Positions 1 through 64,000 of a DNA stretch of 64,000 nucleotides are shown piece after piece. Source of the stretch: Synechococcus sp. (GTDB lineage: Bacteria; Cyanobacteriota; Cyanobacteriia; PCC-6307; Cyanobiaceae). The notes beneath the pieces were generated by a model. That model was not told the DNA's origin, did not search any database, and was given only the letters and a program-made list of their open reading frames with translations. The DNA lies in NCBI GenBank assembly GCA_047284725.1, contig JBJBEO010000001.1:128001-192000 (forward strand), given 5' to 3'. Each line of letters starts with the position of its first letter. Within the stretch, counting starts at the first letter, position 1. The position numbers and the translations under genes were made by a program.

Positions 1-144
1 GGGCAGGGCGATGCGAATGGTGAAGCCTTTGGCCTCCAAGGCCTGGGCCAGTGGTTGCAGGTCGGCTGGCAGTCGGTTGGATGGCTGCGCGCTCAGGGCT
101 GCTGACGACAGCAGCGTGGCCGTTGTGATCAGGGCTGCGTTCAT
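1..144 (-). CDS. hypothetical protein, 5' part only (runs off the window start)
   Basis: ATG at 144 overlaps the upstream stop (ATGA); the frame MNAALITTATLLSSAALSAQPSNRLPADLQPLAQALEAKGF... stays open to the window edge and looks like a signal peptide. Confidence 0.55.
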   Translation of the reverse strand, partial: MNAALITTATLLSSAALSAQPSNRLPADLQPLAQALEAKGFTIRIALP

Positions 145-587
145 CGAAGACCTCGCCGAAGCCAATGCCAGCTGAGCCATCCTCCAACGGTTGCGCAGAC
201 GAGCCCCACCACGGTGGAGCCCAGCAGGATCCGGCTGGTGAAGTCCCAGCCCTGATGCCAGAGGGTGGATGGCGTGAGGTTCAGGTCTGCTGAGGCGGTT
301 CCGCCTCGGAGCAGGACATCACCAACGCGGTAGTTGAACCAGTAGAGGGGCACGTAGGTGAGCGGATTGCTGATCCAGGTGCCAGCGGCGGCCAGCAGGT
401 GATTGCCACGCACCACGCTGGCCAGGGCGATCCCCAGCACGGTCTGAAGCCCGAAGAACGGGAAACAGCCGCAGAAGATGCCAGCGGCCAGTCCCCGAGC
501 CCGCTCCCCAGGGGTGCCCTCCTGTTGCCAGACCCAGCGAATCCAGCGGCGACAGCGTTGGTTGAGTCGTCGCAGCCACCGGCGCAT
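141..587 (-). CDS. DUF2062 family membrane protein
   Basis: GTPGERARGLAAGIFCGCFPFFGLQT...GTWISNPLTYVPLY pattern; start at MRRWLRRL. Confidence 0.8.
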   Translation of the reverse strand: MRRWLRRLNQRCRRWIRWVWQQEGTPGERARGLAAGIFCGCFPFFGLQTVLGIALASVVRGNHLLAAAGTWISNPLTYVPLYWFNYRVGDVLLRGGTASADLNLTPSTLWHQGWDFTSRILLGSTVVGLVCATVGGWLSWHWLRRGLR

Positions 588-696
588 GGGGAGCAGGCCG
601 CCCAGGGGGCGATGGAACAACGCTGGGGATCGTAGGAAGGGGGTGTTGACGTCCATGCCCCCCTGGACGGTGGCCGCCGATGCCGCTGCGTTTCTG

Positions 697-2079
697 ATGC
701 CTGCCCTCGACAGCGTCGACCCTCGTGCCTGCGACACGATTGCGGCCGTCGCCACAGCGGTGGCGCCAGGTCAGGGGGGAATTGCGGTGATTCGCCTCTC
801 GGGCCCCCAGGCTCAGCAGGCGGTGCAGGCGATCGTGCAGTGTCCTGGTTCCCAGGAGTGGGCCAGTCATCGGGTGCTCTACGGCCATGTGCTGGCCGCC
901 GATGGCATGGAGCGACTGGATGAAGTGCTGGTGCTGGTGATGCAGGCGCCGCGCAGTTTCACCGCTGAGGATGTGGTGGAGATTCACTGTCATGGCGGCG
1001 TGATCGCCGTGCAGAGGGTGCTGGCCAGGGTGCTGGAGCAGCCAGGCGTGCGCCGGGCACTGCCGGGGGAGTTCAGCCAGCGCGCGGTGCTGAACGGCCG
1101 CCTTGATCTCACCAGGGCCGAAGCGATCACCGACCTGGTGGCGGCCCGCAGTCAGCGGGCGGCACAGCTGGCGATGGCAGGCCTCGACGGCGGTATCCAG
1201 CGCCGGATCGGTGCCCTGCGCGAACGGCTGCTGGATCAGCTCAGCGAGCTGGAGGCCCGGGTGGATTTCGAGGAGGATCTGCCACCCCTCGATGGTGCGG
1301 CCCTGCTGGCGGAGCTTCAGGCCGTGCGCGCGGATCTGCTCGACCTGGTCGTTGATGGGGAGCGAGGTGCAGCCTTGCGCAGCGGCCTGCGTGTGGCTCT
1401 GGTGGGACGCCCGAATGTGGGGAAGAGCTCGCTGCTGAACCGGCTCAGTCGCCGGGAGCGGGCGATCGTGACCGATCTGCCCGGCACCACCCGTGATCTG
1501 CTCGAAAGCGAGATCGTGCTGGAGGGTGTTCCCATCACCCTTCTGGATACCGCAGGCATCCGCAGAACCTCCGATGCGGTGGAGCAGCTGGGGATCGCCC
1601 GCAGCCATGACGCCCTGGCCAGCGCCGATCTGGTGCTGCTCCTCTTTGATCTGACGGTGGGCTGGACGCCGGCGGATCAGACGCTGCTGGAGGCCATCCC
1701 GCCGGCGGTGCCCCATCTGAGGGTGGGCAACAAAGCCGATCTGGCGGTGGTGGCCGGAGATGGACCTGAGGCGGATGTGCGTCTCAGCGCCCACACCGGC
1801 GACGGTGAGGCCGCACTGGTGCGGGCGCTGCTCGAGCATTGCGGTGCGTTGAGTGAGCAGCCTCTGCTGCTGGCACTCAATCAACGCCAGGCGGATCTGG
1901 CGGCCACGGCAGCGGCGGCTCTGCAGCGCAGCGACGCGGTGGCCGCGCAGGGACTGCCCTGGGACTTCTGGACGATCGATCTGCGTGAGGCGATTCAGTG
2001 CCTCGGGTCGATCACGGGTGAAGAGCTGACCGAGTCGGTGCTCGACCGCATCTTCTCCCGCTTCTGCATCGGCAAATGA
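697..2079 (+). CDS. mnmE: tRNA modification GTPase MnmE
   Basis: DTIAAVATA...GGIAVIRLSG, P-loop GRPNVGKSS, DTAG, NKAD, C-terminal FSRFCIGK. Confidence 0.97.
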   Translation: MPALDSVDPRACDTIAAVATAVAPGQGGIAVIRLSGPQAQQAVQAIVQCPGSQEWASHRVLYGHVLAADGMERLDEVLVLVMQAPRSFTAEDVVEIHCHGGVIAVQRVLARVLEQPGVRRALPGEFSQRAVLNGRLDLTRAEAITDLVAARSQRAAQLAMAGLDGGIQRRIGALRERLLDQLSELEARVDFEEDLPPLDGAALLAELQAVRADLLDLVVDGERGAALRSGLRVALVGRPNVGKSSLLNRLSRRERAIVTDLPGTTRDLLESEIVLEGVPITLLDTAGIRRTSDAVEQLGIARSHDALASADLVLLLFDLTVGWTPADQTLLEAIPPAVPHLRVGNKADLAVVAGDGPEADVRLSAHTGDGEAALVRALLEHCGALSEQPLLLALNQRQADLAATAAAALQRSDAVAAQGLPWDFWTIDLREAIQCLGSITGEELTESVLDRIFSRFCIGK

Positions 2080-2097
2080 GTCCAGCGGGGCAGGGGG

Positions 2098-2631
2098 TCA
2101 GGGCAGCAGACCTGCGGCCTCCAGTTCGTCTTCGAAACCGAAGGCCGTGGGCGCATGCAGGCGATCAGGGAAGAGCACGCCGTCGAGGTGATCACACTCG
2201 TGTTGCAGCACCCGGGCTTCGAAGCCGCTGCAAGTCTCGTCGTGGCTGCGGCCCCGTGGATCGCGCCATTGCAGCCGGATGGAGGCCCAGCGCGCCACCT
2301 CGCCCCGCAGCCCCGGCACGCTCAGGCAACCTTCCCAGCCGCGGATGGTCGCCTCGCTCAGGGGCGTGATCCGTGGGTTGATCAAGACCCGTTCAGGCAC
2401 GGGTGGGGCTTCCGGATAGCGGGGATTGTGCGCCATGCCGATCACAACCACCCGCCAGGGCTCATCGATCTGCGGGGCGGCCAGCCCTGCCCCGGAACGG
2501 GCGGCCTTGGTGTCGATCAGGTCGTTGATCAGGACCTGGAGGCGTCCGGAGCCGAACCAGCTGTCCGGCACGGCAGACGCTCGCTGGCGCAGGGCTGGAT
2601 CCCCAAGGCGAAGGACAGGCCGGATACTCAT
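2098..2631 (-). CDS. def: peptide deformylase
   Basis: three PDF motifs: GLAAPQI, EGCLS, QHECDHLDG. Confidence 0.95.
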   Translation of the reverse strand: MSIRPVLRLGDPALRQRASAVPDSWFGSGRLQVLINDLIDTKAARSGAGLAAPQIDEPWRVVVIGMAHNPRYPEAPPVPERVLINPRITPLSEATIRGWEGCLSVPGLRGEVARWASIRLQWRDPRGRSHDETCSGFEARVLQHECDHLDGVLFPDRLHAPTAFGFEDELEAAGLLP

Positions 2632-4220
2632 GGTGATTCATTGTGGCGAGGCAGCACCTGGGCCAGCAGGATCAGCAGGGTGATCAGGGCGTAGGTGAGC
2701 GCCCAGGGCTGCCCCGTGCCCCAGCCCAGATTGAGCACGGTGTCGGCGCTGGAAAACCGCCAGGCGTGCAGCACACCGAACCAGGCCAGCACCGCGGCGG
2801 ACCCGCTGCAGGCCGCCGCTGCCAGAAAGCGGCCTTCGATGGCGAACACCAGCAGCGCCGCCAGCAGCATCGCTGTGATGATCTGCCCCTGTTCGAGGGC
2901 AAAGGCGCCGGCGGCCCAGACATCCCCCGCCGCCAGCTGGCTCACAAGGGCGTCGCTGAAGGGCCTCGCCTCGGTGCCGAGGCCGCCCGCGCGTAGCCCC
3001 GCCTTCAGCAGCTGGGCGCCCCAGCCGGCCAGGCCGGGGAGAAGGCCCAGCACCACCGCCGGGGCATGGCGGGCAGGGGTGGCCTGGAAGGCCTGGGCGG
3101 TCATGGCGATACCGATGTACAGCACGATCGCCATGCCGGCATCGATCGGTATCAGCAGCGCCACCATCCCGAAGAGTCCCAGGAAGCAGCCGCAGGCCAT
3201 CACCACACCGTTGAGCCAGGAGTAGCCCGAGCGGGCGCCGAGATCCTTGAACCCCGAGTGGCCGATGTAGATGGTGGTGGGGAAGCAGGACCCCAGGACC
3301 GCGGCACTCAGGGTGCCGATCCCGTCGATCAGCAGGCAGCTGCGGGTGGCGTAGCGATCACCGGCGGCCTCGGCGCTGTCGAGGTTCTGCAGCGAGCCGA
3401 TCACGTTGAACAGCCCCATTGGCACGATCACCCCCAGCCAGGGCAGGAGCTCGCCGCGGCTCTCCCAGAGGCCGCCCAGCTGCAACGTGGGTGCATGCAG
3501 GCCGGCGGTGCTGAGGCTGCTCTGCCAGGCCGCCGCATCGGCACTGATCAAGCCGCTGCTCCATGCCAGCACCATGCCTACCAGCACCGCCATCAGGCCC
3601 GTCGGTAGGGGCCATTGCACCCGGGCGTAGGTGCCGAGCAGGATCACGGCCAGGCTGGTGAGTCCCACCAGGGGATGGGCGTAGCTGCGCAGCAGGAATC
3701 CGAGGGCGATGTAGCCGAGGGCGATGCCCGCGAGGGTGGAGAGCAGGGCGGCACGGGGCAGCCAGCGCCGCAGGCGATCGGCGCAGAAGGCCCCGGCCGT
3801 TTCAAGCAGCCCCGAGCCCATGCAGGCCACCATGCCGGAATGCCACGACCGGGTCACGGCTTCGGCTTCGTCCAGGCCGGCGTTGAGGGCGGCCAGCTTC
3901 ACCGGCAGCATCACCAGAAACACGTAGGCGAACAGGCTCACGGTGTTGATGCCGTAGGGCAGGGCCGTGCAGTCGTCGCGCTGCTCCCGCACCGCCAGGC
4001 GCCGTGCCAGGCGGCTGTAGGCGAGGTTGCCCACCAGCAGGCTGACGCCGGCGGCGGGCAGGATCGTTCCGAACAGCAGGGCATCGGGATAGCCCAGGAC
4101 CCCACGGCAGAGGCTGATGATCAGCAGGATCTGAATCAGGTTGTTCAACCCCAGGGCGAGAAAGCCATCCAGGTCGCCGGGCCGCCACGGGCCCAGGACG
4201 CGTTGTAGAGAGGCAGGCAT
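2628..4220 (-). CDS. NCS2/AzgA-like (xanthine/uracil/vitamin C) permease
   Basis: many TM segments; GDLDGFLALGLNNL, TALPYGINTVS and GSCFPTTIYIGH motifs. Confidence 0.75.
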   Translation of the reverse strand: MPASLQRVLGPWRPGDLDGFLALGLNNLIQILLIISLCRGVLGYPDALLFGTILPAAGVSLLVGNLAYSRLARRLAVREQRDDCTALPYGINTVSLFAYVFLVMLPVKLAALNAGLDEAEAVTRSWHSGMVACMGSGLLETAGAFCADRLRRWLPRAALLSTLAGIALGYIALGFLLRSYAHPLVGLTSLAVILLGTYARVQWPLPTGLMAVLVGMVLAWSSGLISADAAAWQSSLSTAGLHAPTLQLGGLWESRGELLPWLGVIVPMGLFNVIGSLQNLDSAEAAGDRYATRSCLLIDGIGTLSAAVLGSCFPTTIYIGHSGFKDLGARSGYSWLNGVVMACGCFLGLFGMVALLIPIDAGMAIVLYIGIAMTAQAFQATPARHAPAVVLGLLPGLAGWGAQLLKAGLRAGGLGTEARPFSDALVSQLAAGDVWAAGAFALEQGQIITAMLLAALLVFAIEGRFLAAAACSGSAAVLAWFGVLHAWRFSSADTVLNLGWGTGQPWALTYALITLLILLAQVLPRHNESP

Positions 4221-4244
4221 CGGCGGCGCTTGCGACACCTCAGC

Positions 4245-5162
4245 ATGGACGGCACGGCAGCACCCCTCCAGGGGGTTCCATCCCAACTGACCTTCACCCC
4301 CCGGTTGCGCCGGCAGCTGGCGGATTGGCTGCAGGAGGATCTCGGCCGCGGGGATCTCAGTGCGGCGGCGCTGCAGGGCCGCCGGGGGGAGGCGCACTGG
4401 ATCGCCAAGGCCGCGGGGGTGTTCTGCGGTGGGCTGCTGCTGGAGCCGCTGCTGCGGGAGCTGGAGCCGCAGACGGAGGCCTGGCAGTTGCGTCGGCTGG
4501 TGGCCGATGGCGCGGCGGTCACCCCCGGCGATCGCCTGCTGGAGCTGGAGGGGCCCGCTGGCCTGCTGGTGGCCCTGGAGCGCACCGCGCTCAACCTGGC
4601 GATGCGGCTGTCGGGCATCGCCACAGCCACCGCTGCCCTGGTGGCGGAGCTGGAGGGCACGGGGGTGGCCCTGGCGGACACCCGCAAAACCACGCCGGGG
4701 CTGCGGGAGCTGGAGAAATACGCCGTGCGCTGCGGTGGCGGGGTGAACCACCGCCTCGGGCTGGATGACGCCGCCATGCTCAAGGAGAACCACCTGGCCT
4801 GGGCCGGTGGAGTGGACGCGGCGATCACGGCGGTGCGGGCCGCCTCCCCCTGGCCGGCGCGGGTGATCGTGGAGGCTGAAACCGAGGCGGAAGCGGCAGC
4901 TGCGGTGGCCGCCGGCGCCGATGGGGTGCTTTTGGATGAGTTCAGCCCGGAGGCGCTGAGGGATCTGGTGCCCCGGCTGCGGCAGCTGGCGCAGGAGCGA
5001 CCGGGAGCTGGGCCGGTGGTGATCGAAGCGTCAGGACTTCAGCCCACACAGTTGCGGGCCTATGCCGCCACCGGCATCGATCTGATCTCCACCAGTGCAC
5101 CGGTCACCCGCAGCCGCTGGCTGGATCTGAGCATGCGCTTCTGCTCCTCTGGCCTGGTCTGA
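4245..5162 (+). CDS. nadC: nicotinate-nucleotide pyrophosphorylase (carboxylating)
   Basis: EDLGRGDLS, DTRKTTPGLR, NHRLGLDDAAMLKENH. Confidence 0.96.
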   Translation: MDGTAAPLQGVPSQLTFTPRLRRQLADWLQEDLGRGDLSAAALQGRRGEAHWIAKAAGVFCGGLLLEPLLRELEPQTEAWQLRRLVADGAAVTPGDRLLELEGPAGLLVALERTALNLAMRLSGIATATAALVAELEGTGVALADTRKTTPGLRELEKYAVRCGGGVNHRLGLDDAAMLKENHLAWAGGVDAAITAVRAASPWPARVIVEAETEAEAAAAVAAGADGVLLDEFSPEALRDLVPRLRQLAQERPGAGPVVIEASGLQPTQLRAYAATGIDLISTSAPVTRSRWLDLSMRFCSSGLV

Positions 5163-5224
5163 GTCCGGCCGTCAGACCCTGGCGGGGGATGATCGTGAGC
5201 TGACTTCGTTCATCGCTGCTGTCC

Positions 5225-7015
5225 ATGCTGCGCATCGCCACCGCTTTAGACACCCAGTTGCGCGGTGCGATGCAACGGGCCTTCCCCGAGGCCTGGGAGG
5301 CCGCAGCGGGGGCCGGGCTCGATCCGCAGCTGGCACCGGCGAGCAAGCCTGAATTCGGCGACTTCCAGGCCAATGGGGCCCTGCCCCTGGCCAAGCCCCT
5401 GAAGCAGGCGCCCCGCCAGATCGCCAACGCGATCGTGGAGCAGCTGCAGGCCGATCCCGCCTTCACCGACCTCTGCCTGGCGCCCCAGATCGCCGGGCCG
5501 GGCTTCATCAACCTCACGATCCGCCCGGAGCGGTTGGCGGCAGAGGTGACCGCGCGGCTCGGGGATGACCGCCTCGGGGTGCCGGCCGTGGAGAACCCGG
5601 CTCCGGTGGTGGTGGACTTCTCCAGCCCCAACATCGCCAAGGAGATGCATGTGGGGCATCTGCGCTCCACGATCATCGGCGACTCCCTGGCGCGGGTGCT
5701 TGAGTTTCGCGGCCACCCGGTGCTGCGTCTCAACCATGTGGGCGACTGGGGCACCCAGTTCGGCATGCTGATCACCCACCTCAAGCAGGTGGCCCCCGAG
5801 GCGCTCGAGACCGCCGATGCGGTGGACCTCGGCGATCTGGTGGCCTTTTACCGGCAGGCGAAGAAACGCTTCGATGACGACGAGGCGTTTCAGACCACCT
5901 CCCGCGAGGAGGTGGTGAAGCTCCAGGGGGGTGACCCCCTTTCACTGAAGGCCTGGGGCCTGCTTTGCGACCAGTCGCGACGTGAATTCCAGAAGATCTA
6001 CGATCGCCTCGACATCCGCCTGAGCGAGCGGGGCGAGTCGTTTTACAACCCGTTCCTGCCGGCGGTGATTGAGGGGCTCAAGGCCGTCGATCTGCTGGTC
6101 ACCGACGACGGGGCCGAATGCGTGTTCCTGGAGGGCGTCAGCGGCAAGGACGGCAAGCCGCTGCCGGTGATCGTGCAGAAGAGCGACGGCGGCTTCAACT
6201 ACGCCACCACCGACCTGGCGGCGATCCGCTATCGCTTTGCGGCAGCGCCGGAGGGGGATGGGGCCCGGCGGGTGATTTACGTCACCGACGCCGGCCAGGC
6301 GAACCACTTTGCTGGCGTGTTCCAGGTGGCGGAGCGGGCCGGTTGGATCCCCGATGGTTCCAGGCTGCAGCATGTGCCCTTCGGGTTGGTGCAGGGAGAA
6401 GACGGCAAGAAGCTCAAGACCCGGGCCGGCGACACGGTGCGGTTGCGGGATTTGTTGGATGAGGCGGTGGAACGGGCTGAGGCCGATCTGCGCTCTCGCC
6501 TCAAGGAGGAAGATCGCAGTGAGCCGGAGGCGTTCATCCACCATGTGGCTTCCACGGTGGGCCTGGCGGCGGTGAAGTACGCCGACCTGAGCCAGAACCG
6601 GATCACGAATTACCAGTTCTCGTTTGACCGGATGCTGGCGCTGCAGGGCAACACGGCGCCCTATCTGCTGTATGCGGTGGTGCGTATCGCTGGAATTGCG
6701 CGCAAGGGCGGTGACCTTGATGCGGCCGCAACGGCGCAGTTGCAGTTCAGTGAGCCGCAGGAATGGGCCTTGGTGCGGGAACTGCTGAAGTTCGATGCGG
6801 TGATTGCTGAGGTGGAGGAGGAGTTGCTCCCCAATCGCCTCTGCAGCTACCTGTTTGAGCTCAGCCAGGTGTTCAACCGCTTCTACGACCAGGTGCCAGT
6901 GCTTAAGGCTGAGGCTGAGGCGTTGTCTTCACGCTTGGCGCTCTGCCGGCTGACGGCCGACACACTCAAGGCCGGCCTGGGGCTGCTGGGGATTGCCACC
7001 CTCGAGCGGATGTGA
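5225..7015 (+). CDS. argS: arginine--tRNA ligase
   Basis: [25 protein letters not shown] (HIGH-like), [11 protein letters not shown]-terminal ERM. Confidence 0.98.
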
Positions 7016-7063
7016 TGAAGCAACCCTCAGCCTCCGGTCAGTGCTGCTTTGCTTCATCACATC
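7009..7063. repeat. perfect 15-bp inverted repeat overlapping the argS stop (possible terminator or junction hairpin)
   Basis: GATGTGATGAAGCAA (7009-7023) and TTGCTTCATCACATC (7049-7063), separated by 25 nt. Confidence 0.85.
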
Positions 7064-7348
7064 AGTCTTGATTCATCGCCTCTCAGGGTTTTGGGATTGT
7101 TGGGCCCAAAGCGTGAAAAGCCGGTGATCGCTGCCTGAGATGTCGATGAAAGAGCCAGGTCTATGGATTGTTATGACTAAGATCACTAAGAACTAAAGGA
7201 ATTATTGGTAGCCAAGTTTTCACTTGCAAAAATCTCCATTCTGTTGTCAGCGATGCGTTGATTGAGTAATGTAAAAAGTCAAGCATTATTGAAATAGGCT
7301 TCAGTGTTGGCTTGACTGCTCATCCGCAGTGTTAGCGTATTTGTTTGC

Positions 7349-9043
7349 ATGCAGCGTAAGTTCCCCAAGGTCAGCATTGATACGCTCGCTTCGATGGTCG
7401 AGTGCATCAATGATGCGGTCTTGGTGACCAGTGAAACAAGGGAGACTTTGTTTTATAACAACAAGCTTTTTAAGATCTGGGAAGTCGAAGAAAAAGTGAT
7501 TTCTGAATACACTTCAGAGCACAAAGAAATAGGCTGTAAGTACGCTGCCAAGTATCTTAAAAATCCTGACGAATTCGTTGAAACCGTCCACCGTGTTCAG
7601 GGTACCCTTGAAGAAACAAATGATACGATTGAATTTATTGATGGTCGTGTTTTCAAGCGTCGCGGCGTTGGCATCCAAGATGAAACCCATGGCATTTGCC
7701 GAATCTGGTTTTTTACAGATATAACCGAGAAAAAATATATCAACACCGATTCGCTCACGAAGTGCCTGAATCGTGTTGCTTGGGATGAATTCACGAAGAG
7801 CCCGCAGGAGCCACATCGCCCTGGCAGTGGTTATGCGATTGCTGTGATTGACATTAATGATTTTAAGTTGATCAACGATGAATTTGGCCATGAGGCGGGC
7901 GATAAAATCTTGAAAAGAGTTGGCGAGTCGCTTCTTGCGTTGGCGCGAGATCAGGACCTTGTTTTTAGGATCGGCGGCGATGAATTTTGCCTGGTCGTTC
8001 CAACCCAAAAAAATATCAACCAGTTGATTCAGCAGCGGATCGTCTACAGCTTCGTTTCCTCTGGAATCAATGCATCCATTGGCATTGCCATGGCGGCTAA
8101 CCATGGCCATCTTCTAGACGCCTTCCGAGATGCAGATGCAAAGATGCTGCGCACCAAAAAGGATGGACGCGGCAATGCTCAATCACTTCCCTTGCAAAAG
8201 ATTTTTCCAAAAGTCAGGCTGACAAGAACAGACGATGAGCTCGAGTTGTTGTCAGATCTGAACGTAGCGCTGGAGCGGCGAGAGATTCATCAGCTTTATC
8301 AGCCGATTGTCGACGTCCATGGTCGTCTCTCTTCGCTTGAGGTGTTGATGCGATGGAGCAAGAATGGTGAGACCATTCCGCCGGATGTCTTCATACCCAT
8401 TGCTGAAGGTAGTGGGCATATTCATCAGCTATGGAAGCGGAGTTTGGACGATGCTGTTCGTCAATTGGCTTCATGGAAGAAACGAAAACTTTCTCTCCCA
8501 AAACTTCGATTGAATTTTTCTGGCACCCAGGTTGAATACGCAAGGAATTCTGGCCATTCGTACAAGCAGGAAATCGCTTCAATCTGCTATCAATACGGCA
8601 TCTCCCCCTCTCTTCTCAAGGTTGAACTCACTGAAACGGCCTTGCTTCAAGACCTGGATAGGGCCAAGGAACTCTTCGATGATCTTGCCTCCATTGGCGT
8701 GGAGCTGAGTGTTGATGATTTTGGGACCGGTTTTTCGTCCTTGTCGCTGATTAAGATCCTGCCTGTGACCAGCATTAAAATCGACGGCTCATTTATTCAG
8801 GGTCTTCCCCATTCTGCTTCGGATTGTTCCATTGTTTCCACCTTGGTTTCTCTTGCTCAAGGAATGAAGGTGGATGTCGTGGCCGAATGCGTTGAAACTG
8901 CTGATCAATTCGATTACATCAAGGGGCTTGATGGCGACACTTCAGCTCCAGATCAAGCCTGCGAGACCCTGTTTCAGGGCTATCATTTTCACAAGCCAAG
9001 TCGTGCAGATGATCTCGAAGACTTGTTGGCGACGGTCCGCTGA
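7349..9043 (+). CDS. PAS-like/GGDEF/EAL diguanylate cyclase-phosphodiesterase
   Basis: DINDFKLINDEFGHEAGD, RDQD I-site, RIGGDEF; EVLMRW, ELTE, DDFGTGFSS, IKID, FQGY. Confidence 0.92.
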   Translation: MQRKFPKVSIDTLASMVECINDAVLVTSETRETLFYNNKLFKIWEVEEKVISEYTSEHKEIGCKYAAKYLKNPDEFVETVHRVQGTLEETNDTIEFIDGRVFKRRGVGIQDETHGICRIWFFTDITEKKYINTDSLTKCLNRVAWDEFTKSPQEPHRPGSGYAIAVIDINDFKLINDEFGHEAGDKILKRVGESLLALARDQDLVFRIGGDEFCLVVPTQKNINQLIQQRIVYSFVSSGINASIGIAMAANHGHLLDAFRDADAKMLRTKKDGRGNAQSLPLQKIFPKVRLTRTDDELELLSDLNVALERREIHQLYQPIVDVHGRLSSLEVLMRWSKNGETIPPDVFIPIAEGSGHIHQLWKRSLDDAVRQLASWKKRKLSLPKLRLNFSGTQVEYARNSGHSYKQEIASICYQYGISPSLLKVELTETALLQDLDRAKELFDDLASIGVELSVDDFGTGFSSLSLIKILPVTSIKIDGSFIQGLPHSASDCSIVSTLVSLAQGMKVDVVAECVETADQFDYIKGLDGDTSAPDQACETLFQGYHFHKPSRADDLEDLLATVR

Positions 9044-9382
9044 TTGCTGGGATGAGGGCTGATGCTGGAGGTTAAGCAGCTTTGAATTGATTGAGTCAAG
9101 AGATCCCTGATGCCGTGGTCTTGGTGGGTCTGATGATTTCAAAACTTTGGCTTCTAGACTGCTGGAAATGCATCACTAGACGCGATTACTAAAATTCTTG
9201 GACATGAGTTTGGCGAGATCAGGTCATGGGTGTTGATAGCTGGCGGCGATTCTGTGCTTGGTCGGCATGCAAACTTGATTGCAGGGGCTTTGGTATTGGC
9301 TGAATGTTGTTGTCGCTTTCGATGTTGCTCGTATTTTTTTCTTGCCTAGTCTTTGGGTGCTGGATTGACTCTTGGTGCTCAA

Positions 9383-10324
9383 ATGGCTGAACATGCATCT
9401 CAGTCGAATGCATTGAATTGTGCGCTAATTGATGGTGTCTTGTTCTCTGACCTGCCTGAGATTCAGCGACTGGTGGGTCAAGGTGCCGATGTTAATGGCT
9501 TTGACGTGAATGGCTTGTCACCCCTTCACTATGCAGCTCAGCAGAACTTTGGTGAGAAGGCCTCATTTTTGCTTGACCATGGTGCCGACCCAAACTCAGT
9601 CACGACAACAAATGAATTGGGGCTGAATGAGTGTTTAACGCCCTTATTGATTGTATCGAGTTCCAGGTTGATTAATGATAAGTTGCCTATGATGTCTCTT
9701 CTGATGGGTCGTGGCGCAGATCCAAATATCCCTGATGTGGATGGGATGGCATCTCTTGCAAAGTTAATTGTCGGTGGCAGTCCAGTTCATGAGCTGGAGT
9801 TTCTTTATTCGAAAGGCGCTGATTTAAGCGCAGCTGATCTCGATGGAAACTCTGCGCTTGTTTATGCCTATGAATCGGGTGATTTTCGCGCCATTGATTT
9901 TCTGCGTGATCATCACGCTTCTGAAGCTGGAGTGCCTGAGTATGAATTGATTTGTTGTGCTGGTCGTGGTGAGCTTGAGAGCGTTATCTCTGCGCTAGGA
10001 AGGGGGGCTAACCCCAATCATGTTTTCAATCATACGGCTCTCTGTGCTGCTGCAGAAGCGGGTTGTTTCGAAGTGGTTCAATGCCTTCTTGCATCAGGAG
10101 CACATCCTGATCTACGACGTCGTGATCAAGAGTTCACGCCTTTGATTGCCGCGGCTTATAACGGTCACCTTGATGTTGTTAGGTCTCTTTTGCAGCATGG
10201 CGCAGATCCCCAGTGTGAAGTTGAGGATATGGGAACTGCTCTTGACTTTGCTCGCCTAGGTCGACAAGAAGGTTTGAATCCAACTGCACCTTGGAAGGAA
10301 ATGATCACGTGCCTCAAAAGCTAA
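9383..10324 (+). CDS. ankyrin repeat protein
   Basis: repeated GADxN...xPLxxAA units, e.g. GADVNGFDVNGLSPLHYAA and TPLIAAAYNGHLDVVRSLLQHGADP. Confidence 0.92.
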   Translation: MAEHASQSNALNCALIDGVLFSDLPEIQRLVGQGADVNGFDVNGLSPLHYAAQQNFGEKASFLLDHGADPNSVTTTNELGLNECLTPLLIVSSSRLINDKLPMMSLLMGRGADPNIPDVDGMASLAKLIVGGSPVHELEFLYSKGADLSAADLDGNSALVYAYESGDFRAIDFLRDHHASEAGVPEYELICCAGRGELESVISALGRGANPNHVFNHTALCAAAEAGCFEVVQCLLASGAHPDLRRRDQEFTPLIAAAYNGHLDVVRSLLQHGADPQCEVEDMGTALDFARLGRQEGLNPTAPWKEMITCLKS

Positions 10325-10824
10325 GGTGTCACTTAGGACCTCAGAGAGAGCTTGTCTCGCTGGTGTTGATGGTATCGGAGAGTTGGTGAAGGCTTGCGAC
10401 TGCGGGTCAGGCTGAGAATCCCAGGCGTGCTTGTTCAGTGTTCTTTCCAGAAAGAAGTTTTCGAAGATGAGTGCGACGATCCAATTTTTCTCCCAGGTTT
10501 GTTGCATCACTCATTTCGCCAACTACCAAGCCTCTCCGCACTGACAAGCGCTCGGAGAGAACTGCGAATTCGAGTGACTGAAGCTGGCATTGACGTGATT
10601 AAATCATGCTGAGAATTGACTTAAAGGCTGCTGAAAGTCGGTGGTTTTTTGGTTTCTTGGGTTCTCGCTGATTCCTTCTGTACCGTGCGTCGTTTAGGGG
10701 ATTGATCGGATCGTCCTGTTGAATGTGGGTCTCAAAACTTTGTGAATAATGCCGTCAAAGATGGCGGCATTGCTGCAGCGCTTGGCGATGCTTGTTTTGT
10801 TGTGATTCCTTCAAACTGAGTGTC

Positions 10825-11658
10825 ATGGGGGTTAACCCTTCAGTGTTTGCAGCGTTTAACGTTGATGCTGTTTCAGCGCTGCTCGTTCCTTTTCTTTTCA
10901 AGTTGCTCGGTGCGGCTGCCCTTTGGATTGTGGGCGGTTGGCTGATTGGCTTGGCGCTCCGTCTTCTTAGGCGTTTCTTCAGGCAGGGCACGCTCGACCC
11001 CACACTGGCGAATTACCTGTTGGGCATCATTGGCGTGGTGCTGCGGGTTGTTCTTGTTGTTGCCATTCTTGGCTTCTTTGGTATTGAGACCACCAGTTTT
11101 GCTGCCCTCCTTGCCGGTGCTGGTATCGCGATCGGTGCGGCCTGGAGTGGGATGCTGGGCAATTTCGCTGCGGGTGTTTTCCTGCAGCTGTTTCGACCAA
11201 TTTCAGTCGGTGATTACATCGAAGGTGGCGGTGTGGAAGGCACCGTGAAGGAGGTGGGCATGTTTGTCACCTCGATCACCTCCCCTGACAATGTGGTGAA
11301 CATCCTCGGTAATGCCAAGCTGTTCGGCGATACCATCAAAAATTACTCAGCGACGCCTTTTCGCCGGGTTGAGCTGGTGGCCCAACTCGACAACAGCGCT
11401 GATGTGGCCAAGGCGATCACCTTGCTGAAGGAGGGGATCAAGACGGTTCCCCATCAAGTCAATGGGCAGGACGCCGACATTGAGGTCCTTGAGTTCAGTG
11501 AGCGGGGGCCACGTCTGGCCGTTCGTCCTTACACCCATACCAGCAACTACTGGCAGGTTTATTTCGACACCAATCGCATGATTGTTGACGTTCTGGGCCA
11601 GGCCGGATTCCCTGTTCCCCGCATCCCTGTGGAGATGCAAAAGAATGGCTTGAACTGA
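10825..11658 (+). CDS. mscS: small-conductance mechanosensitive channel, MscS family
   Basis: TTSFAALLAGAGIAIGAAWSGMLGNFAAG, RPISVGDYI, GTVKEVG, IKNYS. Confidence 0.92.
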   Translation: MGVNPSVFAAFNVDAVSALLVPFLFKLLGAAALWIVGGWLIGLALRLLRRFFRQGTLDPTLANYLLGIIGVVLRVVLVVAILGFFGIETTSFAALLAGAGIAIGAAWSGMLGNFAAGVFLQLFRPISVGDYIEGGGVEGTVKEVGMFVTSITSPDNVVNILGNAKLFGDTIKNYSATPFRRVELVAQLDNSADVAKAITLLKEGIKTVPHQVNGQDADIEVLEFSERGPRLAVRPYTHTSNYWQVYFDTNRMIVDVLGQAGFPVPRIPVEMQKNGLN

Positions 11659-11683
11659 TGGCGCGCTGGGATTGCGTGCCATC
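11657..11683. terminator. hairpin between the convergent mscS and oxygenase genes
   Basis: GATGGCGCGC-N7-GCGTGCCATC, 10-bp stem with one G.U pair, no long U tract. Confidence 0.4.
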
Positions 11684-11744
11684 CCTTAGGCCTTGAATGA
11701 GCGAGAAGCTCAGGCCCATCGGTAGCAGCGTTGGGAGGTCCGTT

Positions 11745-12668
11745 TCAGGGGTTCCCAACGCCTTTGTTGTCGTCGTCATCACGCCGGGAGGCGTTGTTCA
11801 GCCGTTGCAGCAGTGAGGGTGGGCCGAGCTGCTCCAGACGGAACTGTGTCCCGTAGCTGGGTGTGGGGCGCTGGGAGAAAAAGCGTCTGCGTTGGGGAGT
11901 CCAGAAACGGCGAACGGCGCCCAGGAGGAAGCTGCGGCAGTGGAGTGCCAACCGCACGGCCTTGACTTGCCAGGCCGGAGCTTTTGGCCAGTTGAGACTG
12001 CTGAGGGTTTCCGGTTCCAGCAGGCTGCAGACAATGGACCGAAGCCATCGGTGCAAGGGCGCTGGCCAAGCTGCCAGCAGCATTGTGATCGTGGCCTCTG
12101 CAACGCGCTGGTTGCTTTCGGCACAGGCAAAAAGTTGATGATTGGCGCGCTGATTGAGCTCCATTAAGGCCTGCAGACTGCTGGGCCGTTGTTCAATGTT
12201 CATCAGGCTGCCCACATGATCCCAGAACTGGAATAACGCCTCCTGTTCCAGGGGCTGGAGTGCGCGCCAGCCATACCTCTCGATCCAGCGAATCGGCTCA
12301 GCCACGAAGCCGGAGAGCACGTAGGCGTACTCCGCCTGGCCAATGGCGTAGGTGCCATGAATTCGATTCAGTCGTTGGATGACGGCTTTCCCCTGGGGGG
12401 TATCGGGGCCGAGCCGCACCAGTTCCGCCACGATCAAGGCCGTATCGTCGTAACGCTTCCGGGGGCGTTGCTCGAACTCACCGGTTTGATGCAGCAAGCC
12501 TGAGATCGAGGGCAGGCAGAAGGTCTTCAGCAAGGCCAGTTCCAGGGCCCGGTTCATGTCCCATGGGAAGAGCAATCCCACCAGATCACGACACTGCTCC
12601 AGCACGAGGGGATCCAACCCTTGTGCCCTCTGCGTCTCGGAGCTTGGGTCTGATCCAGAAGACGTCAT
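11745..12668 (-). CDS. oxygenase MpaB/Lcp-like (DUF2236) protein
   Basis: ALELALLKTFCLPSISGLL..TGEF...KRYDDT...RLNRIHG...YVLSGF..EPIRWIERYGWR. Confidence 0.82.
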   Translation of the reverse strand: MTSSGSDPSSETQRAQGLDPLVLEQCRDLVGLLFPWDMNRALELALLKTFCLPSISGLLHQTGEFEQRPRKRYDDTALIVAELVRLGPDTPQGKAVIQRLNRIHGTYAIGQAEYAYVLSGFVAEPIRWIERYGWRALQPLEQEALFQFWDHVGSLMNIEQRPSSLQALMELNQRANHQLFACAESNQRVAEATITMLLAAWPAPLHRWLRSIVCSLLEPETLSSLNWPKAPAWQVKAVRLALHCRSFLLGAVRRFWTPQRRRFFSQRPTPSYGTQFRLEQLGPPSLLQRLNNASRRDDDDNKGVGNP

Positions 12669-13144
12669 GGCAGTGATGGTCGCTGAAGGGTGTTGGGTCT
12701 GTCCCAGGTCTGGGCTTTCAAGCTCTCCAAAAGGAAGTCGACCCGTGGATCTCAAATCGATCGCATACAAGCAAAGGTACTTAATTAAATGTCGTTATCT
12801 ATGGATGGCTGGTCTTCTTATTCCATGTGGACCTGAGAGAAGAAAGTCGGTGTTGAGATTCGCGATCTAGATATCTTGATGGCCAGGAAGTCTTTGCATG
12901 CACATTTGTTTATTTTTACTTGGGTTGGTACGCGATGAGCCAATGCCTGCAGATACGACGACTTCATCCGCAGACGCTGTGAAATTGGTTCTCATTCTTG
13001 TTTTTTTGGGGCTCTCAACCCCTGCCCTGAGCATGAATTCATTGCATTGATGCACTGCTCTTGCAGTCAGTTTGTAGCGTTTTGTTGCTAATCTGCGCCA
13101 GAGCGCGGCTTTTTCTACCATTAAAAAAGAAGAATATCCTTTCA

Positions 13145-13777
13145 ATGCCTTTGGGTGATATCGCAGGTAAGTCATCGGCTTTGACGGTGATCACTCCTCT
13201 GTGGTGCTCTTGGATTAACCGCTTTTTGTTTGCTTTATATCGTTCTCTTCCCGCTCAATTCTTCCCACTGGTCAATCTTAAAATGATCCATTTCGCGAGA
13301 TGGGTTATTCTGCCAAAAGATCGGTGGCCAGGGCGTTCTAGGGATTTTAAGACACGCTATTCATACCTTTTATTTGCCTCCAATTTCAATGGTACTTGGG
13401 ATGTTTATCTCGATGAGTTTTCAGATGTGATTTCATTGGGAATGGACACAATGTGGTATCGCAGCATCGGCTATCCAAAGTCCATACCTAGCTCTCCATT
13501 CAAAGCTTATATCGACGACAACTCAATCGAGTGCTCTTACTATTATAATTCTCTTCCTGGATTTTCTCTTAGAGATGTCGCGAGTGCATTAAAAGTGCGT
13601 AAAGCGGTTGGCTGTTTGGAGGCTCATTTGTCTGCGCTTGATCAGGATAACCAGCTATCTGAATCTGCAAAAGATGACTTATTCTTTGAAAAATTTCAGG
13701 CTGTAATGGCTAATTTGGCCAACCATTTCCCATCGACAGGTAAGCCACCTCTGCATTCACACGATATTTCTTGTTAA
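13145..13777 (+). CDS. uncharacterised DyP-cluster protein A (HFAR motif)
   Basis: LTVITP...IHFARWVI...YLLFASNFNGTWDVYLDEF...YYYN; first gene of the operon. Confidence 0.75.
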   Translation: MPLGDIAGKSSALTVITPLWCSWINRFLFALYRSLPAQFFPLVNLKMIHFARWVILPKDRWPGRSRDFKTRYSYLLFASNFNGTWDVYLDEFSDVISLGMDTMWYRSIGYPKSIPSSPFKAYIDDNSIECSYYYNSLPGFSLRDVASALKVRKAVGCLEAHLSALDQDNQLSESAKDDLFFEKFQAVMANLANHFPSTGKPPLHSHDISC

Positions 13778-13817
13778 GGCTTGTCAACTCGCTCAATCTT
13801 TAACGGATAAGATTTAT

Positions 13818-14990
13818 ATGCCCAGTAATGAAGCGGGATTCTACCAGTTAACGGCTCTGTTGCCGATCAAAGCGGGCACTTACTCAAGTTTATTGGGCGA
13901 GAATAATGCTTCTAATGCATTTGAAAGCACCCGCTCATATGTTCATCATCTGAAAGCTTACCTGAACAAATTGTCAGATTCATACTTGCAAGAGATTGAT
14001 GATAATCCTTCGGGCCCAAGTATTCCTCATTTATTTGATCATACGAGCCGCACTCATTTTGCAAGATTTGTTGTGATTGATCAGCTTTTCTACAATGGAA
14101 GGCGTCGGAATGATTCCCTTGTGGATTTTGTCAGATTGATGCTAAACAAAGATGTGCTTTCGAGAAAAGACAGGATTGACCAGTTGCACTCTTCTTATCT
14201 TCTTGTAGCTATTGACTTTGACTGCAGTCATGGTTCGACCACTTGCGTGCAAGATTATTTGTCGGAGCTATGGCCTTATGCTCAAGATGAATTGACTGAG
14301 ATCTTTTGGCACTGTGAGGGATTCGCATTGCCATCGCCTTTTAATGATCAATTCTGTCAAACATATGCCAACGATTGGTATCTTTATCAAGTCGTAGAAC
14401 GACTAATCTTGTCTCATGAGGTTGAGACAACTTACCCATTTTCTGCATACTTTTGGGCCGCCGAAAATGTGCGTCGATGGAATCCGTTGACAGATCAAGT
14501 TTCACCTTCTCGATTCCGCAATCGATGGGGATTGATTCTCGTAGGCACTCTACCCTTAATACTTATTTCTCTGGCACTGCTTATTCTACCTTTTTACATG
14601 GGCAGCTTCTTTTTTAATCTGTTGTATCAAGCAGCATTCCCAGATATAGACTTAAGTAATTTCTATTCAGCTTGGAATCAATGGGGGCTCATTGGCTTTT
14701 GCCTTTCCATTGCCTCTTTAATCTTGTTTATGTTTGCTTGGCGATATTTTGTTTCCAGTGCGAATCAATCTCTTGATCCAATAAATGGTGTCGACTTGAA
14801 ATCGATCTTGAAATCTCTTTACATTCAGTCTGAGCTCTTTAATATGTATAAAATATGGCAGGAACATGATCGCTTTGATCGATCCAGTTTACGTAAACGA
14901 TTTGCAAGGTTTCTCGACAAGACGAAACCCTCAGACATACATGCTCCCTCTTTGAAGCCTGGCAAATACTTTTCCACTTTCCCTGAATGA
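13818..14990 (+). CDS. uncharacterised DyP-cluster protein B (HFAR motif, two TM segments)
   Basis: LTALLPI...THFARFVVIDQLFYNGR...YLLVAIDFD; two hydrophobic stretches near the C-terminus; ATGA overlap with the next gene. Confidence 0.78.
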   Translation: MPSNEAGFYQLTALLPIKAGTYSSLLGENNASNAFESTRSYVHHLKAYLNKLSDSYLQEIDDNPSGPSIPHLFDHTSRTHFARFVVIDQLFYNGRRRNDSLVDFVRLMLNKDVLSRKDRIDQLHSSYLLVAIDFDCSHGSTTCVQDYLSELWPYAQDELTEIFWHCEGFALPSPFNDQFCQTYANDWYLYQVVERLILSHEVETTYPFSAYFWAAENVRRWNPLTDQVSPSRFRNRWGLILVGTLPLILISLALLILPFYMGSFFFNLLYQAAFPDIDLSNFYSAWNQWGLIGFCLSIASLILFMFAWRYFVSSANQSLDPINGVDLKSILKSLYIQSELFNMYKIWQEHDRFDRSSLRKRFARFLDKTKPSDIHAPSLKPGKYFSTFPE

Positions 14991-16903
14991 TCATGGCTAC
15001 AACTTTTGACCGGCTTGATATTCAGGGAAATATTCTTTTGCCCTATGGACGTTCTTCTTATCCGATTGCTCGTCATTTTATTTTTCATAGTAGTGATAAG
15101 ACGAAAGCTCAAAGATTTTTACACTTAATTCTGCCTTCAATCACTACAGCTCAGTTTTTTCCCTCGAAACGTTCTGTTCAGATGCAGATTCCTGCTGAGC
15201 AAATGAGGAAGGACAATCCAGATGTCCTGCTGAATATTGCCTTTACGGCACCGGGGCTTAGGGCTTTTGGTGTTCCAGAATCAGCTCTTCGCCAGTTTCC
15301 AGATGCTTTTCTAGATGGAATGTGGAATAGATCGGAATTATTAAATGACAATCGATCAGACTGGAATCATGCTTGGAAGGATGATGAAGAGGTAAATATT
15401 ACTCATTTGATGGTTAGCTTGCGTGTTGCCTTCAATCCTTGTTTGAAAGAAGTCTGTTCAGCTAGACATGATACCTATTCAAAGTCTGATTATCATCGTC
15501 AAGAGACGTTTCGGCTGGCACGATCCAGAATGATTCAGCATCTGGATCGCGAAACGAACCACTTGCTGAATCAGACAGAGCAGCATGGTTTAGTTGCTCT
15601 CACAGGTCATTCCACTATGAATCCCAATACTAAATGGCTTGAGTGTGAATCACTTTGCCATTCCAGGCTTCAAGATCTTGCTATCGCTGGGCTAAGTGAC
15701 GAACAATGCGAGGTTCAACTAAATCAGCAAATTGATTTGGGCTATGTTTCTTCATCGGCAAAGCTTACCGATCTCCGCTATAGCGAATATGAGCATTTCG
15801 GATTTTTTGATGGTATTGGTGATCCTGTCTTTGATGGTCAATATCCATCTTCTTTTCAGGATGAAATGGCTCAGGGGCAAGGCCACCTCTCACGCGGGAA
15901 GTGGAGACCGATTGCACCTGGAGAATTTTTATTGGGTTATCCCAATGAGGCACAGGAGACTACATGCCATCCCATGCCTTATTCGTTTAGTAGAAATGGA
16001 ACCTTCATGGCTGTACGTAAACTAGATCAGAATGTTTCTGCCTTTCATAAGGCTTTGGAGAAGCAGACTCCGTTGTTGGATCACTGGCTTGATGAGTATC
16101 AAGACATCAGTTCACCGGATCAAATTGCCATCCCTAAGCATCTCCCCAAAGCGTTAAAATTACTTCGTGCCAAATTGGTTGGGCGTTGGGATGATGGCAC
16201 GCCGTTGGTGCATGCACCGACGTATGAATCCTGGCTTAGCTTTCGTGAACGTCTACTGACATTGGCTGGAGAAGCCAGAAAAGGTGGATCAATGGCGAAA
16301 GAAGCTTGGCAAGAATTTAAGACCAAGTTTACACTTTTCACTTTTGAGTCTGATGATGATAAGGGGATCAAGTGTCCATTTGCTTCACACATTCGTCGCA
16401 GCAATCCTCGAGACAGTGGTGATCCATCGGTTCGCAACGATGCCGACCGGTCAGAAAGGTCTCAAGCAAGTTCTTTGCTGGTGAATCGACGTCGAATTTT
16501 AAGGCGTGGTATGACCTATGGGCCACCACCGGATTTACAGCAAAATGTTGCTAGCGGAAATCACGAACCTCCTTCGAGCGAAAAAGAAAAAGGTACTTTC
16601 TTTGTTGGAATTTGCTCTGATCTAGCTAGGCAATTTGAGTTCATGCAGCAACAATGGTTGAACTATGGATCTGATTTTAATTTAGGTAATGATATTTGTC
16701 CGATTGCCGGAGCACTCCATCCTTCTTTGGACAGTCATCTGTCCAGTTCCAAGGTTTTGATGACATCAGAGAGGCGCGATGGAACGCTCACGCCTCCCTT
16801 CGTTGTCAGTCCATCATCGAGGCCAGTGGTGTGTCGCGGTGGAGCTTATTTCTTCGTCCCTAGCCTTTCGGCTATCCGTTTATTAGCTGACAATCGCTTC
16901 TAA
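14987..16903 (+). CDS. DyP-type (dye-decolorizing) heme peroxidase
   Basis: DIQGNIL, EHFGFFDGIGDP (GxxDG), NGTFMAVRKLDQNV, SHIRRSNPRD (proximal His), ILRRGMTYG (distal Arg), QFEFMQQQW, GGAYFFVPS. Confidence 0.93.
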   Translation: MIMATTFDRLDIQGNILLPYGRSSYPIARHFIFHSSDKTKAQRFLHLILPSITTAQFFPSKRSVQMQIPAEQMRKDNPDVLLNIAFTAPGLRAFGVPESALRQFPDAFLDGMWNRSELLNDNRSDWNHAWKDDEEVNITHLMVSLRVAFNPCLKEVCSARHDTYSKSDYHRQETFRLARSRMIQHLDRETNHLLNQTEQHGLVALTGHSTMNPNTKWLECESLCHSRLQDLAIAGLSDEQCEVQLNQQIDLGYVSSSAKLTDLRYSEYEHFGFFDGIGDPVFDGQYPSSFQDEMAQGQGHLSRGKWRPIAPGEFLLGYPNEAQETTCHPMPYSFSRNGTFMAVRKLDQNVSAFHKALEKQTPLLDHWLDEYQDISSPDQIAIPKHLPKALKLLRAKLVGRWDDGTPLVHAPTYESWLSFRERLLTLAGEARKGGSMAKEAWQEFKTKFTLFTFESDDDKGIKCPFASHIRRSNPRDSGDPSVRNDADRSERSQASSLLVNRRRILRRGMTYGPPPDLQQNVASGNHEPPSSEKEKGTFFVGICSDLARQFEFMQQQWLNYGSDFNLGNDICPIAGALHPSLDSHLSSSKVLMTSERRDGTLTPPFVVSPSSRPVVCRGGAYFFVPSLSAIRLLADNRF

Positions 16904-16919
16904 ACAACATTACCAACTA

Positions 16920-18800
16920 ATGATCATGATTATTCCATCTTTTTTGACGCCATTCTGCAGCATATTTTTCTTCCCGGCATCGTCAGTTGTTCTTGCTACT
17001 GCTAATTTGACTGAACAAAGCTTTCGTTCATATCTTGAGTCTTTTGGTCTGTTGATTGAGTCTTTTGTTCATGCGTTGTTGTCTCGCATTGAATTGCTTC
17101 TGCTGGCTGTTGTTCTTTTATATTTTTTCATGCGTTTCGCGCGTATTCTGTTTTTGTATTTTCTTCAACTAATTGAAACGACCGTTAGGGTAACTCACTT
17201 ATTTGGTGATGTCTTTGCAGCGCTATGTTGGGTTAACCCTCGTTATCGAATTAATCGTGCTTACGGCTATCAAGCAAATGCGATCTCTTCCCTTGTCTCT
17301 ATATCTTTACGTCTGGCGAAGGAAATCTTGCTTCTGCCTTTTGATTGGATGCGTTCACTCGGTCTTGCCTCGATTTTTGGGCCAGATTCAGTCACTGATA
17401 GTAAGCACTATTTAAGTAAGGCGTTCTACCCCTCTTTGCTGCAACGATTGACCATCATAAAACATCGGCACGTCACTATTTATTTTTACTTATCGTTCGT
17501 TCGCTTGTTTGTCCATCGCTTGACTGTGCCTTCGTGGTTTCCTGGCATCAGGATCAAGGAACTGAGTCATGGCGACCAATTCCCTGTGAAGCGTCACCTT
17601 CACCTTTTAAAGCGTCATGATGTCGAAGAAGTCTTGGAGCGCTCTGAGGACTTTCATGTTGTCTATGGCCCGAGAATGTGCGATATCACTCAAAATGGGC
17701 ATCCGTCTGGAAATTTCCTTCTTGGCATGCAGGCCTTATCTCCAACCTACACACGTGATATTTCTAATATGCGATTAATCTTTCGCCGTGATGATGTTGG
17801 TAGATGTCACTCCATTGCCTCCACTGCATCTGTTGACAGTTTTCTTGCCTTTGATATCCGAGCAGATGTCCCCCTCGATCTTGATGGGGCCAAAGTTCTG
17901 AGTTTACCGAAGGATCTTGTTTTACCTGTTATCAAAACGTTTGTTGAAGAGTATTTTGGCATTCGCCTTCCACTCCAAGCGCTAAATGTCGACGGAACGA
18001 CTGCAGTTGACTACAATCTTTTATGGTTTTCGCATCTTTTCCATTATATCTTTTACGATCTCAATGGTGACGATAGTAGAAGCATTGCGCTTGCATCTGC
18101 AGCTTTGTTTAATCAAGACCTAGATCAACAGATTGCTAGTGCGAAACAACAATTAAGCGAGCCTTTGGAGCATGTCGATACTGTGTTGTCTCGATGTATC
18201 AGACTTCAGCAATCTGGTACTCCTGGAATGGATAATCTTGCGATTCGGATTAATTTGACGGGATTTCTTGTGGGGGCAGTATTGCCGCTGATCAACACGA
18301 TTTGCCAGGTTGTCGATCAGTTGTTGTCTCGACCTCGTATTCTTCAAAAAGCCACACGCGCTGCGGATCAATCCGACCTTGTTTTGTTACAGGGATTTGT
18401 ATCCGAAGCTCTTCGTTTTGCACCGGGTGATCCTGTGATATATCGCCATTGTCGCAAGAAGGTAAAGTTAGTTAATGGGCCATTTCATTCTGCCATACCT
18501 GCCAATACCTTGGTGATGGCATGGAATTCCTCTGCAATGTTCGATCCAAAATATGTTGATAAGCCCTGGCAATTCAATCCCGCTAGACCTGCTAGAGACT
18601 ATTTGCACTTTGGTCATATGCATCATGTCTGTGCAGGTAAATATATTGTGATGTCTGTAATACCAGCGGTGCTTCGTGAATTATTGGTCCGCTATGACTT
18701 GTCTAGGGTCCCAGGTACGTGCGGTTATCCTTCAAAACATGGAATCACGGTTTCAGAATTTGATGTCCTAGTACGTCCTAGGCTCTGTTCTGATGAATGA
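16920..18800 (+). CDS. cytochrome P450 with a long hydrophobic N-terminal extension
   Basis: EALR (ExxR), PWQFNPAR (meander), HFGHMHHVCAG (heme Cys pocket). Confidence 0.88.
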   Translation: MIMIIPSFLTPFCSIFFFPASSVVLATANLTEQSFRSYLESFGLLIESFVHALLSRIELLLLAVVLLYFFMRFARILFLYFLQLIETTVRVTHLFGDVFAALCWVNPRYRINRAYGYQANAISSLVSISLRLAKEILLLPFDWMRSLGLASIFGPDSVTDSKHYLSKAFYPSLLQRLTIIKHRHVTIYFYLSFVRLFVHRLTVPSWFPGIRIKELSHGDQFPVKRHLHLLKRHDVEEVLERSEDFHVVYGPRMCDITQNGHPSGNFLLGMQALSPTYTRDISNMRLIFRRDDVGRCHSIASTASVDSFLAFDIRADVPLDLDGAKVLSLPKDLVLPVIKTFVEEYFGIRLPLQALNVDGTTAVDYNLLWFSHLFHYIFYDLNGDDSRSIALASAALFNQDLDQQIASAKQQLSEPLEHVDTVLSRCIRLQQSGTPGMDNLAIRINLTGFLVGAVLPLINTICQVVDQLLSRPRILQKATRAADQSDLVLLQGFVSEALRFAPGDPVIYRHCRKKVKLVNGPFHSAIPANTLVMAWNSSAMFDPKYVDKPWQFNPARPARDYLHFGHMHHVCAGKYIVMSVIPAVLRELLVRYDLSRVPGTCGYPSKHGITVSEFDVLVRPRLCSDE

Positions 18801-18824
18801 AAGACGTCTCTTCATTGTTTAACG

Positions 18825-20636
18825 ATGACTAACTCAGATCACCCGATAAGCGATTTGTCAGTCGATCATCTGCCTATTCGTTCTGATGTGGTCGATCTGC
18901 TCAGGCGTGCTGGCGTAGAGTTCTTTCGATTTCCATTGTCTCCTGAGGGAGATGAAATGGAGGAGTATTTTAAGTCTGATGATTATATTCATTGTCATTT
19001 CACTGAGGAAGCAGTCGCTGAAACTGGATCCGCAATTCATCTACTTGAAGCCTTCCTAAGAGATGTTCATCCAGAAGACCGTGAGTACATGAGAAGTGTG
19101 GCCAAGCAATTATTGGATAGTGATGGTTTTGGTAAAGACATTACAAGTCGTCCATTTCGTGGTGTGTCTCATGATGGACGTTGGTCTTGGTATGAAGTGC
19201 GCATGAATGTTCGCCCTCAAAAGGACCTTTTGATTTGCGAAGGACTGATGCTGAACGTGGATCTACAGCAAGAGTCGTTGATGACTTTGCAGACCAGTCT
19301 TTATCGCGATCAATTGACAGGTCTTGGAAACTTGAAGAGTGCTTATCCCCTGTTAAATGCATTCATTGCTAAAAGCTTGCCTTTTGCGCTTGTCTGGCTC
19401 GATTTGAAGGGCTTTGGGCGGCTCAATACCTATCTCGGTCGCACAACAGGTGATGAGATTCTTCGTGCTACGGCGTTTGCCTTGAAGAGTTGGATCCAAG
19501 ATGGTGATCATTTAATCAGACCTGATTCGGATGAATTTCTTGTCGTATTAAGTGGTCGAGATTCTAAGGCTGCTTACTCTGCTGCTCTTCACCTTTTGGA
19601 TGCCTTACCATCATTATTAGACTCGGGTGGCAACGCTTATTATCGTCTTGGATTTCATGCCGGGATAAGTTCATATCCAGAGCATGGCGAAGACGAGGAT
19701 TCAATTCTGTCGACTGCAGCCTCTGCACTGGATCAGGCCAGACGAATCAATTCTGCCACTGAGTCAGTGGTTGTATTCGGTGATGACATCACATCAAGAA
19801 CGGCTGAATTATTAAACCTTGAAATCAGCCTACGCCAGGCTGTTGAAAAAAATGAATTTAGGCTTCTTTATCAACCACAATGGAATATATCCGGCCAGAT
19901 TATTGGTGCTGAGGCACTATTGCGTTGGAAGAGTGTAAGTCTTGGCCCTGTTGGGCCTGGCATTTTTATACCTCTTTCTGAGCAAACTGGTCAAATTCAT
20001 CAGATTGGAGAGTGGGTTGTTGAAAACGCTTGTCGAGCACTCTCGACCCTGAAAGCGCGTATGAATAATCCTCCAACTCTTTCCATTAACATCTCAGCAA
20101 GTCAACTTTCTTCGCGCCAACATGATGTCTTGACGTGTTTGTTGCGAAATCTGCACCGCTTTCAGGTATCACCTAATCAATTGCATGTTGAGATCACCGA
20201 GTCTGGATTTTTAGATGACTTGGCGATTCGCCGTCTGAAGGGTTTGTACGACGCTGGCATTTGTCTACATATCGATGATTTTGGAACTGGCTTCGCCAGC
20301 CTTTCTAGCCTGTTATCGATTCCCATTCATTCGCTCAAGTTAGATCAGAGCTTTGTCGCTAAGTTGCATTCAACTGAGCCCGACAGTTTGGCAATCGTTT
20401 CTCCTGTCAAGCCATCTATCGCTATTTTGAAGGCTAGTCTTGCTCTTTCAACATCCATTGGTTCTCAAGCAATTGTTGAGGGGGTCGAAACAAAGGAACA
20501 GTTCGCCACTCTCTGTGATATGGGTTATCAAATTTTCCAAGGATACTATTTCTCTAAACCTCTTGAATTTGATGAGTACTGTAGTCTTTTGGATGATCAA
20601 GCATCCAAAGCAGATTTATTTTCATTAGCATCATAG
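18825..20636 (+). CDS. PAS-like/degenerate GGDEF/EAL c-di-GMP phosphodiesterase
   Basis: DQLTGLGN, PDSDEF in place of GGDEF; EALLRW, EITE, DDFGTG, LKLD, EGVET, FQGYYFSKP. Confidence 0.9.
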   Translation: MTNSDHPISDLSVDHLPIRSDVVDLLRRAGVEFFRFPLSPEGDEMEEYFKSDDYIHCHFTEEAVAETGSAIHLLEAFLRDVHPEDREYMRSVAKQLLDSDGFGKDITSRPFRGVSHDGRWSWYEVRMNVRPQKDLLICEGLMLNVDLQQESLMTLQTSLYRDQLTGLGNLKSAYPLLNAFIAKSLPFALVWLDLKGFGRLNTYLGRTTGDEILRATAFALKSWIQDGDHLIRPDSDEFLVVLSGRDSKAAYSAALHLLDALPSLLDSGGNAYYRLGFHAGISSYPEHGEDEDSILSTAASALDQARRINSATESVVVFGDDITSRTAELLNLEISLRQAVEKNEFRLLYQPQWNISGQIIGAEALLRWKSVSLGPVGPGIFIPLSEQTGQIHQIGEWVVENACRALSTLKARMNNPPTLSINISASQLSSRQHDVLTCLLRNLHRFQVSPNQLHVEITESGFLDDLAIRRLKGLYDAGICLHIDDFGTGFASLSSLLSIPIHSLKLDQSFVAKLHSTEPDSLAIVSPVKPSIAILKASLALSTSIGSQAIVEGVETKEQFATLCDMGYQIFQGYYFSKPLEFDEYCSLLDDQASKADLFSLAS

Positions 20637-20896
20637 CTTTTGATCGAATTTTCTGAGATGCAGTGAGGATGCCTGCGCTACTTTGCTAATTTTTTGGAGG
20701 CAATGTGTGCTAATTAGTCTGCTTTGCTACAGCTGGCTGAAATTTAGCGCACTTTTTCTTGTGATGATTATTGGCAAAGGCCTACTGGAAAGTATCTCGC
20801 CTGTAATCAAGTCTTTGACAGGTTGGCCTTGCAACAGTTCGGTTGGGATGAAAAGGGCCCCTCCGGCTATTTAGATGTCGCTTGCCACTATGCTTG

Positions 20897-21496
20897 TTAT
20901 GAGTTCAGTTTCTTTTCGCCTTCCCCCGCCCGTACATTCTCTTGAAATGGATCGTAGTGATCGCCTATTTGAGCAAAGTTGGCCATGATGCAGTCCTTAT
21001 GAGCTTGATCAATAGGAATGCCATTCCCTTGGTGGATGTTATAAATATTTGGCAAACTGTTCTGGCATTTTTGCTTGCCACGTGAGTCTTGATTGCACGG
21101 TTTCGGCATCGTGCAAGTTGCAAGCCCACTCGCATAGATCCAATCAACTTCTCTCGTGTCGATGCATGAATGAAGTTTCACCATTCTTTGACATTGATGG
21201 CAATTGTCTTCAAAATTTTTTGCTTTCTTCGATAAGCGTTGAAGCATTCTTGCCATGGCATCCGAGCTGTACGACTTTCCCATGGAGGTGCAGATTGAGT
21301 GTGCGTACTCTCGGAATTCATTCCACTGAGTCGACCTAAGAAAACTTGCCGGTAGGAATGGGCTAGAAGGTATGGATCTAATAGTTGATTTCCTATGACG
21401 GCATCGACAATGTGTTGCAATGGCTTTAGGGGGCATCAGTCTGAGTGGTTTCAAGCGGCGCCTTGTTCTGGCAGGGTGAGATGTATAGGCCTCCAT
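20897..21496 (-). CDS. hypothetical Cys-rich ORF (doubtful)
   Basis: 199-codon open frame in AT-rich DNA; no recognisable motif. Confidence 0.3.
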   Translation of the reverse strand: MEAYTSHPARTRRRLKPLRLMPPKAIATHCRCRHRKSTIRSIPSSPFLPASFLRSTQWNEFREYAHSICTSMGKSYSSDAMARMLQRLSKKAKNFEDNCHQCQRMVKLHSCIDTREVDWIYASGLATCTMPKPCNQDSRGKQKCQNSLPNIYNIHQGNGIPIDQAHKDCIMANFAQIGDHYDPFQENVRAGEGEKKLNS

Positions 21497-21512
21497 GACA
21501 ATGACTTGGTAT

Positions 21513-22292
21513 TCATGGAGATTCGAGAATGGTTAGCGCCCGAAAAGTCAACAGCTTTGCCGGTTTGCCCTTTTTACCTTCGCTAGAAATCAGTAGGTCT
21601 CCGGATGGCAGAAAGGCAATGCCTTCAGGTTGGATCAATTGATCCTTGTTCAACGTCAGCGCTTCTTTGAAATCGCCGCTCAGCCCATAGCAGACGATCA
21701 TTTTTTTGCCTTTGGAACCAATGATGTAGAGATCTTCCGATTGAGGGTGCAGCGCAAGGCCGGACGGGTTGAAGTCGTCTTCTGAGCCATCCAGAAAGGT
21801 ACGACTGTCGATGGTGAGTACCGGCAAAGACTTCATCTGCATAGTTTGCAGGTCAAAGGCATAGATGTTTCGTGTGGGGTCGTTCTTGTTCGGCGACCCT
21901 TTGCAGGCGATCAACAGGCGATGTCTTTGGGCGTCATGGCACAAGCCTTCCGGGTCGTGTTTTTTCTGTAGTCCTAAGTCGTAACGTTGAACCTTGGCGT
22001 CTTTGCCTTGGAACCCCGTCACGCTGAAAATGGCTGGCTGCTTGCCTGCCTTCAGGAGATAAGCGGTCGTTCCAGCAATGGCAATGTCTTCTGAATCGCC
22101 ATCATCATGCTTGGCAAGTTTAGTGATTGTTCCGGTATTCAAGTCAAGGAGATGGGTCTGAACGGTCTCATCCTGAACAAACGCAACTCTGCCGTTGTCC
22201 TCCACTGGTGAGATCCCTGAAATTTCCTTGTACTGATCTGGCAGGGTATAGCTCTTCAATGGATGGCTAAAGTCATAGGGGAAACAGCTCAT
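21513..22292 (-). CDS. SdiA-regulated (YjiK-like) beta-propeller protein
   Basis: EISGI, VQDE, DSEDIA, PEGLC, FNPSGLALHP, QPEGIAF, LLISSEG blade motifs. Confidence 0.8.
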   Translation of the reverse strand: MSCFPYDFSHPLKSYTLPDQYKEISGISPVEDNGRVAFVQDETVQTHLLDLNTGTITKLAKHDDGDSEDIAIAGTTAYLLKAGKQPAIFSVTGFQGKDAKVQRYDLGLQKKHDPEGLCHDAQRHRLLIACKGSPNKNDPTRNIYAFDLQTMQMKSLPVLTIDSRTFLDGSEDDFNPSGLALHPQSEDLYIIGSKGKKMIVCYGLSGDFKEALTLNKDQLIQPEGIAFLPSGDLLISSEGKKGKPAKLLTFRALTILESP

Positions 22293-22465
22293 GTCACTCG
22301 TTTCGCTGCAACGGAGGGGATGAGGTGATTGGAGCAACGATCCCGAGATGGAGACACACCATTGCGGCGAACAGTCACCCTTGATTGCAATATCTGCCCC
22401 GCGCTAATGGCGTCCATCGCCTACCTCGCCGCATCAGCATCAGAGGCGGAACTGTCCTGCTCCCC

Positions 22466-23341
22466 TCAGTTAGGACCGTTTCCTTCCGGTGGACCGTAAA
22501 ACCCCACTAACGCTTTGAGCTCCTCGAAACAGAGCATCAGCTCGGGGGTGCGGCCAGCCTGAAGCTCCACCAGGGCTTGGCGCATGGCGAAAGCGGCCGT
22601 GGAGAGCAGGGTGAGCGGATAGGCGACCAGGTCGAAGCCCATCTCCTGCAAACGCTCCGGCGTGAGCAAGGGGGTGATGCCCCCCTCGAGCATGTTCGCC
22701 ATGTGCAGCCCCGGTACCTCCTGGCAGAACCTCAGCATCTCCGCCTCGCTGCGGGGGGCCTCCAGAAACAACACCTCCGCCCCCAGTTCCGCGAACGCCT
22801 TCAATCGCCAGAGCGCTTCCTTCAGGGCAGCCTCCGGCCCCAGGCTTGCCTCCATCGCCGAGCGGGCATCCGTCCGCGCCACGATCACCAGATCGGCGCC
22901 CTGATCGCGCGCATCAATGGCCGCTTGAATCCTGGCGATTGCCGTGTCGCGATCCACCACCTCCTTCACGCGGGTGTGGCCGCAGCGTTTCGGGGCCACC
23001 TGGTCTTCCAGCATGATCCCGGCGAACCCGGCCTTGGCGAACTGCTGCATCGTGCGCCGCACGTTGGCGGCATTGCCGTGGCCCGTATCGCCATCACCAA
23101 TCACGGGGATCGACACGGCATCGCAGATCGATCGGCCCTGATCGAGCATCTCCGTCACCGTGAGCAGGCCGGTGTCCGGCAGTCCAGCGCGGGCAGCCGC
23201 CACCGAGAAGCCGCTCATGAAGGTGAGCGGGCATCCCGCCTGCTCCACCAGCCGGGCCGAGAGGGCATCAAAGCAGCAGGGCGTCACCAGGCAGGTGCTG
23301 TCCTGAAGGAGGCTACGCAGTCTCGCTGCAGGGCTCTGCAT
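22466..23341 (-). CDS. isocitrate lyase/PEP mutase family enzyme
   Basis: DALSARL, DGDTGHG, EDQVAPKRCGH, ARTDAR, ANMLEGG. Confidence 0.9.
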   Translation of the reverse strand: MQSPAARLRSLLQDSTCLVTPCCFDALSARLVEQAGCPLTFMSGFSVAAARAGLPDTGLLTVTEMLDQGRSICDAVSIPVIGDGDTGHGNAANVRRTMQQFAKAGFAGIMLEDQVAPKRCGHTRVKEVVDRDTAIARIQAAIDARDQGADLVIVARTDARSAMEASLGPEAALKEALWRLKAFAELGAEVLFLEAPRSEAEMLRFCQEVPGLHMANMLEGGITPLLTPERLQEMGFDLVAYPLTLLSTAAFAMRQALVELQAGRTPELMLCFEELKALVGFYGPPEGNGPN

Positions 23342-23497
23342 CGTCGTTTCCTCGATGGTGAAGAGTGTTCAGTTCGGGCCGCCGCATGGCTGCCTCAAGG
23401 CTTGTGTTGCTGTCTTCGAACGATCGGCCGACGCAGTTGTTTGGTAGTCATAACGGTCAGGAATCGTTGTCGTTGATCGAGCGTCAAGCATGGGAGG

Positions 23498-24547
23498 TCA
23501 AGTCTGCTCCTTGCTGATTTGACTTCCTGGAAATTCGATGGGCTGGCCCGTGCTCGCATCAATGCGATCCAGGGATGCTCCGTGATATTGGTTGAGCAGA
23601 AGCTTCACCACATGCTCTCCATATTGTTGATACCAAAAATCTCCCATTTTTCTCAACTTGATGATGTTGTCGGGGCTGACGAGATCCATTGCATTGTCGG
23701 GTACGTCGGTTTCCGTCAGTCCTCGCTGGGCTTTGATCTCCGAGTCCACGCGGATGTAGTTACCTGGCTCGGCAATAGTGATGGCCTGATAAGCCACGAC
23801 ATGCTCGTCGCTCAGCACCTCTAGAAGCTTCCCCTTGAAAAACCAGTCGAGGAACCCCCATTTTTGTGATTGTTTGCCGTTGATTTTTTCTGTGCGATGG
23901 CCTGTGCCAACTGAAACAACTCTCAGCTCGCTTATGGGCATTCCCCACGCCCGCTTTGCTTCGGCAATCGCGCACATTGTTGGATTGTTTGCGGTCACTC
24001 CCCCGTCGACCAGCCATTGGTTTTTGCCGTTGTCCGGGTTTTGTAGCTCGTTTGTTGGGAAAAAGGTTGGTGCTGCGCTCGACGCGTCTGCTACCCGATA
24101 AGCATCTAGATTGAGATATTTTTCTTTCGTTGATTTAATTACTCTGGGCCTTCTGTCTTCCAGGGAGTAGGTCAAGGCAAGTACGTGCTTGTCGTCCGGG
24201 ACTGCGCCAATACTGCTGCTTCCAAGGTAGGAGCTGAGGACACTTGTTTTTCCTGCTCCTTTGTATTTTGGGCTGAACAGCCTGCTGGTAAATCTGCGCT
24301 TGGAAAAAATGTTTTTCGCATTTTTGTGGCTGTAGAGCTCGTCGATTTCTTTGGCTGAAAGGTCTGTTGTGGCAAGCGCAATCGCAATGATGCTGCCAGT
24401 GCTCGTACCTGCGTAAAAATCAATGCAGTCTCTTAGCGACTTGCTGTGGTGCGTGAGTAGATCGTCCTCTACTCGCCTAAGGAACCGAGCAGATGCTGCG
24501 CCTCTGATGCCGCCTCCATCCAGTGACAATATCAATTTGCCCGACAT
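23498..24547 (-). CDS. patatin-like phospholipase
   Basis: DGGGIRG oxyanion motif, GTSTG nucleophile, SAAPTFF, DGG catalytic Asp. Confidence 0.93.
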   Translation of the reverse strand: MSGKLILSLDGGGIRGAASARFLRRVEDDLLTHHSKSLRDCIDFYAGTSTGSIIAIALATTDLSAKEIDELYSHKNAKNIFSKRRFTSRLFSPKYKGAGKTSVLSSYLGSSSIGAVPDDKHVLALTYSLEDRRPRVIKSTKEKYLNLDAYRVADASSAAPTFFPTNELQNPDNGKNQWLVDGGVTANNPTMCAIAEAKRAWGMPISELRVVSVGTGHRTEKINGKQSQKWGFLDWFFKGKLLEVLSDEHVVAYQAITIAEPGNYIRVDSEIKAQRGLTETDVPDNAMDLVSPDNIIKLRKMGDFWYQQYGEHVVKLLLNQYHGASLDRIDASTGQPIEFPGSQISKEQT

Positions 24548-24721
24548 TTGCGCGAGTGAAGCAGATGGCTTTATGTCTAATCATGTTGTTTTGTTTTTGC
24601 CCTAATCCGCAAAAATATTAATTTTGCTATCTGCTTTCTTCCGGAAGCTATGGTCGCAGTTCTGCGTGGGGCTGCATTGTTTTTGGTGTTGATCTGATTC
24701 CTGTTTGTGGTGGATTTGCCG

Positions 24722-26398
24722 TCATGACGAGCAGCTGTAGTGCGCGATGCCACCGGCATGGAACAGCTCCCGTGGCCGCAGCTGGCAGTACTTGGCCTGA
24801 ATCGCCTCAGACGGGGTGGCGTAGGGGTTGCTGAACACCGCTTGCAGCTCCTGGATCAGCGCCGTCTCCCCCCCCTCCGCCTGTTGATAGGCGGGGGCGA
24901 TCAGCCACTCCCGCCAGGCGATCGCCGGGTTCACCGTTTGCATGGCGGCCGCAACCGCGTCGTGGGCGTCGCTGTCGCCGAGCTGGTGGCGCCATTGCGT
25001 TAGCCATGTCTCCCACTGTTGATCGAGTGCCTCGGAGCTCGGCACGTAAAAGCTCTCTTGCACAGGTTCCAGCGATGCAGGGAGGGTCGACAGCGCCCGG
25101 AAGCAGAGCGTGTAGTCGGCCCGTGATTGCGCCATCAGCGCCAGCAGCTCCCGCACCAGGGCGGGGTCGGGCTGGCTGAGGCCCAGCTTGCGGGCCCACA
25201 TCCCATCCAGTGTCTCCTCCATCACAGTCGCAAAATCCTTGCGGATCTGGTCGAGCTGCTCCAGGGCCGCCGGGTCCCCCACCAGCAGCGGCCTGAGGGC
25301 GCTCCAGAGCATCTGGAAATTGGCTTCCGCCGCCGCCGGTTGATTGAAGAAGCAGAAGTGCTCGCCGCCGCCGGTCCAGGGCTGGAAGCGGGGATCAAAC
25401 AGTTCGCAGAACCCGAAGGGTCCGTAATCGAGGGTGTAGCCACCGGCGGCGCAGTTGTCGCTGTTGAAGTTGCCCTGGCAGTAGCCGACCCGCATCCACT
25501 CGGCCACCAGGTGGGTGAGGCGTTGGCGGAACTGGCGCGCCAGCTCCACCACCTGCTCCGCGAAGGGCAGGGCCGGATCAATCGCCTCGCGGTAGTTGCG
25601 ATCGATCAGATGGGCCGTGATCAGCTCCAGTTCCTTCAGGGCCTGGGGATGGGCCTCGCTCCGGGCCCGGCGGGCGAACAACTCCAGCTGGCCCACCCGC
25701 AGGAACGACGGCGCCACCCGGGTGGTGATCGCAGCGGCGTTGTCGACCATCACATCGGGATCGAGCGATCGCGACTGCTCCGAATACCAGGGGCGCAGCA
25801 CCCGTTCTCGCTGCGATCGATAGAGCGTCAGCGAGCGGGAGGTGGGCACCCCCAGGGCATGCATGAACTCCTGGGCCAGAAACTCGCGCACGCTGGAGCG
25901 CAGCACCGCCCGGCCATCGGCTCCCCGGCAATACGGGGTCGGGCCACCGCCCTTCAGCTGCATCTCCCAGCGCTGGCCTGCAAACACCCCTTCGAACACC
26001 GAGAGGGCGCGGCCATCGCCATAGCCGTTGCCGGTGCCGAAGGGGCACTGGCGGATGTATTCCGTGCCGTAGATCGAGAGGGCGTAGCCCGTGGCCCAGC
26101 CGTAGGCCGGCATCGCTCCGGTGGCAACGCTGGCATCACCGGAGAACCAGCGCTGGAAGGTGGCGTCGTGGGCGAGCGCGTCGCTCAGCCCCAGCTCCCG
26201 GAACAGGCTGCTGCTGTGGGCCACGTATGCCGGCTCCGGCAGCGGCGTGGGGGTCACGGGCACGTAATGGCCGGAGAGCACCTCCCGCGCCCGGTGGTCA
26301 TGGCCATCGCTGGTGGCGTCCGGATCCCGGTTCAGCGCCTGCAGCAGGGAATAGTCCGCGTGCTTTGCAAATGCCGGGAACGTGGCGGTGGCGGGCAT
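24722..26398 (-). CDS. selO: protein adenylyltransferase SelO (YdiU/UPF0061)
   Basis: [45 protein letters not shown]-terminal SCSS. Confidence 0.92.
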
Positions 26399-26486
26399 CG
26401 ATGGCGCTGCTGCGGACTCCCATCATCGGTTCGCCGGCCCTAAGACGGGGAGAGGTGAAGACGTACCGCGCACGGGAGTGGTTGAG

Positions 26487-27959
26487 ATGACGCAGTCGTT
26501 TCAGGACCTGCAGCGTGCCCTGCAGCCCGATGCCGCCCAGGATCCGGCGCCGGGGGATCCCTGGGATGTGCTGGTGATTCCCTCCATCAACCTCAGCCCG
26601 GAGCAGATGACCCTGGTGAAGGGGGTGCATCACTACGAGGAACGTCAGCTGTTCGAGCTGATCCGGCTGCGCCAGCCCCGGGCCCGCATGGTGTTCGTCA
26701 CCAGCAAGCTGCTGCCGGATCTCGTGGTGGATTCGGTGCTGGAGCTGCTGCCGGGGGTGCCGATCTCCCATGCCCGCCAGCGTCTACGGCTCTTCGACAC
26801 CGACGACGCCAGCCCCAGGCCCCTGGCCGCCAAGCTGCTGGAACGCCCCCGGTTGCTGGCCCGCCTCGCCGCCTCCCTGCGGCCCGGCCGCAGTTACATC
26901 AGCTGCTTCAACGTGGGGGATCTCGAGCGTCGCCTGGCCGAGGCCCTGCAGATCCCCCTGCTCGGGTGTGACCCCGGCCTCAGCCACTGGGGCAGCAAGG
27001 CAGGCGGTCGTGAGCTGTTCCGCCGCTGCGGTCTGCCCCATCCCGATGGCTCTCCCCTGGTCCACAGCCAGGAGGATCTGCTCGAGGCTTGCCTGGAGCT
27101 GGTGGGCCGGCAGCCCCAGCTGGCGCGGGCCGTCGTCAAGCTCAACGAGGGCTTCAGCGGCGAGGGCAATGCCCCCCTGGAGCTGGCCACCCTCGCCCTG
27201 GCGGACTGCTCCGAGTCGGAGCGGCGCCAGCGGCTGGGCCAGGCCCTGGCCGTGCTGCCGATGCCCGCGCCCCACTGGCAAGATTTGCTGCCCACCCAGG
27301 GAGCCCTGGTGGAGGCTTGGTTGCTTGGAGGTGATGAGGTTACCTCGCCTAGCGTGCAGGGGATGATCCATCCCGGCGGACGGGTGGAGGTGCTCTCGAC
27401 CCATGAGCAGCGTCTGGGCGGCCCCAGCGGCCAGACCTACCAGGGTTGTCAGTTCCCGGCCCATGGGGCCTACCGGATGGAGCTGCATCGCTGGGGGGAG
27501 GCCGTCGGTGCGCAGCTGGCCGCCCTCGGTGCCCTCGACCATTTCTCGGTGGACGCCCTGGCCCGTCGCTTCGGGTCGGGCTGGGATCTGCAGGCGATCG
27601 AGGTGAACCTGCGCAAGGGGGGCACCACCCATCCCCATCAGGTGCTCCGTTTCCTCAGCAACGGTCGCCTTGATCCGGCCACCGGCGCCTTCCTCTCGCC
27701 CCGTGGTTCCACCCTCCACTACATCGCCACCGACAACTTCATTGACCCCCGGCTGCGGGGATTGCTGCCGGTGGATCTGATCGATGCAGTGGCCGATGCG
27801 GGCCTGCATTTCGATGCCCTGCGCGAGAGCGGCAGCGTGTTTCATCTGCTCGGCTGCCTGTCGGAGCACGGCAAGATTGGGATGACCTGCATCGGCACCA
27901 GCCTGGATGCCGCTGAACGGGTCTACGCCCGCACGCAAGCCCGCCTTCTGGAGATGTGA
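26487..27959 (+). CDS. PGM1/BesA-like ATP-grasp peptide ligase family protein
   Basis: HYEERQLF.LIRL, WGSKAGGR, VVKLNEGFSGEGN, SPSVQ, STHEQ, IEVNLRKGGTTHP. Confidence 0.78.
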   Translation: MTQSFQDLQRALQPDAAQDPAPGDPWDVLVIPSINLSPEQMTLVKGVHHYEERQLFELIRLRQPRARMVFVTSKLLPDLVVDSVLELLPGVPISHARQRLRLFDTDDASPRPLAAKLLERPRLLARLAASLRPGRSYISCFNVGDLERRLAEALQIPLLGCDPGLSHWGSKAGGRELFRRCGLPHPDGSPLVHSQEDLLEACLELVGRQPQLARAVVKLNEGFSGEGNAPLELATLALADCSESERRQRLGQALAVLPMPAPHWQDLLPTQGALVEAWLLGGDEVTSPSVQGMIHPGGRVEVLSTHEQRLGGPSGQTYQGCQFPAHGAYRMELHRWGEAVGAQLAALGALDHFSVDALARRFGSGWDLQAIEVNLRKGGTTHPHQVLRFLSNGRLDPATGAFLSPRGSTLHYIATDNFIDPRLRGLLPVDLIDAVADAGLHFDALRESGSVFHLLGCLSEHGKIGMTCIGTSLDAAERVYARTQARLLEM

Positions 27960-29086
27960 TGACGCCGCCACCCGCTGCTGACGGGGGACTGCCTGCCCGC
28001 CCGGATGTGGAGCGCCTGCGGGCCTACAGCGCTCCACTGGAGGGGCGACGCGGCATGCTTCGCCTCGATTTCAACGAGAACACGGTGGGCCCCAGCCCCC
28101 GGGTGGTGGAGGCCCTGCGGGCGATCCCGGCGGAGGAACTCGCTGTCTACCCCGAGTACGACGGCCTGCGGGAAGCGGTGGTCGCCAACCTCACCGCGGC
28201 CCCGGTGGGCCTCGCCCATCCCCTGGTTGCCGCCAATATCGGCGTCTTCAACGGCGTCGACGCGGCGATTCACGCCGTTCTGCACGCCTACGGCGCGGCC
28301 GGCGACACCCTGCTCACCACCAGCCCCACCTTTGGCTACTACGCCCCCTGCGCCGGCATGCAGGGGATGACGATCGAGGCGGTGCCCCACGCGATGCCGG
28401 GGTTCGTCTTTCCACTGGAGGGGATCCGTGAGGCCTTGGCGCGACGTCCCCGGGTGCTGATGCTCTGCAACCCCAACAACCCCACGGGCACCCGTCTGGC
28501 TCCTGAATGCGTGCTCCAGCTGGCCGCCTCGGCGCCCCATACGCTCGTGGTGGTGGATGAGCTCTATGAAGCCTTCACCGGCGACAGCGTCCTCCCCAGC
28601 GCCGATCTCAATGCCCTGCCCAACCTGCTGGTGTTGCGCTCCCTCGCCAAGACCGCCGGGCTGGCGGGGCTGCGCATCGGTTTCGCCATCGGCCATGCCG
28701 ATGTGGTCGATCGCGTCAGCCGCGTCACCGGCCCCTACGACGTCAACAGCCTGGCGGTCACCGCGGCCTTCGCCGCCCTGGGGGATCAGGCCTACACCGA
28801 CGACTACGTGGCGGAGGTGTTACGGGCGCGTGATTGGCTCGCAACGGCACTGACGCGAGCTGGTGTGTCCCACCACGCCGATGGTGGCAACTACCTGCTG
28901 GTCTGGCCAAGCCGTGATGCGGCTGCGGTGGAGGCGGAGCTGCGGGCGGCCGGCATCCTGGTGCGCTCCATGGCCGGCAAGCCCCAGATCGACGGGGCGC
29001 TGCGGGTCAGCGTCGGCACCATGGAGCAGATGCAGCGCTTCTGGGAGACGTATCAGCAGGTGGACGGTCTTGGCCGTGCCGTCTGA
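27959..29086 (+). CDS. histidinol-phosphate aminotransferase-like PLP enzyme (HisC/CobD family)
   Basis: LDFNEN, CNPNNPTG, VVDELY, RSLAKTAGLAGLRIG. Confidence 0.9.
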   Translation: MTPPPAADGGLPARPDVERLRAYSAPLEGRRGMLRLDFNENTVGPSPRVVEALRAIPAEELAVYPEYDGLREAVVANLTAAPVGLAHPLVAANIGVFNGVDAAIHAVLHAYGAAGDTLLTTSPTFGYYAPCAGMQGMTIEAVPHAMPGFVFPLEGIREALARRPRVLMLCNPNNPTGTRLAPECVLQLAASAPHTLVVVDELYEAFTGDSVLPSADLNALPNLLVLRSLAKTAGLAGLRIGFAIGHADVVDRVSRVTGPYDVNSLAVTAAFAALGDQAYTDDYVAEVLRARDWLATALTRAGVSHHADGGNYLLVWPSRDAAAVEAELRAAGILVRSMAGKPQIDGALRVSVGTMEQMQRFWETYQQVDGLGRAV

Positions 29087-30077
29087 TCAGCCGTCGCTCC
29101 TCTTGCTGACCACCGGTGGCACCATTGCCGGCCGCGGTGACGGCAGCACCAGGCTTAACACCTATGCCGCCGGAGCCTTGCGGGGGGAGGAGCTGTTGGC
29201 GGCCGTGCCGGAGCTGCAGCAGGTGGCCACGATCCGCGTGATCAGCGTGGCCGACGTCGACAGTGCCGATCTGCAGTTCACCCACTGGACGGCGCTGGTG
29301 CACTGCATTCGTGAGGCCTTTGCGGCGGATCCTTCCCTGGCCGGGATTGTGATCACCCATGGCACCAACACCCTGGAGGAAACGGCCTGGCTGTTGGAGC
29401 TGGTGATTGAGGATCCGCGCCCTGTGGTGCTGGTCGGTGCGATGCGACCGGCCACGGCCCTCAGTGCCGATGGCCCGCTGAACCTGTTTCAGGCGGCGCA
29501 GGTGGCGGTCAGTGCCCGCGCCCGGGGGGTGCTGGTGGTGATGGATGGTGAGATCCATGGGGCCCAGGCCGTCACCAAGGTGGCGACCCAGGGGGTGGGA
29601 GCGTTCCGCAGTCCCGGCCGGGGACCGCTGGGATGGGTCGACGATGCGGGTGTGCATCTGCCCAGTGCCGCGGCAGAGCGACCGGTGCCGTTCGCTGGTC
29701 TGGCGTTGCCGGCGCAGTGGCCCCAGGTCGCCATCCTTCAGGGCTGTGTGGATCCGCCGGCGGCGCTGATTCCCGCCTTGCTGCAGGCCGGGGTGGAGGG
29801 ACTGGTGTTCACGGGCACCGGGGCCGGTCAGCTGTCGGCGGTTGAACGCACGGCGCTGGCGCAGTGGTCAGGCTCCCTGCCGCTGATGCTGCGGGCCAAT
29901 CGCTGCGGCTCCGGGCCCGTGCATCACTGCGATGAGCATGGCCAGCTTGGCCTGATGCCCGCCGGTTCGCTCAGCCCCCAGAAAGCCCGGGTGCTGCTTC
30001 TGCTGGCCTTGATTGCTGGTCAGGATCATGAGGCCCTGGAGCGGATGCTGCAGGGCGTGCTCGGCCTGGTGCCCTGA
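29076..30077 (+). CDS. asparaginase/glutaminase family protein
   Basis: TTGGTIAG, HGTNTLEETA, GAMRP, SADGP, LSPQKAR; GTG start overlaps the upstream gene. Confidence 0.88.
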   Translation: MPSDQPSLLLLTTGGTIAGRGDGSTRLNTYAAGALRGEELLAAVPELQQVATIRVISVADVDSADLQFTHWTALVHCIREAFAADPSLAGIVITHGTNTLEETAWLLELVIEDPRPVVLVGAMRPATALSADGPLNLFQAAQVAVSARARGVLVVMDGEIHGAQAVTKVATQGVGAFRSPGRGPLGWVDDAGVHLPSAAAERPVPFAGLALPAQWPQVAILQGCVDPPAALIPALLQAGVEGLVFTGTGAGQLSAVERTALAQWSGSLPLMLRANRCGSGPVHHCDEHGQLGLMPAGSLSPQKARVLLLLALIAGQDHEALERMLQGVLGLVP

Positions 30078-30081
30078 AGGA

Positions 30082-30819
30082 TCAGCGCATCACATTGATC
30101 TCTGTGCTGTCGCCGAGGCTGGCCGGCAGATTGAGGCTGGTGCCCCCCCGCTTCACGGTGGTGCCGCCCATGGCATCGAGGAAGGGTTGCACGTCGGTTT
30201 GATCGCAGGTCGCCGGAGTGGTGCCGCTCACGTACTGCACGGGAATGACCCGGCGGGGATTGAGGGCCTTGACCACCGCGGCGGCTTCCTCGCCGTTGTA
30301 CACCTTGCCGCCGCCACCGACGCCGATGATCAGCACATCCGGGCGTCCCAGCAGCACCTTGTCGTCGCCGCTCAGATCAGCGGCGGTGCCCCCCAGATGC
30401 GCGAAGCTCAGGCCCCCCTGCTGCCATCGCCACAGCGTCGACTGTCCATAGCGGCGGCCCCCGATGCGGTCATGGGGTGCGCCGAAGCCTTCGAGCGTGA
30501 GCCCCCCGACCCGGTAGGAGCCAGGCTTCACCAGAAACGTCCCCTTGGCGACGCGAGCCCCTTCATCGGGGAGTTCTGAGCTGGCAAGGATCACCGAGGC
30601 GCTGACCCGGGGTTCCGCCAAGCCCGCGGCGCAGCCCACGGCTTTGAAGGGGTTCACCAGCACCGATTGGCCGCCGCCTCGGATCAGCAGCGCGCTGTGG
30701 CCATAGCTGGTGATCGAGACGCCGCCCGCGTGCACCGGCAGCACGGCCATCAGACTGAGGGAGGTTCCAAGCACGACCGCTGCGGATCGGCGGGCCGGGG
30801 TCAGCTGACGGGCGGGCAT
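30082..30819 (-). CDS. MBL-fold metallo-hydrolase-like protein
   Basis: ITSYGHSALLI, APHDRIGG, FAHLG, PDVLIIGVGG, VIPVQY; signal-peptide-like N-terminus. Confidence 0.8.
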   Translation of the reverse strand: MPARQLTPARRSAAVVLGTSLSLMAVLPVHAGGVSITSYGHSALLIRGGGQSVLVNPFKAVGCAAGLAEPRVSASVILASSELPDEGARVAKGTFLVKPGSYRVGGLTLEGFGAPHDRIGGRRYGQSTLWRWQQGGLSFAHLGGTAADLSGDDKVLLGRPDVLIIGVGGGGKVYNGEEAAAVVKALNPRRVIPVQYVSGTTPATCDQTDVQPFLDAMGGTTVKRGGTSLNLPASLGDSTEINVMR

Positions 30820-30867
30820 GAAGGGAACCGGACGGGCTCTGGAAGCTAGCAGTGGTGCCTGATCGCT

Positions 30868-31464
30868 TCAGCTGGCCTCCGCCTGGCGCAGGAAGTTGGC
30901 CAGCAACTGGTGGCCGGATTCGGTGAGCACGCTTTCCGGGTGGAACTGCACGCCCTGCAGATGGGGATAGTCGCGATGCCGCAGGCCCATCACCATGCCG
31001 TCGTCGAGCCAGGCGGTCACCTCGAGGCATGGGGGCAGGCTGTCGCGGTCCGCGACAAGGCTGTGGTACCTGGTGGCTGTCAGGGGCTGGGGCAAGCCAG
31101 CGAACACCCCTTCCCCCTTGTGCAGCACAGGGGAGGTTTTGCCGTGCATCAGTTCAGGGGCTCGCACCACCCGACCGCCGTACACCTGCGCCAGGGCTTG
31201 ATGACCGAGGCAGACGCCGAGGGTGGGCACGGTGGGAGACACCTCCCGCAGCACATCGAGGCACACCCCCGACTGGTCGGGATCCCCTGGGCCGGGTGAC
31301 AGCAGAATGGCTTCGGGCTTCAGCGCGCGGATCTCCTCAAGGGAGAGGGCGTCGTTGCGCTCCACCCGCAGATCGGCGGCCACCGGGTGCTGACTGGCGA
31401 GCTCCCCTAGGTACTGCACCAGGTTGAAGGTGAAGCTGTCGTAGTTGTCGATGACCAGAAGCAT
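30868..31464 (-). CDS. trpG: anthranilate/aminodeoxychorismate synthase component II
   Basis: IDNYDSFTFNL, SPGPG, GVCLGHQ, RYHSL, QFHPES. Confidence 0.93.
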   Translation of the reverse strand: MLLVIDNYDSFTFNLVQYLGELASQHPVAADLRVERNDALSLEEIRALKPEAILLSPGPGDPDQSGVCLDVLREVSPTVPTLGVCLGHQALAQVYGGRVVRAPELMHGKTSPVLHKGEGVFAGLPQPLTATRYHSLVADRDSLPPCLEVTAWLDDGMVMGLRHRDYPHLQGVQFHPESVLTESGHQLLANFLRQAEAS

Positions 31465-31472
31465 GGCGCCGA

Positions 31473-31919
31473 TTATCCCTGAAGGCGTTCCAGCAGTGGT
31501 GGCAGCAGCAGCAGTCCGGCGATCAGCATCGAACTGATGGCGGCCACCAGCACCGCCGCCGCCGCACAGTCCTTGGCGATGCGGGCCAGGGGATGGAAAC
31601 GACGGCCGATGGCCAGATCCACCACCGCTTCGATGGCGGTGTTGAGCAGTTCCAGCACCAGCACGGCCGCCACGGTGAGCACCAACACGGCCAGTTTGAG
31701 CAAGCCCAGCTGCAGCCAGACCCCCAGGCCGAACACCACCACACCGGTGAACACATGGATGCGGAAATTCCGCTGGCTGATGAAGCCATAGCCCAGGCCC
31801 TGGGCGGCATAGCGGAAGCTGGCAGGAAGATCGCCGGCAATGGCCCAGGCGCCGCGATGGGCGGCATGGCGGGCCGCTCTGCGGGCTTGTGTCGGGCTGG
31901 AGTGGCTGAGATTCTCCAT
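31473..31919 (-). CDS. dgkA: diacylglycerol kinase family protein
   Basis: SFRYAAQG, QRNFRIH, ELLNTAIEAVVD, AKDCAAAAV. Confidence 0.9.
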   Translation of the reverse strand: MENLSHSSPTQARRAARHAAHRGAWAIAGDLPASFRYAAQGLGYGFISQRNFRIHVFTGVVVFGLGVWLQLGLLKLAVLVLTVAAVLVLELLNTAIEAVVDLAIGRRFHPLARIAKDCAAAAVLVAAISSMLIAGLLLLPPLLERLQG

Positions 31920-31935
31920 CACCGGCACCTGCTCT

Positions 31936-32556
31936 TCAGAGGGCTGCAGTGGATTCTGCAGTTGTGTCACAGCCTCCCTCTCCAATGCCCTGAACCCTAC
32001 CGCTGCAGTCCAGCAATTGCTCCTGGCACTGCACCATGGCGGCCAGGGCTTGATCGTCCGGGTGATCCCATCCGAGCAGGTGAAGGAAGCCATGGCTCAC
32101 CAGCCAGCGCAGCTCCCTGAGCAGCCCATGGCCATGCTCGATGGCCTGACGCCGTGCTGTCGGCACCGATACAATGATGTCCCCCAGCTCCAGGCATGGG
32201 TCGTCGGTCAGGGGCGGTGCAGCGTCGAGAGCGGCAAACGAGAGCACGTCGGTGGGTTGATCCTTCTGGCGCCAGCTGCCATTCAGCTCAGCAATGGTGG
32301 CGTCATCGGTGAGCTGCAGCCCCAGACTGAAGCTGCGGGCGTTCAGTGCCGGAGCGGGGCAGCTGAGGGCGTGGTGGCTCTGGATCGTCTGCAGCCACAG
32401 CCGCAACTCATCGGCCCAGCCCGTGGGGTCGATCAGGCGTGCCTGGAGGGCGGCGGAGTCGGTGGTGTCACCCACCGCTGCAGGGGCTGGGTCGAAGGCG
32501 AGATCCAGCGCGAGCGTGGCTGTGGCCGGGGGTGACGCGTCGCTGCGGTTGGTCAT
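31936..32556 (-). CDS. ybeY: rRNA maturation endoribonuclease YbeY
   Basis: PTDVLSF, LGDIIVS, HGFLHLLGWDH. Confidence 0.93.
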   Translation of the reverse strand: MTNRSDASPPATATLALDLAFDPAPAAVGDTTDSAALQARLIDPTGWADELRLWLQTIQSHHALSCPAPALNARSFSLGLQLTDDATIAELNGSWRQKDQPTDVLSFAALDAAPPLTDDPCLELGDIIVSVPTARRQAIEHGHGLLRELRWLVSHGFLHLLGWDHPDDQALAAMVQCQEQLLDCSGRVQGIGEGGCDTTAESTAAL

Positions 32557-32738
32557 TGCGGCAGGGTCGGTCTGCCGAGCCAGGCCACCAGCACGATGAA
32601 GCCGAGGAAGCCCATCGCTGTCAGGCCGAAGTGCAACAGGCTTTTGCGGCCTTTGCGCACCATGTTGCGCATCGCCTGCTTCACAAAGCTCGGCGGTGGC
32701 GTGGTGGTGTCTGATGCAGGCGGGGTGGTGTCGCTCAT
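32553..32738 (-). CDS. DUF3285 family small membrane protein
   Basis: PSFVKQAMRNMVRKGRKSLLHF followed by one TM segment. Confidence 0.8.
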   Translation of the reverse strand: MSDTTPPASDTTTPPPSFVKQAMRNMVRKGRKSLLHFGLTAMGFLGFIVLVAWLGRPTLPQ

Positions 32739-32741
32739 GGA

Positions 32742-33870
32742 TCAAGCCTCATCGTCGCGGCCGGGGCTGTCGACACCCTGGCGCAGCAGTGCCTGGATGA
32801 AGGGATCGAGATCCCCATCCATCACGCCCTGCACATCGGTGGTCTCCTCCTGCGTGCGCAGATCCTTGACCATCTGGTAAGGATGGAACACGTAGTTGCG
32901 GATCTGATTGCCCCAGGCGGCTTCCACGATGTCGCCGCGGATATCGGCAATTTCCGCAGCCCGCTGCTCCTGGGCGATCACCAGCAGCTTGGCCTTGAGC
33001 AGGGCCATCGCTTTTTCCTTGTTCTGCAGCTGGGAACGCTCCTGGGTGCAGCGCACGGCCAGACCGGTGGGGATGTGCAGGATCCGCACAGCCGTTTCCA
33101 CCTTGTTCACGTTCTGACCACCCGCACCGCCGGAGCGGCTGGTGGTCACCTCCAGATCCTTTTCGGGGATGTCGATATCGACTTCCTCCTCCAGTTTCGG
33201 CATCACCTCCACGCCCGCAAAGCTGGTCTGGCGCTTGTCGTTGGCGTTGAAGGGGGAGATGCGCACCAGCCGGTGGGTGCCCTTCTCATTGCGCAGGTAG
33301 CCGTAGGCATAGCGCCCTTCGATTTCAATCGTGGCGCTCTTGATGCCGGCTTCCTCACCCTCGGAGAGTTCGTCCACGCTCACCTTCATGCCGTGGTCTT
33401 CGGCCCAGCGGGTGTACATGCGCAGCAGCATCTGGGCCCAGTCCTGGGCGTCGGTGCCGCCGGCACCGGCATTGATGGAGAGCACAACGCCCTCCTTGTC
33501 GTACTCGCCACTGAGCAGCCGTTCCAGTTCCCACCGGTCGAGGTCGCTGCGCAGCTGGTCGAGTCCGCCCTGGGCTTCGCCCAGCATCTCGTCATCGGGC
33601 TCCAAGGCGTAGAGCTCGAGGGTGGCGTCCGCGTCGTCAACGGCACTGCGCCACTGCGCCAGTTGTTCCAACTGGGCTTTCACCTCGTCGAGGCGACGCA
33701 TCTGTTTCTGAGCGTTCTGCTGGTCGTCCCAGAAATCAGGTTGTGCAGCGAGTTGTTCGAGATCCTGCTGTCTGGCTTTCAGTGCAGGAACGTCAAAGAC
33801 AGTCCTGGGCATTGCCCAGGCGGTCAGTGAGCTCGGAGAGGTCGCGCTTGAAGTCGGTGAGGTCGAGCAA
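32742..33870 (-). CDS. prfB: peptide chain release factor 2, with programmed +1 frameshift
   Basis: SPF and GGQ motifs; TTG start at 33870 gives [25 protein letters not shown], then CTT TGA C, continuing +1 as DVPALKAR. Confidence 0.96.
33792..33807 (-). promoter_or_regulatory. prfB frameshift site
   Basis: CAGGAC TGT CTT TGA C on the minus strand: slippery CTT-TGA with an SD-like AGGA just upstream. Confidence 0.9.
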
Positions 33871-33949
33871 CGGAGGGTTGATCTGTTGGATCGACGCTAT
33901 CAGCGTGGTCGGCCTGCATAGGATCGCCGCTTCGCTGCATTCAGCTCCC

Positions 33950-34210
33950 ATGGCCAAGGTTGAGATCTACACCTGGAGCACCTGTCCGTTCTGCGTCCGG
34001 GCCAAGGGGCTGCTGGATCGCAAGGGTGTGGCCTACACCGAACACAGCGTCGATGGCGACGAACCAGGCCGTGATGCGATGGCTGCCCGCGGCGATGGAC
34101 GTCGGAGCGTGCCTCAGGTGTTCATCAACGACAGCCATGTCGGTGGCTGTGATGATCTCCATGCCCTGGAGCGCTCTGGAGAGCTCGATGCCCTGCTGGC
34201 CCAGAGCTGA
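33950..34210 (+). CDS. grxC: glutaredoxin 3
   Basis: CPFC, SVPQVFI, GGCDDL. Confidence 0.95.
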   Translation: MAKVEIYTWSTCPFCVRAKGLLDRKGVAYTEHSVDGDEPGRDAMAARGDGRRSVPQVFINDSHVGGCDDLHALERSGELDALLAQS

Positions 34211-34219
34211 GGGCCTGTG

Positions 34220-35143
34220 ATGCGTCAGTTGTTTGTGATGGATCCGCTGGAGCGGATCAACCCGGCCAAGGACTCCACCGCCGCACTGATGCAGGCCGCA
34301 CAACGGGCCGGCCATGAGGTGTGGGCCTCAACGCCTTCGGATCTGATCGCTCTTGGTGACGAGCCGCTCGCCGTTGCCGTGCCTGTTCAGGCGGAACCCT
34401 GGCTCACGCTCGGGGCCCCCAAGCGCCAGCAGCTCCACAGCTTTGATGCGATCTGGATGCGCAAGGACCCGCCCGTTGATGAGGCGTACCTCTACGCCAC
34501 GCACCTGCTGGAGGTGGCGGAGCGTGCCGGAGCCTTGGTGCTCAATCGCCCGTCGTCGCTGCGCAGTTGGAACGAGAAGCTGGGCGCCCTGCGCTTCAGC
34601 CGTTGGATGGCTCCCACCCTGGTGGCGGGACGCATCTCGGAATTGGAGGCCTTCGCCCATGAGCAGGGTGAGGTGGTGCTCAAGCCCCTGGGGGGGCGTG
34701 CAGGCCTCGGGGTGGTGCGCGTCTCGGCGCAGGCACCGGGTCTGGGGGCCCTGCTGGAACTCGTCACCGAGCAGGGCCGTTTGCCGGTGATGGCTCAGCG
34801 TTTTCTCCCCTCGGTCACCGATGGTGACAAGCGCATCCTGTTGGTGGATGGAGAACCGCTGGGGGCTGTGAACCGGAAGCCCAGGCAAGGGGAGTTCCGC
34901 AGCAACCTGGCGGTGGGGGGGCATCCAGAAGCCACTGAGCTCAGCGAGCGTGAACGTCAGATCTGCGCGGCTCTGGCCCCGGCCCTGCGGGCGGAGGGGC
35001 TGTTCTTCGTGGGCATCGATGTGATCGGCGGCATGCTCAGTGAGATCAATGTCACCAGTCCCACCGGCATCCGCGAGGTGGAGCGGTTGATGGCGGAACC
35101 CTTAGCGGATCGGGTGATCGAGCGCCTGGTGGCCCTGCGCTGA
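34220..35143 (+). CDS. gshB: glutathione synthetase
   Basis: [43 protein letters not shown]. Confidence 0.96.
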
Positions 35144-36574
35144 CTGCAGGTCGAGCTGATCAGCGAGCACGGCGAGTTTCAGGGCCACCTCCTGAAGCTC
35201 CCGGTCGGGCATCGAGCCGCGGACCAGACCGGCACCGGCGGTGAGATCGAGGCGGTGGCCGCGGGCATGGCCGCAGCGGATCGCCACCCTCAGTTCCGCA
35301 TCGCCGGCGCTGTCGATCCAGCCCACGGGTGCGGCGTAGCCGCCGCGTTCGAACGGTTCGAGGCTTCGCAGCCAGGTCATGGCGTCCCGTCGGGGAAGAC
35401 CGGCCACGGCCGGTGTGGGATGGAGAACGCCGGCCAGGCCGAGGGGTGGATGGTGGTGGGCTGCGGCTGTGATCGGCGTGTGCAGATGCACCAGATGTCC
35501 GTGTCGGGCCAGTTGCGGGCGCCGCGGACGCCTGGGGGTCAGCCCCTGCTCCTGCAGATGCTGTGTGATGGTCTGCACCACCAGCTCATGTTCCCTGCGG
35601 TCCTTGTCGGACTGCAGCAGGGCATCGCCTGATTCCCCCTGGCCGGCGGTGCCGGCCAGGGCATCGCAGCGCAGCTGGCCACTGCGCATGCTCAGCAACC
35701 GTTCGGGCGACGCCCCGAAGAAGACGTCATCGCTGTCGCGCTGCCAGAGAAAGCGACAGCTGCCCGCCTGCTGCTGACGCAGGCGGTTCAGGAGGGGCAG
35801 AGGGTTCAGAGGGTGCTGGAGGGCAATGCTCTGGCGGACGGCCAGCACCAGTTTGTGCAGGTCTCCCTGATTCACGAGTTCGATGCCCCGCTCCAGCGCC
35901 GGTGCGTAGCACTCCTGCCAGGGCATGGCGCTGCTCACCGCTCCGGCAGGGCTTCGCCAGGTCGTGGGGTCGGACGGGTGGGCGTGGGTCTGAAGCCGCT
36001 CACTCAGCCCCCAGAGCGCTTCCACGAGTTCCCGGACATCGCTGCTCTGGCTTGCCATGCCATGGACGCGCAGCCAGCCCTGTCGTCCCTGACGACTCAG
36101 CTGCCAGCGGGGCAGCACCGCCTGAACCGATGGCACGGCATCCGCGGATGCGGCGGGACTGGACCGCTGCTCACCGGGGTGGGCGAAGAAGGAAAAGGCC
36201 AGAAGCACCCGGCTGCGCGCCTGGGCCGGCGCCTCGGGACTGGCATCAATCAGCCGGGCCAGCGTCGCATCGCTGAAGCGCTGGGCCAGTTCAAACCGTC
36301 GGGGGCCGGCCAGGTCGAGGTGATGGCAGCGCCCGCTGGCGGCGAGGCTCAGCCCCGGTGCGCTGTCCCACAGAAACCGGAATGCCTGGCCGGCGTCCAG
36401 CAGGGACATCTGATGCAGGGGGTCGATGCCGGGCAGGGGCACGGCGATGGTGAAGACCCCGTCCTCGCCCTGGTGTTTCTCCCAGGTGCGCAACGCGGCG
36501 GCCAGCACATCCGCGAAGCGGACGTTGGCCGAATTGGAGGCGGAGGCAGCCAGCATCCGTCGTGGATGAGACAT
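35102..36574 (-). CDS. menF: isochorismate synthase
   Basis: [41 protein letters not shown]. Confidence 0.92.
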
Positions 36575-36624
36575 CGTGCTGCTCAAATGTATGGGCCTTC
36601 CTTCGGGCTGTAGGGCTTGAATCC

Positions 36625-37611
36625 ATGCCAGAACCGCAGGCTGTTGCATCCCTTCACGCCCCGCGCCTTGATCGGAGGCGTCTCTGGAAGGCCGCGATCA
36701 AGTGGCCGATGTACTCCGTGGCCGTGATGCCCGTGCTGCTCGCAGCCGGCTGGCGCCTGATGGCGGGAGTTCCCGTTCGCTGGGATCAGGGGATGGGTTT
36801 CCTTCTGGCGGCCGTGTTGCTGCTGCTGTGGGAGAACCTCAGCAACGATCTCTTTGATGCCGACACCGGTGTCGATGCCATCGGCAAGCCCCATTCCGTC
36901 GTGGCACTGCTGGGTCGCAAGCGGCCCGTGCGGCTGCTGGCCTGGCTGGCACTGGCCCTCGGGCTCCTGCTGATCCTGATGCTGGCGTTGCGCAGCAGCC
37001 TGGCGGTGCTCGCCCTGGTGGGCGTCAGCTGCGTGATCGGCTACCTCTATCAGGGGCCGCCGTTTCGCCTTGGCTACCTGGGCCTGGGAGAGCCCTTGTG
37101 TTGGCTGGCCTTCGGTCCGTTCGCCACCGCCGCAGCGCTGCTGGTGCTGGCCCCTGCCCCATCCTCTGACCCTTCGACCGTGATCCCCTGGGCCGTGGCC
37201 CTCAGGTTGGGGTCCGGCCCGGCCCTGGCCACCAGCCTGGTGCTGTTCTGTTCCCATTTCCATCAGGTGGAGGAGGACGCGGCCCACGGCAAGCGGTCCC
37301 CTGTGGTGCGGTTGGGCACGGCCAGGGCCGCGGCGATGATTCCTTGGTTGGTGGCTGGCACCTTGGCTTTGGAGTGGATGCCGGTGCTCCAGGGCCACTG
37401 GCCCCCTTCCGCCCTGGCTGGCGTTCTCGGCCTCCCGGCCGGGGCGGCACTGATGCGGCTGCTGCGTCACCACCACCACCAACCAGAGCGCATTCAGCAC
37501 AGCAAATTTCTGGCCCTCCGCTTTCAGGCCTTGAACGGTCTTGGCCTCAGTGCTGGTCTGGCGCTGGCTCCTCTGCTGGGATGGACGTCGACGTCACAGC
37601 TGGCGGGGTGA
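36625..37611 (+). CDS. menA: DHNA phytyltransferase
   Basis: AAIKWPMYSVA, NLSNDLFDADTGVD, YQGPPFRLGY, HQVEEDAAHGKRS. Confidence 0.93.
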   Translation: MPEPQAVASLHAPRLDRRRLWKAAIKWPMYSVAVMPVLLAAGWRLMAGVPVRWDQGMGFLLAAVLLLLWENLSNDLFDADTGVDAIGKPHSVVALLGRKRPVRLLAWLALALGLLLILMLALRSSLAVLALVGVSCVIGYLYQGPPFRLGYLGLGEPLCWLAFGPFATAAALLVLAPAPSSDPSTVIPWAVALRLGSGPALATSLVLFCSHFHQVEEDAAHGKRSPVVRLGTARAAAMIPWLVAGTLALEWMPVLQGHWPPSALAGVLGLPAGAALMRLLRHHHHQPERIQHSKFLALRFQALNGLGLSAGLALAPLLGWTSTSQLAG

Positions 37612-38609
37612 TGACGAACATGGGTCTGAGGCTCGACATCAGGCCCTATGCCTTTGCGCTCACCCGCCCTCTGCAGACCGCGGCTGGAGCCTGGCAGCAG
37701 CGACGGGGCTGGTTGCTGCGCATCCAAGACGGCTGCGGTCGTTGTGGTTGGGGCGAAGTGTCACCGCTCACACCGCAGCGGCATGGGCGTTGCGGCCGTT
37801 GGTTGACCGAGCAGAGGAACGGCGCAGCCGCGTTGGCGTCTGTCGATGCGGTGGAGCAGCTGTTGGAGGGCAGTCCTGCCGAAGTGGCGTTTGGCTTGGG
37901 GGCGGCCCTGGCGGAGCTGCAGGGGCTGGTGGTCGCCGACGGCGACGATGCCTGGTTGGCGGCCCCCGCGTCGGCGCGGTTGCTGCCGGCGGGCCAGGCG
38001 ATGCCGGAGGCTCTCGACCAGTTGCTGGCGCAGGCCTCAGCCCAGGCCCCTTTGACGGTGAAATGGAAGGTGGCGGCTGGGTCGGTGGCCGAGGAGGAGG
38101 AACTGTTGGCTCAGCTGCTGGCGGCGCTGCCCCCCTGGGCTCGGCTGCGTCTGGATGCCAATGGCGGCTGGGGGATGGACGAGGCCCAGCGCTGGGCCGT
38201 CCGTCTCCAGCGAGAACCGCGCCTGGAGTGGCTGGAGCAGCCGCTGTCTCCCGGCGACCTGGCAGGGCATCAGCAGCTCCTGAGTGCGGTGCCGGTGGCG
38301 CTTGACGAGAGCTTGCGGGATCACCCCGAATGGCGCGGTGTCTGGATGGGGTGGCAGGTGCGCAGGCCGGTGCTGGAAGGTGATCCCCGTCCCCTGTTGC
38401 GGCAGTTGCAGCAAGGGGTGCCTCGCTTGATGCTCAGCACCGCCTTTGAAACGGGGATCGGAGCTCGGTGGCTGGCCCATCTGTCGGCGTTGCAGCAGCG
38501 GGGACCCACGCCGGCGGCCCCTGGCTTGGCACCAGGGTGGTGCCCACAGGGAGCGCTCTGGAGTCCTGAGCCTGAGCAGGTGTGGGCGGCGGCGGAGGTG
38601 ATGGCATGA
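37611..38609 (+). CDS. menC: o-succinylbenzoate synthase
   Basis: GWGEVSP, KWK, RLDANGG, WLEQP, ALDES; position in the men cluster. Confidence 0.9.
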   Translation: MTNMGLRLDIRPYAFALTRPLQTAAGAWQQRRGWLLRIQDGCGRCGWGEVSPLTPQRHGRCGRWLTEQRNGAAALASVDAVEQLLEGSPAEVAFGLGAALAELQGLVVADGDDAWLAAPASARLLPAGQAMPEALDQLLAQASAQAPLTVKWKVAAGSVAEEEELLAQLLAALPPWARLRLDANGGWGMDEAQRWAVRLQREPRLEWLEQPLSPGDLAGHQQLLSAVPVALDESLRDHPEWRGVWMGWQVRRPVLEGDPRPLLRQLQQGVPRLMLSTAFETGIGARWLAHLSALQQRGPTPAAPGLAPGWCPQGALWSPEPEQVWAAAEVMA

Positions 38610-39859
38610 CGGCTCTCTCGGGGCCTGAGGGTGATGCCCAGCTGCTGCAACGGCTTGAGCAGGCGTTGGTCAGCGGCGAATGGCTGTGGTTGGTGTCTGC
38701 CCGGGGTGGGGAGAGCAACGATGGCCTGCCCTCTCCACCTCCTCATCGGCTGGTGGAGGGCCGTCCCGGCGGTGTGGTTGTGGCGAGCGGGGGCAGTCAG
38801 GGAGGCCGCAGTTGGTGTGCCCAGCCCTGGGATCACCTCGATCGTTCCGCCTCCGCCTGTGGCCGTTGGCTGGAGGCTCTGGACTTTGATCCGGCCCAGA
38901 CGCTGCTGCTCAACCCCCTGCCGGCTGATCACATCAGTGGATTGATGCCGCTGTGGCGCAGTCGGCTGTGGGGCTCTGAGCACCGGCGGCTCTCTGCCAC
39001 GTTGATGAAACAGCCCCAGGCCTTGCGAGCGGCCTGTCAGCGCTGGCCCAGTTGGGGACGGAAGCCCGCCGTGGTGTCGCTGGTGCCCACCCAGTTGAAG
39101 CGGCTGATGGACCACCCCGATGGGGTGGCCTGGCTGCAGCAGTTGGCGCTGGTGTGGGTCGGCGGTGCGGGGCTGTCGTCGTCGTTGGCGGCGCGGGCGC
39201 GCAGCCAGGGGTTGCCCCTGTCGCCCTGTTATGGCTCCACGGAAACGGCAGCGATGGTGGCCGCTCAGACGCCTGGCCGATTTCTTCAGGGAGAAGACGG
39301 GTGTGGCAGGGCGTTGGACGACGTGGAGCTGGCGGTCGATGCCGATGGTGTGTTGAGGGTGCGCACGGCACGGCTGGCCCTCGCCCGTTGGCGCCATGGA
39401 GGCGGAGGGTGGGCACCACTGACGGATGCGGAAGGTTGGTGGCAGACCGGGGATGCCGCTGTGCTCACCGCAGGCGCCGCAGGCGATTCCTGTCTGGAGA
39501 TCCAGGGGCGGATGGATGGCGCCATTCATTCCGGTGGCGAGACCGTGTTCCCTGAGCAGCTGGCGCAGCGGTTGATGCGCCAGGCCCATGGGGTGGGGCT
39601 GCCCCTGGAGGCGGTGTTGTTTCTACCCGTGGAAAGTGAGGAGTGGGGGCAGAGACTCGTGGCGCTGGTGAAACAGCAGCACCAGGGGGTTGATGCGATG
39701 CCATGGCCTCAGCTGCAGGCAGCGTTGGCTCGCCTCAGCCAGCCATGGCGTGCCGCCGAACGCCCCGAGACCTGGTACCGCTGTCAGGAACTGGAGGCCA
39801 CCGCTGCAGGCAAGTGGCAGCTGGCCCGTTGGCAAGCCTGGCTCACCCTGCAAAACTAA
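38606..39859 (+). CDS. menE: o-succinylbenzoate--CoA ligase
   Basis: SGGSQG, SLVPTQL, YGSTETA, TGD, GRMD..IHSGGETVFPE. Confidence 0.88.
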   Translation: MTALSGPEGDAQLLQRLEQALVSGEWLWLVSARGGESNDGLPSPPPHRLVEGRPGGVVVASGGSQGGRSWCAQPWDHLDRSASACGRWLEALDFDPAQTLLLNPLPADHISGLMPLWRSRLWGSEHRRLSATLMKQPQALRAACQRWPSWGRKPAVVSLVPTQLKRLMDHPDGVAWLQQLALVWVGGAGLSSSLAARARSQGLPLSPCYGSTETAAMVAAQTPGRFLQGEDGCGRALDDVELAVDADGVLRVRTARLALARWRHGGGGWAPLTDAEGWWQTGDAAVLTAGAAGDSCLEIQGRMDGAIHSGGETVFPEQLAQRLMRQAHGVGLPLEAVLFLPVESEEWGQRLVALVKQQHQGVDAMPWPQLQAALARLSQPWRAAERPETWYRCQELEATAAGKWQLARWQAWLTLQN

Positions 39860-39879
39860 GCAGGATTCAATGTCTGCTT

Positions 39880-40158
39880 ATGACTTCGCTCAGTGATTCC
39901 GAGATCAGCAATAAGAAAACAGCTGCTGGTTTGCTGGGCATCTTTTTTGGAGCGTTTGGCGTCCATAAATTTGTGCTTGGCTACAACAATGCCGGCATCA
40001 TCATGCTTGCCGTCGGCCTTGCCGGCGGGGTTGTGACCTGTGGAGCCGCCACCGGTGTGATGTCTGTGATCGGGATGATTGAGGGCATCATTTATCTCAC
40101 GAAGTCAAACGAAGAGTTTCGTGAGATGTATATCGACAATCAGAAAGAGTGGTTCTGA
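39880..40158 (+). CDS. TM2 domain protein
   Basis: KKTAAGLLGIFFGAFGVHKFVLG...IEGIIYL. Confidence 0.9.
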   Translation: MTSLSDSEISNKKTAAGLLGIFFGAFGVHKFVLGYNNAGIIMLAVGLAGGVVTCGAATGVMSVIGMIEGIIYLTKSNEEFREMYIDNQKEWF

Positions 40159-40349
40159 TGCGCAGATCGCCTTGGGTGCGATCGGTCTCCACGCCCCTCC
40201 TGGCGGCCTCAGCATGGCTGGCGCTCTCGTCCTTGTCGTTGCACTCGCACGGTGGATTTCATCCTGTCGTGGTCATCGCCTGCATGCTGCCGCTGCAGGC
40301 GGCGGCTCTGCTCTGGGCGTGCTGTCGTGCGCCGGAGCGTCTGCGTTGA
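40158..40349 (+). CDS. small hypothetical membrane protein
   Basis: ATG overlaps the TM2 gene stop (TGATG); two hydrophobic segments. Confidence 0.5.
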   Translation: MRRSPWVRSVSTPLLAASAWLALSSLSLHSHGGFHPVVVIACMLPLQAAALLWACCRAPERLR

Positions 40350-40376
40350 GGCTTGAGCGGATCGCGAGGGACAGCA

Positions 40377-40835
40377 CTAGAGGCTTGCGATCGTCCCCAG
40401 GCAGGACGCCTCAAGCCAGCGGTCAATCGCCTCAGGCAGTGCACAGCGCTGGTGGGAACTGGCGTGGACGGCGAGGTGGCGAATCAGGCCCTGAGCTACC
40501 TCCTCGCTGTTGTGGTGAAAGGTGCACCGCACTTCAAAGCTGCCGGGGTTGAGCCGCGTCGGTTGGACTGTCACCTCGAGGTGATCGCCGCCATGCACGG
40601 GTCGGCGGAACGTCGCTTCGCAGTGCACCACGGGCAGGGCAACGGTGGGTGGTTGTTGTTGGCCGCGGCTGCCTGGAAACACCCTGGATGTGGTGAGGCC
40701 GTACTGCTCGAGGCTCTCCTCCCAGGCTTCATGGCTCCAGCGCAGGAGCTGGTGAAAATGCATCACGCCGGCGGCATCGGTGTCGCCGAAGCGAACCGTG
40801 CGTTTGAGTTGGAGCCAGTGGTCAGGGGTGGGCAC
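40377..40835 (-). CDS. hot-dog thioesterase (probable DHNA-CoA hydrolase)
   Basis: VRFGDTDAAGVMHF, LPVVHCEATF; adjacent to the men cluster. Confidence 0.85.
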   Translation of the reverse strand: MPTPDHWLQLKRTVRFGDTDAAGVMHFHQLLRWSHEAWEESLEQYGLTTSRVFPGSRGQQQPPTVALPVVHCEATFRRPVHGGDHLEVTVQPTRLNPGSFEVRCTFHHNSEEVAQGLIRHLAVHASSHQRCALPEAIDRWLEASCLGTIASL

Positions 40836-40922
40836 GATCGGTCGGGCAGGGCGAGGGAGAAGGCGATGGCAGTCTCGTCGGTGAGCAGTGTTTCATCGTG
40901 GTGCTGCAAACGCCTGCGACGT

Positions 40923-42530
40923 TCAGGGTTGGCTCTTTCGTGCTTCCGTGCTGTTGAGAAATTCTGGGAATCGATCACCGTTGAAGAGAGCTGGCGCCGC
41001 TGATGAATACGCTGCCGCAATTTGCATCGCCGTGATGTCGTCGTAAGTGGTCGTGCAGATTTGCAGGCCGGTCGGGATCTGATTGCGATTCAGTCCAGTG
41101 GGAACGGAAACAACGGGATTCCAGTTGAGAAGATTCCAGAGCGCCGTCAGAATCCACCCCACATTGGGTTCAACAACGGTTCCGTTGATCGTGATGGCGT
41201 CAGTGGTTGGGTCGAAGGCTGCAGGCACATCGCTGGTGGCCAGTGTGGGCATCAAAACAGCGCTGTAGCCCTTCAGAAATACAGCATCCTGAATCCGGGC
41301 ATACAGCCTGTTGATCATCTCCTCTGCCTGTTTGGCCTCAGCGGTCCCACGGTCTCCGGCCGCGATTTCAGCGAAATAACGTCCGTAGGTCGTGAGTTGT
41401 TCGCTGTAGGCATTGAGTTGCTTCAGATCTTCCCCGAATCCTCCACTCAATAAAGCGTTCACGAGTGCGGTACGCAGTTGTGGTCCATCGACCCCAAGGT
41501 TGAGGTCGATCTCCTCAATCACGGCGCCTTTGTTTTTGAGGACGCTGAGTGCATCACGGGTGTTGGCCTGCGTGTCTTCATCCACTTCGGCCCAGCTTTG
41601 ATTCATGCTGAAGGCGATCCGCATCCCTCGAATGGGTTGATAGCGGAGAGGCAATTCCAGCTTGGGTCGTAAGGCTGTTGCTGTGTAGGGGGCGGGACCG
41701 CTCATCACATTCTGGAGGCGGACCATGCCTTCGAATGTCCGTGCCATGGGACCTTCTGTGGAGGGCATCAGGAAGGTCGATCCCGGGGGTGGTGCATTGC
41801 GGCCATAAGGCGGTTTGAAGCCGTAGAGACCATTGAAGGCACAAGGGATCCGGGTTGATCCCCCCATGTCGGAACCAGTGGCCAGTGTGGTCATTCCCGC
41901 TGCAAGCGCGGCGCCGGAGCCGCCGGACGATCCCCCCACCGTGTAACGGAGATTCCACGGATTGCGTGTCACACCCCAGAGATCGGTCCAGGTGACGGCT
42001 GCAAAATACATTTCCGGAACCGTGGTCTGCAGATGCAGGACGGCACCGGCATCGCGAAGCTTGTCCACCGCTGGATGGTTGTTGGATGCCACGTTGTTTC
42101 GGAGAACCCGTGAGCCCGCCGTGGTGATCCATCCTTTGACGTCATATTCATCTTTCAGGGCAACGGTGATTCCTTCCAAAGGCCGGGCAGTTTTGTTGCG
42201 ATATCGCAATTCCGATTCTTTGGCGGCCTTCAGCGCCGATGGAAAGTGCGTGTACGTGCAGGCATTGACCAGGGGTTCAACCTCTTCAAAGCGTTTGATC
42301 TGGGCTTCCAGAACATCAACTGGGGAGAGCTCGAGGTTGCTGAAACGCCTGAGAAGCTCCCCCGTTGATATGTAAATCAAGAGTGTCGACGGCTTTGAAT
42401 GGCTGCCCTTCGATGCTGCAACAACATTGGGTTGTGCATAGGCATGTGAACGCAGGGCTGCCATGCCACCAGTGCCAGCGCTGGCGGCAATGAGTTGCAG
42501 GACCTGTCGTCGGCTCAGGGGCATCGCCAT
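40923..42530 (-). CDS. amidase-signature family enzyme with a Tat signal peptide
   Basis: LSRRQVL...AYA; ALKD (Lys), GGSSGGS, GSDMGGSTRIP. Confidence 0.9.
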   Translation of the reverse strand: MAMPLSRRQVLQLIAASAGTGGMAALRSHAYAQPNVVAASKGSHSKPSTLLIYISTGELLRRFSNLELSPVDVLEAQIKRFEEVEPLVNACTYTHFPSALKAAKESELRYRNKTARPLEGITVALKDEYDVKGWITTAGSRVLRNNVASNNHPAVDKLRDAGAVLHLQTTVPEMYFAAVTWTDLWGVTRNPWNLRYTVGGSSGGSGAALAAGMTTLATGSDMGGSTRIPCAFNGLYGFKPPYGRNAPPPGSTFLMPSTEGPMARTFEGMVRLQNVMSGPAPYTATALRPKLELPLRYQPIRGMRIAFSMNQSWAEVDEDTQANTRDALSVLKNKGAVIEEIDLNLGVDGPQLRTALVNALLSGGFGEDLKQLNAYSEQLTTYGRYFAEIAAGDRGTAEAKQAEEMINRLYARIQDAVFLKGYSAVLMPTLATSDVPAAFDPTTDAITINGTVVEPNVGWILTALWNLLNWNPVVSVPTGLNRNQIPTGLQICTTTYDDITAMQIAAAYSSAAPALFNGDRFPEFLNSTEARKSQP

Positions 42531-42951
42531 GGCTTCATCGATCTCTGGATCCTGATGTCTGTCGCGACTGTTGGCAGGCTTTGTCATCTCGCCGACATGC
42601 ACCTTGCATTTGAGCGGGCGCCAGGCCATTGGAGAGACATCAGCTTGACGTTCAGCCGCTAAAAAGCGTTATGGAGAGGATGCACAGCAGGGTCATCACT
42701 ATGAATCCCGGGGTTAGGGAAAAAATTGTTTGTTGCCAGCAGAGGTGACTGGTTGTCCATGCTTCTCGCAATGCATGGATGACCTCGAAAGCAAAGATGG
42801 CGAGCAAGGTGATCGGAATGATTCGCCTCCCTGCTGATGGGCATCATCCTTTTCACGCTTTGGTTGTATTGAGTATTGTAATTATTATTCTGAAGCTTGT
42901 TTTAAGGCAGTTGCTTCTCGTTTAAGCTGCCAAAGTTTTGCGATTTTTCTT

Positions 42952-43635
42952 TTGACTGCTTCTGCGGAACCGCGGGCCACGCTGAACGCGGCCTGGACTG
43001 ACACCCTGGCCCACGTGCCAACGCTTCTTCTGACCTGGCTGTGCGCGATCGTCGTCTATGTCGTCACCGTCTTGATCGGCTTCGTGATCAGCCTTGTTTT
43101 TGGTGCAGTTGGTGACGGGTCCGAGTCTGCGGAGTTGATTGGAGCATTCGTCAGCAGTTTCGCTCAGCTGCCTTTTCTGATTGTTCAAAATCTGATCGGT
43201 GTCATGTTCACCGCCATCCCTGCAGTCTTTTATTCAAAGGGTCAGGTGGTGTCGTTCTCGGATGCTTATGCGCTTTTGATGAAGCGACTTGGTCGGTATG
43301 TGCTGGCTGGTGTTCTTTATTCTGTGGTTGCAACAGTGGGATTCGTTCTCTGTGTGGTTCCCGGAATTGCTGTCGTCACGGTGTTGCCCATTTATGTGAA
43401 TAAGGTTTTCACGACTGATGATGATGTGATCACCTGCTTTACATCTTCGTTCTCGGCTGCATTCGGTTCGCAGAAGGGGTGGGGGTTTGTTGGTATTCAG
43501 GCGCTTTCGATTGTGCTTGCAATCGTAACCTGTGGTTTCTGCTTGGTTGGTTTGATTGTTTATGTGCCAGTGGTCACCTTTTTCTTGCAGAAATACATCG
43601 TGGTGAATGGTTTGGTGCGGCGAGCTGCAGCCTGA
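42952..43635 (+). CDS. hypothetical multi-pass membrane protein
   Basis: TTG start; four to five TM segments; followed by a terminator. Confidence 0.72.
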   Translation: MTASAEPRATLNAAWTDTLAHVPTLLLTWLCAIVVYVVTVLIGFVISLVFGAVGDGSESAELIGAFVSSFAQLPFLIVQNLIGVMFTAIPAVFYSKGQVVSFSDAYALLMKRLGRYVLAGVLYSVVATVGFVLCVVPGIAVVTVLPIYVNKVFTTDDDVITCFTSSFSAAFGSQKGWGFVGIQALSIVLAIVTCGFCLVGLIVYVPVVTFFLQKYIVVNGLVRRAAA

Positions 43636-43644
43636 GTTGAGTCG

Positions 43645-43676
43645 CCCCTGGTGTGTTCATCGCATCAGGGGTTTTT
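43645..43676 (+). terminator. Rho-independent terminator
   Basis: CCCCTGGTGTG-ttcat-CGCATCAGGGG stem (with G.U pairs), followed by TTTTT. Confidence 0.7.
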
Positions 43677-43693
43677 GATGGGCGATGGCCTGG

Positions 43694-44104
43694 TTAAGCG
43701 GCCGGGAAGTTCCACACACCTTCAGTGGGGATGGCATAGGTGAGCACCACTCTGAGCAGCCAATAGCTGAACAGTGCCGAGGCGCCGATGGGGATCCAGG
43801 CCAGGGAGAGGTCTCTGGGAAACAGGCGTTTGGTGCGCAGCGACTGGATGCTCCAGGCCACAGCCAGGGCTGCGGTGAGCGGACCGAAGGCATGCAGCTC
43901 GATGGATCCACTCAGGTTGCCCGTCAGGGCGGCCGCTGTTGCGCGGGTGAGAAAGCAGCCAGGGCAGGGAACGCCGGTGAGAGCACGGAACGGGCAGGAA
44001 AGACCTGGGATCCCGGGGTGCAATCCCTTCACCACCAGGTAACTGGTGGCAGCAGTCGGCACCAGATAACCAGCGTGTCTGAGCCGTCTGAGCCAGGTGT
44101 TCAT
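43694..44104 (-). CDS. DUF2752 family protein
   Basis: CPFRALTGVPCPGCFLTRA motif. Confidence 0.88.
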   Translation of the reverse strand: MNTWLRRLRHAGYLVPTAATSYLVVKGLHPGIPGLSCPFRALTGVPCPGCFLTRATAAALTGNLSGSIELHAFGPLTAALAVAWSIQSLRTKRLFPRDLSLAWIPIGASALFSYWLLRVVLTYAIPTEGVWNFPAA

Positions 44105-44116
44105 GCCGTGGATGGA

Positions 44117-45301
44117 TCAGCGATCAACCGAGCCCATGATCACGTCAATGGAGCCCAGAATGGCCATGATGTCGGCCACCTTGTGGCCCTTGAGGATGTG
44201 GGGAAGGATCTGCAGGTTGTTGCTGTCGGCAGCGCGGATCTTGAAGCGCCAAGGGGTGACATCGTTGTTGCCCTGGATGAACACGCCGATCTCGCCTTTC
44301 CCGGATTCCAGTCGGGTGTAGAGCTCGCCGTCGGGAATCTTGAACGTGGGGGCAACTTTTTTGGCCACGTATTGGTAATCGAAACCGGCAAATTCGCTTT
44401 TCTTGCCTTCTGCCATGCGTTTGGCATCGAGATTCTCGGTGGGGCCGCCAGGAATCATGTCGCAGGCCTGACGCAGAATCTTGAGTGACTGACGCATCTC
44501 TTCGATGCGAACGCGGTAGCGGGCAAAGCAGTCGCCCTCTTTTTCCCACGCCACACGCCAATCGAAGTCGTCGTAGCACTCGTAATGATCCACTTTGCGT
44601 AGATCCCAGGGCACGCCGGACGCACGAAGCATGGGACCCGACAGGCTCCAGTTGATCGCCTCATCTCGGCTGATCGTGCCCAACCCTTCGATCCGGCGGC
44701 GGAAGATCGGGTTGTTGGTGATCAGCTTTTCGTACTCGTCGATCTTGGGCCCGAACCAATCACAGAAGTCGCGGCATTTCTCAAGCCAGCCGAAGGGCAG
44801 GTCGGCGGCGACGCCGCCGATGCGGAAATAGTTGTTGTTGATCAGGCGCTGACCTGTGGCGGCCTCCCACAGGTCGTAGATCATTTCCCGTTCCCGGAAG
44901 ATGTAAAAGAACGGTGTCTGGGCTCCCACATCCGCCAGGAAAGGGCCAAGCCAGAGCAGGTGGTTGGCAATGCGGTTCAGCTCCAGCATCAGCACGCGGA
45001 TGTAGCTGGCGCGCTTCGGCACTGGAATATCGGCCAGTCGCTCAGGGGCATTGACGACGATCGCCTCGTAAAACATGCCCGCCGCGTAGTCCATGCGGCT
45101 CACATAGGGCACGAACATCACGTTCGTGCGGTTCTCTGCGATCTTCTCCATGCCGCGGTGGAGATAGCCGATCACCGGCTCGCAATCCACCACGTCTTCA
45201 CCGTCGAGGGTCACCACCAGCCGCAACACCCCATGCATCGAGGGGTGGTGGGGGCCGAAGTTGACCACCATCGGCTCCGTGCGCGTTTCGAGCTGCGTCA
45301 T
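44117..45301 (-). CDS. ndhH: NAD(P)H-quinone oxidoreductase subunit H
   Basis: [25 protein letters not shown]-terminal [12 protein letters not shown]. Confidence 0.98.
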
Positions 45302-45345
45302 GGGGCCGTGGCATTGCATTCGCTTCGGGATCTTAGGAAGGACCC

Positions 45346-46263
45346 ATGCCCGATCAGCCTCAACCCACCACAGATGACTTCGTTCATGTGCCGGTGCTGG
45401 CGGAGCCGTTGCTGACAGCCCTGGCGGAGAGCCCCGATTCCCCCTGGCAGAACGGCACCTTGATCGACGCGACCCTAGGGGGTGCGGGACACAGCGCCTT
45501 GCTGCTGGATCGTTATCCCGGGATGCAGCTGATCGGTCTTGATCAAGATCCCACCGCTCGGCTGGCGGCAGCACAACGGCTGCAGCGCTTTGCTGACCGG
45601 GCTCGCATCGTGGCCACGAATTTCGCGCTGTTTCAGCCGGAACAGCCGGTGGATCTGGTGCTCGCCGATCTGGGTGTCAGCAGTCCTCAGCTGGATGTAG
45701 CAGCGCGGGGGTTCAGTTTTCGCCTGGATGGTCCCCTGGACATGCGCATGAATCCGCAGGGGGGTGGGGAAACCGCTGCAGAGCTGATCGATCGACTTGA
45801 GGAGTCGGCGTTGGCTGATCTGATCTATGCCTACGGCGAGGAGCGGCTGTCGCGGCGGATCGCCCGTCGGCTCAAGGCGGATCTCGAGCAGAACGGGGCC
45901 TACAGCGGCACGGCTGCCCTGGCCTATGCCGTGGCTGGTTGTTATCCCCCCAAGGCACGTCGCGGCCGTATTCATCCCGCCACGCGCACATTTCAGGCTC
46001 TGCGCATCGCCGTCAACGACGAACTGGGGGTCCTGGATCGCCTGCTTCAGCAGGCTCCGGATTGGCTGAATCCCGGTGGTGTGCTGGCGATCATCAGCTT
46101 CCATTCCCTCGAAGACCGGCGCGTGAAGACCGCGTTTCTCCAAGACGAACGCCTGCAGCGGATCACCCGGAAGCCGTTGCAGGCCGAGGAGGCGGAGCAA
46201 GAGGCGAATCCCCGCAGCCGCAGCGCCAAGCTGCGGTTGGCACGCCGTCGCGGCGGCGATTGA
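45346..46263 (+). CDS. rsmH: 16S rRNA m4C1402 methyltransferase
   Basis: [49 protein letters not shown]. Confidence 0.97.
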
Positions 46264-46272
46264 TTCACCGCT

Positions 46273-47457
46273 TCAGCGTCCTGAGCGCAACCGTTGAACC
46301 ACCTCGCTGAGCCCGGAGATCGCCTGCTCGATGTCGTCGGCGGTGGTGGTGCGGCCAAGGCTCAGACGGAGGGATGCACTGGCTTCCTCGCGGCTGCGGC
46401 CGATCGCCCGGAGCACATGGGAGGGTTGGCCGGCACTGCAGGCGGAGCCACTGCTGCACTGCAGTGTGGAGCGCAGCCTCTGGTGCAGTGCGGCGCCGTT
46501 CACGTCGGCAATGGTGATATTGAGGTTGTGCGGCAGGCGCGGGGTGAGGGCCCCATTCAGCGTCAGTCCCGGCAGAGCGCTCTGCAGGCCCAGCCACAAG
46601 CGATCGCGCAGGCGCTGCAGCTGCGGGGCGGTGGTCTGTTGGTGCTCCACGGCCAGTTCAGCGGCGCGGGCCAGCCCAATGATCAACGGCACCGGCAGGG
46701 TGCCGGGGCGCAGGCCCTGTTCCTGGCGGCCCCCGAACTGGAGGGGTTGGATGGCCAGGTCCTTCCTCAGCACCAGGGCGCCGATGCCCTTCGGGCCGTA
46801 GAGCTTGTGGCCGCTGATGCTGGCGAGATCCAGTGGAAGGCAGTCGGCCTTGAAGGGGATGTGTCCGAAGGCCTGGGCGGCGTCGCTGTGCAGGGTCACC
46901 CCCCGATCCCTGCAGACAGCGCCGATCTGCGCCAGCGGCTGCAGAACGCCGATCTCATTGTTGGCCGCCATCACGCTCACCAGCAACGTGTCGGGTTGGA
47001 ACGCGTCCTCGAGTTCCCCCACGTCGATCAGGCCATCACGCGATGGGTTCAGCAGGGTGAGTCGAAATCCTTCGCGGCGCAGTTGCTGCAGTGGATCGAG
47101 CACCGCATGGTGTTCGGTGCTGATGCTGATCACATGGCCTGGACGCCCCTTGTGTTCAGCCATGGCCCTGGCATGGCCGAGCAAGGCCAGATTGTTGGCT
47201 TCCGTGGCGCCACTGGTGAAGATCAACTGGTCCGCCGCGACCCCGAGGCAGGCGGCGAGTCGGTCGCGGGCATCACTCACCGCCGCAGAGGCCGTGAGGC
47301 CGAGCCGGTGCTGCCGGCTGGAGGGGTTCCCCCACTGCAACCGCCACCAGGGCTCCATCGCTGCGATCACCTCCTCCGCACAGGGGGTTGTGGCCTGGAA
47401 GTCGAGGGCCAGGGGGCCGGCGCGCCTGGCGTGCCCATGGGCGGACTTTGGCAGCAT
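46273..47457 (-). CDS. cysteine desulfurase (IscS/NifS family)
   Basis: DFQATTP, GNPSS, TSGATEANN, DAAQ, SGHKLYGPKG, SSGSACS. Confidence 0.94.
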   Translation of the reverse strand: MLPKSAHGHARRAGPLALDFQATTPCAEEVIAAMEPWWRLQWGNPSSRQHRLGLTASAAVSDARDRLAACLGVAADQLIFTSGATEANNLALLGHARAMAEHKGRPGHVISISTEHHAVLDPLQQLRREGFRLTLLNPSRDGLIDVGELEDAFQPDTLLVSVMAANNEIGVLQPLAQIGAVCRDRGVTLHSDAAQAFGHIPFKADCLPLDLASISGHKLYGPKGIGALVLRKDLAIQPLQFGGRQEQGLRPGTLPVPLIIGLARAAELAVEHQQTTAPQLQRLRDRLWLGLQSALPGLTLNGALTPRLPHNLNITIADVNGAALHQRLRSTLQCSSGSACSAGQPSHVLRAIGRSREEASASLRLSLGRTTTADDIEQAISGLSEVVQRLRSGR

Positions 47458-47481
47458 GGTCAGACTTCAGCTCCCGACGTG

Positions 47482-47994
47482 ATGCAGGCTGCACAACGCT
47501 TCCTCAGTCTGCTGCTTCTTTCGGCAGGTGTGCTCTCGGCGCAGGCTGCTGCCGCCATGGATCGCACTGAATTGCTCAACCAGATGAAGCGCATGCGTCC
47601 CCAGTCGATGGCGATCCTGGAGACCCGCCAGGTGGATGGTGGTACGTACACCCTCGGCTTGTTTGCTCTGTCAGGCGATCAGGCGGATCCGGACCTACGC
47701 CGTTACAAACTCTGGAAGGAATACCCCGCCGATCTGGTGGTGCCCACCGAGTCGGTGAACTGCAGCACGGAGGGTCCCCTGCGCGCGACCCGGGATGACC
47801 GGGCGATTTACGTGCGGCGTCTGAATCCAGGCGGGACGGTCACGGCGGCCAATCGGGAAGATCATCTGGTGTGGTGGGCTGCCTGTGCACCGGATCAGGC
47901 GGGTGTTGACCCCGCCACGTTGAAGGCCAAAGCGCTGGAGCTCGGCTATTCGACCCTTTTGACGGAGTCAACGGAAATCCTGCGCTTGCCCTGA
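47482..47994 (+). CDS. conserved hypothetical exported protein
   Basis: signal peptide MQAAQRFLSLLLLSAGVLSAQAAAA; fills the gap between two genes. Confidence 0.75.
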   Translation: MQAAQRFLSLLLLSAGVLSAQAAAAMDRTELLNQMKRMRPQSMAILETRQVDGGTYTLGLFALSGDQADPDLRRYKLWKEYPADLVVPTESVNCSTEGPLRATRDDRAIYVRRLNPGGTVTAANREDHLVWWAACAPDQAGVDPATLKAKALELGYSTLLTESTEILRLP

Positions 47995-48035
47995 CGGACA
48001 CCACTCCTAGATTCCGTTCAGATCGCGACAGGGCC

Positions 48036-48785
48036 ATGACTTCCACCCCACCTGTGGATGCAGACCCCAACTCCGCTGCCGACGCGAGCCATCCGGCACC
48101 TCGGCTGCTGCTCGTCGACGATGAGCCAGGTCTGCGCACGGCGGTGCAGGCCTATCTCGAAGACGAAGGGTTTCAGGTGACCACGGCGGTGGATGGGCTG
48201 GATGGCTGGGAAAAGGCTCAGCAGCAGATGCCCGATCTGGTGATCAGCGACGTGATGATGCCCCGCTGCGATGGCTACGGGTTGCTTGAGAAGTTGCGGG
48301 CGGATGAACGCCTCGGGGGCACCCCGGTGATCTTTCTCACCGCCAAGGGCATGACGGCCGATCGCACCCAGGGCTATCTCGCCGGGGTCGACGATTACAT
48401 CCCCAAACCCTTTGACCCCGATGAGCTGGTGGCTCGGGTGCGCAATGTGGTGCGCCGCCAGGATCGCCTGCTCACCGAAGCCGCCCGTTTTGCGGATGCT
48501 GATGTGGGACAGATGGCCCGCCAGATCAGTGAGATCCGTTCGATGCTGTCGGGCAGTGGCGACGCGGCCGCCGCGCCGGACACCCCTCAGCTCAGTTTCA
48601 CGCCGCGGGAAGCGAGTGTGCTTCAGCTGGTGGCGGAAGGGTTGATGAACAAGGAAATCGCCCGCCAGCTGGAAACCTCCATCCGCAACGTGGAGAAATA
48701 CGTGAGCCGCCTGTTCATCAAGACCGGCACCTCCAGCCGCACGGAATTGGTGCGGTTTGCCTTGCAGCATCATCTGGTGGAGTAA
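48036..48785 (+). CDS. NarL/LuxR-family response regulator (Ycf29-like)
   Basis: LLVDDE, ISDVMMP, FLTAK, KPFD; HTH segment TPREASVL...GLMNKEIA. Confidence 0.93.
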   Translation: MTSTPPVDADPNSAADASHPAPRLLLVDDEPGLRTAVQAYLEDEGFQVTTAVDGLDGWEKAQQQMPDLVISDVMMPRCDGYGLLEKLRADERLGGTPVIFLTAKGMTADRTQGYLAGVDDYIPKPFDPDELVARVRNVVRRQDRLLTEAARFADADVGQMARQISEIRSMLSGSGDAAAAPDTPQLSFTPREASVLQLVAEGLMNKEIARQLETSIRNVEKYVSRLFIKTGTSSRTELVRFALQHHLVE

Positions 48786-48787
48786 CG

Positions 48788-49777
48788 ATGGCGCCGATGG
48801 ATGCGGTGCCAGCCGGATGGCGTCCGGCGGCCTTCAACCAGGGCTGGACCTATCACGATCAGATCCGCGCCGATGAGGGGGGCCAGTGGCTCACGCAGCT
48901 GATGAGTCGCCGCCATCCCCATTCCACTGCGGCGCAATGGCAACAGCGTTTGGAGGCTGGCCAGCTGCTGCGTAACGGCCTCCGCTTGGGCGGTGATGTG
49001 CAGCTCGCGCGCGGTGATCGCATCAGCTGGGAGCGTCCCCCATGGCGCGAGGCAGCCGTACCGGATCGGTGGCAGGTGATCCTGGATGATGGCGACCTGT
49101 TGGTGCTCAACAAACCCTCAGGACTGCCGGTGATGCCAGGTGGTGGCTTTCTTCAGCACACCCTCGCGTCTCTGCTGGAGCAGCGCAGCCGGGCGGCGGG
49201 AGAGGGGCAGGCTCCAAAGCCGATTCATCGTCTTGGTCGCTTCACCTCGGGGTTGCAGGTGTGCGCGCGGCGTCCACAGACTCGCGCTCGTCTGTCCCGT
49301 GCGTTCACCCCTGCGGGCGGGTGCAGCAAGCTTTATCAGGCCTGGAGCCATCGCGTTGAGGCGTTGGTGTCGGGACGCCCCCTTGTGGTGCAGACCGATG
49401 TCGTGGAACGGTCCCATCCTTTGCTCGGGTGGATCTGGGGGCCGGAACCCGCCGGGGACGAGCCGGTGCGACGACGGCTCACGGCTCGCTCGGAGCTCAG
49501 CCTGTTGTCCCGCCGTTCCCATGGGGATCTCCTCCAGGTGGCGATCACCACCGGTCGTCCCCATCAGATCCGCATCCATCTCGCCCAGTTGGGCTGTCCA
49601 CTGCTGAGCGATCCGCTGTATCGCGCTGACCGGGGGCTGCAGCCGCAGGCCACGCCAGGTGACGGTGGCTACCACTTGCATGCCTGGCGGTTGCAGGGAC
49701 TGCCTGGACCGGGCGATCGCACCTTGCGGCTGGAAGCCCCGCCCCCTGACGCCTTTGGTCGGCGGTTAGGAGGCTGA
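48788..49777 (+). CDS. RluA-family pseudouridine synthase-like protein lacking the catalytic Asp
   Basis: LNKPSGL, IHRLGRFTSG, TGRPHQIRIHLA, LHAW. Confidence 0.88.
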   Translation: MAPMDAVPAGWRPAAFNQGWTYHDQIRADEGGQWLTQLMSRRHPHSTAAQWQQRLEAGQLLRNGLRLGGDVQLARGDRISWERPPWREAAVPDRWQVILDDGDLLVLNKPSGLPVMPGGGFLQHTLASLLEQRSRAAGEGQAPKPIHRLGRFTSGLQVCARRPQTRARLSRAFTPAGGCSKLYQAWSHRVEALVSGRPLVVQTDVVERSHPLLGWIWGPEPAGDEPVRRRLTARSELSLLSRRSHGDLLQVAITTGRPHQIRIHLAQLGCPLLSDPLYRADRGLQPQATPGDGGYHLHAWRLQGLPGPGDRTLRLEAPPPDAFGRRLGG

Positions 49778-50536
49778 CGTCCGCAGGGCCGCAAGCACCA
49801 GCGCCAGGGTGAGACCGCTGAGCCCGCAGCTGCCCAGCGTCCAGCGCCTCTGCCAGCGACGCAGGCTGCTGCTGAAGGCTTCCTCGCTGCCCCGTTTGAC
49901 CACAAACAGTCCGCTGCTCGGCGGGGCTTCCAATTGCAGGGAACCACCTGCATCACTGCAGCTGGCCACCACGAAGACCTGGCTTTGAGGGCGAAGGATC
50001 GCCTCTTCGCGGCGAATGCCGATCACGCGCCTGCCATGGCTGCCGTTGTGGTTCGGGGGGTTTACCTCAGACAACACGGTTTCCAGATCCAGGTCCGCTC
50101 CTTGGGGATTCACGCTGATGCCCTGGTTCCCCTGCTCGAGCTCGAAGCGACAGTGCTGCTGATCACGATTGAGCACTTCGTCGCGGCGTTCCCAGGTCCA
50201 TTCCGTTTGTTGCTCGCCATCGCTGTCGGTTGTGGTGGTTTGCTTCTGCACCTCCACCAGTGCAGTGGTTGTGGCGCAGAACGCCACGCAGCTCTGGCCT
50301 GTCCAGGGCGAGGTGAGGGGGGCTCCACAACGGATGGTGCCGCTCAGCTTCACCACATCTCGGAAGGCTCCAGCCCCCAGCTCGTTCACGACCGTTGCGT
50401 GAACATCGATCAACGCGTTCACGCTTGTCGCCCTGGCCTGGAGCAGCTGGGAGAGCTTGCGGGCCTGCTGGCGCCGTCCCAGGCCACAGCCCACGGCTGC
50501 CAAGGCGCTCACCAGAGCTGCAATCCACCATCCCAT
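49766..50536 (-). CDS. GIDE-domain-like membrane protein
   Basis: N- and C-terminal TM segments; VKLSGTI...LTSP.TGQSCV...REEAIL pattern. Confidence 0.6.
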   Translation of the reverse strand: MGWWIAALVSALAAVGCGLGRRQQARKLSQLLQARATSVNALIDVHATVVNELGAGAFRDVVKLSGTIRCGAPLTSPWTGQSCVAFCATTTALVEVQKQTTTTDSDGEQQTEWTWERRDEVLNRDQQHCRFELEQGNQGISVNPQGADLDLETVLSEVNPPNHNGSHGRRVIGIRREEAILRPQSQVFVVASCSDAGGSLQLEAPPSSGLFVVKRGSEEAFSSSLRRWQRRWTLGSCGLSGLTLALVLAALRTSAS

Positions 50537-50671
50537 CGCTCAGAACGCCTCGACGTCACCTCAAGCTTTTCAGGTTGTTCGGTCTTGGCTCGGGCCTGCG
50601 CTTTTCCTCCCCTTGTTCTTCCTCCGTCGGCTGCCTAGAACAAATCCAAGCCTGGTTCGCTGCTCATCTCC

Positions 50672-51838
50672 ATGCCTGATTCAGCCCCGGCTTGGCTGCT
50701 TCACCTGCGGCGATGGCAAGACGCGGGTCTGCTTGATGACGCTGTGGCCACGTCAATCGTGGCCTGGGAACAGCAGCACTGTGAGGGCCCTTCGGCTGAA
50801 CCACAGCCTGCGCTGACCTGGCCAGTGCGGCTGTTGGTTCTGGTGGGCGCCCTGCTTCTTGCCGCCGGCGTGCTGTTGTTTGTCGCGGCCCATTGGGATC
50901 AGCTGTCACCCCTCAGTCGCTTTGGCCTGGTCTGGCTGTGCACCGTGGCGATGCATCTCGGAGGCCACTGGTTTTCTCGGCGTCTGCCGGTGATGTCCAA
51001 GGGCCTGCATGCGGTCGGGACCGTCAGCCTCGGGGCGGGAGTGTTCCTCTGCGCGCAGATTTTTCACCTCGAGGTCAGCTGGTCGCTCCGTTGGGGTCTG
51101 TTGCTGTGGTCACTGGCGGCGGCGGCCGGCTGGTGGCTGCTGCGTCAGGGGCCGCAGCTGGTGCTGCTCAGTTTGCTGTTGCCCGGATGGCTGGGGGTGC
51201 TGCTGGCCCTGGAGCTGGAGCGGTTTGATCCGGCGTTGAACACCTCGGTGTGGTTGCCTTGGTTGGTGGGCAGTGTGCTGTTGGCCCTCACCTATTTCAC
51301 GGCGCCCATGCGACCTGTGGCCAGCCCCTCCCAGCGCGTGTTGCTGTGGGTGGGCGGTCTTCTGTTGCCTCCGGGACTGATCCTGTTGTTGTTCACGGCG
51401 TCCTCCACAGCGCCACTGCCATGGCCGACCGGCTGGCCCATGCTGCTGGCCTGGGGGCTCATGCTGGGTCTGCCCATGCTGCTGGCCTGGCTGTTGCGCC
51501 GCCATCGCGCCTGGCCGTTGGCCCTGGCACTGGTGTGGATTCTCGTGGCCCTGCAGGTGCAGGGGCCGACGCTCACAGCACTCTTTTTTCTGTGGTGGGG
51601 GCTTGGTGCCATCGGTCTGATGGCGTGGGGAACGGTCGAAGCCCGTGCCGAAAGGATCAATGCCGGCACGGCCTTGTTCGCCATCACCTTGATCGGCTTT
51701 TACATCGCTGAAGTGATGGGTCGCCTGGAGCGCTCGTTGAGCCTGCTCGGGTTGGGGTTGTTGTTTCTGGCGGGGGGATGGGGGTTGAACCGTCTGCGTC
51801 GATCGCTTCTGCCCGTTCGGGAGGTCAGGCCCCAATGA
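50672..51838 (+). CDS. DUF2157 family membrane protein
   Basis: RWQDAGLLD, GVLLFVAAHWDQL, AQIFHL; many TM segments. Confidence 0.85.
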   Translation: MPDSAPAWLLHLRRWQDAGLLDDAVATSIVAWEQQHCEGPSAEPQPALTWPVRLLVLVGALLLAAGVLLFVAAHWDQLSPLSRFGLVWLCTVAMHLGGHWFSRRLPVMSKGLHAVGTVSLGAGVFLCAQIFHLEVSWSLRWGLLLWSLAAAAGWWLLRQGPQLVLLSLLLPGWLGVLLALELERFDPALNTSVWLPWLVGSVLLALTYFTAPMRPVASPSQRVLLWVGGLLLPPGLILLLFTASSTAPLPWPTGWPMLLAWGLMLGLPMLLAWLLRRHRAWPLALALVWILVALQVQGPTLTALFFLWWGLGAIGLMAWGTVEARAERINAGTALFAITLIGFYIAEVMGRLERSLSLLGLGLLFLAGGWGLNRLRRSLLPVREVRPQ

Positions 51839-52341
51839 TCAGGTGGCGTTCAGGGGTGTGTCTGGCGCTGCTCCAAGGCGCCCTGCTCGTGTCGGTTGGG
51901 TTGGGCTTCTGGATGGAGCGCCTCACCTCACCGCGGCTCTGGGCCCTGGTGCAACCGGTGGATCCCAATCTGCCGATTCGTGGGCGCTATGTAAGCCTGC
52001 GTTTGCTGGTGCCACTGTTGGGAGCCGAGGCGCCTGCCTCCGCAACACAGTCCCCGCCGAAGACGGTCATCCTGCAGGCGCAGGATGACCGGCTGGTGGC
52101 TCGAGACCGTGGGGAGGGGGAGCGGTATCCCGCCCAGTTGGTCCATCGGGATGGCCAGGTCCTGGTGAGGTTGACGGAGCCTCTGGCCCTGTTCATTCCG
52201 CCCGATGTGAAGGATCCGTCACGCCGTCCGTCGACGGATCCGCTCTGGGTTGAGGTGACGTTGCCTCGGCATGGTCCGCCCCGTCCGATTCAGCTGGGTG
52301 TGCTCCGTGAAGGTCGGGTTCAGCCGATGAGTTTGCGTTGA
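51835..52341 (+). CDS. GDYXXLXY domain protein
   Basis: PVDPNLPIRGRYVSL; ATGA overlap with the DUF2157 gene. Confidence 0.75.
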   Translation: MIRWRSGVCLALLQGALLVSVGLGFWMERLTSPRLWALVQPVDPNLPIRGRYVSLRLLVPLLGAEAPASATQSPPKTVILQAQDDRLVARDRGEGERYPAQLVHRDGQVLVRLTEPLALFIPPDVKDPSRRPSTDPLWVEVTLPRHGPPRPIQLGVLREGRVQPMSLR

Positions 52342-52344
52342 GCC

Positions 52345-53058
52345 TCAGGCCTTGCGGAACTCGATCAGACGGGAGAAATAGAAGGGGGCCTGGTTGAGGC
52401 TGCGGCGCACCAGCTTGAAGCCGCAGGCTTCGGCCGCCGCCACGATGCCTGCTTCCTTCAGGGTGTAGGCCCGGGTGGTTTTGCTCGGTCCGGGGAAGAG
52501 CTGGCCGATGCCTTTGAGCAGGGCCAGCAGCGGGGTGTAGGGGGCGAAGCTCACAATCAGGCGCTCTTCACTGAGGCGGCACAGGTGCTTCACCATCTCC
52601 TCGGCTGGTTCCTGGGGGTAGTGGATGAACACGTCCAGGCAGCAGACGGTGTGGAAGGAGCCGCTGATGCTCTCCAGGTCGGAGGCGCTGAAGCTGAGCT
52701 TGCCCATGTCGAGGCCGGCCTCGCGCGCCCGGCGGTCCGCTTCCTGGGCCATGGCTTCGGAGATGTCGCTGGCGGTGATTGATCCGGCGCCCATCGCGGC
52801 CAGGGGCAGGCTGAGGCTGCCCACGCCGCAGCCTGCGTCGCAGAAGCTCACATCCCTGAGTTCGCCGCTGTCCTGGATCCAGCTCAGCACTTCATCCACG
52901 GTTTTCTGATGGCCGATGCGGATGTTGCGCTGCACCTTGTTGACATCGTCGGATTCGCTGTAGATCCGATTCCAGCGATCAAAGCCGGTGGTTTCGAAGT
53001 AGCCCTTCACCTCCTGCTTTTCGGTCTGCTTGTCGTTCAGCAGCTGCTCGGGAGCCAT
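52345..53058 (-). CDS. chlM: Mg-protoporphyrin IX methyltransferase
   Basis: GFDRWNRIY, CDAGCGVGSL, CLDVFIHYP, FPGPSKTTRAY. Confidence 0.96.
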   Translation of the reverse strand: MAPEQLLNDKQTEKQEVKGYFETTGFDRWNRIYSESDDVNKVQRNIRIGHQKTVDEVLSWIQDSGELRDVSFCDAGCGVGSLSLPLAAMGAGSITASDISEAMAQEADRRAREAGLDMGKLSFSASDLESISGSFHTVCCLDVFIHYPQEPAEEMVKHLCRLSEERLIVSFAPYTPLLALLKGIGQLFPGPSKTTRAYTLKEAGIVAAAEACGFKLVRRSLNQAPFYFSRLIEFRKA

Positions 53059-53089
53059 GGGAAGGGGTGGAGTGAATCGGCAAGGGATC

Positions 53090-54256
53090 CTAGGCAGCGT
53101 GCCGCCAATGGAGCCGGCAGGCGTCTGCGCTCCAGTGCCAGCGCAGCAACCCGTGCAGAGGCTGCCCGATCAGGGTGGTCAGCGGATCGAACTCTGCGCC
53201 ATTGGCCAGCAGCTGTCGGGGCGCCACCGTCGCGGCCCAGATCGAGGCCTCGGGCTGTTGTCCCCAGCCCGCCAGGCGGGAGGCTCCCTCCAGGAGTGGC
53301 AGGGTGACTCCCGCCAGCGTGCCGTCTTCGAGCCTGCAGGTGCCCTGCTCAACCAGAAGCATCCGGTCATCCCAGCGATGCGGTCCATCGGCGAGCCCGT
53401 ACGGCGCCAGGGCATCACTCACCAGCACCAATTGATCGCCCGCCAGTTGTTGCAGGAGCACGGCCATGGTGGGGTGCACATGCACGCCATCGGCAATCAA
53501 TCCCAGGGCGATCGTGCCCCTCCGGCAAGCCTCCCCCACCGGCCCAGGGGCACGGTGATGCAGGCCTGGCATGGCGTTGAAGGCGTGGGTCAGCATTCCG
53601 ACGCCGTCGTCGAAGGCGTTGCCGGCTTGATCGGCAGTGGCGGTGCTGTGGCCGAGGGCCACTTGGATCCGGAGATCCCGCAAGCGCTTGATCACGGCGT
53701 CGGCACCGTTCAGCTCCGGTGCCAGCGTCACCAGGGCGATCTCCGTCTCAAAACCGTTGATCCGTTCAGCCAGAGCCGCCGGACTGGGGGCGCAGAGATG
53801 CTCAGACGGATGGGCGCCTCGGCGGGCTTCCGCCAGGAAAGGCCCTTCCAGGTGGGCTCCCAGCAAGCGGCAGCGCCCAGGACGATGATGAGTTCTGGCA
53901 TCCCGCAGAACGGCGAGAGCTTGGCGCAACGGTCCGACACCGCAGGTCACCAGGGTGGGGCTGATGGCTTCCACGCCGTCCTGCCACAGTCGATCCAGCA
54001 GGTTCAGAAGCCCTGGCAGGTCATCGCTGGTGAGTTCGGGAAAGGCCAGCCCGAGCCCACCGTTGATCTGCAGATCGATCCCCATCGGACTGAGCCAGTC
54101 CTGTTGCCAATCGTCTGTCGCCGCTGGGCTGTCGCCCATCGGTTTAATGGCCGCGATGCGCTGCTGGTGATCGAGGTCGATGCACCAGAGGGCCGACGTG
54201 TTGCGGTCGCCTCCATCGGGCCGACGGGGCAGGCGGACGTTGGTGATCCGTCGCAT
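53090..54256 (-). CDS. nagA: N-acetylglucosamine-6-phosphate deacetylase
   Basis: DLQING, HLEGPF, TLAPE, GHS, THAFNAM, IADGVHV, LAG. Confidence 0.93.
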   Translation of the reverse strand: MRRITNVRLPRRPDGGDRNTSALWCIDLDHQQRIAAIKPMGDSPAATDDWQQDWLSPMGIDLQINGGLGLAFPELTSDDLPGLLNLLDRLWQDGVEAISPTLVTCGVGPLRQALAVLRDARTHHRPGRCRLLGAHLEGPFLAEARRGAHPSEHLCAPSPAALAERINGFETEIALVTLAPELNGADAVIKRLRDLRIQVALGHSTATADQAGNAFDDGVGMLTHAFNAMPGLHHRAPGPVGEACRRGTIALGLIADGVHVHPTMAVLLQQLAGDQLVLVSDALAPYGLADGPHRWDDRMLLVEQGTCRLEDGTLAGVTLPLLEGASRLAGWGQQPEASIWAATVAPRQLLANGAEFDPLTTLIGQPLHGLLRWHWSADACRLHWRHAA

Positions 54257-54289
54257 GGCAGAGGCCGGTGAAGGCGGTCATACGGGACG

Positions 54290-54883
54290 ATGACAGTCTC
54301 GCCAGTCCGCTCTTCCTCTGTCAGTCCCGTGACGTCTTCTTCCTCACCCGCCCCTGCCGTTCAGCCCCGGGTGGCGGTGATCATGGGCAGTGATTCCGAC
54401 CTTCCCACCCTTCATCCTGCGGTGAAGGCCCTTGAGGACCTTGGTGTGGGCGTGGAGGTGAGGGTGCTGTCGGCCCACCGCACGCCCCTGGAGATGGTGG
54501 CGTTTGCCCAGCAGGCCCGTGACCAGGGCTTTGGGGTGGTCGTTGCCGGTGCCGGTGGTGCGGCCCATTTGCCCGGCATGGTGGCGGCCCTCACCACGCT
54601 GCCGGTGATCGGTGTGCCGGTGCAGAGCAGGGCCCTCTCCGGGGTGGACTCCTTGCATTCGATCGTGCAGATGCCGGGCGGCATTCCCGTGGCCACGGTG
54701 GCCATCGGTGGAGGCCTCAATGCCGGGTTGCTGGCTGCCCAGATTCTGGCCGTGACCGATGCCGAGCTCAGTGCCCGGCTGCAGGCTTATCGGCAGACCC
54801 TCCATGACTCCGTGGTGGCCAAGGACGAGCGGCTGAAGCACCTCGGCGCCAGCGCCTACCTCGACGCCATGCCTGGCCATTGA
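54290..54883 (+). CDS. purE: N5-CAIR mutase
   Basis: [38 protein letters not shown]. Confidence 0.97.
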
Positions 54884-54888
54884 TCCCA

Positions 54889-54905
54889 CAGGCCTTGAAG
54901 GCCTG
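54889..54905. repeat. 8-bp inverted repeat downstream of purE
   Basis: CAGGCCTT-G-AAGGCCTG. Confidence 0.55.
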
Positions 54906-54922
54906 AGCACAATGGGGCGAAC

Positions 54923-55990
54923 GTGTCCGTCGCCATGCCCTGGCCTGTCTGGCTGCGCTGGTCTCTCGCTCTGCCGTTGGTCACGCTCAATCTCTATGCG
55001 TGCCGGCAGTTGCTGCTGCCCCTCGCGCCCTTCCCGGGGTTGTTCCTCACGGCGGCCCTGATTGCCTTCCTGCTCGATCTCCCCATCCGTTGGCTGATGG
55101 CCAAGGGCTTACCGCGCTGGTTGGCGATTCTTCTGGTGACTCTGGTCACCGTGGGATCCCTGGTCGTGGCGGGCATCACCCTGCTGCCACTGCTGATCAA
55201 CCAGTTGGCCCAGTTGATCAATGCTCTGCCTGGCTGGCTTGTGGAGGCAGACGCCTGGATCAATCGTTTGCAGGACTGGTCGGCGCACCGGGGATTGCCG
55301 AGCGATTTCGGTGATCTCAGCAGTGATCTGATCTCCCGGCTCAGCCGCGTGGCCAGTCAGTTCAGTCAGCGCCTGCTCAGCATCCTCGGCACCACTTTGA
55401 GCACCACGATCAACATCGTGATCGTGCTTGTGCTTGCGGTGTTTTTTCTCATCGGCGGCGAGGCAATCACCGCCGGCCTGGTGCGTTGGCTGCCTGATGG
55501 CTGGCGGGCGCTGGTGGTCACCACGATCACGCGCACGTTTCGGGGCTACTTCGCTGGCCAGGTGCTCTTAGCCCTCATCCTCAGTGTGGGTCAGATCGCC
55601 GTGTTCACGTTGCTGGGGATTCCCTATGGGGTGTTGTTCGCTGTGTTGATCGGGTTCACCACCTTGGTGCCCTATGCCAGCGCCCTCACGATCGTTGCGG
55701 TGAGTGCGCTGCTGGCTGTCCAGGATCCACGCACAGGTCTGGAGATTCTGGCGGCGGCCATCGGGGTCGGACAGATCGTCGACCAGGTGATCCAGCCGAA
55801 CCTGATGGGCAACCTGCTGGGCTTGCAGCCCGCCTGGTTGCTGATCGTTCTGCCCCTCGGCGCCAGGGCCGGAGATTTGTTTGGGTTCGGATCGCTGCTC
55901 GGCTTGCTGCTGGCCGTCCCGGCGGCCAGCTGCATCAAGACCTTTGCGGATGCCTGGCAGCAGGGCTCCATCAGCCCTGAGCCGGAATGA
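54923..55990 (+). CDS. AI-2E family transporter
   Basis: multi-TM; GYFAGQ, VPY, QVIQP.LMG..LGLQP, GLLLAVP. Confidence 0.88.
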
Positions 55991-56618
55991 GCCCCCGCTC
56001 GATCAGGGCCTTCACCACCTGCTCCACGCAGGTCTCCAGGTTTGCCGCGCCTGTGTCAACGGCGAGTTCCGGGGACTCAGGTGCCTCGTAGGGACTGGAA
56101 ATGCCGGTGAATTCCTTGATCTCACCCGCCCGGGCTTTGGCATAGAGCCCTTTGGTGTCGCGCTCTTCGCACACGCTCAGGTCGGCGGCACAGAAGATCT
56201 CGATGAAATCGCCGTCCTCGACCAGGGCCCGGGCTTTGTCGCGGTCGGCCCGGAAAGGCGACACGAACGCGGTGAGCACGATCGCGCCGGAATCGAGGAA
56301 AAGCTTCGCCACTTCGCCGATGCGGCGAATGTTTTCCTCCCGGTCCGCATCGGAGAAGCCGAGGTCTTTGCACAGGCCGTGGCGAATGTTGTCGCCATCC
56401 AGCACGTAGGTGGCCAGCCCCCGTTCGAACAGGGCCTGGTTCACCGCATTGGCCAGGGTGCTTTTGCCGGCCCCACTCAGGCCTGTGAACCAGAGTATGG
56501 CGCTGCGATGGCCCCGTTGCTCCGCCCGGGCGGCTCGATCCACAGAGGCGTGGTGCCAGGCGATGTTGGTGGATGCGCCCTGGTCGGTGAGCTGGCCGTA
56601 GGTGGGCGAGGCAGGCAT
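55971..56618 (-). CDS. cysC: adenylyl-sulfate kinase
   Basis: [38 protein letters not shown]. Confidence 0.97.
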
Positions 56619-56649
56619 GGGCGGGGGCGAATCGGCTCGCCATTCTCCC

Positions 56650-56976
56650 TCAGCCGCCGGCGCGCTTGGGTCGATAGCCCTCGTTGCTCAGCAGTTCCAG
56701 CACCAGATCCACCTGATCCCCCTGCAGCTCCACCACGCCGTCCTTGGCGGTGCCGCCGCTGCCGATGCGGCTCTTCAGCTTCTTCAGCAGTGTTTTGAAG
56801 CCTGGGGCATCCAGTTCCAGCCCACGTATCACCGTGACGGTCTTACCGCCCCGTCCGCCGCGGGTGGGCTGGACCCGCACCTGCTGTTGCGCTTTCGGGG
56901 TCGGCTCCGCCGTTGGCCCGTTGGGGCGCTTCAGACTGTCGGCACTGCTGAATTCCTGCCAGCCTCCCTTCGACAT
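56650..56976 (-). CDS. translation initiation factor SUI1/YciH family
   Basis: [26 protein letters not shown]. Confidence 0.92.
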
Positions 56977-57016
56977 TGCCATCCCCAGCGATTCCTTCCA
57001 TCCTGCCGTTTCCGCG

Positions 57017-57976
57017 ATGACTGCCCCCGTCACAGCTCCTCAGTGGGCCGATTCCAGCCAGGGCCTCGGGCGCTGGATTGAACGCCTGATCGGTGTTGGG
57101 CTGCTGCGCAAGCCCCTGTTTTTCCAGGCTCGCCAGCTGATCATCCGCACAGCGGAACGCAACGGCATCCCCTGGCGTCAGCGCCGGTCGGAGTTGCAGC
57201 AGGCTGCAGCGCCCCTGCTGGCCTCCAGCACCAGCCCCGGCGTCAAGCCTCCCGATTACTACCGCGTGCGCTTTCACGCCTACGAGCAGGGCAACCTCTG
57301 CTGGCAGGCCGCAGCGGAGGCCGAACAGGCCACCGCTGCGATGGCACTGCGCGTCTGGCCAGATGAAAGGCTCACTCCCGAGGTGGCCCAGCAGCGCCTT
57401 CGGGATGCCATCCATGCTGCGGTGGAGCCCCTTCTGAACGGACCGGTGCATCAGGTGCTGGATCTGGGCTGTTCGGTGGGTGTGAGCACCCAGGCCCTGG
57501 CGCATTGGTTGCAGGCCCGGGCTGCGGCTCGAGGTGAGGCGTCTCCGCGCGTGGTGGGGCTCGATCTGTCTCCCGACATGCTGGCGGTCGCACGGGTGCG
57601 GGATCCCCAAGGCCTGGTGGCTGAATGGCGTCATGGTGCTGCGGAGCACACCGGGTTTGACGCAGGCTTGTTCGATCTGATCAGCCTTCAGTTTGTTTGC
57701 CATGAGTTGCCCCAGACCGCCACGCAGGCGGTGCTGGCAGAGGCGGCCCGACTGCTGCGGCCCGGTGGTGTTCTGGTGATGGTGGATCAGGATCCGGCGT
57801 CCTCGGTGCTCCAGACACTGCCGGCGCCGGTGGCCACCTTGCTCAAGAGCACCGAGCCCTACATCGAGGAGTATTTCGCTTTGCCGATGGAGGAGACCCT
57901 GGTGTCTGCCGGTTTCCATGGCCTGCAGGTGAGTGCCTGTGATCCGCGGCATCGTGTGATCGTCTGCTTACGCTGA
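57017..57976 (+). CDS. class I SAM-dependent methyltransferase
   Basis: FHAYEQGNL, LDLGCSVG, GLDLSP, HELP, LRPGG. Confidence 0.88.
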   Translation: MTAPVTAPQWADSSQGLGRWIERLIGVGLLRKPLFFQARQLIIRTAERNGIPWRQRRSELQQAAAPLLASSTSPGVKPPDYYRVRFHAYEQGNLCWQAAAEAEQATAAMALRVWPDERLTPEVAQQRLRDAIHAAVEPLLNGPVHQVLDLGCSVGVSTQALAHWLQARAAARGEASPRVVGLDLSPDMLAVARVRDPQGLVAEWRHGAAEHTGFDAGLFDLISLQFVCHELPQTATQAVLAEAARLLRPGGVLVMVDQDPASSVLQTLPAPVATLLKSTEPYIEEYFALPMEETLVSAGFHGLQVSACDPRHRVIVCLR

Positions 57977-58015
57977 CCCAACGCTTCAGCGGCCGTAGAC
58001 GCGGTCAGTTGCTCT

Positions 58016-59266
58016 GTGACCAGCACCCTGCCTTCCCAGCCCACCGATGCAGATCTGGCCGTCAGCGCCAGGCCCACCGATCGCGGTCGCTTCGGCCGGT
58101 ATGGCGGTCAGTACGTGCCGGAAACACTGATGCCAGCTCTGGCCGAACTGGAAACCGCCGCCGCCGAGGCCTGGAATGATCCGGCCTTCACCGATGAATT
58201 GGATCGGTTGCTGCGTGATTACGTCGGCCGTGCCACGCCGTTGTACGAGGCTGAACGTCTGACGGCCCACTACCGCCGTGCCGATGGCGGTCCCCGCATC
58301 TGGCTCAAACGGGAAGACCTCAATCACACCGGTGCCCACAAGATCAACAACGCCCTGGGCCAGGCTCTGCTCGCCTTGCGTATGGGTAAGAAGCGTGTGA
58401 TCGCGGAGACCGGTGCCGGCCAGCATGGGGTGGCAACGGCGACGGTGTGTGCCCGTTTCGGCCTCGAGTGCGTGGTGTACATGGGCGCTGAAGACATGCG
58501 CCGTCAGGCCCTGAATGTGTTCCGGATGCGTTTGCTGGGGGCCACCGTTCAACCCGTCACCGCAGGCACCGCAACACTCAAGGACGCCACCAGCGAAGCC
58601 ATTCGTGACTGGGTCACCAATGTGGAGACCACGCACTACATCCTCGGCTCCGTTGCGGGTCCGCACCCTTACCCAATGTTGGTGCGTGATTTTCACGCTG
58701 TGATTGGTCAGGAGGCCAAGCGTCAGTGTCAGGAAGCCTTTGGTCGTCTACCTGACGTGCTGGTGGCCTGCGTGGGTGGTGGGTCCAATGCCATGGGTCT
58801 GTTCCACCCCTTTGTGCAAGACAAGAGCGTGCGTCTGATCGGAGTGGAGGCTGCCGGTGATGGTGTCGCCACAGGACGACACGCCGCCACGATCACCGAA
58901 GGGCGTGTGGGTGTCCTGCACGGTGCCATGAGTCTTTTGTTGCAGGACGGCGACGGGCAGGTTCAGGAAGCGCACTCGATCAGTGCTGGTCTGGATTACC
59001 CCGGCGTCGGCCCTGAGCACAGCTACCTTCGCGAGATCGGCCGTGCCGAATACGGGGCTGTCACCGACGCTGAGGCGCTCACAGCGCTGCAGTTGGTCAG
59101 TCAGCTGGAGGGCATCATTCCTGCGCTGGAAACCGCCCATGCCTTCGCTTGGCTGGAGACGCTCTGTCCGACCCTGCCGGACGGTACGGAAGTGGTGCTC
59201 AATTGCAGTGGCCGCGGCGACAAGGATGTGAACACCGTGGCGGAGAAGCTGGGTCATCAGCTTTGA
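58016..59266 (+). CDS. trpB: tryptophan synthase beta chain
   Basis: [43 protein letters not shown]. Confidence 0.98.
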
Positions 59267-59311
59267 AGGCGCTGGCTTCGCCAGGGTCAGAGGTGACGGC
59301 AGCGCTCTGAT

Positions 59312-60328
59312 TCAGTTCAGGAGGCAATCGAGATGGTGGGCGGCGTTGCGCACGGCAGCAAGCGCCGTCGCGTAGGCCATCCGCATAGGCCCCACCAGCG
59401 CCACCTGGCCCACACCGTCAGCACCGCTGCGATAGGTCGCCCGCACCACGGAGCAGTGATGCAGTGCATGCTCAGGATGTTCATGGCCGATCCACACCCC
59501 GCCGCCGGGTTCTGGCCCAAGGGGCGTGAGTGCGGCTGGACTCTGATCGATCAACTCCAGCAGAGGCTGCAGCCTTGCGCTCCGACTGAATTCCGGCTCC
59601 GCCACCAGTCTTGAGACGCCATGACACAGGGCTGTGGCTTCACGGGTGGCGGTGAGTTGTTGATGGCTTTCGAGGCCATCCCGCAAGATCTGGCCACAGG
59701 CCTGCAGTTCCCGGGGCAGTTGGGACCATTGAAGGCGTCCGTTCTCGTTCTGGTTGAGCTGTCGCCGCGTCCAGGCTTCCATCGCTTCGATCTGGCGATC
59801 GTTGCCATGGGGGAGGCGCAGGTTCAGATGACTGGCTTGGCTGGAGTCCTGCACCAACATCACCAACAACCGATCGTCGCTGCGCACGAGGCGAATGGTT
59901 TCCAGGCTTTGGTGCACCCGTCGTGGATGGGTGATCAGGCTCATCAGTCCTGTGAAGTCCGTCAGTCGACGGGCCATCTGCTGCAGAAAGTCGTCGAGGG
60001 CAGCCCAGCGCAGGCTGAGGTGGGTGAGTTCCTGTTTCAGATGCCGGGCACTGGCGCCTGGCCTGGGCAGCAGGCGGTCTACGTAGTGGCGGTAACCCAG
60101 GGCACTGGGGATGCGGCCCGCAGAGGTGTGCGGCTGGGTGAGCAGTCCATGCTGTTCGAGGGCTCCCATCGCAGAGCGCACCGTTGCTGCACTGGTCTTC
60201 AGTCCGAAGCGCTGCACAAGGGTGCGACTCCCAACCGGCTCGATCGTGTCGAGGTAGTGATGCACCGTGGCGCGAAGCACCTCCTGTTGTCGGCTGGACA
60301 GGGGCTCCACACGATCCGGATCAGCCAC
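59312..60328 (-). CDS. hrcA: heat-inducible transcription repressor HrcA
   Basis: EPVGS, SAATVRS, QPHTSAGRIPS..GYRHYVD, GPMRMAY. Confidence 0.95.
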   Translation of the reverse strand: MADPDRVEPLSSRQQEVLRATVHHYLDTIEPVGSRTLVQRFGLKTSAATVRSAMGALEQHGLLTQPHTSAGRIPSALGYRHYVDRLLPRPGASARHLKQELTHLSLRWAALDDFLQQMARRLTDFTGLMSLITHPRRVHQSLETIRLVRSDDRLLVMLVQDSSQASHLNLRLPHGNDRQIEAMEAWTRRQLNQNENGRLQWSQLPRELQACGQILRDGLESHQQLTATREATALCHGVSRLVAEPEFSRSARLQPLLELIDQSPAALTPLGPEPGGGVWIGHEHPEHALHHCSVVRATYRSGADGVGQVALVGPMRMAYATALAAVRNAAHHLDCLLN

Positions 60329-60400
60329 ATGAATCCTACGGCGATTCCTGTGTCAGCGAGCGCGGTCTGTTTGGCTGACGTCTAAGGCATGGGCATCGAT

Positions 60401-60763
60401 TCAGTAGCGCGGCACGCCGGGGTCGACCTGGACGCTCCAGGCATCGATGCCGCCCTCCAGATTCCACACCGTCAGCGCGGGTTGCTGGGCCAGCAGCCAG
60501 CAGCCGAATTGCCAGCTGCGCACACCGGCATGACAGAGCACCACCACATCCCGTTCGACCTGGAAACAGCCCTCAAGGGTGTTCATCCACTGCTCAGCGC
60601 CACTGAGGGGCAGATGCAGGACGTCGTTGGGGAAGGGAGCCAGGGTCAGTTCCTGCTGTTCCCGCACATCCACCAGCAGGGGAGGGTTGTCGGTCTCCAG
60701 AAGGTGCTGAAGATCCTTGGCAGAGAGGGGCCTCGGTTGGGCGCCGGCGTCAGAGTTGGGCAT
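60401..60763 (-). CDS. rhodanese-like domain protein
   Basis: LVDVRE, LCHAGVRS, NLEGGIDAWS..VDPGVPRY. Confidence 0.92.
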   Translation of the reverse strand: MPNSDAGAQPRPLSAKDLQHLLETDNPPLLVDVREQQELTLAPFPNDVLHLPLSGAEQWMNTLEGCFQVERDVVVLCHAGVRSWQFGCWLLAQQPALTVWNLEGGIDAWSVQVDPGVPRY

Positions 60764-60838
60764 CGATTCATTCTGAAGCCCGCTGGCATTGGCGCCGGGA
60801 TGGACAAAGATGTGGCCCAGTGACCTGGTTGCCGGCCC

Positions 60839-62482
60839 ATGAAGGCCCGCTCCTTTCTTCTTGCCCTTGCCGCAGCGGTGGTGCTGTTGCTCACCACCGC
60901 CGCTGGTGTGTGGTGGGCCATGGACCGTCAGAGTCCGCTGCGGCTTGCAGAGCAGCCCCTCGCGCTGCCGAGGGCTGCGCGTTTCGTGCCGCGGCAATCC
61001 GCCCTCAGCCTGCATTGGTTGATGGACCCGGCTCGTCTGCCGGCCTATGCCCAGGCGGTGGCGCCGGCGAAGCAGCGCCGCGCCGCGCGGGAGTCGGTGC
61101 AGCAACTGCGGGACGGGGCCTTTGCGTTGGCCGGTCTTGATTTCACGAACGAACTGGCGGATTGGATCGGCCCTCAGGTGAGTGTGTCGTTGCTGGAGCC
61201 CACCACTGTTGATGGGCGCCTGGGTTGGGTGCTGGCCCTGTCCAGTCGCGACCAGGACGGTGCCAAGCGCTTTCTCCAGCGTTTCTGGCAGACCCGCAGC
61301 CTGGCGGGGACAGACCTGCAGATCAGTCGCTATCGCGGTATCGGTGTGATCAGCGGCCGGGGAGCCTTGCTTGGCCGTGAGCCTCAGCCGCTGGCGACGG
61401 CACTGATCGATGACGACCTGCTGCTGCTGGCCTCCGGCCGGGGGGTGCTGGAGCAGGCCCTGGACGTCTCGCAGATCGAGGCGATGCATCAGTTGGGCGA
61501 TGAGGATCTCAACAGCCGTTTGCGCAGACTCGATTCGGGAGCGGCTCTGGTGACCGCCTCGCCTCGGGCCCTGCAGACCTGGCTGGGTGTGCCGGCAGAG
61601 CTGGCGAACCATCCAGATCTTGATGGGTTGGTCGCCGCCGTCGGGTTGCAGGGCTCCGACCTGGTGCTCGATGGCATGCTGCGCTTCCGATCGCCTGTGG
61701 TGGCATCAGGCTCAGCCCGCCGTGACAGTTCCGCGGATGAGGCTCTGCTGGCATCGGCTGGGGGATCGGCCGATGTGCTGGCTGTGCTGGACAACCCTGC
61801 GGCATTGCTGGATCCCGGCAGTGAGGATCCCCAGGCCGAGTGGTTGGGACCTCTGCTCACCCGGCAGATGACGGCCCTGGCATCGCCAGCCCTGGAGGCG
61901 ATCAGCACCGCCAATCACGGTCCGATGCTTTGGGAACGCCAATCTGATGGGTGGCTCCTGGGAACCCGCGCTGGTCAGCCGGGCTCCGAGGCGGTTGATG
62001 CGGTGCTCCAGGAGCGTGGCCTGGCCTCGTCGTCGCTGGAGACCGATCGCGGTCCGCTGACCGTCTGGACGCGCTTGCGGCGCAAGCGCAGCCGTGGACA
62101 GGAGTCCCTGCAGGCCGAACTGGCGGTGGCCCTGGCCAGGGAGGCAGGCCAGGAATGGTGGGGATCCAGCTTGAATGCCTTGCAGCAACGTCGCGATGAG
62201 CGAGCCCTTCAGCCCCGCCTTGAGCAGTTGAAAGCCCTGGCCGATCGTGATGCCCGTCTGCCCCAGCAGTTGGCTCTGGCGGCGGATGTCAGCCGAGAGC
62301 GGTTGGGGGGATGGCGTCCCTGGACCCTCGTTCAGACCGTCGCTGGCCGTTCGTTGCGCGAGCCGGTCAAGGGACTGGCGCTGGCGATGGGGCCGGAGGT
62401 GAGCACTGACAGCAGGCCCAGTGGTGATCAGGCTGCTCGTAGTGACACGTTGCGCCTGCGTGGCTTGCTCCAGTTCGGTTGA
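60839..62482 (+). CDS. DUF3352 family protein
   Basis: N-terminal anchor, AARFVPRQ, LADWIG; typical position before sixA-gltA. Confidence 0.75.
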   Translation: MKARSFLLALAAAVVLLLTTAAGVWWAMDRQSPLRLAEQPLALPRAARFVPRQSALSLHWLMDPARLPAYAQAVAPAKQRRAARESVQQLRDGAFALAGLDFTNELADWIGPQVSVSLLEPTTVDGRLGWVLALSSRDQDGAKRFLQRFWQTRSLAGTDLQISRYRGIGVISGRGALLGREPQPLATALIDDDLLLLASGRGVLEQALDVSQIEAMHQLGDEDLNSRLRRLDSGAALVTASPRALQTWLGVPAELANHPDLDGLVAAVGLQGSDLVLDGMLRFRSPVVASGSARRDSSADEALLASAGGSADVLAVLDNPAALLDPGSEDPQAEWLGPLLTRQMTALASPALEAISTANHGPMLWERQSDGWLLGTRAGQPGSEAVDAVLQERGLASSSLETDRGPLTVWTRLRRKRSRGQESLQAELAVALAREAGQEWWGSSLNALQQRRDERALQPRLEQLKALADRDARLPQQLALAADVSRERLGGWRPWTLVQTVAGRSLREPVKGLALAMGPEVSTDSRPSGDQAARSDTLRLRGLLQFG

Positions 62483-62960
62483 TCTCTTTCTGCTTCGCCA
62501 TGGCATTGCCGAGCCCCGGCGCGAGGGGCTCGATCACCCCTCCCGGGCGCTGACCAGCCAGGGGAAGACGCGGACCCAGGCGATGTTGGCGTGGCTTGCA
62601 GCCTCAGGCCTGGAGGTCGACCGCTTGATCTCCAGCCCCTACACCCGTGCTTTGCAGACCGCTTGGCTGGTGCACCAGGCGAGACTCTCCCCAGCTCCTG
62701 AGCTCTCGCCTCATCTGGCTCCGCGAGGCGACCTGCAGCGTCTGCTGCCGCAGTTGCAGGGGCGATGTCTGCTGGTGGGGCATGAGCCTGAACTCAGTGC
62801 CTGGGCGTCATTGCTGATCGGGGCATCCCCGGGAGGACTGCGCCTTCGCAAGGCCGGGTGCTGCCACCTGCGCCTGTCCCGTACCGGTGCTGGAGGCTCC
62901 GTGGAGGCCCAATTGGAGTGGCTGCTGCGGCCGGGGCTGCTCCGGCGCAGCGCCGATTAG
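62460..62960 (+). CDS. sixA: phosphohistidine phosphatase SixA
   Basis: LLRHGIAE, SSPYTRALQTA, LVGHEP; start codon uncertain. Confidence 0.88.
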   Translation: MACSSSVDLFLLRHGIAEPRREGLDHPSRALTSQGKTRTQAMLAWLAASGLEVDRLISSPYTRALQTAWLVHQARLSPAPELSPHLAPRGDLQRLLPQLQGRCLLVGHEPELSAWASLLIGASPGGLRLRKAGCCHLRLSRTGAGGSVEAQLEWLLRPGLLRRSAD

Positions 62961-62992
62961 GTTGCCTTGAAGATGTGGAAGGGAGCATTCAG

Positions 62993-64000
62993 GTGTCAGG
63001 TGAGGAGATTCGCCACGAGCGGACGGGGCTTGTCTTTCGTCCGGGCCTGGATGGAGTCCCTGCCACCCAGTCATCGATCTGTGATATCGATGGCCAACAG
63101 GGGCTGTTGTCGTATCGCGGCTATCCGCTGGAGGAGCTCGCCGCTGAAAGCACGTTTCTGGAAACGGCGTATCTGCTGATCTGGGGCGAGTTGCCGACGG
63201 CCGATCAGCTCAGGGCGTTCGAACACGAGGTGCAGATGCACCGGAGGGTGAGCTTCCGGGTGCGGGACATGATGAAGTGCTTTCCGGCAACGGGCCATCC
63301 GATGGATGCCCTGCAGTCGAGTGCTGCATCCCTGGGCCTTTTTTATTCCCGCCGGGCGATTGACGATCCCAAATACATCTACGCCGCTGTGGTGCGGCTG
63401 ATCGCCAAGATCCCGACCATGGTGGCGGCCTTTCAGCTGATTCGCAAAGGTCAGGATCCGATCCAGCCCCGCGACGATCTCGCCTACTCGGCCAACTTCC
63501 TCTACATGCTCACGGAGCGGGAGCCGGATCCCTTTGCCGCCCGTATCTTCGATCGCTGCCTGATGCTCCACGCCGAGCACAGTCTCAACGCCAGCACCTT
63601 CAGTGCCCGTGTGACGGCCAGCACTCTCACCGACCCCTATGCCGTGGTGGCCTCCGCTGTGGGCACCCTGGCAGGGCCCCTGCATGGTGGTGCCAATGAG
63701 GATGTGTTGGCCATGCTCGAGGAGATCGGTACCCCTGACCAGGCGGCTGCCTATCTGGATGAGGCTGTCGCCAACAAGCGCAAGGTGATGGGATTCGGCC
63801 ATCGTGAGTACCGGGTCAAGGATCCCCGCGCGGTGATCCTCCAGGCTCTGGCTGAGGAAATGTTTGACCGCTTTGGCCACGACGAGCTTTACGACGTCGC
63901 CCGCGCCCTTGAGGCCGCGGCGGAGACGCGTCTGGGCCCCAAGGGCATCTATCCCAACGTCGATTTCTATTCCGGCCTGGTGTACCGCAAGCTCGGCATC
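62993..64000 (+). CDS. gltA: citrate synthase (3' end beyond the window)
   Basis: own translation from GTG 62993: RPGLDGV, LSYRGY, GHPMDALQ, HAEHSLNAST, GPLHGGANE, MGFGHREY, YPNVDFYSG. Confidence 0.96.
   Translation, partial: MSGEEIRHERTGLVFRPGLDGVPATQSSICDIDGQQGLLSYRGYPLEELAAESTFLETAYLLIWGELPTADQLRAFEHEVQMHRRVSFRVRDMMKCFPATGHPMDALQSSAASLGLFYSRRAIDDPKYIYAAVVRLIAKIPTMVAAFQLIRKGQDPIQPRDDLAYSANFLYMLTEREPDPFAARIFDRCLMLHAEHSLNASTFSARVTASTLTDPYAVVASAVGTLAGPLHGGANEDVLAMLEEIGTPDQAAAYLDEAVANKRKVMGFGHREYRVKDPRAVILQALAEEMFDRFGHDELYDVARALEAAAETRLGPKGIYPNVDFYSGLVYRKLGI

Follow-up and report, generated by a model that had tools for sequence, protein, structure and literature searches.

The window, the 64-kb stretch of Synechococcus sp. 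DNA analysed here, contains five co-oriented ORFs that encode two HFAR family barrel proteins (A and B), a DyP peroxidase, a cytochrome P450 and a PAS-GGDEF-EAL protein (Table 1). When the spacing was recomputed, all four junctions were present as an initial sequence-only reading had listed them, with gaps of 40, -4 (an ATGA overlap), 16 and 24 nt. The ORF list also gives an upstream TTG at 13061 as an alternative start for gene A; the homologues align from the region of the ATG.

Table 1. The five genes of the unit, with positions in the window and the main features of the predicted proteins.
Gene product	Position	Strand	Length	Features
Protein A	13145-13777	+	210 aa from ATG	Soluble; one ferredoxin-like (ABM-type dimeric alpha+beta barrel) domain plus helical hairpin
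Protein B	13818-14990	+	390 aa	Paralogue of A; two-helix hydrophobic insertion (residues 236-270 and 288-313)
DyP	14987-16903	+	638 aa	Class V (C/D-type); Pfam DyP_N and Dyp_perox_C above cut-off
Cytochrome P450	16920-18800	+	626 aa	Pfam p450, 48 bits against a cut-off of 22.8; hydrophobic N-terminal extension
PAS-GGDEF-EAL protein	18825-20636	+	603 aa	Pfam PAS_3 (below cut-off), GGDEF and EAL

All five genes are low in GC (0.41-0.45; GC3 0.37-0.41) compared with six GC-rich flanking ORFs (GC3 0.74-0.86) and the genome as a whole (0.594), and they sit in a low-GC stretch that spans about 7000-25000 of the window. They had been described as AT-rich and clearly foreign. The low GC is real, but 'foreign' is an overstatement because the closest relatives are all picocyanobacterial, and a recent import of the unit was rejected since these relatives form a picocyanobacterial clade. 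Moreover, the EAL gene is conserved as a fifth gene behind the P450 in one picocyanobacterial clade only, and we therefore regard the unit as island-borne yet long resident in picocyanobacteria. In comparison with three close copies, dN is far below dS in all five genes (dN 0.09-0.29; dS 1.2-2.2 or saturated). Scans for promoters (20 against 16.2 +/- 4.4) and terminators (11 against 8.2 +/- 2.8) returned matches at chance level, no tRNA was found in the window and Rfam had no match within 7000-25000. Two weak runs of expression data yielded ten short pieces, probably DNA. A search of seven proteins for anti-phage defence recovered no PADLOC family at E 0.001, and no relative of A was found on viral contigs. 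The window also carries patatin, Lcp/MpaB-like and SdiA-regulated genes. These were considered as module parts and rejected, none being matched in loci L004-L085; among 16 picocyanobacterial loci the Lcp-like gene was matched in one and the patatin and SdiA-regulated genes in none.

The linkage of the genes was counted mainly in the 80 closest genome loci, with the loci that have room for the gene in question as denominators. Behind A, we found B in 78/78, DyP in 74/74 and P450 in 56/68 of these. The corresponding figures in 80 metagenome loci were 56/57 for DyP and 20/37 for P450. Evenly drawn genome samples had an adjacent or fused DyP in 28 of 29 regions, and the 29th stops at a contig edge. 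In one of these samples, neighbours that include a TonB-dependent receptor suggest a Gram-negative origin. The neighbourhood search that the sequence-only reading had called for thus shows that homologues of A, B, DyP and P450 co-occur across genomes. Moreover, the genes are naturally fused in several combinations: A-B-DyP, A-B-catalase-like and the single-chain P450-B-A-DyP proteins of loci L192, L194, L277, L251, L252, L254 and L255. Gene order and fusions taken together, genes 1-4 almost certainly constitute one functional module.

Relatives of A are encoded on 532 genome stretches. The same reading had mentioned similar four-gene units of unassigned function from proteobacteria; the module is indeed conserved there and is widespread in bacteria beyond them, and we found no description of it in the literature searched, outside which lay most subscription journals and bioRxiv supplements. 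One single-chain fusion is SARO_RS19865 of Novosphingobium aromaticivorans; the name CYP224, considered for the Novosphingobium fusion, did not occur in the papers listed. Within the picocyanobacterial family the module is patchy (8 of 301 genomes), and the copies form a clade of their own. A system of this kind had been thought unexpected in a picocyanobacterium, a view that does not hold given this clade and the roughly 20 GGDEF/EAL matches in the present genome.

Neither A nor B belongs to a Pfam family, A has no NCBIfam or PADLOC family either, and in the ESM Atlas both fall only in unnamed clusters. The two window proteins have no pairwise BLAST match to each other (best E 3.4), and their relationship is visible with profiles only. 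Alignments of A match the alignment of short B proteins at 99.6-99.8% in profile-profile comparison, by which A and B are paralogues. With a pLDDT of 68, the model of A by itself drew no Foldseek match at E 0.001, and none of its structural matches reached a Z of 8. The model of a natural A-B fusion (P0157), as distinct from the window proteins, reached a pLDDT of 91.8 and a pTM of 0.91 and has the form of a tandem ABM-type alpha+beta barrel with paired ferredoxin-like domains. On the strength of this model, A and B together probably form such a barrel. The best fold match of the fusion is WhiE-ORFI (Z 14.7, rmsd 4.2, 225 aligned, where unrelated rows score a Z of about 6), which is also the top sequence-profile match, at a non-significant E of 0.27. 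Further matches are the polyketide decarboxylase Abx(+)O (Z 11.4) and an anthrone oxidase-like protein (Z 7.4). A predicted complex of A, B and DyP from locus L140 reached 0.88, and a control with B replaced 0.69, which we take as evidence neither way.

Several residues of A are invariant in 156/156 homologues, namely Arg52, Trp53, Ser79-Asn80-Phe81-Asn82, Trp85, Tyr88 and Trp104. Arg83 of B is likewise invariant (153/153), and Cys166 is kept in 142/149. The HFAR histidine is conserved less strictly: His49 of A is kept in only 135/156 homologues, with Glu or Gln in 20, and the same position in B is Tyr in 12/153. A residue that varies in both proteins is therefore a poor candidate for an axial ligand, and its role as a haem ligand was rejected. 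This variation also counts against a role of the module in the synthesis, loading or breakdown of haem or other tetrapyrroles, as known for other members of the dimeric alpha+beta barrel superfamily. HmoB is among the weak fold matches of the A-B fusion (Z 4.9), one distant module copy adjoins hemA and another a TonB receptor, Fur and katG, and YfeX, a DyP of E. coli, reportedly acts as a porphyrinogen oxidase (PMC3215433). However, these haem-related neighbours are single cases and a P450 or catalase-like third enzyme would have no obvious role, and we consider such a function highly improbable.

Hydropathy places hydrophobic segments in the insertion of B and at about 1-30 and 44-85 of the P450, whereas A, DyP and the fifth protein have no such segment. 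The module had been proposed to be membrane-associated. B and the P450 of the window may be held at a membrane, but anchoring is not general, as many B copies are short (about 210 aa) and lack the hydrophobic hairpin, and most P450s of the family, at about 450 aa, have no N-terminal extension.

The DyP has both domains of class V DyPs together with the GxxDG aspartate (Asp275; motif at 272-276), the proximal histidine (His468; 467-471) and the distal arginine motif RRxLRRG (502-508). All 20 of its PDB matches are class V DyPs, the closest being DrDyP of Deinococcus radiodurans (8re2/8re3, E 7e-27). Its catalytic residues are kept and it is predicted to be a peroxidase. What DyPs oxidise physiologically is an open question according to the DrDyP study (PMC10820274), in which the purified enzyme showed no activity with H2O2 at neutral pH and whose authors speculate about partner proteins.

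The P450 retains the marks of its superfamily, ExxR (EALR, 496-499) and the haem-thiolate Cys572. It had been called atypical, and at the acid-alcohol pair it is: with the register set by aligning the family profile to EryK, these positions are Leu455-Pro456 and the canonical I-helix pair is absent. Pro occupies the acid position in 43 of the 46 members of the family and Thr is retained in 42, whereas all of the other complete EAL-linked copies (11/11) likewise lack Thr and have Pro in its place. Among the best 60 of the 410 solved-structure matches of the family profile we saw ordinary bacterial-type P450s and no CYP74 or CYP152 label. The window P450 probably belongs to CYP1851A, with whose named members its motifs agree by eye; a CYP subfamily is defined by more than 55% identity to such named members. 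The closest fetched copies of the window P450 are 63-69% identical to it. As had been noted, no ferredoxin or reductase gene lies within the five-gene unit, and neither family was found among the 106 + 80 neighbouring ORFs scanned, many of them wrong-frame picks. This absence is soft because of such picks and because ferredoxin, abundant in cyanobacteria, could serve the P450 in trans.

In other loci the P450 slot is occupied by a catalase-related protein, which follows the DyP in 5 of the 29 sampled regions and in three plasmid loci; a fourth plasmid locus has the order DyP, A-like gene, catalase-related gene. One such protein has solved-structure matches to coral allene oxide synthase only, and these are weak (E 0.0035); for the Deinococcus catalase-like protein there is no solved-structure match at E 0.01. 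Genes with a possible connection to lipids are scattered around the module and encode patatin (L268, L064), an LCAT-like protein (L269), MAPEG (L273) and GMC oxidoreductases (L253, L271, L060). A GST-like gene recurs beside it in 15 loci. This last neighbour would suit a module for tailoring or degrading aromatic or phenolic small molecules, in which A-B would be a cofactor-free oxygenase, cyclase or decarboxylase, the DyP would make radicals or quinones and the P450 would act as a normal or coupling monooxygenase on host ferredoxin. The fold matches of the A-B fusion to WhiE-ORFI, Abx(+)O and the anthrone oxidase-like protein point the same way, as does the commonest sub-threshold NCBIfam match of the P450 family, a cyclodipeptide-associated P450 model (45/46). 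DyPs also oxidise phenolics and dyes (PMC10820274). However, the fold matches share just 7-12% identity, the neighbour clusters contain no conserved PKS, NRPS, transporter or ring-cleavage gene, and a peroxide substrate makes the exchange of P450 for a catalase-related protein easier to understand. On balance an aromatic substrate seems unlikely.

The GGDEF domain of the fifth protein is degenerate, reading PDSDEF in place of an intact diguanylate cyclase motif GG(D/E)EF, with PNSDEF, PSSDEF, PSADEF, PGDDEF or PSDDEV in orthologues. Metal binding and catalysis in EAL domains depend on the EAL Glu, Asn, Glu, Asp-Asp, Lys, Glu and Gln, all of which are present (363, 422, 456, 484-485, 505, 552 and 572). 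Moreover, 10 full-length cassette-linked orthologues keep EAL, N, E, DDFG, K, E and Q, and their GGDEF is degenerate without exception. The protein is a probable candidate c-di-GMP phosphodiesterase. The five genes had been read as one system, which stands for genes 1-4; the EAL gene lies outside the core because no locus beyond picocyanobacteria has it in that position. Two distant homologues of it sit in genomes without A. Judged by its distribution, the EAL link and the Pro shift of the P450 are one evolutionary event in one clade, not many independent ones. That single origin, together with seven picocyanobacterial module copies that lack the EAL gene, speaks against coupling, and we still consider a functional link to the module fairly likely.

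Signalling genes of other kinds also occur near the module: class III cyclase proteins in 7/29 sampled regions and beside L192, L066, L078 and L083, a Crp gene next to another copy, and a fusion of nSTAND1 to A. It is conceivable, therefore, that the module is a peroxide or redox sensor and relay, in which the haem proteins report oxidant status to a nucleotide-signalling neighbour and little product accumulates. Either protein contact or a short-lived product would carry the signal, here to the EAL protein and elsewhere to class III cyclases, STAND or Crp. EAL-linked P450s that lack both acid and alcohol fit this, as does the poor activity of DrDyP and the catalase-like DR_A0146 alone, reported in PMC10820274 and PMC6300522. 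However, most module copies have no adjacent signalling gene, and a sensor would not need as many as three haem or barrel components with their catalytic residues conserved, so that we judge this quite improbable.

Our tentative proposal, which we hold to be possible but short of probable, is that genes 1-4 carry out the peroxide-driven oxidation of a lipid-like acid and that the phosphodiesterase reads the output. The substrate of the module would be a hydrophobic carboxylic acid, likeliest a fatty acid or its hydroperoxide, bound by the invariant Arg, Asn, Trp and Tyr of the A-B barrel. As obligate partner, the barrel would switch on or direct the DyP, and together they would make or activate a hydroperoxide that the P450 converts without NAD(P)H, like hydroperoxide isomerases and lyases. 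In the picocyanobacterial clade B and the P450 may keep the reaction at the membrane, where the co-inherited PAS-EAL protein would sense the product or the peroxide state and lower c-di-GMP. We favour this lipid-peroxide chemistry because of the tight linkage and fusions, the lost acid of the P450, the lack of redox-partner genes, the catalase-related swap, the poor activity of DrDyP and DR_A0146 alone and the lipid and signalling genes nearby. Against it, the unit has no lipoxygenase or cyclooxygenase-type dioxygenase gene, the lipid neighbours are sporadic and seen without a background rate, and the allene oxide synthase match is weak. Moreover, the closest A-B folds are polyketide-tailoring proteins, the P450 has ordinary structure matches, its wider family keeps Thr, and EryK, a normal hydroxylase, likewise has no acid in the alignment.

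A bolder version, which we think unlikely, has the DyP and A-B barrel as a new fatty acid dioxygenase or peroxygenase that feeds a partner-free P450 or a catalase-related enzyme to give a bacterial oxylipin-like signal, read in picocyanobacteria by PAS-EAL. If true, this would be a new category of system: an oxylipin pathway of independent evolutionary origin, connected to c-di-GMP in abundant plankton, whose obligate barrel subunit would explain why class V DyPs appear inactive when purified alone. As it stands, nearly every member of a large class V DyP group has an unnamed barrel protein as its partner, many are also paired with or fused to another haem enzyme of the peroxide type, and the module offers a testable lead on the cellular role of class V DyPs. 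CYP1851, an orphan P450 family, and the 'inactive' DR_A0146 also gain a gene context from it. In the picocyanobacterial version the active site of the P450 is remodelled and a phosphodiesterase gene is fixed; this gene is the clearest candidate for the output of the module.

The closest characterised counterpart lies in D. radiodurans, where DrDyP (DR_A0145; PDB 8RE2/8RE3), the nearest solved relative of the window DyP, is part of a distant version of the module. An A-like gene (iE 1.8e-16 to the A-B profile), DrDyP and a catalase-related gene sit there behind a 3-hydroxyacyl-CoA dehydrogenase, with a single A-like gene instead of A and B, a catalase-like protein instead of the P450 and no EAL gene. 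The available parts of the accounts of DrDyP (PMC10820274) and DR_A0146 (PMC6300522) do not mention the A-like neighbour, and the latter reports no catalase activity. For the P450, CYP1851A2/A3 of marine Synechococcus, named in the supplement of PMC7014017, are near-identical by eye in the I-helix, K-helix and Cys-loop motifs and share the hydrophobic N-terminal extension; CYP1851 is absent from the main text of that paper, and we found no function or gene context for it. The CYP152 peroxygenases have no acid-alcohol pair and carry Pro at the alcohol position (PMC5818669). The window P450 resembles them in both respects (Pro456), but the residue in front of this Pro is Leu instead of the carboxylate-binding Arg of CYP152. 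It is also unlike CYP74, as its Cys loop aligns to ordinary P450s without an insertion. Enzymes of the CYP74 clan (AOS/HPL) have a nine-residue insertion in that loop. The A-B barrel shares the tandem ferredoxin-like fold of ABM and SchA-CurD tandem barrels (WhiE-ORFI, Abx(+)O, sulfur oxygenase reductase), from which it differs by its low identity, an extra helical hairpin per domain, the lack of any Pfam match and strict DyP linkage.

The nearest parallels in overall design are the fungal Ppo/linoleate diol synthases and the cyanobacterial and coral pairs of a dioxygenase with a catalase-related hydroperoxide lyase or allene oxide synthase. CYP5619 of oomycetes, a P450-peroxidase fusion according to PMC5018878, is a further case. 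All of these likewise combine a peroxidase-type haem enzyme with a P450 or catalase-related protein. Those oxylipin systems start with a peroxidase-cyclooxygenase or lipoxygenase and have no A-B barrel, whereas here the DyP and A-B take that place and none of the five proteins has a peroxidase-cyclooxygenase (animal haem peroxidase) Pfam domain. Our best reading of the module is therefore that it would follow a known logic, a peroxidase with a hydroperoxide-converting enzyme, built from different parts.

The five ORFs were recovered where the sequence-only reading had placed them, with spacings of 40, -4 (an ATGA overlap), 16 and 24 nt. Their GC of 0.41-0.45 and GC3 of 0.37-0.41 compare with a genome GC of 0.594, and the low-GC stretch that encloses them starts just past the arginyl-tRNA synthetase gene. 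Pfam assigns DyP domains to gene 3 and p450 to gene 4, while gene 5 has GGDEF and EAL plus a PAS_3 match below cut-off; the paralogous 'HFAR' proteins A and B had no Pfam match. Comparison with three close copies indicates purifying selection on all five genes.

Coordinates of features in the window and in homologous loci (L) fetched for comparison
Feature	Sequence	Position	Strand	Remark
A (gene 1)	window	13145-13777	+	
B (gene 2)	window	13818-14990	+	
DyP (gene 3)	window	14987-16903	+	
P450 (gene 4)	window	16920-18800	+	
PAS-GGDEF-EAL (gene 5)	window	18825-20636	+	
Low-GC stretch	window	~7000-25000		
Second GGDEF-EAL gene	window	7349-9043	+	same low-GC island
Ankyrin-repeat protein	window	9353-10324	+	island gene; single match in genome
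MpaB/Lcp-type oxygenase-domain gene	window	11745-12770	-	divergent from cassette
199-aa ORF, no family	window	20897-21496	-	island gene; single match in genome
SdiA-regulated-domain protein	window	21513-22337	-	island gene; single match in genome
Patatin-like phospholipase	window	23498-24547	-	low GC
A-B without DyP	L087	3090-6290		
Different module type	L178	4828-9497		
Decaying copy	L177	6706-12094		
Isocitrate-lyase/PEP-mutase-family fragment	L084	5255-5365		
Isocitrate-lyase/PEP-mutase-family fragment	L085	5984-6073		
Catalase-related protein	L256	9833-11029		Asn replaces RDAHAK-motif His
Catalase-related protein	L271	10445-11626		Asn replaces RDAHAK-motif His
Catalase-related protein	L253	4847-6118		Asn replaces RDAHAK-motif His

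In L175 a homologue of the second GGDEF-EAL gene (69% identical) immediately precedes the cassette; none was noted around the cassettes of L084 and L085. Among 16 picocyanobacterial loci, one other has the MpaB/Lcp-type gene next to the cassette, where it follows MscS. The patatin-like phospholipase, whose top NCBIfam match is a CBASS lipase model (172 bits, under the cut-off of 200), had no match in related loci.

A profile search with A identified 532 genome stretches encoding a relative, and the best 80 were fetched. Among these, genes 1-4 behave as a unit: B lies 3′ of A in 78/78 loci with room, DyP is downstream in 74/74, and the same P450 family occurs in 56/68, three on the opposite strand. 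For a second, more distant profile, 80 of 386 metagenome loci were examined; DyP was present in 56 of the 57 with room and the P450 in 20/37, and B is here a short protein (~210 aa). Since both sets are biased toward best matches, genomes were also drawn evenly, and no more than six candidates were scored in each. Hits came from 3/301 genomes of the window's phylum (its own included), 17/301 in the phylum of genome G621 and 11/301 in the class of genome G623. The centre genomes and one short-contig hit were left out, giving 29 regions from 28 evenly drawn genomes; DyP is adjacent or fused in 28 of them, and the remaining region stops at a contig edge. Neighbour clustering found nothing else conserved across the set except a GST-like gene (15 loci). 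Named plasmid records add Acidobacteriota, Deinococcota and Actinomycetota. Gene order thus shows a core of four genes (A, B, DyP and P450), of which we found no published description in literature whose coverage excludes most subscription journals.

Natural fusions also tie the module's parts together. A representative protein search at E 0.001 yielded 2091 hits, many of which carry the domain twice; 46 longer proteins that were scanned included two A-B-DyP fusions, one nSTAND1-A fusion and two in which A-B is followed by a weak catalase match (by eye, three others are similar). P450, B, A and DyP are joined in single ORFs of 1408-1620 aa in plasmid records of Pararhizobium, Novosphingobium aromaticivorans and Sulfitobacter, and such fusions also occur in four evenly sampled genomes.

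Individual loci depart from this arrangement. L087, with a divergent flavin amine oxidoreductase gene, is the sole locus with room where A-B occur without DyP. In three Erythrobacter loci (L066, L078, L083) the P450 belongs to the fusion-type branch and is encoded on the opposite strand, with a cyclase-AAA gene ahead of it; a Crp gene lies upstream of A. In L178, from the window's family, a 173-aa uncharacterised gene accompanies a B-A fusion, DyP and a P450 that is unrelated; its 173-aa gene resembles by eye the L271 gene between a GMC oxidoreductase and B-A.

The sequence-only reading had counted gene 5 as part of the system. It does lie 3′ of the P450, but only in picocyanobacteria-type loci; one EAL-linked locus (L004) is titled 'uncultured proteobacterium', yet groups with the marine copies. 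Across 301 genomes of the window's family (apparently the same draw), A matched in eight and the gene 5 sensor domain in eight. Six genomes carry both at E <1e-50; in one of them the cassette is disrupted, its pieces lying on two contigs. Two others have A but lack gene 5, and a further two lack A but have a distant gene 5 homologue (37-38%). Genome G178 holds a decaying copy (L177, L184) in which the DyP match breaks off at residue 505, with a caspase-domain gene next in line; P450 remnants and an intact EAL gene lie on another contig. Every full-length gene 5 orthologue has a degenerate GGDEF motif and intact EAL residues. With ~20 GGDEF/EAL matches in the window genome, c-di-GMP genes are nothing out of the ordinary there. 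In other loci, genes for class III cyclase proteins, Crp, STAND and caspase recur beside the module, as raw co-occurrence. A sensor or relay role for the module seems to us improbable.

A DyP tree with 92 rows (quick IQ-TREE, SH-aLRT support only, midpoint root) unites 19 picocyanobacterial-type DyPs in one group (SH-aLRT 100) amid proteobacterial rows and, within it, the 12 EAL-linked DyPs in one subgroup (SH-aLRT 95). Proximity to argS is shared by the three closest whole-genome copies, whose GC is 0.41-0.46; more distant EAL-linked copies stand at GC 0.62-0.71 (five) and 0.47-0.57 (two). By the tree and by the GC and location of other copies, the unit is an old, patchy island cassette of picocyanobacteria. 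It was probably acquired once, and the EAL link is one event, retained across 43-73% protein divergence. In L084 and L085 an isocitrate-lyase/PEP-mutase-family fragment lies just past the cassette, with the whole gene on the other side, and may mark an island insertion or rearrangement point.

Pairwise BLAST detected no kinship between A and B, and profile comparison of A alignments with the short-B alignment gave 99.6-99.8%. In the model of P0157, a natural A-B fusion (pLDDT 91.8, pTM 0.91), a helical hairpin comes after each of two ferredoxin-like domains. WhiE-ORFI is the best fold match (Z 14.7, rmsd 4.2, 225 aligned), a fold likeness that shows no function. The decarboxylase Abx(+)O comes next (Z 11.4), and two putative monooxygenases as well as sulfur oxygenase reductase are also among the best matches. 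Aromatic tailoring by the module we regard as unlikely. The 'HFAR' His is kept in 135/156 A and 141/153 B and hence is not invariant; the Arg is, as are Trp, Asn and Tyr residues in A. These residues would therefore suit a substrate pocket better than haem ligation, and we give tetrapyrrole handling very little credence.

The window DyP is of class V with intact catalytic motifs. With the P450 I-helix register set by aligning the family profile to EryK, Pro occupies the acid position in 43 of 46 family members and Thr is kept in 42. The window P450 has Leu455-Pro456 at the acid-alcohol positions; Pro at the Thr position is common to all 11 other complete EAL-linked copies, and Pro-Thr is retained in 5/5 picocyanobacterial P450s that lack the linked EAL gene. 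A catalase-related protein replaces the P450 in 5/29 evenly sampled regions and four plasmid loci; one such protein matched coral allene oxide synthase alone in PDB, weakly, and another had no PDB match. The RDAHAK-motif His, presumably the distal His, is replaced by Asn in three loci (Table) and kept in L259 and L276.

Acid-less P450s and catalase-related proteins are the two enzyme kinds known to convert fatty acid hydroperoxides without a reductase. That the third slot is filled by one or the other of these is the strongest clue, and it leads us tentatively to favour peroxide-driven lipid oxidation over the three alternatives; the third-slot enzyme would convert a fatty acid hydroperoxide without a reductase. 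A scan of 186 neighbouring ORFs turned up no ferredoxin or reductase family; many of these ORFs were wrong-frame picks, which makes the negative a soft one, and it too favours peroxide-driven lipid oxidation.

To this module the locus contributes a picocyanobacterial clade, its remodelled P450 and a fixed phosphodiesterase gene. CYP74 enzymes have an insertion in the Cys loop, whereas the window P450 has no CYP74-type insertion there. CYP152 peroxygenases are described with Arg-Pro at the acid-alcohol positions (PMC5818669), an Arg that is Leu in the window P450, and CYP5619 is described as a P450-peroxidase fusion (PMC5018878). The Deinococcus radiodurans locus (3-hydroxyacyl-CoA dehydrogenase, an A-like gene, DrDyP and a catalase-family gene) is a distant version of the module. 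DrDyP purified alone is described as inactive at neutral pH, and its authors speculate on protein partners (PMC10820274); its catalase-related neighbour DR_A0146 has no catalase activity according to a review (PMC6300522). CYP1851A2 and CYP1851A3 of two marine Synechococcus strains are listed in the supplement of PMC7014017 under a name absent from its main text; by eye their motifs are near-identical to those of the window P450, which probably belongs to CYP1851A, and named A and B homologues come from the same two strains.
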